Assembly (NCBI RefSeq): GCF_002571385.2
Contig: NW_019217795.1
Coordinates: 524,767 to 588,766 of the forward strand
Length of the DNA: 64,000 bases
Direction: 5' to 3'
DNA from: Stylophora pistillata
Lineage: Eukaryota
Shown here: piece by piece, positions 1 to 64,000 of the stretch
Position numbering within the stretch: position 1 is the first letter of the stretch
How the letters are laid out: each line of letters starts with the position of its first letter
Program-made: the position numbers and the translations under genes
The notes under the pieces: model-generated
Seen by the model: only the letters and a program-made list of their open reading frames with translations
What the model was told of the DNA's origin: nothing
The model's database searches: none

Positions 1-1272
1 AGCGCGAGAGGGGAGTCACACTCGCCAAGTGCATGGTCTCCGCTCGTCTTGAAAACGCAATTAAATGGCACCCGTTTTGCGAGCGACTCAAGTTTGAAAC
101 AGCCGAACCCTTTTAACAGAGGTAATGTCCCACTTGGAGCATATGATGAAAATTTTCTCAGAAATTTGTTCTGGATTTAAAACCGTAAAAAAAATAGTAT
201 TCAATGATCGAATCCTTGGTTTCTTATGCGAAATTCAACTAAACTCGCAAGCGGGATTGAAGCGTAACTTCCCCTCAGATTTTCATTACACAATCAACAA
301 AACAGATAATGAGAAGAGGCAAGTTCATCAGCTTTAGGGTGTCATCTTGATCTAACACCAAATTCTTTTAGCTAACATAAAAAAATGTACAGCATTTTGA
401 AAGGAGACTAAAGAATCATATTTAAGGACTTCACGAGAAATTTGCAAGAGAACCATATAATTCTGATCTCAGTCATTTGAAATTTACTATGAAATTGTGA
501 CACTGACCGCGCCTTCAGATTCGTAATGATTATTTGAACTGAGTGGAGTGCAATTTGGTCTGTAATCACACGCGTGATTTCAAAATCAAACGACGCGGCG
601 GCCGGCGGGGCCCATATCAAACTTACGTTTAACATCTACCTGTACAGACTTTCGTGACATGTCACGCAGTCCGGGGCCAGTCAAAAACACACTAATTTTC
701 GAACATTTTCTTCGTTTTCGCGTATTCCACTTGAATCGCTATCTTTCTTACCCTCAGTTTATAAAACTATCGTAAATAAGCTTTCTATAACGCTGTATTT
801 GAAGGTAATCATGAAAATATTTCGTTCGGGCTTTTTTAAACTTTTGGTTAACAATTCAGACATTTCGAAGAGGGGTGTTTATGCTAGATGCAAACACTGG
901 CCATAGAGTCTGGGGCTATAACTCTAGAGCGCATGCACAGAACTGGTCATTACCGCGAAATACGAAAAGAAGAATAAATTTGGCGCAATTTGATGTATAA
1001 TACATGAATTTTGGATATTGTTTGGGTTCGGGAAATGGGACTCGATGTTTACGCACTGGTGATTTTGTCCTCGCTGCCTCTTCTCTCGGTGGCCGTAGAT
1101 GCGCAAAACGATTTTGCCGAAGAAACAAGTGGTCCGAAAGGGGAAAAATTGCCTTGGTTTAATTACGAAATAAACAAGTAACATTGCGTTAATCGAAGTT
1201 TACTTCAACCCGTTTCTTTTCTTCTTTTTTTTTAATTTTGTTTTCATCAAACTGATTTTTTTTTTTTAACAG

Positions 1273-3220
1273 CTATCTCATATATTCCCTGTCGAAGAAG
1301 CCTGACCAAGAGCCGAACGACGAAAGTGCCGATTCTCTGATTGCAGGAATCGTGGAAAAAATCTTGAGGGAATCTGAGATCAGCGGGGTTGTGTTAAATT
1401 CCAGAATTCTCAACGTCTTCAGGAAAAAGATTTCTCTCCTCCACTCAGCGTTCAAGAAAGCTTCAAAAAGTGGGGAGAATAGTGTAAAGAAGCTGATTGA
1501 TTAATGGAAGGCGAAAAACTACTCCTTCAAAATTCTTTTTCATGAGCTTGAAAAAAAAACTCATTGATTGAGGAAAACCAACAGCTCCGTGGACAGAAAA
1601 GGAAAGCTAAACTGGATTTAGCCGTAGAGCAGGCAAAGAAATTAAAAATTGAGCAGAAACTCGAAAATATCATTTGGGACTCGGAAAACAGAAAAGAACA
1701 ATACAAAGAAAAATTCAAGAGATTAGCGAAGAAAGCAGCAAGAATACAAAAAAAAGAGGGACAAAGAGGTCCAATCAAGAATAAAAAATTCACGGAGTAC
1801 ACCAAACAGCACCAAGCAGGGATAAGGCGAACATTCAAAGAAGACTGCCACTCAGCGCTATCATTTTTAGGCCTGTATGATTTTGTTGCCACTATGGTGG
1901 AGATATTCAATAACGACACCCAGCAATATGAAACTATTTCATTGATAGAAGAGGGAGAATTTCAACTACTAGAAACTGAGCCAAAGAACTGACAAATTTA
2001 ATACCTCTAATGAAGCTTAGAATGAGTTGGCCATAAAGTGTAAAGACATGCCCACAAAATATAAAATATGTAAACATCTAGATAGGCTAAATTCCAATTG
2101 GAATCTAAAAAAAAAACACCAGGGGAGGCAGAGGGAATACAGATTTCTTTCAGGGACAGTCTTGGAGAACAGATACAAAGGCTGTAGAAAAATTGAGTAT
2201 TGGACGAGGCTACTACTATTAAAGTAAAGATCAGTGGTGATGGTACCAACATTGGGAAGGGGCTTAAACTTGAAAAAATGTAACATACACAATTTTGAAT
2301 GAAAAGGATGCAGCAGTGAATGAAAAAGGAAACTATGTTCTAGCAATAATTAAGGCAACAGAGAACTATAACAATCTTAGAGAAAGCCTTGCTGATCAAA
2401 ACAATGAAATGTCCAATTTAAAAGAAATAACTGTAAATAATCATAAGTATTAGCATTGAGTATTTTTTAGGAGGAGACTGGAAGTTTCTAGACTGTGTCT
2501 GTGGTCTAGGAGCTGCAAATCAAAATTTTGCCTGTATTTGGTGTAAGTGCCCAAGACATGAAAGGTTTGACATCAGTAAAAAGTGGTCTTTAACTGACAA
2601 ATCTCTTGGGGCAAGAGATTCACAAGAAATAGGTAAGCATGCAAAATCTAAACAATATAATTGTAAAACCAATCCATTATTTAATTTTATTCTTATTGAC
2701 CATGTAATAATCGATACACTACATTTGCTTTTGAGAATACCTAATAATTTAATTGAACTTCTTATCAGGGAACTTCGCAGAAAAGATGCGATTGACAAGG
2801 TACCTACTTTTTCAAATGGTTTTTGTCAAAATAGGTATAGACACGTGGCTGGGTACGAAAAATTTGTAAAAGAGCTTAAGGAATTAATTTTGAGTGGAAA
2901 ATTGATAAGGACACTAAGAAGTTGGAGTACAGAGATCTTACTGGACCTGAAAAACTCTTGCTCTTTCAACACAAATTTTCATGCACGACTATTAGAAGGT
3001 CATGTTGCAGATAAGCTGCAAGCCCTATGGGGTAATTTCATGGATATTATTGGTGACCTCAAACTAGATTATACTACTGATGACACAATCTCTATCCTTG
3101 AAGAAAAGATAAAAAAATGGTTTCAAACATTTCTTGACATTTACCATGCAAGCAAAAGATGTGACACCTTATATGCATTCTTTGTATGCTCACGTGCCTG
3201 AATTTTTAAAGCTGTACCAC
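1273..3220 (+). pseudogene. Frameshifted DDE transposase with RAG1-core-like motifs
   Basis: Motifs in order across frameshifts and stops: KVKISGDG (2221), EYFLGGDWKFL (~2458), CIWCKC (~2533), IIDTLHLLLRI (~2707), VTPYMHSLYAHVPEFLKLY (~3161). They parallel RAG1 SCDG / GYDEK / CTLC / DALH / TNYFHKTLAHVPE. Splice acceptor at 1272. The third catalytic (E) motif is missing. Confidence 0.75.
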
Positions 3221-3950
3221 TTCTTCTGCCGCAACTAAAACTCATTTCAAATTTAGCACAACAAAAGATAAACAGGTTTACAAAGCAGCTACCTTTCATG
3301 TATAATGGTCCATAATTATTCATAACACTCAGTAAAGGATAAAAAATCAACACTTACTTTTACTCACGTGTGTTATCGTCTTGGGGATGAATGAGCCAAG
3401 TGCTTCAATGTCTTTGTACAAACTTCGTGCAACATGTCCTGACATCTGTTCTGGGTGTTAGGATTTGGGGTCATATTCCATTGTTCTGTCATTCCATCGT
3501 TCTGTCATTCCAGCATTCTGGCATTCCATCGTTCCGGCTTTTAGGATTTGGAGTCATATTCCGGCATCCCAGCATTCCATCGTTCTAGGTTTTAGGGTCG
3601 CCCTTATGGAACAATCTAACTATCAGTAAAGACGTTAACTTAAATGAGTTTAAGGCAATTGCTCTTGCAGCCATCAAGTCATTCAATTGACATCTATCAA
3701 TTGTTTTAATCTTTTAGTTTAGGAATAGTTATAGCTATATTTATATATTCAATATGTTTTATTGTTGTTTTTATATTTATTTATTTGTAATTCATAGATC
3801 ATATTTATATCAAGAGTTTTAACCAATTGTTGTTCATTACTTAGTGCCATTGTTTTTGAAATTAGTATTGTTATTTTTTGATATTATTTTGAAACTCCTA
3901 ATATAGTTTTTTTTTGCTGTCTTAGGAGTATACTTATTAAAGATAAAAGA

Positions 3951-4151
3951 TTAAAGGTCAAATTTCTCACTGTACCCTTTAAAATGAATTTTAACCATGT
4001 TTCTCGCTTTGTCAACCTGTGTTATCTCCACTGGATAAGTACTTTTATCCGTAATTTTTATTTTCTTGCATTTCTTGGTCTTAACTTCGGCGAATTCGTC
4101 AATAAATCTCTTCGGAATCTTACCCTCCCGCTTGGCTCTGTTGACCGCCAT
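3951..4151 (-). pseudogene. Truncated chromo-barrel/Tudor-knot domain ORF, likely second gene of the transposon
   Basis: Start context AAAATGGCG at 4151. Translation ends YPVEITQVDKARNMVKIHFKGYSEKFD, matching the Y-x-x-x-I...vkiH(F/Y)xG(W/Y)xxxxDEW pattern but cut off before EW by AT-rich sequence. Confidence 0.55.
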
Positions 4152-4694
4152 TTTGAAACTTGGCGCTCTTTGCATATTTAATTAACTGCGCATGTCAGGT
4201 GAGTAATATGGAGGCTTGGGACCAATTAGTCAATGTTCAGCTTTATGTGGGATAAGTATGATTTCAGACCCAAATTGCACAAAAAGAAATTCAATTACCA
4301 CTTTTTTACATCCATTTTGAAATCACAAAATTCAGTTTCCAGGTTTTTTTGGCTGAATTGTTTCCAAAATGGCGACGTGCGTGCGCGCGAAGTTTTTACT
4401 ACCTTAGTCAGGAATTTTTGGGAGAACTATTTCCTCCTCCGAATATGAAAATATGGTAAATTGCTAATCTCTTTATCTACTACAACTAATTGTTTTCACC
4501 AGAATTTTCCTCTTTCAACCTAAGTGGCCTGCAACAGGATGATGCGCTACGTTTTGCGACAAGTGCGTTTTTCATTTTGACACAGTAATGGCGACACGCC
4601 TTTTACAAGTTCTATTGACGATTGGAATTTATCGAATTAATGCAACCCCAAAACTTGAAATTAATTTCCAAGAATGACGGAGTTGTATATCTGA

Positions 4695-4805
4695 GCTCCC
4701 GTAGCACAGTTGGTTAGAGCGTCGTACTTATAAGCAGTACAGGCGTTGTCCGCCGAGGATGCTAAAGTAATGCGAAGGTCGGGGGTTCGAGACCCCTCGG
4801 GAGCA
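4695..4805 (+). tRNA. tRNA-Ile(UAU) with a 37-nt intron (4733-4769)
   Basis: Acceptor stem GCTCCCG/CGGGAGC, anticodon arm TCGTA-CTTATA^A-TGCGA, T-arm GGGGG-TTCGAGA-CCCCT, A and B boxes, canonical 37/38 intron position, T5 Pol III terminator at ~4813. Confidence 0.92.
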
Positions 4806-5864
4806 AAAGAACTTTTTACCAAAAAGACCCACATTGAATTTCTGTGACTTGAATTGCGCAAAATTTAATTTGTCATCACCATTATTGTTTTAACTTTGGG
4901 GCAGATAAAAAGTGACAACCGGAAATGCTTCTCTAAAGTCACAGGCTAATCTTTTCCAAAACAGCGCAAATTTTCAGTAACCTCAACAGCGCAAATTTTC
5001 AGATCTTTTAAGTTCAGAGGCTGAGTGACACTTAAAATCCATCACATTCTGTTTCAAGAAAGGCTCTGGAGCCATGTTAAGTCTTAATCATTTTACAAGA
5101 GCATTTTATACAATGTGATCGAGCATTAAGTTTTATGAAATGATTCGTGGTCTGAGAAGAGAAAATTTGACGGCTACGCCTGGCACACCTGAATTTTTCA
5201 CAACTACTTATTATCACCTTGCTCCTCGCATGTGAGCCTTTTCACCAGAAACTGCTCGTTTCTGCTGAGAAAAAAAATTGCGCCAGCAATTTAACCCAGT
5301 AAAGGGGAACAATGCGACAAAAGCTAGCATTTCCCTTCAGGATCAGTTACCACGTTGTAAAGATTGTAATCTGCTATGAAATGCAAATGCGAAGATTGTT
5401 TCATATTTTTGTATTTCAAGTCAGCCATTCAATTCTTTTCCCAGGAGAATAAACCCTTTTTGAAATACATACTTGACTAGTATCTCCAAATGTAACTTCG
5501 TTTCATTTCATTTTTGTCCCACCTTATATTCGCAGGAGCCGACTGTTTTCTTTCCAGGCATTCACTAACGATGCGCGTAGTTTTTGCGCCGTTTATCATT
5601 TCGCTCCGTTAATAACTAACGCTTTGGCACAGAATAGATGCAAGCAAGAAACCTGAGTCATACTAAGCCACTCCTAAAATTATATCATCTTTATTATTAC
5701 TTTAATTGAATCAATAATAACACAAATGGAATTTTCACGTAAGCGTTTTAAGATATCAATAATACCTCAACTTGAAGTTTCAGTCACTCAGACATCCCGG
5801 TTTTGCGCGCCTTTGATGCAACTTTGTCGTAACTTTATATTTCCGAACTGGATTCCAAGAAGAC

Positions 5865-5918
5865 TGTTTCATCATTCAGAACTCTGGCAGTTGTTTCATC
5901 ATTCAGAACTCTGGCAGT
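5865..5918. repeat. Perfect 27-bp tandem duplication upstream of the homeobox gene
   Basis: TGTTTCATCATTCAGAACTCTGGCAGT x2. Confidence 0.9.
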
Positions 5919-6296
5919 TGTGATAAGTTCACTCGAAACGACTTTTTTCTGTCAAACTTGCAACATTTTGTCACCTTCAACTTAACATTGAAGGAAATTG
6001 TTTAACATAAGGTGCGAGTTTGTGCATAACAATGGTGAATAACTCACACGATGACAAAGAAGTGAACTATCAAAAAGGTGAGATATAATTTCCTAATTTA
6101 AAGTCAGTAACAGAGTTATTGTTTGTAAAGTTTTGGCGCCTCGCCTAAATTTAGATCAACGCGCGTCATCGGCTATTTAAAGGAATCAACCTCACAGACA
6201 GTCATTTCATTCCGACTAGCGAAAGGAACTCACTTCCCTGTAGAAAGTTGATCACTCCATAACTCCTCTTTTAACTGAAATTTCGTTCTGTTCAGA

Positions 6297-8432
6297 ATGA
6301 GTTCAAGGAAAGGAATCAAAAGATCAGCTCCAGAAAACGAAGGTAGGTTACAAACGTAAGCAGCGATAGATGTACATGTGCGAGGTCGAAAAACTCTTTT
6401 ACTTCTAAATTGTAATCCATTTACGATAAATAAATGATGGTGAGAACAGGATTGAGCGCAGCATTATTGCTGCTTATTATGCTAGTCTTATGACTGGGAA
6501 CTTTGATCGGTCAGTTGAAGCTATATATGTTTAGTGTGGTTTTGTGCGTTGTTGCTCAGGGCTCCCATTGATAACAGACACCTTTTTGCGTCTGAAGGGG
6601 CTTCCCTGAGCGGTATAAATTAATAAAGGTTCTTTTCTTCTTCTATAAGAAGGATCGCTAAACCAGAAATAAAATCTTCTCAGTGTCTCAAGGAAGTTGA
6701 GAATTACAAACCATTAATGGCGGAGTTTATCACTAAAACCTCGCCGACCCGCCAGCACCATATAGAAACCTTTCAGTCTCTTTTTTTAATTTGAATACAA
6801 ATTTATTGAGCACTGACTGAGTGCTTATCAATATGCAAACAGAACGAACTACTAGCTAGATGTATTGTTAAACATTTTTTTTCTCTTAAGGTGACAAATT
6901 ACGACAAAGACGCCGAAGAACAGCGTTTACTGACGAACAGCTAGACCGGCTGGAAGAATCGTTTGCAAATGAGAAATTTCCAGGCATAAAGATACGTGAG
7001 GATCTTGCAGGAGAACTTAACATTGGGGAGGACAGAATCCAGGTAATATGCATTCGATTTTGTCGTTCATGATAGTTAATTTCTCATTACTACAATAGGG
7101 GCCAATTGTTGTCATGGGTTCAAATCCCGTACAGGCCTGAATTTTTCCAAGGCCCTATTTCCACTACTACTTAAGTAGTACGGTTCATAACTGCGAGGAT
7201 CGCTTTCAAACGCTTCTTAACTGAACCGCGATGCACATGTATGATTTTCATATATTAAAATTTATTGATTCATTATCTCACGGGTTTAATACGTACCAAC
7301 ATAATGACCAGCTCCCAGTTGGCTTGTTAGCTCAGTTGGTCATCATGAATCATCAATCAATTTTAATATGTGCATACATAAATGGAAGCGTCGGAGGTTA
7401 TCCCTATCGAAGACGCTCACACAAAATGTGAAATATAAAATATATATATTACAGCAAGGCACCCGGGTATCGCAGAGGTCATGAATAGTGGTGAAAATTT
7501 ATTTTAACTCTGTTGGCTCGTTAAGACCGTTTAGTGGCAATGGGTTTATTAGATTCTGCCCTTTTCCCCTGAAATAATTCGCAGATGGTCGCAATCAAAT
7601 TATACTTGTTGTAAGAAGTTGACAAGTCTCTCAGATTAGGTCTTTTGGTAAACTGATATTCACACCAAAGCTAAAACACGTTTTTTTAAGCGTTTTTTTT
7701 TAAAGACGGTTTCAATTGTTTTCTTTAACGAATTTACTTAAACTGATATTTGTCAACCACAAATTTGGCACAACGAAACGATAAGTTAGTGATCACTTGC
7801 ATCCTAAGTAGAATGAAGTCTAAAATATTCTGTTGTCGATTTTCATTGGTTTGACTTATCATGTTTTGCCGGTGTGAAAAGACCATTAGCCCTCCTTGAA
7901 GTGTGCAATTTTTCTTATGTATCAATGCTTCTTTTATTTTCAGGTCTGGTTTCAGAACCGTCGAGCTAGATGGCGTAAACACGAAATCAAAAACAAACCC
8001 GCTCCAGCTGCCTCTGCTCCAAAGATGCACGTAGATAACCAAGATTTCAGTGCGCTCGCAGTTTTCCAAGCGTCACCTCCTATTATTCCACCCAATCCGC
8101 TGACCCAAACGTCTTTCGAGCCGTGGAGCCCATTTTATCATCCGTTTACTACACGCACACCCTGGTTCCCACCCAGCGGGTTTCTTGGCCTGGAATATTC
8201 TAACATGCCCTACGCTTCCCCACAAGGTTCTAGCAAGACGTATGTTTTTCGTTCACGTGAACATATTCCAGCACATCGCCCGTCCAGTCCTATTCCTTTA
8301 CCTGACAGCAGCGCCAGCTCTAAGACTAAGCTCCATTCCTCCTCTGACTCGGGAAGTGAAGGAGGCCGTCACTCTGTCGACGATTACCTAGCTGCTGCTA
8401 CTCTGGCATCGTTTTTACAGCGAGAAAATTGA
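6297..8432 (+). CDS. Q50 paired-like (PRD-class) homeobox protein, ~228 aa
   Basis: Exons 6297-6342, 6891-7042, 7944-8432, all GT-AG and phase-consistent. Homeodomain QRRRRTAFTDEQLDRLEESFANEKFPGIKIREDLAGELNIGEDRIQ/VWFQNRRARWRK has the PRD-class intron between codons 46 and 47. TATTTAAA at ~6174, AATAAA at ~8445. First exon less certain (alternative 6032-6077). Confidence 0.9.
7111..7483 (+). mobile_element. tRNA-related interspersed repeat, circularly permuted, interrupted by a ~115 bp insert
   Basis: Starts with a B-box (GGTTCAAATCC). Ends with an A-box (TAGCTCAGTTGGT, ~7328), the insert, then ...GCAGAGGTCATG, which repeats the GTCATG start. Confidence 0.6.
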
Positions 8433-8723
8433 AACATTGCATTGAATAAACCATCCAAGATACTGCATTTAGTTAAATCCATATTTTATAGTAAGCATCG
8501 TCAAAACATACGCAATTTGATTTGCTTCTTTAAGACATGCGTCTGTCCAATCTTATTCAAGAGTTTCGTTTTTGAAGAGGATTTAATGAAAGAGCAATAA
8601 AACAGTTCTTTTATTTTCTCGTTTACAACGAATAAAGTTTGTTAGAATTAACAAGTTTGTTCTTTGAGTTCCACATCATTTTGCATTTAAATACTGTGAT
8701 ATTGAAATAAAAACATCTCTTGG

Positions 8724-9647
8724 TATGGGGCGCCAACCCAGTCAATATTCCCTCTGTATTTCTGTGACCCAGTTTACTTTTAACAGGTCAACTTGACTTT
8801 TTATATGGCCAACTCGACTTTTTATATGGTCAACTTGACTTTTTACATGCTCAACTTTTGACTTTTTGTATGGCCAACTCGACTTTTTATATGGTCAACT
8901 TGACTTTTTACATGCTCAACTTTTGACTTTTTGTATGGTCAACTCGACTTTTTATATGGTCAACTTGACTTTTTACATGCTCAACTTTTGACCTTTTGTA
9001 TGGTCAACTCGACTTTTTATATGGTCAACTTGATTTTGTAATCTATACAATGCATTGCGTTAGGACTCTAACAAAATGACCGACAATAACGAAGACTTGC
9101 AGCGCATCTCCTCGGCGTGTGCCATAGCTAAGCAGGCCCTCGAAGCCATCGACAATCTACAGAATAATGAAATTCGAAATGTGGCAGCGTTCACGGCTAC
9201 CAACATTGCTTCGACTTCCTCTGTTTCATCATCAAGCCCTTCGATTGCAGCAGAGCTCGCACGTCGATTTCCAACTTGCAGCGCACGTGGGGTCACCGCA
9301 ACTAGAAAACGAACTTCAGCGAGTGCTTTTATGAGTTAGAGATTGGGCGCAATGCATTATGGAACGATTCAAAAGATTACCACTTGACCATGTAAAAAGT
9401 CGAGTTGACCATAAAAAGAGTAAAAAGTTGACTATACAAAAAGTCGAGTTGACCACAGAAAAAGTCAAAAGTTGAGCACGTAAAAAGTCAACTTGACCAT
9501 ATAAAAAGTCAAAAGTTGAGCATGTAAAAAGTCAAGTTGACCGCATAAAAAGTCGAGTTAGCCGTATAAAAATTGGAGTTGACCATGTTAAAAGTAAACT
9601 GGGTCACAGAAATACAGAGGGAATATTGACAGAGTTGACGCCCGATA
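8724..9647. mobile_element. Non-autonomous DNA transposon, IS3EU-like, with ~300 bp TIRs built of subrepeats
   Basis: Termini TATGGGGCGCCAAC...GTTGACGCCCGATA. Exact 6-bp TSD TCTTGG at 8718-8723 and 9648-9653. TIRs contain GGTCAACTTGACTTTTTATAT-type subrepeats. Internal ORF fragment 9076-9339. Confidence 0.8.
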
Positions 9648-9725
9648 TCTTGGGGTTTGAAATTAGGATCATTATTAATTTCTCAAACATGTTCTTCTGC
9701 GCATTAATCTTTTCCCTTCACTCTG

Positions 9726-9789
9726 GTTACCCAGATTTCGCCCTTTGTTACCCAGATTTCGCCCTTTGTTACCCAGATTTCGCCCTTTG
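9726..9789. repeat. 21-bp tandem repeat x3
   Basis: GTTACCCAGATTTCGCCCTTT x3. Confidence 0.9.
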
Positions 9790-10142
9790 CACATCAAACT
9801 TGGGAGAGAGGAGAGGGTATCAGCAATTTTCGCCTCAACGCAAATTTGCCCATTTTCACCATCGCGAAAGCGCTCCCCGAAGTTATGAAGTTCGCCCAAC
9901 CTTGTTTGACTTCAAGGGAGCAGTATTTTAAGTCAGGGCAGGAGCCCATCAAGTGATGAGCTTCTGGTCAGGGTGAGAACCCGGACGTCCGAAGGCGAAC
10001 TAAGCGAGACTTCCATGCACCGAAGAGAGAGGACACTGGAGACTAGTTGGGGTTGGCTCGTCCCAATCTCTCTCTTGATGAGGATGAAAAACCCAGAAGT
10101 CCCAGCGAAATTTCATTTCTTTAGCTTACACGCACAGAAATA

Positions 10143-13100
10143 ATGGCGTCCGCGAAGGAGAAATCGGCCAAGCGATCGCCAACTAGAACTGACACTACGG
10201 GAGAAAATACGAGTACCCCGACTGTGATAAACACGTTTGCTAACGATGGCAGTTTTCTAGAACTTTTTAAGAAAAAAATGGAAGCAGAGGCTAAAAAACT
10301 TCAGCCGAAATCTGAAAGTACGTTAGGGCAAAGTACAAATTTTGAAAAGAAAGATGACAAGATATCAGACGAGGAATCGGGTCCAAAGAAAGATAATGAT
10401 GGCAAAGCTCCTGGACTTTCGCTTTCATTGACACAGCAGGTCTGGTTTAGTGAAGAAAGAATGATAGAGTTGTAAGCTTTAAAGGGAAACATTCCTCTGT
10501 GGAATGTCTCGTTTCGCGCGGGTGAACGAGAAAGATGTGTATTTGAAAATTGAAATTGTTTCAATTTCGTTATAAGATAATGAGGGGTTGCATACCGACG
10601 TTTTACGTTGCAGTGCTCTTCCATTGCTTTTGCTAACGGAAGAAAACTGTTTTTAACATTGTTTTCTGAAGACTTGGTGAAGCTGCCTTTGTAATAACAT
10701 CTGCAAATGGTTAGACTTTCTAGTCTTCTCGGATAGGGACGATAAATGGAGGTCCCGTCTCCTGCAGAGTTGGGGTAGGAGACGTTAATTTCCCACACAC
10801 GAGATTACTGTGTGATGGATGTCCTCCCTGGGGTGGGATGGGTGGGTATCAAAGGGGTTAGGTTTCAATTGGAACGAAAGTTCTGTTCCTTTCTCCTGCA
10901 ATTCCTGTGGCGAATGAATCAAACTTAAAACTAACTTAAGTGTCTGATCGAAACCACGCAATTTAGAAAATAGAATTTTTTGCTCGTTTGGTGAAGTTAA
11001 AAAAATTCTTGATTCATTTTTTGACCACATTTCAATAAGACCGCGATTCAAAATCACCAGTTGTAAGATGGTTGTAATCAGACACAGAAGGAAACATTTC
11101 AAGCGGCATTTACCAGCTGTTTGGGCTTGATGTTATCTTACGGTATTAGTATTAATCTAACAAATCTAGGGTAAGAGGCATTTTGCTGTTGGAAAGATGG
11201 GTGGTGCTTCACGGCAGATTTATGCAAAGAAAATGAAGAAGGAAAAAGATGCAGCTGAGGCAGCAAAAAAGGCTCAGTTAGAGGTGAAAAAACAGTACTT
11301 GTTAATGCAAGTTAGTTCGGAACGGACCATTATTTTTCTGGAGGGGGGTATGAGAAATATTGAAAAAAAAATTGTTTGTAGGGTCTGAAAAGACAATAAA
11401 TTGTTTGCAAACGTGATAGGGTAAAAAAATGTTTGCAGAGAAGTGAGGTAAGATATTACAAAATGTTATTACCAAAGTATATCGACAAAATAAGTGGCAA
11501 TAGCACTATTTATTATGTTCTTCGTAAAATAGTTCAATAGAGCAACAGAAATATTTACCACAAATAAGAGAACATGGAAAAAAAAATGGAAGAAAACAGT
11601 GTTTGCACAAAGATAATGTTGGAAAAAAATGTTTGGGGAGATGTATATGTTTAAAAAAAATGTTTGCAGAAGAAAATTTCTCATACCACCCCTCCAGAAA
11701 AATAATGGTCTGTCCCTTAGGGCCTCTGGTTCTAATCTCACTTAAAAGATGAAGTCTCTTTACAAGATTGACGTAGTAGATTCTATTGCTAATCAGTTAC
11801 TTTAACCAGGAGAGACTGTAGGTCTTGCAGTTTTACAGCAGGTTACTCAAGAAGCCAGAGTCGCTCTCGTCTAATGCTTCATGTGACTCTTACACTTATT
11901 TCGTGCTTTGCAACCTCCCACATACATTCATAACTTAAATAGTGTATGCTGTGGTGTTTACCATTGGTTAAGTTTTAGCCAAGAGTGTGACACACTGACT
12001 TGTGCATGGCTAGAACCCAGACATTTCGATCAGGACTCCAGTGTCCAATGAACCCTTCTTATGTCTCAGAACCATTGATTTTCAGCCATCAAGGTCAGGT
12101 TGTAAACCATTCCTTGACCATTATTCTGCAGGGGATTGATTAGGGGCTGGGCACCAGGCAAATTGACCAGTTGTGAGGACGGTTTTGCCCACTTGGTTTG
12201 ACAATCTAGAGGAAAGTTTATCTTATAAAGAAGTTCAGTTCAAAAAGTTTTGCCTACCTGCGAAAACCAGTTGCTTTCCTGCTGAAGACATTAATGAAAC
12301 CCCTGATTCTGCCATTGTTCCTATTTGTTTCTCTTAACTTTTTTAAATGACTTCCCCTTTGGCTACTGAAATATTGCTTAACCTTTTATCTCCCAAGATC
12401 TAACTGTTAATTCTCCCCTTTTAGCTAGATCAAGAATAAATATATCACTGAGTATTTTTATGAGTTGTGCTGAATTTTGACGAGCCCGTAGGGTGAGTCA
12501 AAATACAAATAACGAGTAAAAATACTCAGCAATACTACACAACAAAACGTCTAATAACTTATTTATTATCCAACATGCCAAATTGTTATTTAAGTGCGGG
12601 CGAATTCCGCAGATATTTATTTACGGGAAATGTGTGACATAACTATGCGAAGCGGAATGGAACTGGCACATTGTTGTGTTGTTTCTATTTTCTTCAATAA
12701 ATGAAGGAATTTCCTGGTCATCTAGCTGTTTTTCTTCATTTGATTCATCTAATAAACTTGGATTTATATTTGCCAGCCATTCCACTCTTCATCATCAGAA
12801 AAATGATTCAAATTGCCTGCCATTTTTTTTTCATAACTTCAATTCTTCACTTGCACGATGGAAGAAAACCTGTTTAACTGATTCTCTGGAGTACAAATAC
12901 CATGTGATATTTGTACTCGTCTATGGCGTTATTTATACTCTATGGAGTGTAGTTGGATAATAACAACTTCTACTTGATAGGTTGAAGTATTCTTATTACA
13001 CGACTCGGGCAGTCAGAGGGCCAATAACTAAAATCAACCATTCAAAATGCTCTACTGCCGGTCAATATTCTCTCATTATTACCTGTTTGCTGGATAATGT

Positions 13101-13572
13101 ATCAATATTATAAGAAGTTACATATTAATATTATTATTATATTATTATTATTAATACTATTATATCACTTCAGGGAGTCAAAGGGTTAAAAAGATGAGTG
13201 AGAACCATCCCTGTAGAAATGAATATGGTTTTATTCTATATACAAGGCTAAAAGGTTAGGAAAAAATTATTAAAATGTTTGAACCAAACATTTTCGGCTG
13301 TCTGCCATTGTCAGGGTTGGAAATGTTTGGTTCACACATTTTAATAATTTTTTCCAAATCTTTTAGCCTTGTATATAGAATATACTTTACTAAGCGAACA
13401 TTATGGACGAATATGGTTTTATCACCAACTTTTCAATCCTTGTCTGTTTGTTTTTCTGTAACAGGAAGAAAACAAATCTTCAGCATGGAAAGCTTATATG
13501 GAGGAAGTTAAAAAATATAAGGAGATGAGTTGTTCAGATGATAGCGACAGAGTGACACCGCTCGTGAAATGA
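10143..13572 (+). CDS. TRIR: Telomerase RNA component interacting RNase (C19orf43 family), ~172 aa
   Basis: Exons 10143-10439, 11170-11283, 13465-13572. Family motifs NTFANDGSFLELFKKKME and the C-terminal AWKAYMEEVKKYKEMSCSDD...PLVK. Confidence 0.9.
10668..10848 (+). mobile_element. 5'-truncated tRNA-derived SINE (Nin/Deu-like central domain)
   Basis: Closely similar to the body and tail of the copies at 21445 and 37255. Confidence 0.75.
11314..11719. mobile_element. MITE in TRIR intron 2
   Basis: ~35-bp inverted ends ACGGACCATTATTTTTCTGGAGGGG...CCCCTCCAGAAAAATAATGGTCTGT. Confidence 0.7.
13232..13385. mobile_element. Palindromic MITE
   Basis: ATTCTATATACAAGGCTAAAAG...CTTTTAGCCTTGTATATAGAAT, arms ~60 bp. 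Confidence 0.7.
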
Positions 13573-15525
13573 CCCACATCTACAGAATCTCTGCATTATA
13601 AAATTTAGGATAACATAATTCAGGCTTTTCAAAATTACTTAACTTTTATACTTAAAATAATCCCTTTTTTTCCTTCTTCTTTTTGTAACCTAGAAATGAA
13701 GTCTTTTAAGTTGTTTGTTGCATCCTCGTCCTAAACTCGCAAGGAGAGAAACTAGGAGACAGCTATCAAATTCATCCCATCTTTAGTTTCATTAGGCTTT
13801 GCTAAACACAAGTTTAACTATGGTGTATGAAGTAATTCAAATGTACCGTCATGGTTTGGATATAAATAAGCATGCACTTGGGGTGTTGTGGGAGAAGATG
13901 GGAAATATGACACAGCTTGGGGATGTAGGCAGGGGATTTGAGTATGCGGTTGAGGAAGGGTCTGCGACTCTCTCATTCTCACAAGTGTTCCTTTTTGTTT
14001 CTCATACTCGTTATTAAATCTAAATGGGAGCCCGGTTATCAATTATACTTTGATAAGTTTATTGTGACTGTCCAATAAGTACGGTACATAGGTCTGTAAA
14101 TTTTTTCAAAGGTATAGGAAATGAACGACTTCTTATGGGAAGAAAAATCTTTTGATCCCTTTACATAAGTCTTCAAAAATGTATCTTACTTCTGATGAGT
14201 TAAGACCCCAAATTCGTGCAAATGTTCAATAGTTAGGTTCTTCCTCTATTGAAATTCTTTCTGTAGTTGAAGGTATTTTATAATCACTTCCACAAGTAAA
14301 AATCAGAAGGCCAGGTTCTAGGTTCCATTGTTCATGCTTTAACAATCTGGAGCTCAGTTTTGATGCAAAATTATTGCATTACATTACTCACTCCCACAGA
14401 GATCCCTTTCAATTTTGGGAATTGCGTACCGTCTGTCTTGTAATGTGATTATTTGTGTGATCACACTATATGATTAATTGTTATAGTCTGATCATCAACC
14501 ATATGTTTGTTTTCTGTAAGAAGAATTACTTTGATATTTGGATGGATTTGCATATTAAACATACTGGTAACAGTATGGTATTTCAATATTTAAAATATGG
14601 GTTCTTGTAAAAACGTGCAGAGTTTCTGTGCCTTTCCAATGGTTGTAAATAAACTGCTTAGCATAACTGTTTATTGGTGACTTATAAGCTTAGTAATACA
14701 CAAGGCTGTCAATAAGTGTTGAGAGTAGAAGGTAAATAAGAAATATTAGGTGAACAGCATATAGAAGAGGCCATATTGTTCTTTCAGATTACACGCAAGA
14801 CTTGAAACTTTTCAATTAGAATGTCCAACATTCCACATAGTTGGCGTGAACTGTTAAGCTATTTCTGAGCATGGAACTGATTCATTCACCTAACCCTGTT
14901 ACAGGTAAATTATGCATTCAATTCTAATCAAAACTGGGAAATGGTGGCTTTACTATTTCCACTGTGGTCTTTCAGTAGTTAAACAACTTTTTCATCAACA
15001 CTTAAGGTAAAATGAGTTGAAAGAAGCTGGTAAAAGATGGTGGACTAGCTGGCTACTGGCTCTCACTGACTGCCAGGAGTAAATAAGTGTTAAATGCAAT
15101 GAAATTTAAGGTGGAACTTTACATCTGTATGTTTGCTTAAAGGCCAAGAAAGGCTAACAATTTTCCTCAAGGAGTAATTGAATGTCAAGACCTTCTTGAG
15201 AGAGAGATGACCTCCTGTAAAAGTTCCAAATGTGCATTAATTGTTCTAAGCCAAGTGAAAACTGAAAGAAGCACTACACCTCAAGTAGTTCTCCTTGGTT
15301 AAATGTTTTTTCACATGAGGCTGGTACTTGCTAAAACATCATTGACCCTGCTGAACAAGTTAGCAATTACATATGTGTTATACTTGCATGGCAGAAAGAC
15401 CTTGATGGTTTGCTCAGCTTCTGGTGCTTATGTGCCCATTCCGTTTGGGGGGTGAGGGGGGGTTGTGCGAGAGAGGGTGATCATCTTAAGACACAAGTGG
15501 AGTGGATTAATAACAAAAAATAACA

Positions 15526-18500
15526 TTAATCCTTTTTGGTTTTACCACTGCCCTTTTTACGGCACGCCTGGCACAAAAATCTACACATTAATCCTATCAC
15601 AATGACAGTGACAGTTACTACTGCAAAAAGGAAAGCTATGACGTCAAGTAAATAGTACTGGTACCAAGGGATGTTAAACACTTGAGCTTGGAGGTGCAGA
15701 GCTCCATCATGTCTGAGTGAATATTCTATCCAGTCGCAGGCTTTTTGAAGAGGTGTTTGTGGACGATCCCTCAAAAGACCTGAAATGTGCATTGCTTTTG
15801 CTTTATATCTGCAGAAAGAATAAATTTCAAGTAAAAGTTTTTCAGTGGAAGTTAATTGCCATGTGACTTTCCCTGGTACCAAAAAAGACCAACCAACTGG
15901 TCCTATTAAAAGCTGCACATATAAAGAAACAACCCCCATTTACTCATGGACTATCCCAAAATGAGAACAAAGCATTATCATTAAGAAAATAACTACCACT
16001 AAAATCTAGGTATTGATCAAGATAAATATTTGATTTTACAAATTGTATCACAGTACACACCGTGATTCAACAATAACTTGCTCAATTGTTTCAAACAGCT
16101 TCTCAGCATTGTTGCTCTTATGATCCACAACTAGACCAAGGCCCAAATGCTCTGCTTTCTTAGCATTACTATCCTGGTCTCCACCCAGTGGAAATGCCAC
16201 TAATGGAACTCCATAGTATGCAGACTCGTAAAGACTGTTGTGTCCAACATGAGAGACAAAAGCTTTGATGTCCTTGTGAGCCAGGAGATCACTCTGGGGT
16301 AACCAGTCCATTACTTTGATATTTGAGCTAAGATTGGATGGGATATAGCCTACCAGAGAGAAAATAGATTCATATCAGAAAGTCAAACCCAACTCCAAGT
16401 CATGAGATTGAGTCACTTGTATAACATAAATTTTTGTCTGCTGCTGATTTTTTAAATTCTCTCATTTACTCCAATTTGCTTTCCCGTTGCATCTGTTGCC
16501 ATTTTCTTGCATGCAGTTGGCACTAATTGCTTACTACAATTGGCTTACAGTAATTTTGTCTGCTACATTTCCTGAGAATCAGCATTTATTCAATGAAGTT
16601 TCTTGCAGTTAGCATGACTTTAATTTGTTAAGAGTAAGCATTTACCTGTTACTGTTTAATACACAGAGGGATAGAATGACAAATGCATCAAACAAATCAA
16701 TTGATGAAATACATTACTTTTGAAGTAGTAACTCAGGTTGTAAGAGCAAATAGAAAATACATTTTCAGTTACTATAAATACCTTTAAGTCTCCAAATAAC
16801 TTTTTGTTTCAGTTTTCCAAATGCTGTAGCTAGCATGTCTACTTTCTCCCTTTGAAGGACTGAAGCCACCATTGAGCCAAAGGAACAAATAATAAAACCA
16901 TGAACCCCTGAATTGCTGATAAATTCTTCTAAGTCAGGGGGGAGAGATTGAGCATCTTTCACATTCAGTGGTCCAATCATGATTTGGCCTGTTGAAGATA
17001 TGTAATGGAATGATATTTTTATCTTATATAATGCTTTATTTGACTAACTCTGGTTGTGAAAAATCTTTGGAATATATTCAATTCCCTAATCCTTGGGTGC
17101 CAACCATGATCATGAAATCTTCTAAGCTAAACCAGGTGCCATTAACTCTTGGGATAAAGTACTTACACCCTTTCAACTACCAAAAGTTGGTGAAAGTGCA
17201 ACTATACCGACCTCACTGGTAAATGGGAAATTATTAAATTAAAAATATGTCATTCAACATTTTACCAGTAACTGGTGAAGAGTTGTAATAGCTGGTGGTT
17301 GTAAAAGTTTGATAGAAAGGAAAAATGCTGTAAAAGTGCTGTGAACCACCTTAACATTTCCTACCTGGCAATAGAGGTTGGGGATATTCCAATGCAAAAT
17401 CTGCTAATATCAACAGCAGTTCTACATCGGCAATGGCTTCTTCAAAGCTCCTTTCAACTTTTATGTTGTACTTTACTTTAAGGGCATTCATTGGCTTGTT
17501 AATTGCCATGCTAATGAATAGTTTTTGTCCAAAGTAAAATGCCAAATTTGTAACACGTTCCACAAAAGTCATCTTATCAGTAAATCCCGTAAGAAGAAGA
17601 GGAACATAGGAAAGTGGCATGGGTATCATGTGAAAAGAAGCAGCTGGGCTGTTTGGAGACAAAGGCAGTAACTCAGTGAGAGGAATGTTGTGGCGTTCGC
17701 CAAGTAATGCAGCACAGAAAGAAGAACTGTCATAAATGAGGAGATCACAGTTCTGCAACTCCTTCAGGACTTCAGAGGAAGTTAAAGCACTTTCACACAT
17801 AACTCGAAAGACATCTTTCATTTTAAACAACAGCTCAAGCAGTTTCCCTTCCAGTTCAAGTGGCACTATAGTATTCTCCATGAAGCCTGGTTTGTATGGA
17901 ACTTGGTAGATCTTGTGTGGCACTTTCTCACTCGGTTTGAATTTTTCAAACGATGATGCAACAACCAAGACAACCTTTAAGAATCAAATACATGGTTACA
18001 TAAACCACCTTTCTGCTTGATTGTGTATCGATCTTGAAAGGAGAAATTTATCACTTTGGTCATCCCTTGGGGCAAAAGGCTTAAACTGTCTGCAGGTGCC
18101 CAAAATCAAGAAAAAAAATCCTAATAAAATTGAAACGATACTATTAAAAATAATAATAATCATCATTATTATTATTACTATTATTATCAATAATAATAAA
18201 ATGATTGTTTAATAGTATAGCAATCATTGTAACTATTATCATCATTAATAGTGTCTTCGTTGGATAGATCTGTAACAGAACAAAAAAATTTTGAATGAGA
18301 TCAGCATTGTATCAGGGCGATAAACTTATGCAAGCGTGCAGCGAGACTCATGTTACGTATAAAGAGGTTCACCTCGTGTCCCCTAGAGGCCAGTTCCTCT
18401 AAGACGTTTCTCGTGTTAATGTATTGTGATCCTCCTATGGCATGAAACCCTACAATACGTGCTGAAAAAGCCGACTTAACGAATAGTAAAGCTAAAAGTA

Positions 18501-18537
18501 GCACCAGGGACAGTGATTTCGTCGAAGGCGTCACCAT
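15526..18537 (-). CDS. UDP-glucuronosyltransferase-family glycosyltransferase, ~517 aa
   Basis: Exons 18537-18373, 17974-17365, 16988-16782, 16349-16061, 15808-15526. Signal peptide, UGT signature WLPQSDLLAH...HVGHNSLYE...PLGGDQ, C-terminal TM helix and KxKxx ER-retrieval tail. Confidence 0.95.
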
Positions 18538-19734
18538 GTTGCGGTTAACTTCGCGTCTCCAAAGTTCTCATTCACCTGGTTACAGAAGCTCAGGAAAAGG
18601 TCACACGTTGTCGCCTTTTCTAAGTCGTCACCCTCGGGTCGTCACCTTCAAATTGCCGCATATAAGGGAGAGACTTCTGCAACTAGAATATGGAAGATGA
18701 CGTGCGTGCTGAGCCGGTCTCTAAGGAATAACCTAGAGGCCTACTATGAACAAAAGCTTTTGGCGGAAATGACGTTATCGTGGATTTACTTTTCAGTTGT
18801 CTCTTCTGGTATGATTGTTGCTGTTGTCACTTCCACGTTGTCCCTTGACACGTTGTCAATATTGACGTGTTGTTGATTTACACGTTGTCCATTACTCGTT
18901 GTTTTTCTTGTCCCTGTTCGTTGGGAAACTGCATGCTCCATCGTCTTTTCGATAGCAGCAACTTAGAAACGAGAGGTGGGATTCAACAACGTTTGACTAT
19001 TTTAGCTTCGTGTATTTTAGACCATTTTAACGTCACTTATTTAGTGGAAAGACCTGCATTAGTAGTGGTATATCATCGCGCCCGCTGATTGGCTAGATCG
19101 AAAGTGATTATCAGGTACTATTCACCTACCAGCATCGCAGGAGACAAAATCGCGCAATAAGAGTTATAGTTGAGTATATAGTATTTTATCAGAAGTAAAG
19201 TGATTTTTTGGTTCTTGAATAATATATTTAAAGAAACAATAAATGAATATTAATTAAAATTAGATAGTAAACGAAATTGTGTGCGAATAGAACAAGACGA
19301 GATATCTAAAGAAAAATGAAAAGGACTAATACAGAAATACACATTCCCGACCACTATTAAGAGAGGACGACTTTTAAACGGGAACGACCTTGGGGGCGGA
19401 TGGCGGTTGCTTTTGGCGCAATTTGACGTATTTTTTTTAGGTTTTTTTTTTTTTTTTGGAGATTTCAGATCCAAATAAAGAAAAAAACTCTCAAATATCC
19501 ACTGCCTAGCACAACTTCCCTTTGATGAAGGCGCGCGACCAAAACAAGCTATATTAGCATCATTAAGGTCCCCACCACAGTGACGTGTTTTCAGGTAACG
19601 TGTTGTCCGTTTTCAAGAAAAATACTTTCACCTACACTAACGTTTCCATATTGCACTCAACCGTCAACACAACAGGGTTTAAGGATTTTAAGGACAGAAT
19701 CAAGTCACAACCACAAAAATCGGCGTCACTGTAA

Positions 19735-20705
19735 GGAATTAGTTAAATGGAACGATCATGTAGATAATGTTACTATGAAAGCGTCTCGACGAATTTACTT
19801 GCTTTAGCAACTCAAGCGTGCTGGCATAGACCATAAGTCTCTAATTAACAATTGGTTCATGCTTTAGCGTGCACTATCGAGTTATGGAGCACGTGGGAAG
19901 TTTGGAGAGCACGAAAGAAGCGTAAGAGTTGCCCGAGGCAATAGCCGAGGGCAACTCTAGCTTCTTCTATATTCTTGAAATATAGCTAATATTTCGCAAA
20001 TGATAAAATGAAGATTTGCAAATGTCAGCAACATGATCGTTAAAGCAAAAATAGCTATCATTTTGGTTTGTATCCATTATTGTCGCGAAATATATTATTT
20101 TTCCCGCGCTAACAATGGCCGCTCGCGCGAAAAAAAAAATTTCTGGCGAAGCGATTTGCTCACGCTATCAGCGTGCACTATCGGGATTTTGAGCACGCTT
20201 ACGTATACTGAATTTGATTTCGCGGCTCTGCTCGCTTTGTTATAATTCTATTTTATCGTGCGTGCATACGTTCCGTTCTGGAATATACATGTCAGGCCTT
20301 CCATACTAGTTTGCCAGCCTATTTGTCCGACCAAATAGAGAGAGTTCAGAAAAGAGTCTTGAGGGATCCTATTCCCAGAGGTTTCGTATAGCAAGGCCCT
20401 GGAAGATGCGGGTTTAGAAACACTCTTCCATAGGCGTGAGGAATTATGTAGCAATCTGTTTAAACAAATAGTAGAGAGTGACCAGCATAAACTAGCTGAC
20501 CTGCTGCCCGCTCGCAATGACAGTGAGAGATATAATTTTAGGACTAGGCGTATGTTTTCAATCCCGAATGTGAAAACAAAGAGGTTTAGAAATACTTTCA
20601 TAATGCACTTTGCAATTAAACAACAATTGTAAATAGAAAATTAATAGATGCATATAACCCAAGGAATTCAGCTTATAGCAGCAAGTTGTGGTTTTTTTAA
20701 TAAAC
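19735..20705 (+). mobile_element. 3' fragment of a CR1/L2-group LINE, split by a ~400 bp insertion (19846-20245)
   Basis: KWNDHVDNVTMKASRRIYLL*QLKRAG, then after the insert LSDQIERVQKR...LETLFHRREELC...KTKRFRNTF, followed by AATAAA. Confidence 0.75.
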
Positions 20706-20917
20706 GATTTACTACAAAATCTCTTTGCTGTTTTCCAATAAAATAATCCTTACAAGGAGAACCCTCTTTGAAAAAAAAAACAACAACAACAACAACGAAA
20801 AACAAAAACCAAAAACAAAACAGAGAAACCACAGCTCTTACCGATCTTCGAATTTATTCACATCACTTCTACTTCTCATACTCTGTTAACATGGGAAAAG
20901 GTTGACAAATAAGGGAT

Positions 20918-23900
20918 TCACTTTCTGGTGTAAATATTGGGTTTTCCTGGTGATGTGAAATAGGAAGGAAGAGGAACCTTAAGAACAGCGGTTTTTGTTA
21001 CAATACTGCTACTGTCACCCATTTCTTTCTTTCCTAACTTCACTTTCGATGATGATACCATACAGCCAACTGCTTTCAGATGACTTGTTAATCTGTAAAA
21101 ACAACAAAAACCATATTAAGCATATTACCCTCTCAGAGTTCCAGCCTTCTTTGACACAACTGTTATGGGCTAGTTTTCCCATAAAGTAAAATACTCTTTC
21201 AGCGACAATATCATGAGCAATGTTTTCAATACCTTGGAATGGGCATCTTGAGGTCTTTCATGATAACTGCAAAGTCTAATGAGAATTCATCTATCATCAA
21301 AGCCAGCACTAATATGTACGACACTAACTTGTCCTTTAGTCGTTTTGGAATAGCCCTGCAGGTCAAAGAAACAAATTTCGGTCAGTGATCACTTACTAAA
21401 ACAGATCAGAGTCAGTATCCTGAACCTGACATTAGCCCTTACTTGTTACGGTTAGCTCAATGGATAGACCGCTGGACTGTTGTGCGGGAGGTCGAGGGTT
21501 CAAGCCCCGGCCGGACCAACACTCAAGGTCTTAAAACAATTGACAAGAATATGCTACCTTTCTATAACATCAAGAAATGGTTAGATATTTTAGTCTTCTT
21601 GGATAGGGTCGAATAAATGGAGGTCCCATCTCCTGCAGGGTTAGGGGTAGGAGACGTTAATTTCCCACGCACGAGATTACTGTGTGATGGATGTCCTCCC
21701 CTGGGGTGAGATGGTGGGATTTATTGGGTAGACTATTCGCATGGTTCGTATATGTTCCATTCTAGTCCTACCCCACTGCTGTAATGCAGTGAAAATGGTT
21801 AGAAAAAAAATTTTATCAGTTAACTGTTGTTAGGTTAGAGAGAGGAGAGCTAGGTGGACAGTTGATCAGCTTTGTCTTACAAGCCACAAAGCCCTGCTTG
21901 TTGCTTTTCCCCATTGCTAGTCCAGTAAGTGAGCTAAAATGTAAACCTGTGATTATGTCACTGACTCAATGAAGCTAGGAAGTTTGATAAGTTGCTCACC
22001 AGTGGATGGAATATTTATGTACTTAGCTATATATACCAGCTCAAAAACAACCGAGAATAGTCTCTGAAGAATACTGATTCTAACCAAATCTCTGTGGTTT
22101 TGAGAGATTTGACAAGCGTTAAAATTCTTGACATCAAGCACTGCAAAGTACTTCTCCTCAGTTTTATATCACTGCAGAAAAGAGACGACTTGTTCTCTAC
22201 ATAGCATACCTGGTTTTTCCCTTTTTTAAAGAAAATGAGGACAACAGTTTCTCCTTAATTCCAGCTGGTACCCCAGGTAAAGGATCTAAAATAAGTAAAT
22301 CATTTGGTATTGGACACTGACATCAGTATTGCAGACTCCCTCTACTGTTTTTCATACATTTCCTAAGGTACTGATGAAGAGAATTTGTGTAACATTTGTA
22401 TTGTTGCCATTCAGACACAAAGAGACTCTCTCCTTCATTGCCAAAGGGTAACTGAACTTTATTAACAAACACATTACACATATAGGAGACGTTAATTTCC
22501 CACACACGAGATTACTGTGTGATGGATGTCCTCCCCTGGGTGGGATGGATGGGTTTACAGGGGGCCATGTGTTAGAAAACTCTTCACTGGGTTAATCATG
22601 TATTTACCCTCTTGAAATAAAGAAAATTGTATTGTATATAGAAGTAGAAGAGTTTACTGACTTATAGTAATTTTACAGCACGCAGGTATTTCCAGTACAG
22701 TAAGATTACTGTAATGGAAGTAGTACATTTACTGAATTAAGTATGAAGTGCTCACCTTAGAACCCATACTGAGCTCAATAAGATAAGATTAAGATAAGTG
22801 CATGTGTAATCAATACACTACAACAATCAAAAGCTTCTTTAGTTGGTGATCATTTCCTTTATTCTCCTTAATGTTTGATCCAGGGGTGCTAATATAAGGA
22901 GCTAGTCAATCTTAGGGGGTCAGAGAGTTAACTTTCATGTCACATAATTTATGCAAGTGGATATAGTATATGAATTCAATCACTTATTAAGGTTACCGTG
23001 CACCTTCAGGGGTGTCTCGCGTGCAAGTGATTTAGTGCATCTGGTTTAAACTGTAGATATCTAAACCCCTATATCAAATTAAAGCTTATAGGACTGGCTG
23101 TCAGACTATACCAAAAATTTTGAAAAAAAATTAATTGTCGAATTTTTCATGACTTCTAAATGCGAGAGCCTGAATCAACTTTTAAGAGCTATAAGTCAAA
23201 GGGAATTTGCTCGATTGCTCTCAAATTTTGACAGTAGCTAGTTTTACATATAAACAATACAACTGTGTCTCAGAATTTTTTATTTCTAAATACTTTTTTT
23301 CAAGAGCGATTTTTGTACAATCACTCCACAATTTTCAAATCCCATTTCAAAAATGTTCTGTAACTTTTCACTGAAATTGAATATGGCAAATCGCAGACGC
23401 GTTTTTTTAGCGCTTTGGCCCCAGAAACGGAGAACCACATTAAATAAGCGAAAAACAAAATTCGCTTTGACATGTAACGTTCAAAAGGTGATTCAGGTGC
23501 TCGCATTTAGAAGTCATGAAAATTCGACAATTCATTTTTTTTTCAAAATTTTTGGTATAGTCTGATAGCCAGTCCTATAAGCTTTAATTTGACATAGGGG
23601 TTTAGATAACTACAGTTTAAACCAGACGTGCTACATCGTTTGCACGCGAGACACCCCTGAAGGTGCACGGTAACCTTAGGACATTGCCTCTTGCCAGAAT
23701 GTTTGGTAAACAAATATCAGCTCACATTTCCTCTCTGCTTACCTTTCTTTTTGATTTCCTGATGGGTGAGGCTGTACAGTGTCAACAAGTATGATAAATA
23801 CAGAAGGCAACATGATTGATGAGATCTCTTCGCAGAGTTGACAGACATCACACTGATATGCTGTAGTACATATTCAGGGAACCTGTTGAGAAATTCATTG

Positions 23901-26900
23901 GAGGCATCATTACTATAATTAAGCTTTCTTGACAGTTAATGAATTCAATGCATCTGTTCAAGAGGCAGTGTTTCTATCTTGTCGAGGGAGGTACTTTAGA
24001 GGACAGTCACTATTTATGATTGTGAATAGCATTACTGTAACAACACCCTGTCTTGTTGAATGAAACAGATATATTTTACTTGTAATTATATTGTAGTAAA
24101 TGAAATAGTTTCAGTTAATAAAGTGACATGCTACTGCAATGCTCTAAGCTGTGACCATATCCACTGCAACAGTGAGCAGAACAAAAATTCTGGTGACTTA
24201 ACTAACTTGTACCATAAGTTAACAATTTGGTGACCTTTTTTGGCAGTAATGCAGCATGCTGCCTTGTTTTTGTTACTTAGTGTTTATGATCTGACATTAA
24301 TAAAAAGTGAAACAAACATTTTTATAAAATTGCATCAATTTTTTTTGTGAAAAAACTCTTTTTTTCTTGTTAGTTGTCCAAGATGAGATGTGAAGTGAAC
24401 CTACAAACATCATAGCCAGCTAGCTTTCTTTTTTTTTTTTTAATTATTACTGTCAGTAATAATCAGGACTATTTTTTCCTGATAGCTAAACTGTTATTTT
24501 TTTTTTTTTTTTAAATCATATTATGCCTTTGGAAACTTTGAGACCTGTGCACTGTACCTCTTTTCTTTTCTCCACTTGTCAATTTTCTCTTTGTCTGCAT
24601 TCTTGATTTCCTGTGAAATTCCTTGTAGTGCTTCATACTCCAAAGGAGTAATAACTTTTACGAGTTAAAGAAAATTTGTTACCTATAAGCAATTGTTCCT
24701 TTTTTTATAGCTTTTTAGCTGCAGTCATCTATGGTGAAAAATACTTCAAAATTGTGGGTTTTGCAGAGTTTAACTCTAAGCCATTCAAAGAATCCATGTC
24801 AAATTTTTTTTTTATTTGTTTAGCAGTGTAGAAAATTTTGATTCTTTCAAAGAGAAGGACAACTAAAAAAAGGTAACTAGAAGTGATAAATGAAAAACGA
24901 AGTGGGCAAGTACACCCACCGAAAAAATGGAGATAGTTGAGCAACAAATAATAATAATAATAATAATAATAATGACAATAATGACAATCTTTATACAGGG
25001 GGCTCACATCACTGGGGAGTGGTATTCTGTGAGGCCCTATGCACCTTAAAGATCTGGCATCTTTAAGGTGCACTTTACCTCATCATTCATTTTTTAGGAC
25101 AGAAAAATCACACACAGTAATCAGCGAGCAACATCTGATGAAAGGATCATTGTGGAGAATTTGAAGGGGCGAAAAAACAGAAAAATGCAAATGCAACAAT
25201 TTTGTACAAAATTTCAAAAGGTATTTTTAAAAATTCTCTTTTAGCTTTTATCATCATTAATAGTATCTTTGCATAATTGATCACAATAACCAGAGAACAA
25301 TATCTGACGAAAGGATTATTGTGGAGATCGAGTTTGAAGGGTTTGAAGAAGGAGCAGAAAACAGAAAATGCAAACACAACAATTTTGTAGAAAATTCAAA
25401 AGGGTACTTTTTAAAATTTATAATTTATAGGTCAGAGCAAAAACAAAACATTCAAAAGGATACTATCATCTAATTTATATACATCAGCCGCTGTCTCAGC
25501 CTTCAAATTATATGGAGGAATGGAGGATTGCTGCTGCTCTGCACCTGCATCTGCAATCAACACAACAAATAAAAAAATATTATGCACATTTACCCAATGT
25601 CAGTCGACATTTTCATGTATTTCTCGATTTTTAAGGATTTTACCTTAATTTGTTTGTAAATATTTTTGATGATTAGAGTGAATTATCGTTATCATAGTGG
25701 GTATCCTCTAGTTTTTCTTACATTTTTATTAGACATTTTAACACATTTTTTCGATTTTCAAGCAGTTTTATCATAATTCTTGTTATTATTTTCTGTGATT
25801 ATGGTGAAGAAAGGATTTTTATTTTTACCCAATGTTATCCTTTTCACTCCCAAGATCATCTCAGTAATTCTCCTTACTGTCTGCCATACAATTCTTATGA
25901 GGTTAGTACGGAGAACTTGGCATTAGATCAACAAGTAAACCCCTAATTGATATTCTTCTTTGTTCTTATCACTTGTCTGCTCCATATTGTATTGATATCG
26001 TAAGGGGAAATTCTGTGTATTGGTCACTCATGGGAGTAAAAAGGGTTATTTCATTTGACATCCAAGTTTCCTTTCCTTGTCCCAAAGTTTCATTTAATCT
26101 ATTAAATAAGATGATAATCAGAGCCACCGTGCAATTTTTCTTTCATTTTAGTCTTCAAAAACATCAGCAAAATGCACACTGACCGCTTGTAAAATTGCTG
26201 AGTAATGATGACAAAGTATTACATAATCCTCTGCCGACTACAGTGCTGGAATCTTTGTAATCAAATGGAAAGCAATGAGACCAAAAAAAAAAAAATTATA
26301 AAATTAATTATCATAAATGAACAACAAAATGATTTCATGTGTAACTTTCTTTCTCATGTTTTGTAGAAATTAGAAACAGAAAGCAGATTAATTAATTCTC
26401 TTGCTTACTTCAAGAACTCCCTGGGAACTGATCATATGTATAAAGTGGTTTCTGCAAATTTTCTTGCCTTTGGCTATGAGAGGTTAAAGGCTTTTCAATT
26501 TTATGGAGTCTCCTGATGTAGAAAAATTACTGTCACATAATTCACACACCTGTTGTATCCATTGGTTCCTTAGCTAATGACTGTAAAACATCAGAAACTT
26601 TTTCATTCAGCTCATTTTTGTCCACTCTGTTTCGTTCTCTAGAAGCCATGGCTCTTTTCTTTCTTTTACCTCCGAAAGCTTCTGTTAGGAGGTCCCTCTA
26701 AATATGGGCCAAACAAGCCAGTCACAATTACAGCAATATTGACAGCTTTAGATCCTGATTTAGTTCACCCTGCAACTTCCAAGATCTGATTGTTAATTCT
26801 CCCAATTAGCTCCTACACATTTTCTTGTAAAATCAGAGAATTTGAGAGGTTGGTGTTAGATCAAGCTAACAACTTCTACCCGATAAGTTTGAGTATTCTC

Positions 26901-29503
26901 ATTACCTGTTTGCTGGATAGTGAATAGACATCATTGGGAGAAGTTACATGTTAATCGCTTCTGGGAGTTAAAGGGCTAATCAGTATTTGTAATACAGACT
27001 AATGTTACAAGAAGAAGGTATTTTATTCATCTTAAGCATGGAGAAAATGTCATGCCTTCAAAATTATTATTGTCAATGAGTTGAATGATGATCACGTTCA
27101 CAAACCTTTTGGAGAAAGGTAAGATCAATCTTACCATCCTCCTCATCTTCTTCTTGGTTTGTTTCAGCACTTGTAGCGTCTGAAAAAGTTTACATCACTA
27201 TCACAACCTCAAACATTATGGATAACTTGCAGCATTTTATTGAAAATCATCAATGACACATTCAATGTGATTTCTCAAAATTCAAAAGAAAGTAATGTTC
27301 TACTAATGAGATCATTTTGCCCAATGTTGGGTATTGAGGAAAAACCAAAAAACAAATAACTACAACTGTAGTTAATAATTAATTGAGCACAAGAGATTAA
27401 GCAGGCTGTCATTTTGCTAGACACTATAGCTTGATTACCAGTGAAATGATGAAGTGTTAATCATTTCTCTCCCTAAATAAATTTTTTCCTCTAAAGAAGG
27501 GAGGCTTATTAGAGGGGGGTGGCTTATTAAAGAGGGGGGTTACCAGAGGATTTACAGTATTTTGTCTTTCATTACATAAAAATATATGATCATTCAGTAA
27601 ATAGTGATAGTTGTTATTACCCAAGACTTTTGGTTGAAGTGTGACCATCTCAGTATCATAAATCTTCATTACTTCTGTTCTCTCATTGTAAATACCAAGA
27701 ACATACCTACAGCATATTTTAAAATTAATAAGTTTTGTCAGCAATTTCCATCAGCTCAAAACATAATGTCTTATTAAAGGCATAATGAACAATTGTTTTG
27801 GAAATGTTTGGACAATGTTTGACTTTCTTTTTTACAGAATACTATTTTAGCAGCTCTATCAGTGACAATTCTTTCCTTCATAAAATGGAAGATAATTTTT
27901 ATTTTGTGAAGATGGATTCTGACTATACACATGCATTATGGACCAAGCGTGAAGTCAAGATGTCTGGATATTGGCCGAGTTCTTTTTTTTCGCTTTTTTT
28001 AAGGATCAAGATAAAGGCAAGGTCCATAAAAACACCAAAAAAAGAATGAGAATAATGTACAGCGATCTTTACCAAGTAAGCTTGGTCAATAAAGAATTTA
28101 TTATATAGCAAAGAAATTTCACTTTAATAAGAATCAAGAATGACTTATTTGTTTCAAGAGCCAGGAAACAAAGCCAACTGTGTTTGTAGCACCATAAACC
28201 TGAGAGGGATTAATCCCGAGTGGGCAAGATGGGTCCATCTTACCCACTTGGGTAGCCAATCAGAAAACAGGATTTGCTTCATCTTACCTCCGGGGGCTGC
28301 CAGCTATCACATCTAACAGACCCCTTCAAAGCATCCACAACTAGCCAATCATAATACAGCTGTTCTGATCTGTAGAATAACTTTTACTCACTTGCAAAGA
28401 CTATTTGATCTTGAAAACTGCCCAAAGTTGTGACCAATGTATTCCATACCATTTGTTTCTGCAATCTAAGAGCCGACCACAATTCAACACAAGAGCAGTA
28501 TGAGAATGAATATTTTTCTCCCTGCCTGTGATGTATGTTACTCAGAGATACTGACAGTAACCCCCAATACCAGATTTCTGCTTCAAGGACCCCTTTATAT
28601 TGCTTTTGGATTTTTTTTTTAAGGTCCAGCATGCTAAATGAACCCTTTACATCTAAAATATCAGTATGCACATTCTCTAAACTGTTCTTAAACATTCCTA
28701 AGATGCTAACAAGGAGAATTTGTTTGACAATCAAGAGCTTCTTTTTCATTTCCTTCATTCTTGTGAAGTTAATGTTTGATTCAGGGGTGATAATGTAAAG
28801 ACAAATTAAATGCTGGTCACTCGTGGGGTCAAAGGGTAAAGGTCAATTCAATCCTCTTTCAAGAAATGTGTCCAACAATGTAAGAACAAAAAGAGCTTTG
28901 GGCTGGAGGCTAAGAAATTGGGGTGGTATCCTTTCAAAGAAAATTTAACCCAGAGAATGCCTTTTACATTTATATAAATACCAAATATTTTCTCATATTT
29001 TGATGGCATACCAAAGTTTTCCTCCGTTTTTTTCTTTTATCTCCTCTATCTGCCCACTGATAACAACCGAACCGTATCCTTTTACTCCCACTGCTTTGCT
29101 TTAAGTTTCCATTGGTGAAATTGACTGAAGGAAGAAAACATTGCAGTTCTGTACATTCTACATGGCTGCACTTGTAAGAACATACAGATTCATTGTATCA
29201 TCGAAAATATAAAAAACTGAACAAATCCTTGAAATATCAACATAATACTGTTTAAGCTCAAAAAGGTCGAATATCGAGTATTAAACTTTAAGTTTATCAA
29301 GGCGCTTTGAGCCACAAGACACAACCATGATTGCCACATAAACGGCGTCACCGTTACACCTAACTAGTATCGTTCATAATATTGTGGGAATTTACGACCT
29401 AAACAATGTTAAAATAAAGTAGTCTTGGGAAAAATGTACCAACAAGGGGCTGCACATTCGAAGAAGCATCGACTGCTTCGTATTCCAACCTTGCAGCCGC
29501 CAT
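20918..29503 (-). CDS. POLR1E: DNA-directed RNA polymerase I subunit RPA49/PAF53, ~418 aa
   Basis: 12 phase-consistent exons: 29503-29440, 29124-29012, 28465-28392, 27706-27621, 27179-27106, 26697-26550, 25550-25464, 24654-24558, 23882-23743, 22285-22210, 21355-21233, 21092-20918. Motifs LVVNFTNG, AETNGMEYIGHNFG, EAFG, IPPYN...DVYKLDDII, LKVPL. Confidence 0.9.
21445..21720 (+). mobile_element. Full-length tRNA-derived SINE
   Basis: A-box TAGCTCAATGG and B-box GGTTCAAGCC. Body shared with copies at 10668, 22484 (3' fragment) and 37255. Confidence 0.8.
22991..23675. mobile_element. Kolobok-like MITE with ~200 bp TIRs
   Basis: GGTTACCGTGCACCTTCAGGGGTGTCTCGCGTGCAA and its reverse complement at the right end, flanked by TTAA / TTAG. 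Confidence 0.8.
24655..25463 (-). other. U12-type (minor spliceosome) GT-AG intron of POLR1E
   Basis: 5' splice site GTATCCTTT. Branch site TTCTTTAAC lies just upstream of the AG, with no polypyrimidine tract. Confidence 0.85.
25126..25420. repeat. Diverged ~170-bp tandem duplication inside the U12 intron
   Basis: ATCTGA(T/C)GAAAGGAT(C/T)ATTGTGGAG...CAACAATTTTGTA...TTTTAAAATT occurs twice. Confidence 0.7.
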
Positions 29504-29803
29504 CTTTGATTCTATCTCACGTGGGGCTTCATGTAAGAGAAGTTGTTGTTTGTTGTTTGTTTCATCAGCCAATCAGATTCTACTTTTCGTGCTATTGTTC
29601 GCGGCAAATTTCCAAGCCGCACAAGTTGTGTACGATCTGCGGTCTTTGTGTTTATCATCCGGGTGAATCTACAATGCATAGGTTTTTCCCTTGATGGTTC
29701 CAGATAAATTATTAATCATCTGGTTACAGACACCTCAGTATTGTACATTAATTTTTCGTAAATTCTGAGATCGGACTCGAAAAATGGTGAGATTTAACGA
29801 AAT
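29504..29803. promoter_or_regulatory. Bidirectional promoter between POLR1E and the CRAL-TRIO gene (duplicate at 33691-33990)
   Basis: Divergent ATGs 300 bp apart. CACGTG E-box at 29518, CCAAT (AGCCAATCAG) at ~29567, YY1-like GCCGCCATCTT over the POLR1E start. Confidence 0.7.
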
Positions 29804-30532
29804 ATGTCTATAGAGATCGCCGGCACGTCATTCGAAGAAAGCTTCGAAGAATTGAAAAATCGCCTTCAGGTAAATTTATCAGTTGAGATCCCGCCAAATG
29901 TATTTCACATTTATTTTAGTTTTAGAATCAGGCATTAATTTCCGTCGCGTTTTCTCCTACGTGACTGTTATAGAATACAATTTGACTTGTGAAAAATCCG
30001 CGAGTATATTAATTTTAACAAAATGTATTACCTTGTCAAATTTTTTTGAAGATTTCTTCGAAAGCTTAGAAACGAAATCGAGATGTCACATTAAGTATTG
30101 TTTAGTTTATTATACATTACGACTTATTTTTTAAATACAATTTTTTTAATTTCAGCCACTCTTTGATGCAGAACCACTCAAGGTATGTAATTTTTTAGGG
30201 GGGTTGAAAATAATCAGCTCGTATTTTCAAATTGCAGTTTTTTTTTAATCAGCTTAAGAGTCGCTTAATGTTTGGTGCAGAGTTCTGTTGCGCCTTTTCT
30301 CGTGCGGAGGCTAGACATAGTTTCCTTTTGTCATTAAAAAAATTTGCATATGTCAAGCTAGGGAGGCTTTGTATTTAGCTGTGAAAATTTAATTTCTCTG
30401 AATTTTGAAAATTAGGTATAGAGCATGGGTTTACTGGTAAATTAAAATGTAGTATATTTGCGAAAGCAAACATACGGAAGTTGTAGATTAAGTCAAAAGT
30501 AATTTGTTCCATCTTTAATATCTGTTTTTTCG

Positions 30533-31498
30533 NNNNNNNNNNNNNNNNNNNNNNNNNNNNNNNNNNNNNNNNNNNNNNNNNNNNNNNNNNNNNNNNNNNN
30601 NNNNNNNNNNNNNNNNNNNNNNNNNNNNNNNNNNNNNNNNNNNNNNNNNNNNNNNNNNNNNNNNNNNNNNNNNNNNNNNNNNNNNNNNNNNNNNNNNNNN
30701 NNNNNNNNNNNNNNNNNNNNNNNNNNNNNNNNNNNNNNNNNNNNNNNNNNNNNNNNNNNNNNNNNNNNNNNNNNNNNNNNNNNNNNNNNNNNNNNNNNNN
30801 NNNNNNNNNNNNNNNNNNNNNNNNNNNNNNNNNNNNNNNNNNNNNNNNNNNNNNNNNNNNNNNNNNNNNNNNNNNNNNNNNNNNNNNNNNNNNNNNNNNN
30901 NNNNNNNNNNNNNNNNNNNNNNNNNNNNNNNNNNNNNNNNNNNNNNNNNNNNNNNNNNNNNNNNNNNNNNNNNNNNNNNNNNNNNNNNNNNNNNNNNNNN
31001 NNNNNNNNNNNNNNNNNNNNNNNNNNNNNNNNNNNNNNNNNNNNNNNNNNNNNNNNNNNNNNNNNNNNNNNNNNNNNNNNNNNNNNNNNNNNNNNNNNNN
31101 NNNNNNNNNNNNNNNNNNNNNNNNNNNNNNNNNNNNNNNNNNNNNNNNNNNNNNNNNNNNNNNNNNNNNNNNNNNNNNNNNNNNNNNNNNNNNNNNNNNN
31201 NNNNNNNNNNNNNNNNNNNNNNNNNNNNNNNNNNNNNNNNNNNNNNNNNNNNNNNNNNNNNNNNNNNNNNNNNNNNNNNNNNNNNNNNNNNNNNNNNNNN
31301 NNNNNNNNNNNNNNNNNNNNNNNNNNNNNNNNNNNNNNNNNNNNNNNNNNNNNNNNNNNNNNNNNNNNNNNNNNNNNNNNNNNNNNNNNNNNNNNNNNNN
31401 NNNNNNNNNNNNNNNNNNNNNNNNNNNNNNNNNNNNNNNNNNNNNNNNNNNNNNNNNNNNNNNNNNNNNNNNNNNNNNNNNNNNNNNNNNNNNNNNNN
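30533..31498. other. Assembly gap
   Basis: Run of N. Confidence 1.
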
Positions 31499-31727
31499 CC
31501 TCTGAAAAGGAGGGGCTTATTAGAGAGGGGTGCTAATTAGAGGGGGTGGCTTATTAAAGAGGGGAGTGACTTATTAAAGGGGGGTGGCTTATTAAAGAGG
31601 GGGGCTTATTAGAGGGGGGTGGCTTATTAAAGAAGGGGGCTTGTTAGAGGGGGTGGCTTATTAAAGAGGGAGGCTTATTAGAGGGGGGTGGCTTATTAGA
31701 GGGGGGTGGCTTATTAAAGAGGGGTCT
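31499..31727. repeat. G-rich minisatellite, ~16-19 bp unit GGCTTATTA(A)AGAGGGGGGT
   Basis: About 12 units here versus about 2 at the corresponding site 27488-27540. Confidence 0.85.
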
Positions 31728-31807
31728 TACCAGAGGATTTACAGTATTTTGTCTTTCATTACATAAAAATATATGATCATTCAGTAAATAGTGATAGTTG
31801 TTATTAC

Positions 31808-33690
31808 CCAAGACTTTTGGTTGAAGTGTGACCATCTCAGTATCATAAATCTTCATTACTTCTGTTCTCTCATTGTAAATACCAAGAACATACCTACAGC
31901 ATATTTTAAAATTAATAAGTTTTGTCAGCAATTTCCATCAGCTCAAAACATAATGTCTTATTAAAGGCATAATGAACAATTGTTTTGGAAATGTTTGGAC
32001 AATGTTTGACTTTCTTTTTTACAGAATACTATTTTAGCAGCTCTATCAGTGACAATTCTTTCCTTCATAAAATGGAAGATAATTTTTATTTTGTGAAGAT
32101 GGATTCTGACTATACACATGCATTATGGACCAAGCGTGAAGTCAAGATGTCTGGATATTGGCCGAGTTCTTTTTTTTCGCTTTTTTTAAGGATCAAGATA
32201 AAGGCAAGGTCCATAAAAACACCAAAAAAAGAATGAGAATAATGTACAGCGATCTTTACCAAGTAAGCTTGGTCAATAAAGAATTTATTATATAGCAAAG
32301 AAATTTCACTTTAATAAGAATCAAGAATGACTTATTTGTTTCAAGAGCCAGGAAACAAAGCCAACTGTGTTTGTAGCACCATAAACCTGAGAGGGATTAA
32401 TCCCGAGTGGGCAAGATGGGTCCATCTTACCCACTTGGGTAGCCAATCAGAAAACAGGATTTGCTTCATCTTACCTCCGGGGGCTGCCAGCTATCACATC
32501 TAACAGACCCCTTCAAAGCATCCACAACTAGCCAATCATAATACAGCTGTTCTGATCTGTAGAATAACTTTTACTCACTTGCAAAGACTATTTGATCTTG
32601 AAAACTGCCCAAAGTTGTGACCAATGTATTCCATACCATTTGTTTCTGCAATCTAAGAGCCGACCACAATTCAACACAAGAGCAGTATGAGAATGAATAT
32701 TTTTCTCCCTGCCTGTGATGTATGTTACTCAGAGATACTGACAGTAACCCCCAATACCAGATTTCTGCTTCAAGGACCCCTTTATATTGCTTTTGGATTT
32801 TTTTTTTAAGGTCCAGCATGCTAAATGAACCCTTTACATCTAAAATATCAGTATGCACATTCTCTAAACTGTTCTTAAACATTCCTAAGATGCTAACAAG
32901 GAGAATTTGTTTGACAATCAAGAGCTTCTTTTTCATTTCCTTCATTCTTGTGAAGTTAATGTTTGATTCAGGGGTGATAATGTAAAGACAAATTAAATGC
33001 TGGTCACTCGTGGGGTCAAAGGGTAAAGGTCAATTCAATCCTCTTTCAAGAAATGTGTCCAACAATGTAAGAACAAAAAGAGCTTTGGGCTGGAGGCTAA
33101 GAAATTGGGGTGGTATCCTTTCAAAGAAAATTTAACCCAGAGAATGCCTTTTACATTTATATAAATACCAAATATTTTCTCATATTTTGATGGCATACCA
33201 AAGTTTTCCTCCGTTTTTTTCTTTTATCTCCTCTATCTGCCCACTGATAACAACCGAACCGTATCCTTTTACTCCCACTGCTTTGCTTTAAGTTTCCATT
33301 GGTGAAATTGACTGAAGGAAGAAAACATTGCAGTTCTGTACATTCTACATGGCTGCACTTGTAAGAACATACAGATTCATTGTATCATCGAAAATATAAA
33401 AAACTGAACAAATCCTTGAAATATCAACATAATACTGTTTAAGCTCAAAAAGGTCGAATATCGAGTATTAAACTTTAAGTTTATCAAGGCGCTTTGAGCC
33501 ACAAGACACAACCATGATTGCCACATAAACGGCGTCACCGTTACACCTAACTAGTATCGTTCATAATATTGTGGGAATTTACGACCTAAACAATGTTAAA
33601 ATAAAGTAGTCTTGGGAAAAATGTACCAACAAGGGGCTGCACATTCGAAGAAGCATCGACTGCTTCGTATTCCAACCTTGCAGCCGCCAT
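31808..33690 (-). other. POLR1E: Duplicate copy of POLR1E exons 1-4 within the artefactual duplication
   Basis: Same sequence as 27621-29503 shifted by 4187. Confidence 0.8.
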
Positions 33691-33990
33691 CTTTGATTCT
33701 ATCTCACGTGGGGCTTCATGTAAGAGAAGTTGTTGTTTGTTGTTTGTTTCATCAGCCAATCAGATTCTACTTTTCGTGCTATTGTTCGCGGCAAATTTCC
33801 AAGCCGCACAAGTTGTGTACGATCTGCGGTCTTTGTGTTTATCATCCGGGTGAATCTACAATGCATAGGTTTTTCCCTTGATGGTTCCAGATAAATTATT
33901 AATCATCTGGTTACAGACACCTCAGTATTGTACATTAATTTTTCGTAAATTCTGAGATCGGACTCGAAAAATGGTGAGATTTAACGAAAT

Positions 33991-36900
33991 ATGTCTATAG
34001 AGATCGCCGGCACGTCATTCGAAGAAAGCTTCGAAGAATTGAAAAATCGCCTTCAGGTAAATTTATCAGTTGAGATCCCGCCAAATGTATTTCACATTTA
34101 TTTTAGTTTTAGAATCAGGCATTAATTTCCGTCGCGTTTTCTCCTACGTGACTGTTATAGAATACAATTTGACTTGTGAAAAATCCGCGAGTATATTAAT
34201 TTTAACAAAATGTATTACCTTGTCAAATTTTTTTGAAGATTTCTTCGAAAGCTTAGAAACGAAATCGAGATGTCACATTAAGTATTGTTTAGTTTATTAT
34301 ACATTACGACTTATTTTTTAAATACAATTTTTTTAATTTCAGCCACTCTTTGATGCAGAACCACTCAAGGTATGTAATTTTTTAGGGGGGTTGAAAATAA
34401 TCAGCTCGTATTTTCAAATTGCAGTTTTTTTTTAATCAGCTTAAGAGTCGCTTAATGTTTGGTGCAGAGTTCTGTTGCGCCTTTTCTCGTGCGGAGGCTA
34501 GACATAGTTTCCTTTTGTCATTAAAAAAATTTGCATATGTCAAGCTAGGGAGGCTTTGTATTTAGCTGTGAAAATTTAATTTCTCTGAATTTTGAAAATT
34601 AGGTATAGAGCATGGGTTTACTGGTAAATTAAAATGTAGTATATTTGCGAAAGCAAACATACGGAAGTTGTAGATTAAGTCAAAAGTAATTTGTTCCATC
34701 TTTAATATCTGTTTTTTCGGGCTTCTCTACAAACGCCCCTCTTTCTTTCATTTTTTCGTGTCTTCGAAGTTGGTTTTTCAGCGTTTATGTACCAATTTAG
34801 TTTTGGTACCATTAGCAGCTTTTTGATCAAAATTGCAGAGAAATTCCTGTTGATTATTTCCCTAAAATAAAATGAAGACAATTGTGAAATAGCAATTAAA
34901 AAGTAAAAATAAAAAAGTAATGCAGCCACTTTTTTCCTGATACTGACGACATGTAGAAACTGTTAAAAATGGCATACTTCTTATGCAACTCTACTCACAT
35001 TTTGAGACACTAAATGTGTTGTGTGCCAGAATGCTTTCCAGTATTACATCATTTCTAATTATAGGTGAGAATTGACTCATCTCATAATTCATGCTACTGG
35101 TTTATATGAAGATGACTGTTGAACAGTTTTAGCAATTTGGTCGAATAAATGAATGAATAATAGGTGGATTGATTTATTTGCCTGCAAATAAGTTTGCCCA
35201 GTATAGCCTTATTAACCTTGTGCATACCAGGGTTTGTCATTTGAAGCTGGTATTTATGAACTGATTCAATTATCAATTTCTGGTGCATAGAAGTTTCTCA
35301 AATATGTTCTAGACTACTAAAAATCACATCTCAGAGAGTTTCAAATTTTAAATTTTTTCCTGGGAAGCTGCTTCAGAACCTCCCCTAGAAGGGGGGGGAG
35401 GGAGTGTTACTTTAATTTATCCACCTACTCAGTTGAGATCATGCATCTACTCTATTTTCCAACGATAACATTGTTACACCGTGAGCACTTTATTTTTTAT
35501 TATGCGATTTCTAATTCAGGTTCAGACAGATTCTTGCTTGAGACGATTTCTGCGAGGATTTGACGATGTGGATGAAGCGTATACCGCCTTGATAAAGTAC
35601 ATAAACTGGAGAGAAGAATATGGTGTAAACTGTTTAAGCAGAGGAGATGATGATATTGAAGAACAAATTGCTTTGAATAAGGCTGAAGTGTTAGAATCTC
35701 CAGATCATAGAGGAAGGTGAATTATGATACTTACTGTTGTCACCAGTTGATTATTTATTTAAGGTTAGTTTTACTTAGTTCTTATTAACCAAGCAGGAGG
35801 TCTGTATAGGAGAATCTTGACCGAGGTCGCCAGTACAGACTGAACACAGTGAGGTCTGTACCAGCGACCAAGGTCAAGATTCTCCCATACAGACCGACCT
35901 AGCTCCGTTAATAAGATGTTTATTATATGGCTGTGTCTTGTATGCCAATTTTTTATATTCTTTGTACCTTTTTTTTCTAGACCGGTCTACATGCCGGTCT
36001 AGATGGGAAATTCTAGATCGCTTTCAATATTGATTTGAGCCAATCAAATTCGTTAATTAGGTAGTTCCCAGTCCTTGTGAGACACAGCCATATAATAATA
36101 ATAAGGGTTATTTATGTGCTGGTATTAACCCTTGAACTCCCACAAGTGACCAAGACATAATTTCTCCTCATACAATATCAAGCAGAATAAAGAAAAATAT
36201 CATTTAGGAGAGTATTAGTTGATCCAATACCAAATTCTCCATACTTGTATGCTAGACGGTAAGGAGGATTTACTAATGAGATCTTGGGAAAGAAAAGGGT
36301 CTGTCGTTCATTTCCTGGAATAGACATTATCCCTTCAAAAAAGCCTCCTTCCATTTCCTGTCTTCTTTTTCCCTGACACCCAGTCCCTCCCCCTATCCCA
36401 TGCCAAAGAGCCCCCCTCACCCCTCCCACCCTATAGACTTGCAAATGGTAAATTGTAACACACTCTAACATTTGATCAGCTTTTGCTACCTCAGTTTACA
36501 AACAGCTGTGCAGTTGAAAGTGTTTGACCCTTGACACCCTAATATCAGTAATCGTATTCTCAACACTGTTTTCTAGACAATTCCTATGGAATGACAAGAA
36601 GAATTTGGTTAACAATCAGGGGCTTCTAAAATTTGTGATTATTTCATATAATCTCATGACCTTTGTGTTTGATTAAAGGGTGATATTGTAAGGAGAAATT
36701 AGAAGCCACTCACACTCAGGGGTTAAGAAAAAGGGTTCAGCACTGTTTGATAATTACATTTGGTGGATATATATATCTTATTAACTAAGCGTGAGGGCCG
36801 TACTGAGAGAATATCGGCCCGTGGTCTTGACAGTACGGACCAAGCGCAGCAAGGTCCGTACAAGAAAGACCGAGGGCCGATATTCTTCCAGTACGGTCCC

Positions 36901-39900
36901 GAGCAAGCTTGGTTAATAAGAGATTTATTATACGACTGAAGTTCAAAGGGACACAAGTGCGGTATCATTCGGGACCATTCAGCACAGTCCCCGGTCCAAT
37001 ACTGAGAGAATATTAACCGGCAATAGAGCATTTTGATTGGTTGATTTTAGTTATTGGCCCTCTGACTGCCTGAGTCGTGTAATTAATTTTGATATCTGTA
37101 GGCCTATCATTCTTGTGACAGTAAGGAATCATGATGCAAGAACCAGAGATCTAAATGTCATCACGAAGTTCATCATTTACATTTTGGTAGGTGATCCTAG
37201 TTATTACAGCTGGCTAAAACTTGCAAACAAAAATGGTCTTGGTTGTTCATTAAAACCGCCTCCTGGTTAGCTCAATGGATAGCGCACTGGACTGTTGTGT
37301 GGGAGGTCAAGGGTTCGAGCCCCGGCCGGACCAACACCCAAGGTCTTAAAATAATTGAGAAGAATATGCTACCTTTCTATAACATCAAGAAATGGTTAGA
37401 TATTCTAGTCTTCTTGGATAGGAACGAATAAATGGAGGTCCCGTCTCCTGCAGGGTTGGGGTAGATTGGTTTAATAGGGGTAGGAGTCGTTATTTCCCAC
37501 ACACGAGATTACTGTGTGATGGATGTCCTCCCCTGGGGTGGGTTGGGTGGGAGTATTTAGCATGTGCACATTCTTACAAGCCTTGTTGTAAGCTCTTTTG
37601 TATTCAATGTGGATAAATATACTTACTATACACTACTATACTATACTATATTGTAAATAAAACAGGGTAATCAATACAATTCTAACCTTTTACACCATGA
37701 CATCAGTGTGCATATTCTCCATACTGTTCACCGTACATTTCCTAAAGTGCTGACAAGGAGAATTTGTTTAACAATCACAAGCTTCTTTAATTGGTGATCA
37801 TTTTTGTTATTCTTGTGACTATGACGTTTGATTCAGGGTAGGTATTGTAATGAGAAAATTGATGCTAGTCACTTTTAGGGTTTGATATGTGTGACAGTGC
37901 AAGTCAAAAGCATTAGGTACAGAGCACCTTAGTAAATTATTCCCTGTTGTTAATAGGAGGAAGCAACAAGAAGATGCGATGAAGATGTAATTGACAACCT
38001 ATGCATCACTTTTGATTTAAAGGTAAGTTGATTGTGTTATCCTTAAAAAAAAAAACAGCTAGTAGTTGACAGAATTAACTGGTTACTTAAAAAAAAATAC
38101 ATGAAGGTTGTCAGTGAGCCAGCTACTTTTTTTAAATAAAACTGAATTATTAGTTTGAATGAATTTATTATTGACTCTGTTTGATTTCATAATTCAAGAA
38201 GTGGGAATGCCAATTATGGTGATCTATATTAATTGTAGTTTGTCAAAGACCTGATATTTCAAGTAATATGTTAATGCTGCCTAACCAAAGCAATCATCAA
38301 AAAACACCTTCAGACTGAATTGTTGCAGTTTTTAGTGCACGAGGGGGTTTATGCTGATGTATATGTTGTAGTTCAATTTTGTATTTGGTTCAAATTTTAT
38401 TTTTCTTTTATTCTTGGTCATGTTAATGTATGATAATGAGTTTGAAACAAAGGAAAATAAAATTTGAACCAAGGATAAAATTGAACTACAACATATATAA
38501 TCTTGCTGATATATTATTCCTGAATTAGAAGCTAAATATTTTTATTATAGATTGTATCTGTTCGCCTTCTTTTCTCTATAGTGATTCTATTTAATTCCTT
38601 TCTTTTGTATTTATTGGCCTGTCCTCTCTTTATGTATTAATTTTCTAGCAGATATATTTTATGTTGTATAGATCTCAATAACTCTACACTAGCTAGATTA
38701 GCTAAGCTATTTGCAGTTAATTAACTCAAAATAAATTAAGAGTGAATTATAAGAACTGTTTGATCGGTAGGGTTTCACATTTAGCAACATGGACTATGGA
38801 TTTGTAAAGCAGCTCATTTGGCTTTTGTCCAGGCGATATCCTGAAAGACTTGGAAAGTGTTTGATTGTAAATTCACCGTTTATTTTCACTGGATGTTGGG
38901 CTCTCATAAGACTGTGGTAAGCTTCAATAAAGTTAGAAGCAACTATAATACTTGAGGAGAGGGTTGTCTAGGGGGAGGGAGTAGGGTACTCCTGAATTAG
39001 TGGACTGAATGGAAATATAAACAAAAATCAATTACTTTTGAATGTGGATTAGAATTCCTTGCAAAATGAGGTCCAAATTTGAAGCTGAGGACAACCCCAC
39101 AAAAACATCCCTGTGCATCTCCCAAGAAAAATCCAAAAAAATCGGCCAACAGTAAAAAGAAAAAAGAAGAAAACACAAACCAACACTGACTTTTATTAAA
39201 ATACACATCAAGATATTATCATGTTATAAAGACAGTTGATTAGGGAGGAAGTCAGTGGTAATGTTGTAATTAACAGCTATCTCTAATACAAATTAACCCT
39301 TTCACTTGGAAGATCTAAATTTCAATTCTCTACACCATCTCCCATACACATCTTTATCATTTTGATTCTGAGAATTTGGTGTTAAATCAGATATTATATG
39401 TTCATTGATTGCCTCATTCTTCTCCACACCCTTTTGCCCTAAACTGTATCGCAATTGTAAGGGAAGGTTCTGTTTCACTGGTCACCCCTGAAAGTGCAAG
39501 GGTGAAGGAAGATTACAGTTTCTGAAATTTTCTCAGATCACCCTAGAAGATCCAAGATTAAAGAAACCTTGACAGGTGTCTGTTGTAGCCCTTTGACTGC
39601 TAAGGGTGACCAGCATCTAATTTCTCCCAACAGTAACACCCCTGAATCAATCATTAAGGTCATGAGAATATAGCAAATGATCACAACTCAAGAAGCTCTT
39701 GATTGTCAGACAAATTCTCCTTGTAAGTACCTCAGGAAATGTATAGAGAACAGTATAGAGAACTTGCATCCTGATGTTAGGGTATCAAGGGTTAAATATA
39801 ATTCATTACTGATATTTGTTTTTCTGTTCAATTCATCAGGTTACATGAGGTGACATCTAACAAGATTGTTTTTATCAAGAATGAAGAACACCTCGCAGAA

Positions 39901-39939
39901 TTCATACCTCTTCATGCTCTTCCAAAATCCCTTTTTTGA
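33991..39939 (+). CDS. CRAL-TRIO (Sec14-like) lipid-binding domain protein, ~228 aa
   Basis: Exons 33991-34056, 34343-34369, 35520-35716, 37102-37186, 37957-38022, 38771-38916, 39840-39939. Motifs DSCLRRFLRG, DHRGRPI, FDLKGF, YPERLGKCLIVNSPFIFTGCW. Exons 1-2 are also duplicated at 29804-30182. Confidence 0.92.
35780..36100. mobile_element. Non-autonomous repeat with a TTATTAACCAAGC end and an internal inverted copy (relatives at ~27935-28300 and ~36777-37085)
   Basis: All three share the layout TTAT(T/G)(A/G)AC(C/T)AAGC ... AGCT.(C/G)GT(T/C)AATAA about 120-145 bp apart, followed by a unique tail. Confidence 0.55.
37255..37552 (+). mobile_element. Full-length tRNA-derived SINE
   Basis: A and B boxes; near-identical to 21445-21720, with a short insertion in the CGTCTCCTGC hairpin. 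Confidence 0.8.
38360..38497. mobile_element. Palindromic MITE
   Basis: TATATGTTGTAGTTCAATTTT...AAAATTGAACTACAACATATA. Confidence 0.7.
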
Positions 39940-42364
39940 AATAGTTTGTCTGAATTTTTAGTTTTTTGTTCTCTCACTCTTTTGAGGTAGCAGTCTGCCT
40001 TATTACCTCTAAGATCTAATTTCTAGCCAACACATTGTTTTCATGTTTGTTATTAATGTCTTAAGATGCTATAAGTACAGCTTTTGTTATTTATGTTAAA
40101 GATAAATTTAGATATTTAAAGAAGTGTTACCCATGCATAAAATCAATTGTTAGCTAATGTTAAACTTGTGTAAGAATGGCTTGTAACTCATATCAGGAAT
40201 TATTCTTCCTAAAAAGTGCAACAATTTTGATATATAATAGTAAACATCTTTCTGCTTTGCTAACGAGGTTAGAATTTTGATTTATGATCTTACCTTATTT
40301 GATGATTGAAATGGAAATTTGTGTAGTATTCCAAAATTTACACATACAATCCAAACACAACTACAACAGTCATTTCCACAATTACAATTGCAGTTATTTT
40401 GACATGTTCAGTTTATGTTAGCTGAAATATTCTAATTGTCTCATTCTACATGAGTAAGTTGTAATCACAAGCCTGCAATTAACTTCTTCCTTCTGCGAAG
40501 AACAAAGTGCTGTCAAATTAGGCAACATTTTAGTACATACTTGGCAAAACTGATGTAAGAAGTAATTTAGCTCTTCTTACAAAGTCAATTCAGAATTTTC
40601 ACTTCTCTCAAAATTGGAACTAATATTGAGACATATTCTCAACTACTGGCACCAGAACTGTTGACTTTTTTTCTGTAATTTTAACTTTTTATGATTTTTC
40701 TTGAGTCTCTGGTTTTGGGTTACATTTAAAAAGATGTCAGTAAAGAAAGCTCTATACAAAAAGTGTCTAGAGTGAAATGATCATAGGATTCAGAAAGTGG
40801 GATGACCTTTCGTAGCTTGGCCACCGTGGAGCAGTGGGTGTTGTAATATTTAAGTGAAGGTATTACCACTGCTTCATACCCTACATCATTAAAAATTGTT
40901 TTTTTTAAAGAGACTGTTTGGCTGTACTGAGTTTGCCATAATAAGAAATGCAACAAAGGAATGCAGTGATGTAATTTTATTTTATTGCTACTATTTCATA
41001 ACTGAGTACATTACACCTAATTAATTAATACCTTCAGAGGGTTTCAACATAGTAGCGAGAATGAAGAATGACACAAAATAAAATTTTCATCTGGTGCTGG
41101 AATACTTAATATTTGCTAATTTAATTCTATATTTTAGTCCTTTACCACCCATTATGATAGCTGAAGGTGCACCCGGAATAAAGCCTCTAGTAACCTTTGA
41201 TGAAACATTGACTTCTCCCCTGTTCCACTGAGGAATGTGGGGTGAATGTAAGTCATTCTGGGCTTTTTCCCAGGTATGCCTTAAATTGTGACAATTTGAA
41301 TGCCAAATTAAATTGCAATTTAATATTTTGTTCCCCATTTAAGGGTTAGAGATACCACTTGTAGCCAGTATGCTGTCCATTTAACACTCCATTTTGCAAG
41401 GAATGCTCTCTTAAAACTCAGTCTTTATACCTCCTCAAATTAAGATGCCACTGTAACATATGTCAAAAGTAAATTCATATCTTTCTTATTTGAGTCATAC
41501 ATTTAGCATCATATATTTGCATATGGAGTACGTTTGTAGATATTATGTTGTGATCGGATTATCCGTGTTTGATGTTGTTAATGATTTTTTTTTTTGGTGA
41601 TGTGATCATTAGAATTAGTTCATAAAAATATTGTCATTTTGCAGTTTAATATATTAAGCCAGAGAGTAAGCTCACATCGGTGCTGCAGCACAACTGGTAA
41701 AGTTGCCAGAGAGCAGTAAGGTGGCAAAGCAAGGCGGAGAGGAGTCACAACTTCACCAATTGGACCACAGCATTTCAAATAAAACCTGCATGCAGGCTAC
41801 AAAACATTGCATATAATAAAAACAGAAATAAAATAATTACCACATATTACTTTTAACCTTAAAGCATGCTCAACTTATTAAGTTACTTCTTTAGCATTAA
41901 ATTACACTTCTTGTTGAGGCAAATTTATTTACAAACTGAAAAGTGAGTGTTTCTCTTCTTAATTTCTACTCCAGGATCACAGACCCAGGAACAAATTAAT
42001 ATTTGCAGAGGAGTCTACGATTTTATTTAACATAATTTAATACTTTTGATAATATATTGACTCCAACATATTTGATGGACAAAATAATGAGTTGTGTTCT
42101 GCGAAAATTAAGCTGGAGGCAAACCAACTAAAAATTCAAATCAAGTTTCTAAGTCATTTCAATGTAACAAAATAAAATTTTTTTTATAAATAATACACGA
42201 ATTTTTCCAAAACATTACCATCTCTATAAACCACTAAAACAATCCCCAACTTTAAACACAATTATGTCTTGTGAAAAAATAAACTGCATCCCAAACACAC
42301 AATATACTCAACCACTTGATAACATAAACTTTTTTGAATAGGAAAATTTTTACTCTATTTCACA

Positions 42365-45300
42365 TTATTCACTAGTTCCATAAAGCGTTAACACCCATTT
42401 TGATACCGTGCCTGCATATCCTCCAGCTGAATCAGAGCCTTCATCCTCTTGCTGCAATAAACTATCTAGATCACCCTCATCTTCAGCCACTGGGAACACC
42501 TGATCACGCATGTAATCTTTTCCAAACCGGCCATGATGTATTTCATCATGATAGCTGTCATAATCATCCACGATTTCATCGCGTCGCGCTTTCAACAGGT
42601 CATGTTGTATTAGAACCTTCTCTCTCTCTTCAATATCTGGTTTTGATGGTGCACTTGTAGACTTCTTGTTATGATGGAATCTTAGAATCCATGTACCTTT
42701 TGGGGACTCATCCCAGAAGTGCACAGTCATGAAAGCCCAGTCATTCAGTCCAAATGTGTCCTTATCATTGCGGCGAACAGAAAGTAACTGACTTGTCATT
42801 TTTCCTGGGGAGGTGAGATCTATGCTGATATCACCACGGAATGCCTTGGATAACCTGAAGCTGACAGTGACCTGTACGTGTTCCAGTTTCTCAATGTCAC
42901 ATGCATCTGTGTTGAGGCTCAGCTCCAGGCTACCTCGTAATGGAATATGTCCATCCTTTATAGGGCCAATTACTGAACAATTCTGCTGTTCCCCTACTGG
43001 AATCCAATTCAATGCTGCACTCACCATTTTGGCAGCATTAAGACGACCAAATCCAAACTTGTGATTCACCAACAAACCGGCAGCATTCTTGATCCATCCT
43101 TCATCTTTTGGACTGGTCTTCAATGCAGTTTTCACAACAATGTGTTGAAGATCGCGCCACGTCAGATTTCGGTTTGCTTCCAGAACCAAAGCAAAGATAC
43201 CAGAAGCCAGTGGAGCAGCTGATGAAGTGCCACGGAACCTTGTTGTGCATTTATGCTTAAGATCAGTGGTGACTAGGTCAGCTTCACTAGAGCCACCGCG
43301 GTGAGTGTCTCCCGTGTAAGTTACTGCCATAGTAGATGAACACTGCTCATCATAGTAAGTGGACAGACCATATCGACTGACGGCTCCAATAGATATTGTG
43401 TAGATACTTGATGTGTAGCCATCTGCATTGCAGTCATCGTCAGCAAGACCTCCATTACCAGTAGCCCAAACAAATACACTTCCTTTCCCTGGGGAGAAAT
43501 AATAAACAATTTTGGGTATACCAATTGTAGTGACTGGGTATTTGAGATTTCTTCAATGTAACAACGAGGATGTGTACAGCACTTGCCTTTAAATGGCAGC
43601 CAACTACATTAACCCTTTACACCCTAACATCAGTATGCATATTCTCCATACTGTTCTCTATACATTTCCTAAGGTGCTGACAAGGAGAATTTGTTAAACG
43701 ACCAAGAGCATTTTCAGCTAGAGATCTAATCCTTTATTCTCGTAACCTTACTGTTAGATTTAGAGGAGATATCATAGAGAGAAATAAGATGCTCAGTCAC
43801 TCTTAGTAGTCAGTGAGTTATAACCTGAAGTCACTGTCACACTTAGGACTTTCCCCCTCTAGTCATCAATTTGGGATTGATGCGTTACCCTTGATTGAAA
43901 GTGACTCTCACTGATGAAACAGCAAAGAAAGTGAAGTACAAATTTGCTTAAAATAAATCAAAGGCACAAGACAAGTAACCTGGTGCCTAAAATCAGATCA
44001 CGCTCACGACCACCCCTCCCCCCTCCTCCTGCTCCGCGCAGATTCTTTGTTGCAAGGCTACTGTATTTAATAATATAAAATAGCTTCCTGCAAATTGTGT
44101 TTTCTAAACTTCACATTTTCTCAAGAGTGAACCAAACCCACAAACTCCTTAGTTTTTCTTCAGGCATTAGACAGATAGACATAATTGTTTGGAAAGGGAA
44201 AGTTAAATTTGTGTTTAGAACCAAAATGTTGTAACCCTATTATCAAATCCCAATTTGTAAAGGATTCATTTACACTCAGCTGTCAAAAGTTAGAAATGTG
44301 TTGGCTGAATAAACAATGAGTGCTTTATTAAATACTGTGTTGTTTTACCAGTCACCAAACCGTAGAAGCTTGTAAAACTGAAGCATATCTGCCAGTAAAA
44401 GACCTCTGTTTTCAAGGTCCTGACGCTGTTGTGTAAGCTAAATAACTTTTAAAAACATCCGTGTTAAGAAAATTTTTGTTGTGGTTTCAAGTGGTCAGCT
44501 AACCTTTACGAAAAAAATATTTTACGGAAAAGAAGGTTAAAGAATTTCCTTCTACGAATATTTCGCCTCGATACTGGTTAGTTAATACAAACACTGTACA
44601 TTTTCCTCCCAATAATAATGATTCTTAATGATAACCTCTTAATTTTCCCTCGCATTTCCAGGCTAGATCCTTATCGGAATAAAGTCATTCTAAATTTCAT
44701 TTGTAATGACAAATGAAGACTTCCTTCCTTCTTTCCTTTTGTGGACAATAGAGAAGCTGTGAACAGTTTAAATGCGAGTGGGTGAGCCTACGAAATAACA
44801 TACGTCAAGAAAACTTTTAAACACCCACGCATACTTAATGAATCTCCGGAATATAACATATGGAATCAGAGCAGAAAGTAAAATATAAATTCTTAATTTT
44901 AAGTTAAAAAGAGAGCTGTAGGAAATTTCTGTCTCAGAATACAGCGAAAACTATTCAACCGAAAATTAACAATTCGATATATAAAATCTAGTCTCTGTGA
45001 TAATCAAAACGAAACCTGGCTCTGAGGTTTAAATATCAATAATTAATGACGATCAATGAACTCAACATTCTGAATACTAAGTCTGGCGCAAGCTATCTAA
45101 AGTTGATTTATTTTACAAGGAAAACATGATCTTGATTTTCTCTTTGAAGTAAAGTTTTCTCCCGATCGACGTTGACAAGAACTAATAAATCATCTTTGTG
45201 CCTGAAAATTAAGTTTACATGGCCGTTGTCAAATTAGTTTAGCTTACCTCCTCGACCGTACTTAGCGCCATCTTCAAACGATTGCCTTCCCAAAGGTCCT

Positions 45301-46232
45301 GGCCTTCCAAAGGTCTTTCCGTCGTCTTTCGGTCCCCAACAATTACTGTAAATATCGATGTAGTCACGTCGAAAGCCTAAAGCGGTTGCTTCTAATAAAT
45401 CTGTTGCTGTACCGTCGAGCATTCGAATGCCGCCAAGATTGACGTTAAAAGCTACTCCGACTCCGCATTCGTTGTTATCTTCTTGAGCACCTACTTCACC
45501 AGCACATTTCGTACCGTGCGCGTTGTACGGATCGTTGTCATTCGGAAATGGATCGTCGTCGTCGTCATTTAGGTCTCTACTTGCGTATGGATCATAGTTT
45601 CTCTTCAAATCAGGATGTGTGTGATCTAAACCATCGTCGAGAATACTGACAACAACACCTTTGCCTGTTATGCCGCGGCGCCAAACATCGAGTACCCCTA
45701 TATCAGCTCCGACTAAATGTTCATCAGTTTGACCCCAATTCGCCAAATACCACTGCTTTTCCCATCCAGGATCGTTAAATATTCTCTTGTATCGCAGTTC
45801 TCGGTATTTTCTCTCCAATTCTCTTTCTTTTAGGTAACTCTCTGGCAAGAAGTCGCGCTTGTTTCGTTCTAGAACGCGTTGTTGTTCGGCCCATACGATC
45901 CTTGGATGATCGTTGAGTTGACGAGTTCTCTCTGTCGCTCGTCGCCTCAAACGAGCGCTTGTTCCTTCGTGCAAGAACCTGAAAACACGGGGCAAGCTGT
46001 CAATTCTACCATTGTGTTTCAAATCAAAATTTCTCGCTATTTCGTCAGCAAGGTCGGAGTCGTCCTCGTCCAGTTCGACCGCCCAGATATTTGTGTACAG
46101 AGGTCTATCATCTTCTCGGAGGTCACCGAGATGCTCATAATCTTGAAATTCTTCGATTTCATACTGAAAGACGGGTAGAATCAAAACCACTACAAGAAGT
46201 AGCGACTTGAAAAGACGTTTTCTAAGAATCAT
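42365..46232 (-). CDS. PC1/3-like proprotein convertase A (kexin/furin family S8B), ~702 aa, no TM segment
   Basis: Exons 46232-45248 and 43488-42365. Signal peptide, prodomain, RNKR site, catalytic D (ILDDG), H (HGTKCAGE), oxyanion N (GNGG), S (GTSSAAP), P domain with RGD, ending WVLTLYGT. Confidence 0.95.
43609..43821. mobile_element. Abundant ~200 bp piggyBac-like MITE family (other copies near 12378-13188 interrupted, 25835, 26762, 28640, 36125, 36525, 37683, 39293, 39588)
   Basis: TTAA-CCCTTT...AAGGG-TTAA type ends and a shared core ATTCTCC...ACATTTC...GGAGAATTTG. Confidence 0.7.
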
Positions 46233-49200
46233 TTGAAAGGATTCACCCACGGAGAAGATTCTCCGTTCCTAACTGTCGCGGTAACCACAATTTTAAAATT
46301 TCGGCTTTATATACACACTGCGACCGAAAGGTATCATACAGACCGGCTGTTAATTTTCACAACACCCTCACGCGAAGCCGAAACAGGAAATAACCCTGGG
46401 TAGGACAGCCGTAGCCTTTTTCCTTTGCAACAGCAATGCAATGATTTGGTGACAGCTAAAAGCTGTTCTTATTTATTACCTTAATGTTCATTTTTGCTCG
46501 GAAAATGCGTCCAAGTTTCTAAATTTATCAAATTGATAGGTAATTTGTGTGACATTAAATTGGTGTATTGCAGTATCCCCTCCCATCGTTAAATTGTATA
46601 TAGCTACGCTACATTTCATTGGTTGGCTGGGAGGGAAAAATAGTAAAATAGCGCGGAAGATTGATTGACAAAATGCAAATAATCGCTAATCAGCGAGAAA
46701 GTTTTATTTCAAGGTGGACAGAAAGACAGCACTTGAATAAATAAATCTGCAATCGTTTGTTTGAAGTTTGAGCCAAAAATAAATAATGGTATGGCCGGCA
46801 CAGATATTTTAAACTCGTTGGAAAACCTAAACGAGCGCCAAGCACTGTCAATTCCATGTAAGAGGAGAAAGAGGATTATTGTGTACTGTTCTCTTTAAAT
46901 CTAAAAATATAATTCTTTGGTTCCAGCTGTTGAGAAAATTGCGAAATCATCATCAAAGCGAATCTACTGAAATGGAAGTAATCTTCCACGGGAATTAAAA
47001 TTTGTTTATTTTCTAGCCCTCATACATATGATTTTAAGAAGGGAAATGGTATAATTTTTCTATTCGAGTAAGAATGCTGACAAAAGTTTTGAAATTTCAG
47101 TGAAAAAGAAATCGAAACAACACTATTCGTGAAGTGTTAGAGGCAGCTGTGTGTCGTTTGTGATTGTCACCCAGAAGAAGGCGTTGATGATAAGAAACTT
47201 TAGGCGACGTGAGTGTAAGCAATAATTAGAAAAATTAAAACAAAAACTCAGAGAGAAAGGTGCTCTTTTTCAGCCGATATGATTAGAAAGAGCCGTGTAT
47301 TAAATAGAAAGGAAAGAGCTCTAATGTTTATACGGGACCTGAATTGAAGGCTATTGTGATTAGAAAGTCAGGTTAATTTCAAAAACTTCAATTGCTTTCT
47401 TTTTCATGTAAAACAGAAGAAATATGAAACAAAGCAGTACTGTCAACTCACACTAATTTTATTTTCAGATTCATTTCGAGAATCGTCGCACGGTCGTGGA
47501 AAAAGAAGAATCGAGTACTGCGATAAAACCGTTATTTCGGATAAGTGAATGAACTTTAGTCTCTCCGCAGGTGCGAGCGAAGATTTTGTTTTTGATGGAT
47601 AATGGAAGACATGATTGTGTCAGCTGGTGCCCGCTTAAATGGCATGGTTTATGATAATATATTTTTTTCTTGTGGCTGAGTTCGTCGTCGAATCTGATAA
47701 AAATCTCAAACCGAACAGGAGTGTGCCACGTAGTTGAAAATATCAAAAAAGGCAGTTTTTAGTGTTGGGCTGTGACTCTTCTCAGTTCCAAGAGGTTATT
47801 TCCACCAACATTTGTCGCGGCGAAATGACTGTACCCCTATTTCAGCCACATAAAGTTTCGTGAAAAGAAAACGAGTTTGTCACGTACTCAATTTAAGCTT
47901 TTTTCAAGAGGAGTTTATAACGGAATATATATTTACAACAACAGTGAGAAGAAAAATATATTTTGATATCTATTAACTACCTAATTTCACCAGCATCTTT
48001 TCTTTCTGTTAATAAAAGCTGTTACAATGCTAGCTTTAAATTAAAGCTTTTTTTAAATTAAAAAAAAAAAAAAAAACGTTTCCTTCCTTTCTATTACATG
48101 AGTGAAGTTCCTCCAAGCTTCAACGGATAAATTTAGAGACTGAGATCAGCTTTATAAACCACTGACATATGAGGGAAATGCTGTTTCATCTGCATCCGAC
48201 TTGGCGCTCGTGTCGTGTACATTTTCAAACAGTAGGTAAAACAGACGGAGAACATTCTTTAGCGAAGAAGGTTAATTTTAATTTTTAGTGGGAACTCGAA
48301 AGAACCGAAACATTTTAATTTGGATTAGAACTGGCAAGTAGAAGCATTCTGCAGTAGGTAACATCCTATATGTTTTTGCGACATTTCTGCTTTGTCATGT
48401 TAGCTGCCGGGGTCGTGTGTGCATGCATGGTATTTCTGCTGGGGTTGAAAAGGCCGAAAAGCAACAGCATTTACCGTATACAATTTATTCTCTCTTTATC
48501 TCAGCGCACACAAAACATTGTGATGCTCTTACAACAGAATAAAAGAATTATGACTTTCAACCAGTCAAGGAGTAAATAACTGCCTTCACAAATAACAACA
48601 GAAACAAAAGCTCTGAACCAATAATGAATGAAGACTTTCATTTTATTTTATTAATAAGATTTATCTTAACTTGCAGAAAATTATAAACTGAATACGTCAT
48701 CCAAAATTGCTTTACCCCGCGTAGCTTCAAGGAAGAAAATATAATTTTTGGTTCGTGTTTGTTATTTTCACGAGTGTTTATTAAATATTTGACGGTATAG
48801 CCTTTGAGATTTTTTTAATGCTAAAAAAGGGAAGGCACAAATTTAAAACTATTGAAAGACTCTTGGGACAAGAATAAAATCTGAGTTCCTTTTGAGGATA
48901 ACCACAGTTTGACCTTCAGATTATCAGTCGAACACTTTCAGTGTCACTAAATACTTTGACTTAAAATGTTCCATCTTAAATACTTTACCAGGTAGAGCTA
49001 TAAATATTCATTCACTAAGTTTCGAACATTTCTTCTAAAACATAAAAACACGCAGTTTCCTTCATTTTCGTCAACGCACAACATCTTTAAATTAGAAATA
49101 TTTACAAATTAATCGAATGAAGCCTTACACGACAACATCAAGGATGATCGGCGAAAGCTCGAATTTGTGAAACATTTTACTTTTTACAGCAGTGTAAGGC

Positions 49201-50408
49201 TTCATTCGATTAATTTGTACATATTTCAGCAATGCTGCTGAAGGACAACGTGAACAGATTATCTTTAAATTAGAATTCCCTTTTCCCCGTAGAAGCTGGT
49301 CCCCCCTCACTGCCCAGCCCTAAAACCCTTTGTGAAAAGCTCGTTTCTCTCGATTGTGAAAAATATTTTGTTCCAAATTGAAACTCTGAACAGCTTGATC
49401 GCCTGGTGCACTGATATATCGCAATGTCTACGGTAGAGAAGGCAAAAGTTTTCTTTGCATTCACAAATAATAATAAAACTTGCCAAAAATTCAAATGGAA
49501 AAGAGAAAACCTCGTCAACCGGGCATTGCCAGAGGAAATGCGGGGGAACATGATTACTTAGCAATACCTGAATGCCCTTTTTTTAAAGACAAGCCTCACC
49601 GTAGTAATTGTAAATCTCAAACATCCCAATAATTTGACAATATTTAAATATGACGAAGGGAAAATATCATCTCACGTAAAACCCTGGAAATTTGTTATCG
49701 ATGAGGCTCTTACTTCACTCCATGAACTAGTGACAATCATTATAATTCGTTGATTTCAATACAATCATACTGAATCCCCGAAGAAGATGAGAAGATAGAT
49801 TCTTAAAGATTCTTACACCAAATGGGACTGTTCCCCGTATTTTTCTCCCGTTTATAAGTCCTTTATCTCCTTAAAATGATTAACTTACAACTTCTCCATA
49901 TATTAATGATAGCTAATTTAGTAAAATGGCGACGAGAACAGATGAACTTATCAGATAGTAAGCGTTATCTTGATATACTCGCAAATCCCCTTTGCTAATC
50001 TGCAGGAAATGTATAAGCAACCCCGGTCCCAGGTCTGTCTTTAGGAACGCGAAGAAAAAGGAGTCTGGACACAAGTTTAAAGAGTAGTCTACAGTAAATA
50101 ATTGTTAATCTGTCTTGGGAGACGAAGGCTCAATTCGCCTCGCCTGCAGAACAGGCATCAATTCTTTTCTTTTTTTTTTTTTTCCTTTTTTTTTTTTTTT
50201 TTCCTGTTTTTTTTTTTCCTGTTTTTTTTTTTTTTTCTCGAGGAGTCCTCTTACGCGCGACACGCCTTTCGCGTTTCCCACGCGCTTCCTTGTGCTACTT
50301 CAACTCCACTGAAAAACAATAAAAAAAACTCACTCCTTCTACAGGCTCTTAATACACCATGACGATCTGCTCTTAGACGCTTTTTACTATGACCCTCTAT
50401 TATAAGAT

Positions 50409-53400
50409 TCAGGCGGTACCATACATGACAAGAGACCAATTCCTAACGCAGCCAGCTATAGGCCCTTGAAGTGACTTTGAATGTGAACACATTGACGACT
50501 CATCAGAAGCCACATTAATGGGTTGGTTTGGTCCTTTCACTGACTTCATATAATCTTCCTTAAACCGTCCATGAATAAGCTCGCGCTGGAAACTGGGCTG
50601 GTCTTCGCTCCTCTGAGGAAACTTTTCGTGACGCTTTTCCTTCGATCGCTTTGACAAGCTCATGTAATCTTCCTTGAAGCGACCATGGGAAAGATCATTT
50701 GCGATGCTCGGTTCGTCTCTGGATTCTCCTTCGTCAAACAATATACCGTGGCTTCTAGGAGAGTAGTCGTTTTCAGACTGAAAATTAAAAAAAAATAGAT
50801 ATTTATAACATTATTTTTTAGAAAGAGTAAAATCAACAACGAAACAAAGTTTCCGTGACTCGTAGTTTCATGCTTTCGCAATCATCTGACGGAATCATCA
50901 CCGCCTGATGATTGCGAAAGCATGAAACTACGAGTCACGGAAACTTTTTTTTCGTTGTTGATTTTACTATTTCTATTTACGCTCTACTTTTTGCATTGAG
51001 CACTATACAGCCAGCTAAAGCATCTCCTCCAGATAACATTATTTTTTATTTATATTTTATGTGCAACTGAATGTCATTAGAATTGGTTTAGCTTCCATTC
51101 GCTTAGCAAAATTGTACCATCCTTCCAAACAATCACATACAGATCTAAAAACCAATTTTGTGGCTCAGTCAAAGGCTTTTTTCCCTCCAAAAATATACCA
51201 TCGCATTACCTTCTCGTCCCTGATCTTCACAATCCACTCGCCTTGAGGGTCCTCGTCCCAAAATTCAACAGTCATGAAAGGCCAGTATGCTAACCGTGTT
51301 CCGTCGTCTCGGGGCCTCTTGGCTAGCAGTCGCGAAGTGGTGCCGCTGGGCGAGATGAGGTCGATCACCAGGTCCCCCCGGCGACGGTGGTCTATTGATA
51401 CATTAAACTGGACGTGCTCTAGCTTTTGAATGTCTTCCTTGTCATTGACGAGCTATTTGTAATCAGTGATAATGAGATTAAGAATGGTAATAAAAACGAC
51501 TCGGAATTGATCAAATCTATAAATTTATTAATTTACTGAGTGATTAGACAACACTTTTACCTTCAGTTCCACCTCTCCCTTAGATCGTAACGTTGCTGTA
51601 TCAGGTGTCAAAAGTCCACGAAGTGTATACTTCTGCTGAGTATCAACATGTTCCCATTCCTTCGCTGCATTTATTAAATCTTCCGCATTTAATACACCAA
51701 ATCCATAAGAACGACTGTATTTATGCCCGGCTCCGTTCTGCAAGACAACAAAGGACAGGAAGAGAAAAGAGTCTGAGGTATAACTACTAAGAATACCAAA
51801 TAACAAGAACGGACTCACTCATCGGAGGGAAACGGAAAACTATCATGTTTCAATCTCGTTCGAGTCTTACTTACTGAGACGTTGGCTTAGGACGCAACAG
51901 GGATGTATTTAAGAGGGGGGAGGGGTCATTGCATGTTTGCTGTCTGGTCCATGTTTGACAAAAAAGTGACAAGTAATACAAGCAAAATGTCACGACCCTT
52001 AATGACAGTGAGATATTTATTACGGGTCCCCTCACGGGAAAATCCTGTCACAGTCTTTCTGAGTTGGTGTTGGTTAAGAAACGAATCAAACGGGGGAAAA
52101 AGGGCCCACCCTTCGTGTCTCAAGATACCGGATGTACCACGAATACTACCCACAAACAACGGCTGTGGCTCTTTTGTCGGTAGGTTAAAACAGCCGTAAA
52201 GACATTTGTAAAAATCCACGGAGCCGTGAGAGAACTTGGAAGAAAAACAACTGGTGAAAGAGCAAATACTGCGTGAATTTCTTGGAGAAAAATTTGGGAT
52301 GGTCAATTGAAACCCTTTGTTCCAAGGCCAAAGATGATTTACCGTGCTCCACGAAGGGCTGTCAGGCTCATTTTTGCGCGCGGTTTTAACAACCAAGTGC
52401 TGCATATCTCGCCAAGTAAGGTCAGGATTTGCCTCCAAAACCAGCGCAAAGATTCCAGCTGCCAAGGGAGCCGCACAGGATGTTCCAGAAAACGATGTCA
52501 CACACTTGTGAAACAGAGAAGTTGTTACAAGATGGCTGTAGGACTCTCGCTTACTGCACTGCGAGCCAACATCCCCGGTGAAGACCACGCCCATTGTAGA
52601 AGGGCAGCTCTCGTCGTAAAACGTTTTGCATCCATTGGCGCTCACAGAGGCGATAGACAGAGTATAGATACTTGACGTATAACCGTCGCAGCTACAATCA
52701 TCCTGGCTGGCTCCACCATTGCCAGTGGCCCAGATATACAAAACTCCCTTTCCTTGAAAAAAAAAAATATATAATTTTTTTGAAAGTTTTTTATTTGCCA
52801 AGAGATTATAAACTGTTTTCAATCTCTTGTTTCTGCATATTAAGAGATAAAGTGGCTAAGAGATCAGTGCACCGGTCCCCGGATGTAAAGGTCCTGGGGG
52901 GCCGCTTCTCGAAAGTCCCGGTAACTTAACGGGCCCGTAAAGCTGTTCTGTATTCATTCAAGATTGTGGTTTCGAAAGGTTTTCAACATTATAAAGTGAA
53001 ATCCTCAGCTAAAGAAACATATTAAATTAGACTGGTTAGGGTGCCAGTGACTACTTCTCCATCCTTTAAATTTTGCTTATGAGGGCTTCAGACCCATTAA
53101 GTTACCGGCACTTTCGACACACGAGCCCCAGGTAAGAGATCTGGTTTGGCTCATTTTCTTTTTCTCTCGGACGAGACACTTTATTCGCACATTGCCTCTG
53201 TCCAACGCATTCAGCCGACCTGATCACCTATATCATCCGATTGCAACTTGACATAACAGTTCCTGAGGTAACGCGTATCCAGAAGAACTTATCGCCTGAA
53301 CAGTGGAGAAGACTCACAATTTGTAGTGCAGTCGAAACATCACGATCCTTCTCGGAAGGGAGACAAACTATAACACTTCATAGAAAGTTATTGGCCAAGA

Positions 53401-56400
53401 TGACTAGCAACCAAAATTATTTTGCTTTATAAACAATAATCTCCATTTGGAGCGAAATCATGCACGGATATTTGTCCGAGGACATTATCTGTTCCGAGAT
53501 GAGAACGAGTTTCCGAGGGGAAGCTCAAGGAAAACTGTGAGCTATGAAACTGCGGCGTACTGCTTTTATAAAATATAAACCAAATGCAACTAACGATAGG
53601 GTTTTTGACCAATCAGGGTTCTCGTAGTATCTTAGTTATTTTATAAAAAAACTTATGTTAAGGATAATTTCACACGTTACTTTTATAATAATTTTCATGC
53701 TTAGAACAAATTAAGAATAAATATTAGCGAGAAAAAAACACAACGTTTCGATGACTCCATGTCATCATTCTTAAGTGAGAATAGACTAAAAATGAATAGT
53801 TAATTTATACCGTACGAAGGTGACAAACGCAAAAAGTTTAAAATTTTTTAAAAATCTAAATAAATAATTGCGCGTATTGAGTTCATAAATGTAAACTATG
53901 AAATAAATAGTTTCGCGCGTATGGAATTCGATTGTTTGTTCAAAGAGGGCTTCGTCTTCTTTATGAAAAGCATTTCATGAACTAAACAGTCCAGTTTCCC
54001 GGTGCACTTTTTAAGTACGTTGAAATGCTTGGTCAGGTCGCCGATGGTTTGTAGGCCGTGGTCGTTCTTTAAATGTTTGCCGAATTACGGTGCTCATCAA
54101 TACGTTGATGTAAATGCCGGCTGGTGTACCCGACGTACTCTGCATCGCACAGATCACATTTATAATTATATACAACGCATTGTTGGCTAACTATAGGAGG
54201 TTTAGGCTCACGCATTCTGAGATCTTCACAGATTTTGCAACTCTTGAACACGGGTTGAAGGGTGTGATCGATTTTGTTGCTTAGATCTGATAATTGCCTT
54301 CTTAGAACGAATTAGGCTTGATTCCCGCCGCTCTCTCGGGTCCGGTCTTTTTCGTTCCTCCCCGAGAAGAGGGGAGGAGCGCGGGCTCCGGTCCCCGAAC
54401 AGCGGCTTGTAATCGAGCCTAAGGACAAATGCATACAAATGTAACTGCTTGCCTTAAAGGTATATGGTCAAGGAGGTAGTATTACAAAAAATGTTTTTCT
54501 TTTTTTGATCTCATCCTTTAAATGCACTCAAACGTAAAGCCTATCACACAAACTAGTTCGAAAGCTCAAGCAAACTGTCCCGTACTTAACGACATTATCA
54601 CAATAGTGAACGCCTACGGGGTTTGAAGTCCCCGCGTTTTTTGAAGGGAAGACCAAAAAATGGATGAATTATTTTTACTGAAAATAAAAGCATTTCTACC
54701 TTAAAATCGACTCTTGTTGATCGTTAGAAGCAGAGAAATAAATTTTAGCATTATTTACTGACGACATTCATTTTACATTTCAGGACAAATGCATTTAAGA
54801 CTAGGATAAAATTACTGGCTAAAATTAAATCCGTAAATCTACTGGCTAAAATAAATTCGAGTAAAGAAAAAATTGCAAGAGAGCATTTTTTCGGGTTCCG
54901 TGAATATTTTCCATTCCACATCAGCCTGGGTAATTTTCTCTTATATTCTGCTACCTTGTACAGCAATTTGTGAGTCGGATAAAATTGCGACTAACGAAAT
55001 TTACATTTTTTTGGAAAAAGGTATCAGTTTTAGCGTTGTTCTGGGCTTGAAACATCTTCAGGAAGAATGCATAGTCATTAGGTGTAAAAAGAACTTTTTA
55101 AATTCATATTTTCGTCTCGAATTTTTCACGCAGCAGAAAACTAAATTTTCCTTTCGTTCCAAGAAAAATTTCCTCCGAACTCATTTCAAGAAGGTTTGAA
55201 AATAATTAAATATGCTTTTCGTTGTAAGAGATGATCGTCAAACCCCCTAAAGCAACAACAATTCAGAGCCTTAAAAAGTTTCGTGGTTACGTAATTTCAC
55301 ATCGCCGGTTAGGTATGAAATTGTATTTTCCCTGTGCTAAAACTTTTTCACACAGGAAAAAGCAAATATTTCTTGACCGTCATTGATTTTGTTGTCTCGT
55401 GACAAAAACAGTCTTTGTCAGTCAGTGAATTAAGTATCTGAAAGGACTTACATACATGAAACTCATTTTTAAATTAAATATCGCGATAAAACTCCAAAAT
55501 ATGATCATAAACAAAACAGCTCTGGTCCTTTCGTAGAAAAACATAAAGCGTGCTCGTTTAAGTTGTTAGTATAGCATAAAACGTGTCAAAAGCTTAGAGA
55601 AAAATACAGAGTGGATCACAAACAGGAAAATTAAGCAACCGCGTTCGTGTGTCTTAGCTTTTCAAATTAAAACTTCAATTACACCACCTGTCATCTGTTG
55701 GTTTGAACTTACAAAAAATTCGTCTGTCGTTTTAGAAGCATTTTGTATGAAAAACTACCCATTAATCGTCTAACAATCTTTGCTAAATTTAAATAAGGTT
55801 TCTCCCTTACTTCATGAACTTTTATTTAGCACTTTCCCTACAATTCGTTTGTTATTTGTTGCCAAGTTATTACTGTCGAAATTTTGAACTGATAAAATAC
55901 AGCCTTTCACTATTTTTTTTTCTTTTTTTCATTTTACGTGTAGAAATCGAAAAATTAAAAACAGTTTATACGGAAATTTAGATTGGCCAGTTAACTACAT
56001 TGTTTCTAGAAGTCACCATTGTCGTGACAACTCAAGGTCACCGTTTTGAACAATACTAACTTACCTATACACATGTTAGTGTTTGCCATCGAAGTGCCTG
56101 AAATAATCACTCACCCGGTCCATCACTTAAATTCAACTTGCGAGCAAACCCGCGTATCTAATTAAACGCCATCTGTTTCATGGCTTTGAGAAAACACATC
56201 AAAGAATTAAAACACTCGTAGAAAAGGTAAAGGAATAGTTTCATAATTATTAATCTTGACATAAACTAACAAATTGAAAGAAAAAAAATAGGAAGTGTAT
56301 ACTAACCATCTCTGCCTTCTCGAACACATTTCTCCATGGCGCCACTACCGAGTCTCTCGGGTTTGCCGAATGTTTTCCCGTCATCTTTAGGTCCCCAAGA

Positions 56401-57222
56401 TGCGCTGAAAATGTCGATATAATCGCAGTTGTATCCCAGGGCTTCTGCCTCAATTTGGTCCGTAATAGTTCCGTCGAGCATCCGTATACCGCCAATTTTT
56501 GCGTTGTACGCAACTCCTACACCACAAATATTATTATCGGCCTCGGCGGCGACTTCTCCAGCGCATTTCGTTCCGTGATCGTTGGAAAGGTTGGTATCAT
56601 CTGGCGTTGGATCATGATCAACTCCAACACTAGTTTTATTGTTTACGTCTAAGCTTGCAGCCTCGTCGTAATTTTTACTCAAGTCCGGGTGAGTGTGATC
56701 CAACCCGTCGTCAACAATAGTCACCACAATTCCTTTACCCGTGTATCCCATTTTCCAAGCTTGCAAGACACCAAGGTTTCCTCTGGTATCAGCAAAGTCT
56801 AAAGTACCCATATACCATTGATTTTTCCACAGCGGGTCGTTAAATAATCTGCGATTTCTCTGCGCACGTTCGACTAGCATTAGCGCTTCGTCCCAAGTGT
56901 TAAAACCGCGTTTCTGTCTGATAAGTACTGTTTGTTGTTCAGCCCACTTCACGCGCGGGTGATCTAGAAGTTGTGTATGACTGCTTCGTCTCTGACGTCT
57001 CTCCGATTTTTCGTGAACAAACGCAAAATATCCAGGTAAGTTTGCTATTGGTCCGTTGTTCTTAAATCCAAGATTTTCTGCTATGTTGTGCGCTAATTCT
57101 TCATCGTGCGAGTCAAGTTCAACTGCCCAAGTATTAGTGTATATTTCGCCATCTCCATGATCACTCTCGCAATATACAACGCTCAAACTCACTAGAAACA
57201 CAAACAGTACCACATTCACCAT
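50409..57222 (-). CDS. PC1/3-like proprotein convertase B (tandem paralogue), ~712 aa, no TM segment
   Basis: Exons 57222-56307, 52752-52343, 51737-51537, 51452-51210, 50777-50409. Signal peptide, RQKR, intact D/H/N/S residues (IVDDG, HGTKCAGE, GNGG, GTSCAAP), RRGDL, ending WSLVMYGT. Confidence 0.95.
50851..50894 (-). ncRNA. Minimal hammerhead ribozyme with mutated core (U4A), sense to convertase B
   Basis: TTCCGT-CAGATGA-TTGCGAAAGCAT-GAAAC-TACGA-GTC-ACGGAA, with a perfect 6-bp helix I. Confidence 0.7.
50901..50942 (+). ncRNA. Minimal type I hammerhead ribozyme with intact core, antisense to convertase B
   Basis: CCGC-CTGATGA-TTGCGAAAGCAT-GAAAC-TACGA-GTC-ACGG. Helix II TGC-GAAA-GCA, helix III ACT/AGT, GUC cleavage triplet. 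Helix I has one C:A mismatch. Confidence 0.75.
52897..53128. mobile_element. PIF/Harbinger-like MITE
   Basis: GGGGCCGCTTCTCGAAAGTCCCGGTAACTT...AAGTTACCGGCACTTTCGACACACGAGCCCC, flanked by CTG/CAG. Confidence 0.6.
53700..54305 (-). mobile_element. 3' fragment of a Penelope-like retroelement (GIY-YIG endonuclease) with a hammerhead-like motif at 53739-53777
   Basis: VVYNYKCDLCDAEYVGYTSRHLHQRIDEH...EMLFIKKTKPSLNKQ (frameshifted), stop at 53896. Confidence 0.85.
54312..54421. mobile_element. Short TAG-terminated MITE (Academ-like ends)
   Basis: TAGGCTTGATTCCCGCCGCT...AGCGGCTTGTAATCGAGCCTA. Confidence 0.55.
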
Positions 57223-58272
57223 GGTACAGTAGTGTTTTCTACCGCTCCGTAACGATTGTCAATCTTCTTGGAAGGACTGAACGCTTAAGAAGCGATGGGT
57301 AACTTATTCCAAAAGGCAGTGGAGTATTAATAACTATGCAAAATGTTTAAAAATGATTGAATGCTCATTTGCAAGGCTAAATCAACCGCCATCCAATCAA
57401 CCATGATGCACGTCAAAAAGGTAACATGAACTTGTGGACCTTGTCGAGTGACGTAGGGAGAAACAGGAAATTTTAAAGTAAATGTTGTTCTTTCTCACTT
57501 TCCATGCCTCGAGTGCTGTTGGTAAGTCTTCGCTGAAATATCCATGGGAAAGAAGATTGCTAATATATTCTGTGGACACTTTCGTAGCCCCTAAGGGAAA
57601 ACAAATAAATAGATTCTCTTCGCAAACGGTTTGTTTAAGAACCTGCCCACTTACGAGTTGATAAGGGAGGGAATATGTTTTCATCTATCATAGATTTTAG
57701 AGACCCATTTTCACCGATACCTTATTCCATACACAGTTTGGTGAATCTAAAGCTCTCAGGTCATGTGTGAAAGAAAACATAGAAATTTCTGTCATCAGTG
57801 TGCAAGCTTTCTTTTCAACTTTACGATCTGAGCCGGTGAAATGTTTTCGCACCTTCCTGTGCGCTCTATCAATAAACATTTTAACTTCCCCCGACTAGTC
57901 TTTCCTCTACTTAACCTCAACAAGTTAAACAGGTGTTCTACTGGTTATTAACACGAAAATGGCTTCGAAGGACTTTTCTTCCCTCATGTTAGGTTATATG
58001 CGCATCTGAATCAAACCACGATTAGAGTTTCATAATCTTTTCTTGGAATTCTGTATTCTAGTAGAAGATGAAATGCTTATCAGATAAGGGGATAGAATTA
58101 CGATCCCTTTTATCCTCCCTGGCTGTCACGACTTGAGAACTAAAAAGGTTTTGTAATCAAAATTCATGAATCTATTAAGTGAACATAGAAAAGCCATTCC
58201 CTTTCCTTCCCGAAATGTTTGTTTAATAATGTCATTCCTCTATGTCTTTTAGGAGAGGATCTTTTAAAATTT

Positions 58273-60648
58273 GTGAAGCATTGCTCTTAATTCCGGCACG
58301 CGAATCTATGTGATGCGTACTTTGGACTACTTTACAAAAATGAAGCCAGTGGCAAAAATAAGTGATGCAAAGCTTCCTTCAGGGAGACTATTCACTTTAT
58401 ACTCGCGTATGGGAAGGTATTTTTTAAAACTAAAATCTGGATCATTAAAACAGTGGAGCGAACACAGGAAGTGTCAATTAAAGAACATTTGATAACCGGC
58501 AAAGTCGAACTTTTTTTAAAGACGTTTCCAGTTGTTCTCTTAGCAGATGCTTTTTCAATTCCGTTCATTTGTCGCAGAAAAACAATAACTGATTACCAAA
58601 TTGGTTGGTTTGAAGAGTTGTGTATTTGGTCTTTGACGCAGCCGCCTACGGAAAATGTTCGATCAACCCAAACGTCTTTTGGAAGGAGAGGTTTTCAATT
58701 TCAAGAAAAATTACTCCGAGTTTGGAGATGGCGGAAAAAGACATCACGCCCACACTGCCAGCTGATCGATCTCGCGCAGATTAGTCCGACCTGAGAGCCC
58801 CTATCAACTTATAAAACCACGAGGGTTTTCATTTTTCAAAAGTTGAATTTTCAAAACCAAATCAAGACCAGACACGGTCCTCGTAAAATATCCACAACTT
58901 GAGTTTACAGAATATTTTCGGCTAAGTCGAACACCTTTAGCACTAAACACCTCAGCTGGCCTTGTGGGTTCATATCCATGTTTCGCTTAAGGGTGCTTAA
59001 AAAAAAAATTGCCTCGACGTATTGTTTTAATTCAGGTAATTTCTTTTCGAAAAGGTAACCCCAATTCAGACGCGAGAAGGTCTAAAGTGACCATAAAAAT
59101 CCCAAAAAGAAATTTCGGATCAGAAAATAGGCTGATAAAATGTTTCTTTTTGACCAGTTTAATAAGGTTTGTCGCTAAATCTAACTTACCTGAGAAGCTG
59201 TCCGTGTATGAACCGACCCACACGAGTTTTAGCCCATCACAGAATTCTTTTAAAACTTTCCATGTGAAATAATGAAGCATTGCTCTTAATTCACGCGAAT
59301 CTATGTGATGCGTACTTTGGACTACTTTACAAAAATAAGTGATGCAAAGCTTCCTTCGGGGAGACTATTCACTTTATACTCGCGTATGGGAAGGTATTTT
59401 TAAAACTAAAATCTGGATCATTAAACCAGTGGAGCGAACACAGGAAATGTCAATTAAAGAACACTTAAAGTGCACCTAAACCCAAAATTTTTTTTTTCAC
59501 TTAACGAAACAAGCATATTTTTTTGAGTATTTCTGTGCAAACATTTTTTTATTTGCTCAAATCCTCAATTGTCTGTGCCCAGTCAAAATACGGAAAATCG
59601 GCCGCCATCTTGCCCCACGGCCGAGTTTAAAGAGGAATGGCTCTAGCGGGTAATGTGACGTCAAATCGAGAACNNNNNNNNNNNNNNNNNNNNCCTCTTT
59701 AAACTCGGTCGTGGGGCAAGATGGCGGCCGATTTTCCGTATTTTGACTAGGCACAGAAAATTTAAGATTTAAGCAAATTAAAAAAATTTTGCACAGAAAT
59801 ACTCCAAAAAATAAGCTTATTTTGTTAAGCGAAAAAAAATTTTTGGGTTTACGTGCACTTTAATAACCGTCAAAGTCGAACTTTTTTTTTAAAAACGTTG
59901 CCAGTTGTTCTCGTAGCAGATGCTTTTTCAGTTCCGTTCATTTGTCGCAGAAAAACAATAACTGATTACCAAATTGGTTGGTTTGGAGAGTTGTGTATTT
60001 GGTCTATGACGCAGCCGCCTACGGAAAATGTTCGATCAACCCAAACGTCTTTTGGAAGGAGAGGTTTTCAATTTCAAGAAAAATTACTCCGAGTTTGGAA
60101 ATGGCGGAAAAAGACATCACGCCCACACTGCCAGCTGATCGATCTCGCGCAGATTAGTCCGATCTGAGAGCCCCTATCAACTTATAAAACCACGAGGGTT
60201 TTATTTTTCAAAAGTTGAATTCTTAAAACCAAATCAAGACCAGACAAGGTCCTCGTAAAACATCCACAACTTGAGTTTACAGAAAATTTTCGGCTAAGTC
60301 GAACACCTTTAGCACTAAACACCTCAGCTGGCCTTGTGGGTTCGTATCCATATTTCGCTCAAGCGTGCTTAAAAAAAATTGCCTCGACGTATTGTTTTAA
60401 TTCAGATAATTTCTTTTCGAAGAGGTAATCCCCAATTCAGACGCGAGAAGGTCTAAAGGGACGATAAAAATCCCAAAAAGAAATTTCGGATCGGAAAATA
60501 GGCTGATAAAATGTTTCTTTTTGACCAGTTTAATAAGGTTTGTCGCTTGATCTAACCTACCTGACGTGTTAAGAAGCTGTCCGTGTATGAACCGACCACT
60601 CGAGTTTAAGCTCATCACAGAATTCTTTAAAACTTTCCAATGAAATAA
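58273..60648. repeat. Diverged ~1 kb tandem duplication (58273-59272 and 59273-60648)
   Basis: Both units run TGAAGCATTGCTCTTAATTC...TGAAATAA, with scattered substitutions and indels. The second unit carries a MITE. Confidence 0.9.
59469..59859. mobile_element. Kolobok-like palindromic MITE with a 20-N gap at its centre
   Basis: TTAA-AGTGCAC...GTGCACT-TTAA with ~170 bp arms. Absent from the corresponding site at ~58490. Confidence 0.85.
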
Positions 60649-61785
60649 TCGGTCTATCCTTATTTAATGATCAATAAAAAGAACTCTTAGCTTTGATTTA
60701 TGGGATTATTTTGAAATGAATTAAAAAATGGGAAAACGGTCGAAATGAAAAAATCCTTAGTTTCAGCGATTATCCCTGAAGGCTCCAAAGGCGATAGCAT
60801 TTTCTCAGATAAGTTGCAACGACCATGCTTTGTTTTTGAATTTCCTCTCTCGATTGATTACAAAATTTCGATCCAAGAGGGTTAAAGAGAATCCAACTGT
60901 TTTGAAAATAGGGACGTATGTTTGTGTATACATGTATAAAGTCGACAGGTGACTGTCGCCGGAATGACAGCGAGAGCTAAAGGCTGTCCCAGGATGTACA
61001 AAAGGGATACATCTTTCCACAAAAGTGTAGTAATCTTTATCAGAGTGTTATAAAATAAATCAAAATAAAATCGAATGACAGTTTTAAGGTGACATTTTGA
61101 AGCCACAGTTCCTTCTTAATTATCATACATCATATTTACATGATCTACACTGTTCTTAACTAACGTTTCGTGTTTCCTCCCTTGGATATAAAGGTTTTTG
61201 AAGCGACTTAGAAAGATTTTGTACCATTGAATTCAGGTAAAAAAACTCAGATTTGTTCCCATCAAAATTGAGACGATCTCATATTTGGCCATCGTAAATC
61301 GAGTTAGTTCAAGACGTTAAAAAGGTTTGGACAAAATAAATCTCAGAAGGACGACGGTAGAAGCAACAGCAAGATACAAGGCAGTTCGGGTTTGCACGTC
61401 TTGTCAATGGCCTCTCCAGACAAACTTAATCACCCAGGCTTGAAATTTCCCAAATAAACACCCCCATCCGTTTACAAAGATAAAACTTGAGATTTGGCAC
61501 CCCGTTAGGATTGAAATCTTAGCTCGCTATCTGAGCTGAAATTTTCCATATGAACAGAATGAAAAATTCGTTCCACTCATAGCGCTCTTATGAAAAGTCC
61601 CTTAATTTCACAGACAAATCCTGTGAAACACAGTCTAGGATCAGACCCAGTTTTCATTTTAACCACGACAAAACGCCGCTTTACATGTTTTTACAACACT
61701 GTGAAAGTATCCACTGGAAAGAATGCTGAAAAGTTTTACAACCAATCAGGTACATACAAGTCACAATCCAGCTGAACTACACTGG

Positions 61786-64000
61786 CTAGAAGACGAAACG
61801 GTTGAATGGGGTTGTAAATCCTGGTCCGCCTCCACAGCTCCCTGGGGGACCCTTGCTGGGATCATCATCGTCGTCGTCGGGTGGCTGGTAGAAGTTTGAC
61901 CAGGCTTTTCGCTTGGCAGTGTTCATTACTTGACGCTCTCGCTCCTGTAAAAAAAAGACAACATCCTTATGATGAGTTTGTCCATCGCTAACTCGACAAT
62001 TTGTTCAGTTGCACTATTTGTGTGCATTAAAACTTGGTGTATGGAAGACACGATGGCTTCTTTAGCCACGGAGTTGGAGACACAGTCAGCTGCAAGAGCG
62101 TACCTGACCTCGTGAAAATCTAAATCGGAGTCGTAAACACAGCAATAAGCTTGAAGGAGGAAAAGTAAAAGAACCAACCAATCACGATGTAAGTTGTCAG
62201 GCCAACCGATGGCTTTTGACTCCACCAATTTAGTCTCCAAAGAGTCACAAGCAGCATCGGTACTTTGCCTCTAAATAAGCTGGTTTGATTTGCACCGCAT
62301 CGTATCGCTTTATGCTTCTGATAACGACTTCGACGCTGACGTTACTGAAACCAGCTTTAATGCTGTGCGCGCTGTACTCCGGATCGAAAGGCGCTATTCA
62401 CGCACGAGGGCAGGAGCACACGCGCGCGCACGAAAGTGAATCGTCCCTCGCGTGTCTCGTGATTGCGTCCGACTCCAACGTTGTTACAAACCAGCCTCAA
62501 TAGTGAGCGCACTATATTTTGGGATCGAGAGGCATGATTCACGCGCGAGGGCAGGAGCAGCTGCACGCGCGTGTAAGTAGCGTTTGGCACGTGCTTGCGC
62601 CCGCTTGCTTTTAAATCGTTGGAAACTGCGCCTGATCTGCACACAAAGAGGATTTGAAGTCAAACAGGTCAAACTGACTTACCTGCAAGTATAAGAGGTT
62701 ATCACGATCGACAATGTCCGCCAGCTCCTGTCTGATCTCACCGCTAACCAAATTATCCTGCGCAGAATCACCACTGTTTTCCACTGGAATGATTGTAGCA
62801 CGAAAAGAGCTGACTCGCTTATAGACCAACACATAGGGGGTATCCTTAGGAAAACGCCGGGATACATCAGCAAACGAATTGAACGCCGAGTAAGACACAC
62901 GACTGTCATTAAACAGATACCACGTGTCTTGATCATCGCTTCTAGAACTAGAGCTCTTGTCGCCTTCCCTCCTCATCAAATGCGCGCTAGATCGCGCGTA
63001 GCAGTAATAATGTCCACTCTCCGATGAAGTCCCGGAATGAACGATAACTGAACACAGCGCGTAAACAATATCTGCTGTGAATGTTTCCTCGTTTGAGGAC
63101 AAAGAAGTGTCACTGCTTGAGCTATCAACAACCACACTGTCATGTTCTTGCTTTGTTCTTTTAGACTTGAAACAAGAGTAGCTGACAATATCGTCGTTCT
63201 TGTTGTCATTGACATCTGGGACGCTGTTTCTCGCTTCTCTTTCTATCTTATCATCAACTCCTTTGAGATGAATTCGCGGTAGTTTTAAAACCATAGGATA
63301 AGACACACTTTGTAGTATCTTCGACCTTTGCTGGGTCTTCACATTATAAGCGAACCTCTTTAGGGTCAACACGAGGAATTCTGAGGCATTGGAAATGCTA
63401 ACGGTACGTTCAGCATCCTGTAAACTATGGCAGTGCTCACAATGGTATTGATTAGATCCTTCAAGAATTTCAGGTTCAAAAAAGTACTCTAACATCTCTG
63501 TCAGTGAAATGTGAGGAGCATCAGCTCGAACGCCAGCCTCGCGACATTTCGACGAAACACTCGAACCGGCAGAAAAAGGCATTGAGCTCTCCACTGAGGT
63601 GGAGCTGTGTGATGAACTCGGAGCTACAGCATCGCTATCTTCGACTGTCTTTTGTGCTAGGCCAGCCGCAGACACATTGTGAGTAATATCACCACCTTTC
63701 AGACTTCTGTCGGAGCTCACAGTTGAAGTCACAGGCTTTTCGTCATGTTCAACCGGTTGCTTATCATCTGACGGCAGTTCACCGAGCTGGTCAGAGACCA
63801 TTCTACCCTCCAATTCACCAGTCTGTGGAAAAGCCAGCGGTAGGTCTGTGAACACTTCTTCTCTGCAAGAAGTGTTATTACATCGCCTGCAGCACAGACA
63901 TACCATCAGCTTGCCAGTAAAGGTCTCCTCTACTAGCGACCTCCTTGGCGACCCTTCATCGTTGCTGTTGTTTTGTGACTTTTCCTCCTCGCTGAGTCTG
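61786..64000 (-). CDS. USP38: Ubiquitin-specific protease USP38/USP35, 3' part (gene continues beyond the window)
   Basis: Exons >64000-62683 and 61944-61786. YHCEHC, LTLKRF, His box VIVHSGTSSESGHYY, WYLFNDSRVS, FPKDTPYVLVY, and C-terminus DDDD...PPGSCGGG...NRFVF. Confidence 0.88.

Follow-up and report, generated by a model that had tools for sequence, protein, structure and literature searches.

A decayed two-gene transposon in a coral genome, with a predicted RAG1/Transib-fold transposase and a convergent Tudor/chromo-barrel partner

In RAG and Transib chemistry, the element is cut out by a dimer of its transposase, which also joins the element ends to a target, and the 5-bp strand-transfer geometry of the RAG1/Transib fold has been solved. 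Chapaev transposases carry an N-terminal zinc finger. RAG-like (RAGL)/ProtoRAG elements carry two convergent genes, the second of which, RAG2L, encodes a six-bladed kelch and a PHD domain. Transibs have been described as single-gene elements (PMC4411706), and a 2026 preprint considers both the duplication length and the terminal heptamer to be labile within Transib. The CMCT clade comprises EnSpm/CACTA, Mirage, Chapaev, Plavaka, ESTA, and Lanisha (Kojima 2025, PMC12730594), with a stated target duplication of 2 to 5 bp, while the Cx2Cx3GHx4C pattern known as the CTT* motif was defined in PMC7204232. Tao et al. 2022 (PMC9435367) report 42 bacterial Transib-like proteins, and CthTransib_0091 appears there among the bacterial Transibs used as the root of the RAG1/Transib tree.

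The coral locus described here probably represents a two-gene transposon in which a transposase of predicted RAG1/Transib fold is accompanied by a convergent Tudor/chromo-barrel protein, a likely histone reader that would act as a steering cofactor.

A dead copy within a palindromic host repeat

The window, the whole 64,000-nt stretch of Stylophora pistillata DNA that was analysed, contains from position 613 to about 4262 a defunct member of a family of two-gene DNA transposons that occurs in corals and other eukaryotes. The copy and its surroundings consist of the following parts:

534 to 612, no strand: host palindromic repeat, left arm and GC-rich loop, outside the element (depth 4811, compared with about 100 in the element; loose ends at 534)
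613 to 625, plus: left terminal inverted repeat CATATCAAACTTA (alignments of L004 and L012 begin at 613; the L040 right end is its reverse complement)
1035 to 1177, plus: transposase exon 1, encoding a hydrophobic leader that resembles a signal peptide (starts with the ATG at 1035 and stays open through the splice; matches the P0036 N terminus)
1178 to 1272, plus: phase-2 GT-AG intron (skipped in contigs of two of four runs, X19 and X2; L003 and the L023 subfamily have an intron at this position too)
1273 to 3219, plus: transposase exon 2, frameshifted and without the last ~105 residues, including the catalytic Glu (intact relatives, 806 to 812 aa)
3220 to 3956, no strand: 737 nt of unrelated repeat-rich DNA in place of 1118 nt of the element (breakpoints versus L001)
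3957 to 4175, minus: 5' third of the partner gene, encoding a basic N terminus and most of a Tudor/chromo barrel, cut before a conserved EW
4253 to 4262, minus: remnant of the right terminal repeat, last three bases gone (alignment with the L040 and L001 right ends; overlaps the start of the host repeat right arm)
4254 to 4324, no strand: host palindromic repeat, right arm, without about 20 nt beside the element (joints 591-4257 and 590-4254; loose ends at 4324)

A first-pass annotation of this DNA had recognized a broken transposase on the plus strand, and its motifs all lie where they had been placed (SGDG at 2233, GGDWK at 2470, CIWC at 2533, DTLH at 2713, TPYMH at 3164, and HVPE at 3191), with eight frame switches downstream of the intron. 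Exon 1 and the intron upstream of the core had been overlooked, as had the 1118-nt loss and its 737-nt replacement. Compared with L001, the lost segment held the spacer and the 3' end of each gene; the replacement has a depth peak of 1333 at 3324 to 3467 and 8-nt tandem units at 3448 to 3596. The convergent minus-strand frame is real, with KIHFKGY at 3992 (minus) and a barrel pattern at its end, but that end is a truncation, intact copies being about 165 residues longer; the frame ends in the barrel pattern because it is cut off there. What remains of the partner begins with an ATG at 4175 (a second ATG follows eight codons further) and is 74% identical to the L001 partner over 69 aa. Searching Pfam and PDB sequences with the broken pieces from the window was uninformative (best E, 0.04). 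RNA contigs cover the window element, as coverage from which neither expression level nor strand is readable.

The inverted arms noticed around the element were found at about 531 to 571 and 4256 to 4297, and they are part of a palindromic repeat of the host that is very abundant and whose empty form, in public runs, connects 591 with 4257 (a 590-4254 joint with letters between also occurs). The window copy is inserted into this repeat, the left arm of which by itself has no unusual fold (z, -0.3). The earlier placement of the element ends at CCCA and TGGG (611 and 4251) did not hold up: related copies align from 613 up to about 4262, limits that rule these letters out as ends. The true ends of the element are CATATCAAA..TTTGATATG, and its terminal repeat is CATATCAAACTTA. 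The right repeat of the window copy is three bases short at its tip and is joined to the host repeat, so no target duplication is visible in this copy. The copy inserted into the host repeat, lost its right tip and the 3' end of each gene, and is unable to move on its own.

The transposase and its partner protein

Fold comparisons of the transposase, made with a predicted model (pLDDT, 75), support the proposed RAG1/Transib membership. Foldseek matched the model to RAG1 with an E value of 6.5e-15 and to BbRAG1L and HzTransib with 3.4e-11, and VIA aligned it to RAG1 with a Z of 26.2 (rmsd, 3.5 A over 440 residues), followed by BbRAG1L (Z, 23.9), HzTransib (22.8), and the P element (12.8). The transposase is thus predicted to have the RAG1/Transib fold, at 13 to 15% identity to RAG1 and with identities within the family of 25 to 100%. 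The DDE residues are conserved (D383 and D461 in 52/52, E718 in 45/47), as are the C(2)C and H(3-4)H pairs in the stretch from the second D to the E (C480 in 52/52, C483 in 51/52, H693 in 46/47, and H698 in 45/47). The CTT* motif was present in 39 of 52 transposases, 40 of which extend to that region. In sequence profile searches, the Pfam RAG1 model matched 2/52 members (best E, 1.3e-4), the A1 profile matched no RAG1 or Transib chain among PDB sequences, and none of the Pfam families listed was an En/Spm or Plavaka model. Neither a Cys/His-rich RING region nor a Cys/His cluster was found ahead of the core. A strict intron pattern was found in 6 of the 22 sequences tried; the other 16 include some that are truncated or from which the intron is spliced out. 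The modeled structure and the tail motif point to a place for the family on the RAG1/Transib side.

The intact partner, of about 237 aa, was modeled (pLDDT, 80) as a small barrel followed by an alpha/beta domain. The Tudor/chromo-barrel assignment of the first-pass annotation agrees with the profile search, which retrieved L3MBTL3 (E, 7e-7), MRG701 (1.2e-3), and the PHF20 Tudor domain (4e-3), as well as the knotted Tudor/chromo barrels of Esa1 and MYST1, and with an alignment of the model to PHF20L1 Tudor1 (rmsd, 2.0 over 45 residues) that is the best by VIA with a modest Z of 4.7. Atlas gave a lead-level Tudor-knot/MBT match for the barrel (0.80). Among 11 partner members, Pfam matched MBT in five (best E, 0.0034) and Tudor-knot in two (best E, 0.0017); the Pfam family concerned is named RNA-binding knot, and some such barrels bind RNA. 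Foldseek returned no partner match at E<=0.001. The C-terminal domain had no usable Atlas match and no clear Foldseek or VIA match (best Z, 4.2), a result that does not indicate a new fold. The partner alignment contained no PHD cysteine pattern, and profile comparison revealed no similarity between partner and transposase. By sequence and model, with modest barrel scores, the partner appears to be a Tudor/MBT/chromo barrel with conserved aromatics and a second domain; it is not RAG2.

Positions 40, 58, 61, and 65 are presumably those of an aromatic cage, an assignment made by analogy with MRG15/MSL3. The first three are aromatic in 79/83 partners, and all four are in 60/83, the fourth being nonaromatic in 21/83. 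On balance, we would expect the barrel to bind methyl-lysine. The barrel might instead bind DNA or RNA, with the partner serving the transpososome as a structural subunit or one that binds the ends; the knotted barrels and RNA-binding knot among the matches, the basic N terminus, and the variable fourth cage position are compatible with such a role, but MBT and PHF20-type Tudor domains match best, and the three aromatic positions are kept in 79/83 despite partner identities down to 22% to the reference, and we regard nucleic acid binding as rather improbable.

In the mechanism that we favor, the transposase dimer would, by analogy with RAG and Transib, excise the element and join its ends to the target with a one-base stagger, while the partner barrel would read methylated histone tails and, as a cofactor, steer the transposase to chosen chromatin. 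Use of the barrel for target choice or transposase recruitment is plausible, though we hold it with less assurance than methyl-lysine binding itself.

Linkage of the two genes and target duplication

A convergent partner gene was found downstream of the transposase in 52 of 59 assessable loci, defined as those with at least 500 nt downstream (9 of the 52 positives had trained the profile), and in 0/25 upstream flanks. Linkage extends over 15 of 19 sequence groups, and both genes lie within shared terminal repeats. Seven loci are without a partner, most with a 3'-broken transposase; L074 and L075 may represent a one-gene or diverged branch. Transposase and partner distances are congruent (Mantel Spearman, 0.91; P = 0.0003; 16 selected loci), a correlation that shared host ancestry could partly explain, and partner dN/dS values of 0.12 to 0.35 in four pairs of relatives show the partner to be under purifying selection. 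That the two frames nest by chance, or that the second is passive cargo, is hardly credible: the window copy is indeed heavily rearranged and contains nested repeats, but side, strand, and order are constant in the 52 loci, the shared terminal repeats enclose both genes, the distances are congruent, and dN/dS is well below 1. The two-gene family with a convergent chromo-barrel partner, as first suspected from the window, therefore stands on this linkage, on the Mantel and dN/dS values, and on the RAG1 fold and barrel matches. The system can be assayed, since intact gene pairs exist (L023 and P0036-type copies).

An element of the same family whose partner protects or regulates it, by binding silenced transposon chromatin or controlling transcription, with no part in target choice, is an alternative that we consider unlikely, if less so than nucleic acid binding. 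The partner has a gene to itself, which starts about 100 nt from the element right end, and its C-terminal domain is without a clear fold match in Atlas, Foldseek, or VIA, both of which would suit a regulator, but strict co-inheritance fits regulation and targeting alike.

The family termini read 5'-CA..TG-3', as in the CMCT clade; most ends start with CAT rather than CAC, and the terminal repeat carries an A-run. In one subfamily, 10 of 11 insertions carry a 1-bp target duplication (P = 0.0007), whereas duplications of 2, 4, and 5 bp occur in 0/11 and of 3 bp in 1/11. Empty paralogous sites lack exactly one base, in agreement with a 1-bp duplication. L070 does not fit, and L015, the sole complete element of another subfamily, has flanks c|a that do not match a 1-bp duplication. 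Two left flanks are identical to right flanks found at other copies, which led us to consider a 5-bp duplication masked by chimeric assembly; it was rejected, as the 1-bp match holds within contigs and the empty paralogous sites are short by exactly one base. Blunt insertion between identical bases was ruled out by empty sites for one insertion only. Because a 1-bp duplication falls outside the 2 to 5 bp of the clade, a different strand-transfer geometry on the same fold is implied.

CthTransib_0091 and comparison with known systems

CthTransib_0091 belongs, by sequence, to this two-gene family. By-eye comparison shows that it shares the family motif string across the whole core, and its contig, FXLE01000091.1, also read by eye, carries the family terminal repeat at 1097, a GT-AG intron site in the same place and phase as in the window and L023, and a partner gene at 1220 to 1939 (SMN01620.1, P0297) that is 58% identical to the L023 partner. 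PMC9435367 reports the transposase alone and marks a different 3' repeat near position 401; "Tudor" and "chromo" have 0 occurrences in the corresponding part of its supplement. When 185,579 prokaryote genomes were scanned for a motif present in CthTransib_0091, no convincing member and one weak 43-aa match emerged, plasmids and phages yielded no family members, and 0/23 candidates from viral contigs were members.

CthTransib_0091 is likely stray eukaryote DNA. The contig was deposited in a bacterial assembly and is treated as bacterial in PMC9435367, as it would be if the element were resident in or transferred to a SUP05 bacterium and the family spanned domains. We consider this very unlikely, given the intron site, terminal repeat, and partner gene on a contig of 4.6 kb with coverage 5.4 (per its name), the L023 relative as a multicopy element in gene-poor contigs (21% ORF cover), and the near absence of prokaryotic matches. 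A protein used to argue for the bacterial descent of RAG has an intron site and a chromatin-type partner, and the claim needs reexamination.

More tentatively, the family may be a deep eukaryotic RAG1/Transib branch mistaken for a bacterial root, combining a RAG1-fold transposase with its own histone mark reader, a convergent RAG1-RAG2-like layout, and a one-base stagger. If so, chromatin-guided two-subunit transposition would either predate RAG2 or have originated on two occasions, and the view that RAG came from bacteria would be deprived of one of its main supports. We found no description of the two-gene layout or of the 1-bp duplication in the literature (Repbase, Dfam, and subscription journals lay outside the search); the transposase lineage is already published as "bacterial Transib," without a second gene, in PMC9435367.

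The family shares with the CMCT clade the C(2)C and H(3-4)H motifs as well as 5'-CA..TG-3' termini; unlike the clade, one subfamily makes a 1-bp duplication. As regards the zinc finger of Chapaev, no Cys/His cluster was seen before the family core. With Transib (HzTransib, PDB 6pqx), it shares the fold (predicted model), a DDE core with CxxC and HxxxxH, and CA..TG ends. In contrast to the family, with two genes and 1 bp, Transibs have been described as single gene with 5-bp duplications (2 to 3 bp in some newer members), and the family is without a CACAATG-like terminal heptamer. As both traits are held to be labile within Transib, these mismatches in duplication and heptamer weigh little against Transib ancestry.

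RAGL/ProtoRAG differs from the family in its kelch-PHD partner, against a barrel and alpha/beta domain of 237 aa; in its 5-bp duplication; in its CAC ends, most family ends being CAT; and in the RING region, which the family lacks before its core. The two are alike in having convergent genes inside short terminal repeats, the RAG1 fold (predicted for the family), an A-run in the terminal repeat, and the CTT* tail motif. The family would be a second convergent two-gene RAG1-fold transposon, with a partner that is not RAG2, and it opens to testing a standing question, whether vertebrates invented the chromatin-reading cofactor or received it along with the transposon.

The window copy and its decay

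The element copy in the window is dead, and it belongs to a real two-gene family within the RAG1/Transib/CMCT kind. The transposase motifs of the first-pass annotation are in place on the forward strand (SGDG at 2233, GGDWK at 2470, CIWC at 2533, DTLH at 2713, TPYMH at 3164, and HVPE at 3191), as is its barrel pattern on the minus strand (KIHFKGY at 3992). The transposase is broken, as was claimed, with eight frame switches after the intron, and similarity to intact relatives ends at 3219, upstream of the catalytic Glu. Between the two genes lie 737 nt of other repeats in place of 1118 nt of the intact element.

1035, plus strand: transposase start (ATG), from comparison with intact relatives
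1178-1272, plus strand: transposase intron, skipped in contigs of two of the four runs examined
4175 to 3957, minus strand: remnant of the partner gene, an ORF aligned to relatives

With the window's longest open piece as the query, 35 relatives with up to 74% identity were found among 2022 candidates; the named cluster members are uncharacterised proteins of 806 to 812 aa from Pocillopora verrucosa and Stylophora pistillata. Public runs with a coral label contain about half of the window's words, which makes a coral the probable host. Contigs of poly(A) RNA runs closely match the broken copy over 1273-3895, including its private junction 3184-3895, and the dead copy may therefore still be transcribed, with DNA carry-over as the alternative. 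Over 636-3213, contigs of run X18 reach a depth of about 70, compared with about 10 in the unique flank; they lack several of the window's frameshifts, which suggests that the same species carries several copies in better condition, although depth is not copy number. At 4695-4805 there is a tRNA gene (anticodon TAT) interrupted by an intron of some 38 nt, matched by Rfam (E value, 9e-9) and missed by ARAGORN.

After the sole upstream Met, exon 1 of the transposase (1035-1177) specifies a leader that is hydrophobic and resembles a signal peptide. It is kept across subfamilies at 46-65% identity (window; proteins P0036, P0055, and P0127; loci L009 and L015); the subfamily of L023, a locus with an intact gene pair, has a short leader without this stretch. 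Judged from sequence, such a leader is odd on a nuclear enzyme and may divert or limit the transposase. At locus L011 (1-85), another leader of 84 nt is joined to the same exon-2 acceptor, which suggests an alternative first exon.

Linkage and predicted folds of the two genes

The best 80 of 87 relatives from a scan of metagenome contigs were searched with a partner profile trained on nine intact partners. The partner lies downstream on the opposite strand in 52 of the 59 loci in which 500 nt or more follow the transposase (9 of the 52 trained the profile; two matches, L045 and L069, are weak, with E values of about 1e-4), and in none of 25 long upstream flanks, bearing out the earlier proposal of a family with a convergent partner. 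It is present in 15 of 19 groups of loci formed at 80% DNA identity; in the seven partner-less loci the transposases are mostly 3'-broken, to which L074 and L075 may be an exception. The two genes are inherited together: across 16 loci chosen for overlap, their distances correlate (Spearman 0.91; P = 0.0003), to which shared host ancestry may add, and well-supported groups in the two trees are mostly concordant. The partner is under purifying selection: four pairs gave dN/dS of 0.12, 0.35, 0.22, and 0.16, a further pair was saturated, and pairs including the window copy gave 0.36 and 0.57. It has 185 relatives at E ≤ 1e-5, the named ones in Pocillopora, Stylophora, and Actinia. Nested in family copies are a 249-nt inverted-repeat element (L025:4429-4676 and L027:10095-10342), a TTAA-flanked 3.2-kb CCC..GGG element (L030:4582-7783), and a 173-nt CAC..GTG element (L046:942-1113).

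Sequence methods barely place the transposase: RAG1 and Transib chains were absent from the PDB matches to its profile, and Pfam RAG1 matched 2 of 52 members (best E value, 1.3e-4). Its AlphaFold2 model (pLDDT 75) matches RAG1 at an E value of 6.5e-15 and BbRAG1L and HzTransib at 3.4e-11. VIA gave a Z score of 26.2 for RAG1 (rmsd 3.5 over 440 residues), 23.9 for BbRAG1L, and 22.8 for HzTransib, followed by P element at 12.8 and Hermes at 8.9. Residues D383, D461, and E718, the CxxC, and the HxxxxH are nearly invariant across the family. The 926-aa JGI protein P0035, a distant relative of GC-rich type with a SAP domain (E value, 0.0014), has the core motifs in common and may extend the family beyond animals.

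The intact partner has about 237 aa and is truncated in the window. In its model (pLDDT 80), a basic N terminus of low confidence precedes a small barrel at about 35-81 and an alpha/beta domain at about 91-235; Foldseek with this model gave no match at E ≤ 0.001. The barrel, annotated at first pass as a chromo barrel, agrees by profile with MBT repeats (E value, 7e-7), MRG chromo barrels, and the PHF20 Tudor domain, and its model superposes on PHF20L1 Tudor1 at an rmsd of 2.0 over 45 residues (Z = 4.7), scores that are modest. Three positions (40, 58, and 61) that would be cage residues by correspondence with MRG15 and MSL3 carry aromatics in 79 of 83 sequences; counting position 65 as well, the figure is 60 of 83. 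All four are aromatic in the window copy. The barrel probably reads methyl-lysine, with nucleic acid binding as a live alternative. A role in target choice or recruitment is a tentative suggestion, next to which action of the partner in regulation or anti-silencing is also live.

Element ends and target duplication

Alignments of L004 and L012 begin at 613, not 611, and those of L001 and L040 run to about 4262. The terminal repeat is CATATCAAACTTA, complete in L040; the window copy has lost the final three bases. The CCCA...TGGG ends proposed earlier are due to chance, since these alignments define other ends. The flanking inverted arms do belong to a palindromic host repeat, as proposed; its depth is in the thousands and that of the element about 100. 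The empty form of the repeat connects 591 to 4257 through some 35 letters; the element sits in the loop, and the right arm has lost about 20 nt. The junction falls within a shared AAGT(A/T)TGAT stretch, which suggests that a deletion took place later.

The L023-type subfamily, on long, gene-poor contigs (21% ORF cover), has 3.8-kb copies that are 95-99.6% identical, with ends CATATCAAAAC..GTTTTGATATG. The same base stands on both sides in 10 of its 11 distinct insertions with both tips (permutation P = 0.0007; 0.002 without the rearranged L078); none of the 11 shows a duplication of 2, 4, or 5 bp, and one shows a duplication of 3 bp. L029 (whose site is that of L024), copies with a single end, and L043 and L047, whose right tips are damaged, are not in this count. 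For L025, which lies in repeated sequence, all five empty paralogues are shorter there than the joined flanks, four by exactly one T. L015, the sole complete element of another subfamily, has differing flanking bases. In RAG/Transib chemistry a dimer cuts and pastes, and duplication length is the stagger of strand transfer; a transposase dimer would cut and paste this element, and the 1-bp duplication in one subfamily would reflect that stagger.

Relation to bacterial Transib and RAGL

The RAG1/Transib tree has been rooted on a bacterial Transib branch (PMC9435367). The partner relative P0297 (SPONL_2199) is encoded on a contig of 4563 nt in an assembly of uncultured Ca. Thioglobus, and PMC9435367 lists CthTransib_0091 as coming from a contig of that length in the same assembly. 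Read by eye from the sequence printed in its supplement, the CthTransib_0091 transposase has long motif runs in common with L023, and the P0297 gene (1220-1939) lies in convergent orientation to it and matches the L023 partner at 58% identity. The family repeat CATATCAAAACC occurs at 1097; the authors' repeat is marked near 401. The stretch upstream of the annotated coding part contains a roughly 65-nt GT-AG intron; splicing it out yields the IN-N-YYLWSISHPGK junction of L023, and the site agrees in position and phase with the intron of the window. An intron also opens the gene model of the authors. Across 185,579 prokaryote genomes, FLGGDWKF, present in CthTransib_0091, gave one weak 43-aa match. 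The simplest reading, and very probably the right one, is that this contig is of eukaryotic origin and ended up in a bacterial assembly. Three of the 42 bacterial entries in PMC9435367 were examined, and a second of them, CthTransib_0066, has similar motifs but is more distant; as far as these entries go, the claim of bacterial origin is weakened, not disproved.

We found no literature description of the two-gene layout, whose prior description the first-pass annotation had allowed for, or of the 1-bp duplication; Repbase and supplements may hold one. By the features tested, the family lies outside RAGL. It has in common with RAG1L the Cx2Cx3GHx4C tail motif, present in 39 of 40 transposases long enough to include the region and described in PMC7204232 as the defining feature of RAG1L CTT*. 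The sequence CATATCAAAC, which is the terminal repeat at 613-625, is similar to the CACTWMCAAAC consensus of protostome RAGL, its A-run lying one base nearer the tip. The partner is not RAG2, because it has neither the propeller nor the PHD. Transib duplications are of 2, 3, and 5 bp according to a 2026 preprint (10.64898/2026.08.26.747230), and those of the whole CMCT clade are 2-5 bp according to PMC12730594, in contrast to the 1 bp of one subfamily here.

Follow-up and report, generated by a model that had tools for sequence, protein, structure and literature searches.

The P domain of a Stylophora pistillata proprotein convertase, encoded here by gene A, is interrupted just ahead of its last strand by a large loop insert, and this insert is built around a 16-residue module which, by its sequence, is a previously undescribed and highly conserved anthozoan module, seen only within convertases. 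The GRF-G-K string in the insert, read in a first-pass annotation as the mark of an RFamide precursor, is, in our alignments, one state of this longer module. With a probability of about 0.4, our preferred reading is that the loop may act as a tethered, self-cleavable gate or pseudo-substrate on the enzyme's own cleft; it was chosen as the best explanation because the insert is anchored exactly at the surface of furin to which the nanobody Nb14 binds.

The window, meaning the whole 64-kb stretch of DNA analysed, contains two tandem convertase genes, A and B, both on the minus strand; paralogue B is 56% identical to gene A over the enzyme core (Table 1). Gene A is spliced and expressed, since the exon joint, 43487 to 45247, is present in two RNA contigs, which come from two studies, and in 13 raw RNA reads; the contigs also cross the insert without a break, and the insert is therefore part of the mRNA. 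Translated, exon 2 reads ...WILRFHH-NKKSTSAPSKPDIEEREKVLIQHDLLKARRDEIVDDYDSYHDEIHHGRFGKDYMRDQVFPVAEDEGDLDSLLQQEDEGSDSAGGYA-GTVSKWVLTLYGTSE*, and in alignment it is identical to the 702-residue Stylophora pistillata 'PC3-like endoprotease variant B', an accession for which no paper was found in the open-access literature. The prodomain (PF16470), S8 (PF00082) and P domains (PF01483) all score above the Pfam cut-off, and the Asp-His-Ser triad and oxyanion Asn align with those of furin (LDDG, HGT, GTSS, GNGG). Judged from domains and alignment, gene A is a kexin-like proprotein convertase (S8B); its place in a tree, a signature loop in the catalytic domain, the long P-domain loop and the lack of a tail make it a member of the cnidarian PC3-like clade.

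Table 1. Features of gene A and paralogue B, in positions of the window
Feature	Position	Strand	Remarks
Gene A exon 1	45248..46232	-	Hydrophobic N-terminus, S8 prodomain, RNKR and RYKR sites, catalytic Asp and His
Cnidarian clade signature in gene A, WGPKDDGKTFGRP	45300..45338	-	Lys for furin Glu257, Gly-Arg for Asp264-Gly265
Gene A intron	43489..45247	-	1759 bases, GT..AG; splice confirmed by RNA contigs and 13 raw reads
Gene A exon 2	42365..43488	-	Oxyanion Asn, catalytic Ser, P domain, loop insert, last strand; stop 2 residues past YGT
P domain to penultimate strand, gene A	42677..42889	-	Pfam, predicted structure
86-residue loop insert, gene A	42413..42670	-	23 D/E, 11 K/R, 4 H; replaces furin residues 554-560
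Predicted helix opening the insert (KPDIEE...QHDLL)	42593..42643	-	73% pairwise identity among orthologues
KARR/D, likely convertase site	42581..42592	-	K-A-[RK]-R/D in 16/16 orthologue rows; the slash before D marks the likely cut
Module HDEIHHGRFG-x-DYMRD, gene A	42503..42550	-	15/16 positions invariant in 16 rows; residues 642-657
Lys codon in GRF-G-K	42518..42520	-	Sole variable module position: K 7, E 6, G 3
Acidic, poorly conserved linker past the module	42437..42484	-	43% pairwise identity, residues 668-685
Last P-domain strand, gene A	42374..42418	-	G-T-V corresponds to furin Gly561-Thr562-Leu563
Tandem paralogue B, five coding exons	50409..57222	-	Exons predicted from sequence
Paralogue B module copy 1, NDLSHGRFKEDYMSL	50655..50699	-	Sequence
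Paralogue B module copy 2, RELIHGRFKEDYMKS	50541..50585	-	Sequence

The first-pass annotation had placed about 85 residues ahead of the last P-domain strand; 86 were measured, against 7 in furin, which reads WVLEIENTSEANNYGTLTKFTLVLYGT in this region, a net difference of 79, with furin residues numbered as in PMC5037460 and PMC2778948. The Pfam P_proprotein match ends at profile position 72 of 86, directly before the loop, and in both AlphaFold models a low-confidence loop is followed by a confident last strand. In the model of exon 2 alone (mean pLDDT 44) no part but the P domain is reliable; this model could be aligned with furin to residue 575 (Z 12.5, rmsd 2.8, 125 residues aligned); the full-length model, made with 65 sequences (pTM 0.81), gave the last strand a pLDDT of 97. 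Within the full-length model, which includes the prodomain, a weak helix is predicted at residues 614-632, residues 633-666 are without structure, and module residues 641-660 have a pLDDT of about 24-26 and no confident packing; as modelled, the module is likely disordered. A multi-basic site ahead of D/E lies at most 30 residues upstream of the module in 24 of 26 proteins, paralogue B and P0046 having none by the search pattern applied.

Database searches with the insert returned little. Pfam gave no family for the loop of gene A (0 matches) and one sub-threshold match for that of paralogue B, the PDB sequences gave 0 matches at E up to 10, and the ESM Atlas gave P-domain clusters only (0.75-0.78) and, for the four-copy region of P0047, nothing; these blank Pfam, PDB and ESM Atlas searches do not prove novelty. 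No description of the insert or of the module was found in the open-access literature.

Conservation of the module was measured on 16 orthologue rows, taken as the gene A clade of a quick tree and representing 14 clusters at 90% identity, of which two supplied two rows each; the remaining near-identical members were excluded. When the 357 16-residue windows across residues 330-702 were ranked over these rows, the module came first, with 15 invariant sites against at most 14 in catalytic windows. Pairwise identity is 96% in the module, 86% in the catalytic C-half, 74% in the P domain, and 23% and 43% in the insert flanks. The module was found in Stylophora, Acropora, Montipora and Desmophyllum, and two octocorals, Dendronephthya and Paramuricea (HGRYKE), have it too; it is thus present in scleractinians/hexacorals as well as octocorals, and it occurs in both tandem paralogues. 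The proteins of Sanderia and Hydractinia lack it, as do P0054 and P0200, which we take to be Hydra-like. A profile search of the collected proteins and the six frames of the window yielded no further module copy above 0.8 bits. This degree of conservation bears directly on the idea that the loop is simply a tolerated insertion without function. Such an idea can draw on the variable loop length across convertases (16-52 residues elsewhere, by the measure of the loop and tail survey described below), on the poor conservation of the loop surface among mammalian members, as described in the text of PMC5037460, and on the poorly conserved insert flanks; it is nevertheless hardly credible against 15 of 16 invariant positions, a density above that of any scanned catalytic window, in a module kept across hexacorals, octocorals and paralogues only about 50-56% identical.

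Candidate resemblances of the module to known motifs were also considered and rejected. A zincin-type metal site does not fit, H-D-E-I-H differing from HExxH and the first His being replaced in P0045-P0048 and paralogue B. A likeness to glucagon-family peptides, in the spacing G-R-F-x-x-D-Y, was dropped because the Phe varies in 10 of 30 copies.

The letters underlying the RFamide proposal were confirmed: RR-DEIVDDYDSYHDEIH-HGRFGK is present, with HGRFGKDYM at 42535-42509 and RR from 42586, and the paralogue has KE here, as had been reported, in both of its copies. In shuffled sequences GRFG[KR] arose 14 times in 200,000 for the loop and 58 times in 40,000 for the whole protein; the string is rare in shuffles and is therefore no accident of composition. 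According to the first-pass annotation, the insert is built like a cnidarian GRFamide precursor, and the enzyme might free a peptide ending in HGRFamide by cleavage at G-K followed by the action of PAM. This amidated reading was refuted on conservation, the Gly-Lys not being kept: Lys occupies the one free position of the module in 7 of 16 rows (5 of 14 clusters), an outcome that the annotation itself had named as telling against it. On an insert-free tree of 18 rows the K state requires at least 4 changes (4-5 in bootstrap trees) and is unclustered, with 41 of 500 shuffles as low. GRF-G-[KR] occurs in 7 of the 31 module copies of 26 chosen proteins, and FGK in 16 of 83 copies over 66 distinct motif-bearing C-terminal regions, while among 30 full-length copies the Phe of GRF is replaced by Tyr, Thr or Arg in 10.

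Antho-RFamide precursors consist of Q-G-R-F-G-R-E repeats, as given in the text of PMC7523074 and PMC11087051. The Gln before GRF is absent from the module, the residue before GR being Tyr in one of 30 full-length copies and His in the other 29 (the search pattern demanded H or Y), and a single, unconserved Lys stands where Antho-RFamide precursors have G-R-E. Conservation moreover continues past the supposed cut, DYMRD being as conserved as the residues before it, and gene A has one motif copy within a P domain and not a signal peptide with many repeats and no enzyme domains. HHGR, HGRF and DYMR were absent from the text of two Nematostella peptidomics supplements (PMC11087051, PMC9525235), which is weak evidence, these being curated or amide-focused lists, with long entries truncated and not from a coral, and the strings sought being those of coral proteins. 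The upstream dibasic site is conserved, and Lys is kept in Stylophora, Acropora and Montipora, where a lineage-limited by-product is possible; even so, release of an amidated HGRFamide is highly improbable and, on the alignments, gene A is not a GRFamide precursor. An IHH-amide produced from HHG-R was given little weight; although its Gly-Arg never varies, it is followed by F, Y, T or R, and the DYM beyond is fixed. Pattern matching for GRF-G-K, as this case warns, yields false RFamide calls. The fallback of the first-pass annotation, a substrate mimic or other non-amidated role, is plausible from these sequences.

One non-amidated role would be that of a released peptide. The module occurs in 1-4 copies per enzyme (gene A 1, paralogue B 2, P0046 2, P0047 4), with HGR followed by YKE, TGE, RGG or FKE in diverged copies. 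The four copies of P0047 and its three cluster mates are separated by acidic linkers and mostly flanked by Arg-Asp (R/D) sites; of 30 full-length copies, 29 have R or K at position 14 and 27 have D at position 15, in a set whose search pattern by design demanded H/Y, G/D, R, D/E, Y and M/I. The enzyme might accordingly double as a precursor, in which R/D cuts on both sides would free a non-amidated DE[IL]HHGR-x-x-x-DYM peptide, possibly Tyr-sulfated, that signals after co-secretion. Copies with acidic spacers and R/D flanks, as in P0047, resemble multi-copy precursors, the module is more conserved than the enzyme core, and cnidarian peptide processing employs single basic and acidic sites, according to the text of PMC7523074, PMC11087051 and PMC9525235. 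Against this, an insert-only profile recovered no free-standing precursor: among the best 7,999 candidates of 194-2000 residues, all 23 of its 23 matches carry a P domain. Because His, not Arg, precedes the module in gene A, cleavage there would yield an acidic peptide of 24 residues, whereas typical cnidarian neuropeptides are described in PMC7523074 as short and acid-free; the absence of HHGR, HGRF and DYMR from the two Nematostella supplements also counts, weakly, against release. We consider a released signalling peptide unlikely. Equally doubtful is a combined version, in which the anthozoan PC3-like convertase would be enzyme and precursor at once, its self-excised, ancient, non-amidated peptide (in up to four copies) first restraining the enzyme and then signalling, and we would give similarly low odds to such a peptide being a built-in counterpart of proSAAS overlooked by amide-focused cnidarian peptidomics.

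In order to place the insert within the wider family, loop and tail lengths were surveyed in 287 proteins; 33 were without the anchor and 54 without a recognisable last strand, and the rest gave 165 distinct C-terminal regions. A loop of at least 90 residues with a tail of at most 10 was found in 76 regions (63 with the module, 13 without), and a loop of at most 52 residues with a tail of more than 10 in 88; a single region was short in both, and none was long in both. Long loop and C-terminal tail are thus mutually exclusive among the surveyed regions, although, because many rows are close kin, the 76 regions amount to one evolutionary event seen repeatedly. All named long-loop proteins are cnidarian.

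This exclusion lends itself to another explanation, in which the module serves for docking or sorting in the lumen; it would bind another protein, such as a sorting receptor, chaperone or inhibitor, and route the enzyme to dense-core vesicles or to the forming nematocyst; extra copies would add avidity, and the module would replace the sorting helix of the missing tail. Short binding motifs are often disordered, conserved and repeated; the module is very conserved, predicted to be disordered and present in 1-4 copies, and the tail is absent from 76 of 76 long-loop regions. C-terminal helices direct granule sorting of PC1/3, PC2 and PC5/6A, as described in the text of PMC10548473, relatives are present in nematocyst proteomes, and Nematostella neurons express convertases. 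The binding partner of the module is, however, purely hypothetical, and a stronger candidate for sorting is the charged helix before the basic site, which by eye is shared with medusozoan inserts; a likely cut separates the module from this helix. We hold a docking or sorting role to be possible but somewhat improbable.

The long-loop cnidarian proteins further share WGPKD[DN]GxxFG, in which Lys stands for furin Glu257 and Gly-Arg/Lys for Asp264-Gly265. The furin acids at these places line the non-primed subsites. In a 40-row tree, the 11 rows with WGPKD[DN]GxxFG lie on one side of a branch with moderate support (80/97), and this cnidarian branch falls within a 100/99 group together with kexin-like proteins of Aplysia, Nucella and fish, apart from the furin-like rows; its four cnidarian sub-branches are unresolved in this tree, from whose rows Hydra P29146 is absent. 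In medusozoan relatives this basic loop and a long insert occur without the module, and the basic patch therefore does not require it.

The tethered gate draws several of these features together. Nb14 binds furin at Asn558-Thr564 among other segments, distant from the cleft, and inhibits the cleavage of protein substrates, though not that of small peptides, by restricting the non-primed region, as stated in the text of PMC5037460. Anchored at the same surface, the coral loop would crowd the non-primed side of the cleft, and a bulky loop there would therefore hinder folded substrates. The invariant D-E-I-H-H-G-R could serve as a slow pseudo-substrate that fills P7-P1, its Arg being P1; in the text of PMC7523074, Koch and Grimmelikhuijzen assume that the cnidarian convertase cleaves R-E and not R-F, which fits a slow R-F/Y bond. 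The acids of the module would meet the clade-specific Lys/Arg at the positions of furin Glu257 and Asp264/Gly265, and its histidines would give a pH-dependent hold. Cleavage at the upstream K-A-R-R/D, in an acidifying compartment, would then relax the gate, and the enzyme, nicked into two chains, would be held together through the last beta strand; the loop would do the job of the cleavable C-terminal tail of PC1/3.

Favouring the gate are the conservation of the module, which tops all scanned windows and is kept from hexacorals to octocorals, the mutual exclusion of loop and tail, the replacement of furin residues 554-560, at the surface that Nb14 binds, the upstream multi-basic site in 24 of 26 proteins, the confinement of all 23 insert-profile matches to P-domain proteins, and the basic WGPKD[DN]GxxFG loop that marks the branch side of 11 of 40 rows. 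Several observations weigh on the other side. The Nb14 site is itself described as distant from the cleft (text of PMC5037460), and the module is unstructured and unpacked in the full-length model, although the prodomain included there would fill the cleft. Conservation is lowest in the three residues that directly follow the invariant Arg, whereas D-Y-M further on is fixed. Free residues right after a P1 Arg are unusual for a canonical substrate-like inhibitor. Medusozoan relatives pair the basic loop and a long insert without the module, up to four tandem copies, as in P0047, exceed the capacity of one cleft, and paralogue B and P0046 are without the upstream site by the pattern applied. The gate, the sorting motif and the released peptide are compatible with one another.

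These results bear on which enzymes mature the neuropeptides and nematocyst proteins of cnidarians, and on how such enzymes are controlled. This clade has a large P-domain loop in place of a C-terminal tail, and a motif in that loop, shared by corals and soft corals, outdoes the scanned catalytic windows in conservation. If the gate is true, it would represent a new form of regulation in the kexin family, at a surface so far known from an inhibitory nanobody; if the module is released, it would be an overlooked non-amidated anthozoan peptide. The module makes a precise and cheap target, comprising a 16-residue peptide, few residues to alter and public raw peptidomics data (PXD030145).

Among the closest known systems is the cnidarian PC3-like clade, including NSP6, which Shpirer et al. 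(PMC6134521) define as a cnidarian convertase clade known from the nematocyst proteome of Hydra; P29146 belongs to NSP6, beside which stand other cnidarian paralogues. The orthologues of gene A are named PC3-like, the S8 prodomain, S8 and P domains are common to both, and Nematostella XP_001630912/914/915 are, by their adjacent accessions, tandem paralogues like genes A and B; the loop insert, module and missing tail are not mentioned in the available text of the NSP6 study (PMC6134521). PC3-like enzymes are also described from the venom of Chrysaora and the polar capsules of Ceratonova, four PC3-like genes of Nematostella are placed by Hayakawa et al. under peptide processing, with one marked cnidocyte (text of PMC9525235), and Nematostella peptidergic neurons express convertases (text of PMC13003132). 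As would be expected of the PCSKX group set out in the text of bioRxiv 10.1101/802215, the cnidarian clade joins Aplysia, Nucella and fish proteins at 100/99, in a tree that holds no named PCSKX row; the bilaterian rows of this group combine short loops with long tails and lack the module, and the group in our tree has a fish member, whereas PCSKX is described there as lost in vertebrates.

Antho-RFamide (pQGRFamide) precursors share with the insert a GRF-G string, acidic surroundings and the secretory pathway, but the insert has neither the Gln nor a conserved basic residue after the Gly, is not of the signal-peptide-plus-repeats type, and is conserved past the cut. The convertase regulators proSAAS and 7B2 are themselves cut into peptides and are separate gene products. 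In PC1/3 (PCSK1), too, the P domain bears an additional segment, the C-terminal tail, in which there are a charged helix and a basic site; this tail is autoinhibitory and removed by cleavage. No sequence likeness between the insert and this tail was found in Pfam and PDB sequence searches, and the coral segment differs in lying inside the P domain, ahead of the last strand, such that a cut would nick the enzyme rather than trim it. A close parallel for the proposed gate is the furin-Nb14 complex (PDB 5jmo), in which, as described in the text of PMC5037460, the nanobody occupies the surface (Asn558-Thr564) at which the insert is anchored; Nb14 is a folded foreign protein, whereas the coral insert is covalent, predicted to be mostly disordered and likely cleavable.

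The loop equivalent to the P-domain insert of gene A, the cnidarian PC3-like convertase, reaches up to approximately 990 residues in two relatives' proteins, P0277 (from Hydractinia) and P0058, and the last strand lies at the extreme C-terminus. Two other relatives, P0051 and P0062, are long-loop convertases without the conserved module (HDEIHHGRFG-x-DYMRD), yet both carry RHEIEL and R-x-D-[YF]-x-REED segments; neither matched the module profile in a profile search of the collected proteins, and these segments are possibly a diverged form of the module. In two pairs of relatives' proteins, P0045 with P0047 and P0048 with P0211, both members have an identical length for their longest contig, which suggests that tandem module-bearing paralogues occur in other anthozoans too.

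Elsewhere in the P domain, gene A reads FRGDI at the RRGDL motif; FRGDI is also present in the aligned gene A orthologues, whereas the tandem paralogue B has RRGDL instead. The 3' UTR of gene A, below 42365 on the minus strand, is long: two RNA contigs, one 5448 and the other 4452 bases in length, extend beyond 41500. A short repeat of very high copy number was observed in the intron (43609-43700).

Features located in the window
Feature	Position	Strand	Basis or detail
P-domain RRGDL-type motif of gene A, FRGDI	42827-42841	-	sequence reading
Gene A prodomain end, basic sites RNKR and RYKR	45783-45866	-	sites 24 residues apart
UDP-glucuronosyltransferase exons	15526-17983	-	Pfam match for 17354-17983
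ORF starting with WFQNRR	7890-8432	+	open reading frame

The WFQNRR that opens the plus-strand ORF resembles homeodomain helix 3; a Pfam search with this ORF returned no match. A 3034-base repeat (27499-30532 versus 31686-34719, 99.9% identity), the copies of which flank a gap of 966 Ns (30533-31498), is likely an assembly duplication. A 797-base repeat (58488-59273 versus 59859-60649, 94% identity) lies close to a 20-N gap (59674-59693).

Acropora and Montipora orthologues of gene A also retain the RNKR and RYKR pair, and the segment between the two sites could be a second released piece of the gene A product. At the positions of furin Glu257 and Asp264-Gly265 (45300-45338, minus strand), cnidarian PC3-like enzymes carry Lys and Gly-Arg/Lys, substitutions which may fit the acidic spacers of cnidarian precursors.

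What the first reader, a model, noticed from the sequence alone, without database searches (positions are those of the whole stretch)
50547..50687. HGRFxxDYM: a 9-residue motif repeated under apparent purifying selection in convertase P-domain inserts
Convertase B has HGRFKEDYM twice: cat ggt cgc ttc aag gaa gat tac atg (50687-50661) and cat gga cgg ttt aag gaa gat tat atg (50573-50547). These differ by four synonymous and no replacement changes, while the flanks show little similarity and KR sites lie between the copies. Convertase A has HGRFGKDYM in the equivalent insert. I do not recognise this motif. It behaves like a functional linear motif or encoded peptide (sorting signal, autoinhibitory pseudosubstrate, sulfotyrosine site or released peptide) inside a neuropeptide-processing enzyme.
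Basis: seen in the sequence. Interest (0 to 1): 0.78.

Follow-up and report, generated by a model that had tools for sequence, protein, structure and literature searches.

The report
Conserved motif in coral convertase loop
Two neighbouring coral proprotein-convertase genes carry a nine-residue motif (HGRFxxDYM) in a long floppy loop inserted into their P domain; across corals it is kept more strictly than part of the catalytic domain, so it is almost certainly functional, but its partner and role are unknown.

Summary
Convertase B has HGRFKEDYM twice (50687-50661 and 50573-50547, minus strand), with 4 synonymous and 0 replacement differences. Convertase A has HGRFGKDYM at 42535-42509. The window is Stylophora pistillata, and A is the annotated XP_022800545.1, "PC3-like endoprotease variant B".

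The motif lies in an 85-110 residue charged insert between the last two beta strands of the P domain. These enzymes have no C-terminal tail. Spliced RNA contigs from four runs confirm B's last intron exactly as predicted.

The motif is invariant in more than 100 coral-type sequences of both paralogues, down to about 40% identity, with freely varying codons. Pooled dN/dS is 0.013 for the extended motif, 0.08 for the catalytic part and about 0.16 for the rest of the insert. It occurs nowhere else in the 398 Mb genome. AlphaFold2 on the full-length protein leaves it disordered (pLDDT about 33-35), with no docking onto the enzyme.

Best reading: a lineage-restricted short linear docking motif, extended form [DE][DE][IL]xHGRFxxDYM[KR], possibly tyrosine-sulfated, that regulates or sorts the enzyme. 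The RFamide-peptide and pseudosubstrate readings are disfavoured. This is a new feature of a known enzyme family, and its function is untested.

The parts
50661..50687 (-). Convertase B, motif copy 1 (HGRFKEDYM)
   Evidence: Conserved in B-type orthologues.
50547..50573 (-). Convertase B, motif copy 2 (HGRFKEDYM)
   Evidence: Invariant H-G-R-F-K-x-D-Y-M in all 13 sequences of alignment A3.
50412..50777 (-). Convertase B last coding exon (122 codons; stop at 50411-50409). It encodes the whole loop insert plus the final P-domain strand (W-S-L-V-M-Y-G-T-A).
   Evidence: Acceptor AG at 50779-50778. Spliced contigs join 51210 to 50777 in 4 runs.
50778..51209 (-). Last intron of B (432 nt, GT..AG). 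It contains a long palindromic repeat.
   Evidence: a 432-nt skip whose ends, CT..AC on the + strand, read GT..AG on the minus strand.
51210..51452 (-). B exon 4: P-domain core (RRGD motif up to the strand before the insert)
   Evidence: Pfam P_proprotein, E 4e-14, profile positions 20-70 of 86. RNA contigs.
51561..51737 (-). B exon 3
   Evidence: RNA contig joints 51452|51561 and 51737|52343.
52343..52753 (-). B exon 2: catalytic domain with oxyanion-hole Asn (W-A-T-G-N-G-G) and catalytic Ser (G-T-S-C-A-A-P)
   Evidence: Pfam Peptidase_S8.
56307..57222 (-). B exon 1: signal peptide, S8 pro-domain, R-Q-K-R site, catalytic Asp and His
   Evidence: donor G|GT at 56307|56306.
42509..42535 (-). 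Convertase A motif (HGRFGKDYM), residues 647-655 of the 702-aa protein
42365..43488 (-). Convertase A exon 2: second half of the catalytic domain, P domain, 84-residue insert and last strand in one uninterrupted reading frame, ending with the stop codon
   Evidence: 100% identical to residues 330-702 of XP_022800545.1.
45248..46232 (-). Convertase A exon 1: signal peptide, pro-domain, first half of the catalytic domain

Best explanation
HGRFxxDYM is the core of a roughly 15-residue short linear motif, [DE]-[DE]-[IL]-x-H-G-R-F-x-x-D-Y-M-[KR]. It is displayed on a long, charged, intrinsically disordered loop that these coral PC1/3-like ('PC3-like') proprotein convertases carry between the last two beta strands of the P domain. 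The proteins stop 2-3 residues after the last P-domain strand. They therefore lack the C-terminal tail that other convertases use for sorting, partial autoinhibition and partner binding, and the loop is their only appendage. The most likely mechanism is that the motif is a docking site for a lumenal partner acting in trans, such as a sorting receptor, chaperone, inhibitor or modifying enzyme, which controls where or when the convertase is active. The invariant Asp-Tyr is a plausible tyrosine-sulfation site and the invariant His a plausible source of pH dependence. Independent duplications of the motif (38-residue period in Stylophora B, 33 in other corals, 25 in P0123) would raise the number of docking sites. 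Shown here: the anatomy, the splicing, protein-level purifying selection, restriction to these two genes, predicted disorder, and the presence of TPST in the genome. Inferred: that the motif binds a partner, what that partner is, sulfation, and the consequence for the enzyme.
For: Position: Pfam matches the P domain only up to profile position 72 of 86 before the insert. Furin aligns to A on either side of a roughly 75-residue gap. Full-length AlphaFold2 (mean pLDDT 85.5, pTM 0.84) folds the pro, catalytic and P domains and the last strand (686-700) confidently, but leaves 632-682 below pLDDT 50, with the motif (647-655) at about 33-35. The exon-2-only model gave the same result. Conservation: D-E, H-G-R, D-Y-M and D are invariant columns across 18 sequences down to 40% identity. 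Both B copies are kept in coral orthologues. 106 fetched proteins carry the motif, with variation essentially limited to the two x positions. Codons vary freely, for example Arg as CGG, CGC, CGA, AGA or AGG. Across 6 genomes the extended motif has pN 0.039 and dN/dS about 0.013. The catalytic part has pN 0.098 and dN/dS 0.084, the P domain pN 0.229, and the rest of the insert pN 0.29-0.36. Both tandem paralogues keep the motif, and the gene order UCH, then B-type, then A-type is conserved in a distant genome. Specificity: 3 genomic matches, all here, against 0 in the control. Expression: spliced contigs that include the motif exon in 4 runs, and 702-708 aa transcript-derived proteins in Logan assemblies. 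Sulfation prerequisite: a TPST orthologue, E 3e-76 to human TPST1/2.
Against: No partner is known or predicted. A low pLDDT does not exclude conditional docking that depends on pH, calcium or sulfation. Lys or Arg at -2 and +2 of the motif Tyr are not ideal for TPST, and the upstream D-D-Y and D-S-Y tyrosines of A look like better sulfation sites. The predicted helix at the start of the insert is not amphipathic (muH 0.26 or less), so there is no resemblance to the PC1/3 or PC2 sorting helix. dS is saturated and the pairwise comparisons are not independent, so the dN/dS ratios are only rough. The organisms behind most orthologues are unnamed, so the depth of conservation in time is not fixed.
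Confidence: 0.5

Rival explanations
1. Intramolecular regulatory latch. Under some condition (pH, calcium, or after sulfation or loop cleavage) the motif folds back onto the enzyme's own catalytic, P or pro domain and tunes activation or activity, as the PC1/3 tail or the furin pro-domain pH sensor do.
For: Invariant His, and in A-type a H-x-x-x-H-H cluster. The loop is tethered at both ends close to the catalytic domain. A conserved K-A-R-R|D-E dibasic site lies upstream in all A-type sequences, and K-R-S lies between the B copies in 10 of 13, which would allow cleavage-dependent release of the loop.
Against: AlphaFold2 on the full-length protein, pro-domain included, gives no confident contact for the motif (pLDDT about 33-35). 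The upstream dibasic site is not shared by all motif-bearing sequences: it is absent upstream of B copy 1 and in the L038 B-type.
Confidence: 0.2
2. Folding or structural aid. The motif is needed in cis for the insert-bearing P domain to close its barrel, for example by transiently guiding the distant last strand back into place. It would have no role in the mature enzyme.
For: Established work on P-domain truncations shows the last strand is indispensable for convertase folding, and here it is separated from the barrel by 85-110 residues. The motif is as conserved as core P-domain residues.
Against: Related cnidarian convertases have even longer inserts at the same site (170-991 residues) without the motif, so a long loop does not require it. 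The motif is predicted to be disordered. Variable copy number (1 or 2) fits an interaction motif better than a folding element.
Confidence: 0.12
3. Encoded peptide. The loop is a cryptic prohormone, and HGRF(G)(K) is released and amidated as an RFamide-like peptide, or another fragment is released.
For: In Stylophora A the sequence reads G-R-F-G-K-D, which superficially resembles the Q-G-R-F-G-R/K units of cnidarian RFamide precursors. Dibasic sites occur in the inserts.
Against: Cnidarian precursors use GKR, GKK or GR(R) after the peptide and usually Gln before it (PMC6402141). Here the two positions after Phe are GK, GE, GG, GQ, GA, KE, KD, KN, KG or SE. Most orthologues therefore lack either the amide-donor Gly or the basic residue. 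Selection extends beyond R-F to the invariant D-Y-M-[KR]. The N-terminal residue is His, not Gln. Excising the peptide would cut a loop inside a folded domain of an enzyme.
Confidence: 0.04
4. Active-site pseudosubstrate. H-G-R|F occupies the S3-S1' subsites and inhibits the enzyme.
For: The invariant Arg could serve as P1.
Against: From established kexin/furin specificity, convertases need a basic residue at P2 and/or P4. Here P2 is Gly and P3/P4 are His, Ser, Leu, Ile or Thr. The acidic flanks would be repelled by the acidic substrate cleft. AlphaFold2 predicts no docking.
Confidence: 0.04
5. No protein-level function. The conservation reflects a nucleotide-level element (splicing enhancer, RNA structure), recent gene conversion between copies, or chance.
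For: The two B copies lie in one exon and could in principle exchange sequence.
Against: Third codon positions and even Arg codon families differ between copies and species while the residues stay the same. The motif is shared by paralogues A and B, whose flanks are unalignable. In A and in L003 no intron is nearby. The genome-wide control gave 0 matches.
Confidence: 0.02

Closest known systems
Kexin/furin-family proprotein convertases, PC1/3-like group (Hydra 'PC3-like endoprotease'; annotated XP_022800545.1 in Stylophora pistillata)
   Same: Signal peptide, S8 pro-domain with R-x-K-R site, subtilase domain with Asp/His/Ser and oxyanion Asn, and a P domain with RGD and the terminal L-Y-G-T strand.
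   Different: An 85-110 residue disordered insert replaces the roughly 10-residue loop that precedes the last P-domain strand in furin. There is no C-terminal tail, Cys-rich region or transmembrane segment. The insert carries the HGRFxxDYM motif, which furin, kexin and the roughly 180 other convertases fetched here lack.
C-terminal tails of PC1/3 and PC2, and the acidic Tyr-rich segment after the P domain of PC5/6 (from established literature, recalled, not re-read here)
   Same: Non-catalytic, largely unstructured, charged appendages next to the P domain that carry dibasic sites and Asp/Glu-Tyr sites and regulate sorting or activity.
   Different: Here the appendage is a loop inside the P domain, tethered at both ends, not a free tail. 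Its predicted helix is not amphipathic. No sequence similarity was found.
Large P-domain loop inserts of other cnidarian convertases (Hydractinia symbiolongicarpus XP_057307062.1, 991 residues; the P0011 cluster, 215-270; P0010 and P0015, 170-190)
   Same: Same insertion point, before the last strand. Charged, low-complexity content. A similar acidic D-[ILMV]-E-E start.
   Different: They lack HGRFxxDYM (regex; motif HMM, best E above 1).
Cnidarian RFamide neuropeptide precursors (Antho-RFamide type)
   Same: The G-R-F tripeptide. In a minority of sequences a following G-K.
   Different: No conserved Gly-basic signal, no N-terminal Gln, one or two copies only, and embedded in an enzyme domain.
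7B2 and proSAAS, dedicated convertase-binding proteins of bilaterians
   Same: Conceptually, a specific short peptide determinant that regulates a neuroendocrine convertase in the secretory pathway.
   Different: Those act in trans and are separate genes. No sequence similarity to them was tested or seen here. This is an analogy only.

Membership tests
Kexin-like proprotein convertase (PCSK1-7 type) | Subtilase catalytic domain with Asp, His and Ser plus oxyanion-hole Asn | tested here: met
   A: D-D-G-L-D, H-G-T-K-C-A-G, G-T-S-S-A-A-P, W-A-T-G-N-G-G. B: the same four elements. Pfam PF00082. Furin E 9e-74.
Kexin-like proprotein convertase (PCSK1-7 type) | N-terminal S8 pro-domain ending in a basic cleavage site | tested here: met
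   PF16470, E 2e-18 for A and 4e-24 for B. R-N-K-R in A and R-Q-K-R in B.
Kexin-like proprotein convertase (PCSK1-7 type) | Complete P domain including the last strand | tested here: met
   PF01483 up to profile position 72. The last strand aligns to furin's T-L-V-L-Y-G-T and is modelled at pLDDT 78-98 in the barrel.
PC2 (the label 'Neuroendocrine convertase 2' given to the Desmophyllum fragment P0003) | Asp in place of the oxyanion-hole Asn (established PC2 hallmark) | tested here: not met
   Both A and B have Asn in W-A-T-G-N-G-G.
Short linear motif (ELM sense) | Three to about 12 specified residues forming an island of conservation within poorly conserved flanks | tested here: met
   Invariant columns. 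pN 0.039 against 0.29-0.36 in the flanking insert.
Short linear motif (ELM sense) | Located in an intrinsically disordered, accessible region | tested here: met
   pLDDT about 33-35 at residues 647-655 in a model with mean pLDDT 85.5. This is a prediction only.
Short linear motif (ELM sense) | Binds a defined partner domain | not testable with these tools
   No candidate partner was identified. Needs pull-down or proximity labelling.
Cnidarian RFamide neuropeptide precursor | Peptide copies followed by GKR, GKK or GR(R) and usually preceded by Gln (PMC6402141) | tested here: not met
   The positions after Phe vary (GK, GE, GG, GQ, GA, KE, KD, KN, KG), and the preceding residue is His or Tyr.
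TPST tyrosine-sulfation site | Acidic residue at -1 of Tyr, an acidic neighbourhood, lumenal exposure, and the enzyme present in the organism | tested here: inconclusive
   Asp at -1 is invariant. Only 2 acidic residues lie within +/-5, alongside nearby Lys or Arg. The motif is exposed and disordered. A TPST orthologue is present. Actual sulfation was not tested.
PC1/3- or PC2-type amphipathic sorting helix | A helix with a high hydrophobic moment | tested here: not met
   The insert helix 614-637 has muH of 0.26 or less in all 18-residue windows.

The most novel reading that the evidence does not exclude
The motif is the receptor-binding or chaperone-binding determinant of a cnidarian- or anthozoan-specific control system for prohormone convertases. 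It would be a functional counterpart of the bilaterian 7B2/proSAAS or tail-based systems, built into a P-domain loop. In that case it would decide delivery of the enzyme to neurosecretory granules or nematocysts (PC3-like enzymes occur in nematocyst and polar-capsule proteomes: PMC4848628, PMC5566210), or its pH-gated activation there.
Probability: 0.15. Interest if true: 0.7.

Novelty: new variant of a known kind. Interest (0 to 1): 0.5.

Why it matters
Proprotein convertases mature neuropeptides, toxins and growth factors. How the early-branching cnidarian enzymes are sorted and switched on is unknown, and they lack both canonical PC2/7B2 and the tails used in vertebrates. A 9-15 residue element that is the most strongly constrained stretch of the C-terminal half of two paralogous coral convertases gives a precise handle that can be mutated. 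Mutating it should show whether these enzymes are regulated through a P-domain loop. The finding also marks the last P-domain loop as a hotspot for very large insertions across Cnidaria.

Tried and rejected
(1) RFamide-precursor or released-peptide reading: rejected because the amidation and cleavage signal is not conserved.

(2) Docking into the catalytic cleft or onto the enzyme: two AlphaFold2 runs (exon 2 alone; full-length with an 88-sequence alignment) leave the motif at pLDDT 25-35. There is no support, although conditional docking is not excluded.

(3) Amphipathic sorting helix analogous to PC1/3 or PC2: the hydrophobic moment is low.

(4) The motif as a general signal in other proteins of this genome: none found. 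About 36 other P-domain matches in the genome were not examined one by one, but none carries the strict motif.

(5) Motif in hydrozoan or other convertase inserts: none by regex or HMM.

(6) ESM Atlas look-alikes of the insert: only P-domain fragments, at scores of 0.81 or less, uninformative.

(7) Metagenome pattern scan: 12 of the 51 hits that could be classified are coral convertase loci. The other 39 are chance matches in unrelated frames, among them a human-gut-metagenome contig (L047) that was not pursued.

(8) Literature: no paper describing the insert or the motif was found. The Hydra PC3-like paper (PMC49566) is not held.

(9) Complex prediction was not used. No credible partner pair existed, and a split-chain test would pass trivially through strand complementation.

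(10) B was never joined into a spliced protein. A full-length fold was done only for A, through the public protein P0195.
Full report
OBSERVATION. On the minus strand, the last coding exon of convertase B (50777-50412) encodes HGRFKEDYM at 50687-50661 and again at 50573-50547. The two copies differ at four third-codon positions (GGT/GGA, CGC/CGG, TTC/TTT, TAC/TAT) and at no amino acid. They lie 38 codons apart. In the register of that repeat, 22 of 29 flanking codons are replaced against 0 of 9 core codons (Fisher p = 7e-5). The 12 upstream codons still share S-x-D-x-P-S-x-x-x-[DE]-L. The pair is therefore an old internal tandem duplication in which only the core escaped replacement. Convertase A has HGRFGKDYM at 42535-42509. 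A degenerate DNA pattern for HGRFxxDYM hits the whole 398 Mb genome three times, all at these sites. The reversed control hits zero times.

WHAT THE GENES ARE. Both genes are complete kexin/furin-type proprotein convertases on the minus strand, downstream of a ubiquitin hydrolase gene. A has two coding exons (46232-45248 and 43488-42365). Exon 2 is 100% identical to residues 330-702 of XP_022800545.1, 'PC3-like endoprotease variant B' of Stylophora pistillata, and exon 1 reads the same N-terminus. The window is therefore from that coral or a near-identical genome. B has five coding exons (57222-56307, about 52753-52343, 51737-51561, 51452-51210, 50777-50412). Both have a signal peptide, an S8 pro-domain with an R-x-K-R site, the Asp/His/Ser triad, an oxyanion-hole Asn (so neither is PC2-like) and a P domain. 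Both end 2-3 residues after the final L-Y-G-T strand, so there is no C-terminal tail of any kind.

WHERE THE MOTIF SITS. Pfam's P-domain profile matches only up to position 72 of 86 before the insert. Against furin structures, A aligns continuously up to the strand before the insert and resumes at the last strand. About 75 extra residues take the place of a roughly 10-residue furin loop. In A the insert, P domain and last strand form one open reading frame. The insert is therefore not an annotation artefact. AlphaFold2 on the full-length public protein with an 88-sequence alignment gave mean pLDDT 85.5 and pTM 0.84. The last strand (686-700) is confidently in the barrel. Residues 632-682 are below pLDDT 50, and the motif (647-655) sits at about 33-35. 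A model of exon 2 alone agreed. The insert is charged: A has 23 acidic residues of 84 and net charge -12, and B has net charge -2. It starts with a moderately confident helix (614-637) that is not amphipathic.

SPLICING AND EXPRESSION. Contigs from four public runs join 51210 directly to 50777, skipping 432 nt with GT..AG ends on the gene strand. Two of the runs are poly-A RNA-seq of a closely related coral sample, and two are runs of the same organism whose library type is not on record. The same contigs also join the two upstream introns. For A, 702-708 residue proteins from 3-4 kb Logan contigs carry both exons and the insert.

CONSERVATION. A search of 1.8 billion representative proteins and two word-based searches recovered last-exon ORFs and a few full-length proteins of the A type at 59-95% identity. 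They also recovered more distant insert-bearing sequences at 40-46% identity (P0008, P0027, P0123). Across these 18 sequences the invariant columns inside the insert are D-E, H-G-R, D-Y-M and the following D, with H, F and R nearly invariant. The rest of the insert is poorly alignable. B-type last exons from twelve further coral sources, at 57-93% identity, keep both copies wherever the exon is complete. Of the 289 proteins fetched, 106 carry the motif, 43 of them twice. Variation is confined almost entirely to the two x positions. Named sources are Stylophora pistillata and Desmophyllum pertusum, and most others are unnamed coral or metagenome contigs. In a distant genome (L003; its A type is 59% identical) the order ubiquitin hydrolase, B-type, A-type is retained and both genes carry the motif. 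The A/B duplication and the motif therefore predate that split. Copy number varies. There is one copy in L038's B-type, P0008 and P0027. There are two at a 38-residue period in Stylophora B, two at 33 in other corals, and two at 25 in P0123. This points to repeated, independent duplication of the motif. Codons differ freely between species and copies. With Nei-Gojobori counts pooled over six A-type genomes, the extended motif has pN 0.039 and dN/dS about 0.013. The catalytic part of the same exon has pN 0.098 and dN/dS 0.084. The P domain has pN 0.229 and dN/dS 0.12, and the rest of the insert has pN 0.29-0.36 and dN/dS about 0.16. dS is saturated and the pairs are not independent, so only the ranking should be trusted. 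That ranking is clear: the motif is the most constrained stretch of the exon. Other cnidarian convertases have still larger inserts at the same loop: 991 residues in Hydractinia, and 170-270 in three other clusters. They have no trace of the motif. The loop is a cnidarian insertion hotspot, and the motif is a lineage-restricted addition to it.

WHAT IT IS NOT. It is not an RFamide precursor. Cnidarian precursors mark each copy with GKR, GKK or GR(R) and usually an N-terminal Gln (PMC6402141). Here the residues after Phe are GK, GE, GG, GQ, GA, KE, KD, KN, KG or SE. The residue before Gly is His or Tyr, and selection runs on through D-Y-M-[KR]. It is unlikely to be a pseudosubstrate. P2 is Gly, P4 is not basic and the flanks are acidic, and AlphaFold2 places nothing in the cleft. 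It is not an RNA or DNA element and not gene conversion, because the variation is synonymous only and Arg codon families are swapped. It is not a general motif of secretory proteins in this genome.

MOST LIKELY MECHANISM. The features fit a short linear interaction motif. It is short and sits in a predicted disordered, exposed, lumenal loop. It is an island of extreme conservation between fast-evolving flanks. It changes copy number by local duplication and is shared by two paralogues that share nothing else in the loop. Because these enzymes have no tail, the loop is the only place where sorting, partner binding or autoregulation could be encoded. I therefore rank a trans-acting partner-docking site that controls localisation or activity first, at about 0.5. 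A conditional intramolecular latch comes second at about 0.2, and a folding aid third at about 0.12. Tyrosine sulfation of the invariant D-Y is possible, since the genome has a clear TPST orthologue. It is not well predicted by context, and the D-D-Y and D-S-Y tyrosines just upstream in A are better candidates. The conserved K-A-R-R|D-E site of A-type loops and the K-R-S site between the B copies could allow cleavage of the loop, but they are not common to all motif carriers. Everything beyond anatomy, selection, expression and predicted disorder is inference.

COMPARISON AND NOVELTY. The genes are ordinary members of a well-known family, and A is already annotated. I found no description of the P-domain loop insert or of this motif in the searchable literature, and the original Hydra paper could not be read. 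PC3-like enzymes are reported in jellyfish venom and myxozoan polar-capsule proteomes. This gives a possible, untested link to nematocyst targeting. I class the finding as a new variant of a known kind: a convertase whose regulatory appendage is a loop inside the P domain carrying a previously unnoted, strongly constrained motif.

LIMITS. The N stretches of the window were not touched. The taxonomic span rests mostly on unnamed contigs. Disorder and the absence of docking are predictions. No experiment bears on function.

Noticed in passing
window 50819-50975 (intron of B): A near-perfect palindrome of about 75 bp per arm. Rfam at E <= 0.01 gives only sub-threshold generic hairpin and miRNA-family matches on both strands, and no hammerhead family. 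RNA contigs of much higher depth (112-125) with many mismatches and strand-switch joints map here, so it looks like a multi-copy transcribed repeat (MITE-like).
   Followed up: partly
window 52850-53049 and 54050-54449 (intron 1 of B): Very high contig depth (up to 768) with loose ends in all four runs. These look like copies of abundant repeats or transposable elements rather than B exons.
   Followed up: no
window 62611-63906 (minus) and L003 3720-5003: A ubiquitin C-terminal hydrolase (UCH/USP) gene lies upstream of the convertase pair. The order UCH, B-type, A-type is conserved in a distant genome, where the B-type has no intron in front of the insert.
   Followed up: partly
P0151 (Hydractinia symbiolongicarpus XP_057307062.1), P0011 cluster, P0010, P0015: Other cnidarian convertases carry inserts of 170 to 991 residues at exactly the same P-domain loop. 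Within the P0011 cluster the insert differs in its middle part between members. This loop is an insertion hotspot.
   Followed up: partly
window 50412-50500 (B) and alignment A3: B-type inserts keep two invariant cysteines (W-C-x-P-S ... A-G-C-V) just before the last strand. This suggests a loop-closing disulfide that the A type lacks.
   Followed up: no
window 50575: The poly-A RNA-seq contigs (X10, X11) read G for A, changing the Ile just before copy 2 to Thr. Other corals also have Thr, Ser or Asn there. The motif itself is unchanged.
   Followed up: no
G000 contigs C88, C263, C1207, C321: The genome has about 36 P_proprotein-domain matches, many in tandem clusters on a few contigs. That is far more than the handful of kexin-like convertases expected and may be an expanded family of P-domain-containing genes.
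   Followed up: no
P0003 and P0286 (Desmophyllum pertusum KAJ7371840/KAJ7371841): The A-type orthologue of this coral is annotated as two fragment proteins with different names ('Neuroendocrine convertase 2' and 'PC3-like endoprotease variant B'). The PC2 name is not supported, because the oxyanion residue is Asn.
   Followed up: partly
window 50105-50281: A purine-rich (GAAAAA-like) low-complexity tract just downstream of B's stop codon, inside the transcribed 3' region. It creates spurious Lys- or Phe-rich ORFs on both strands.
   Followed up: no
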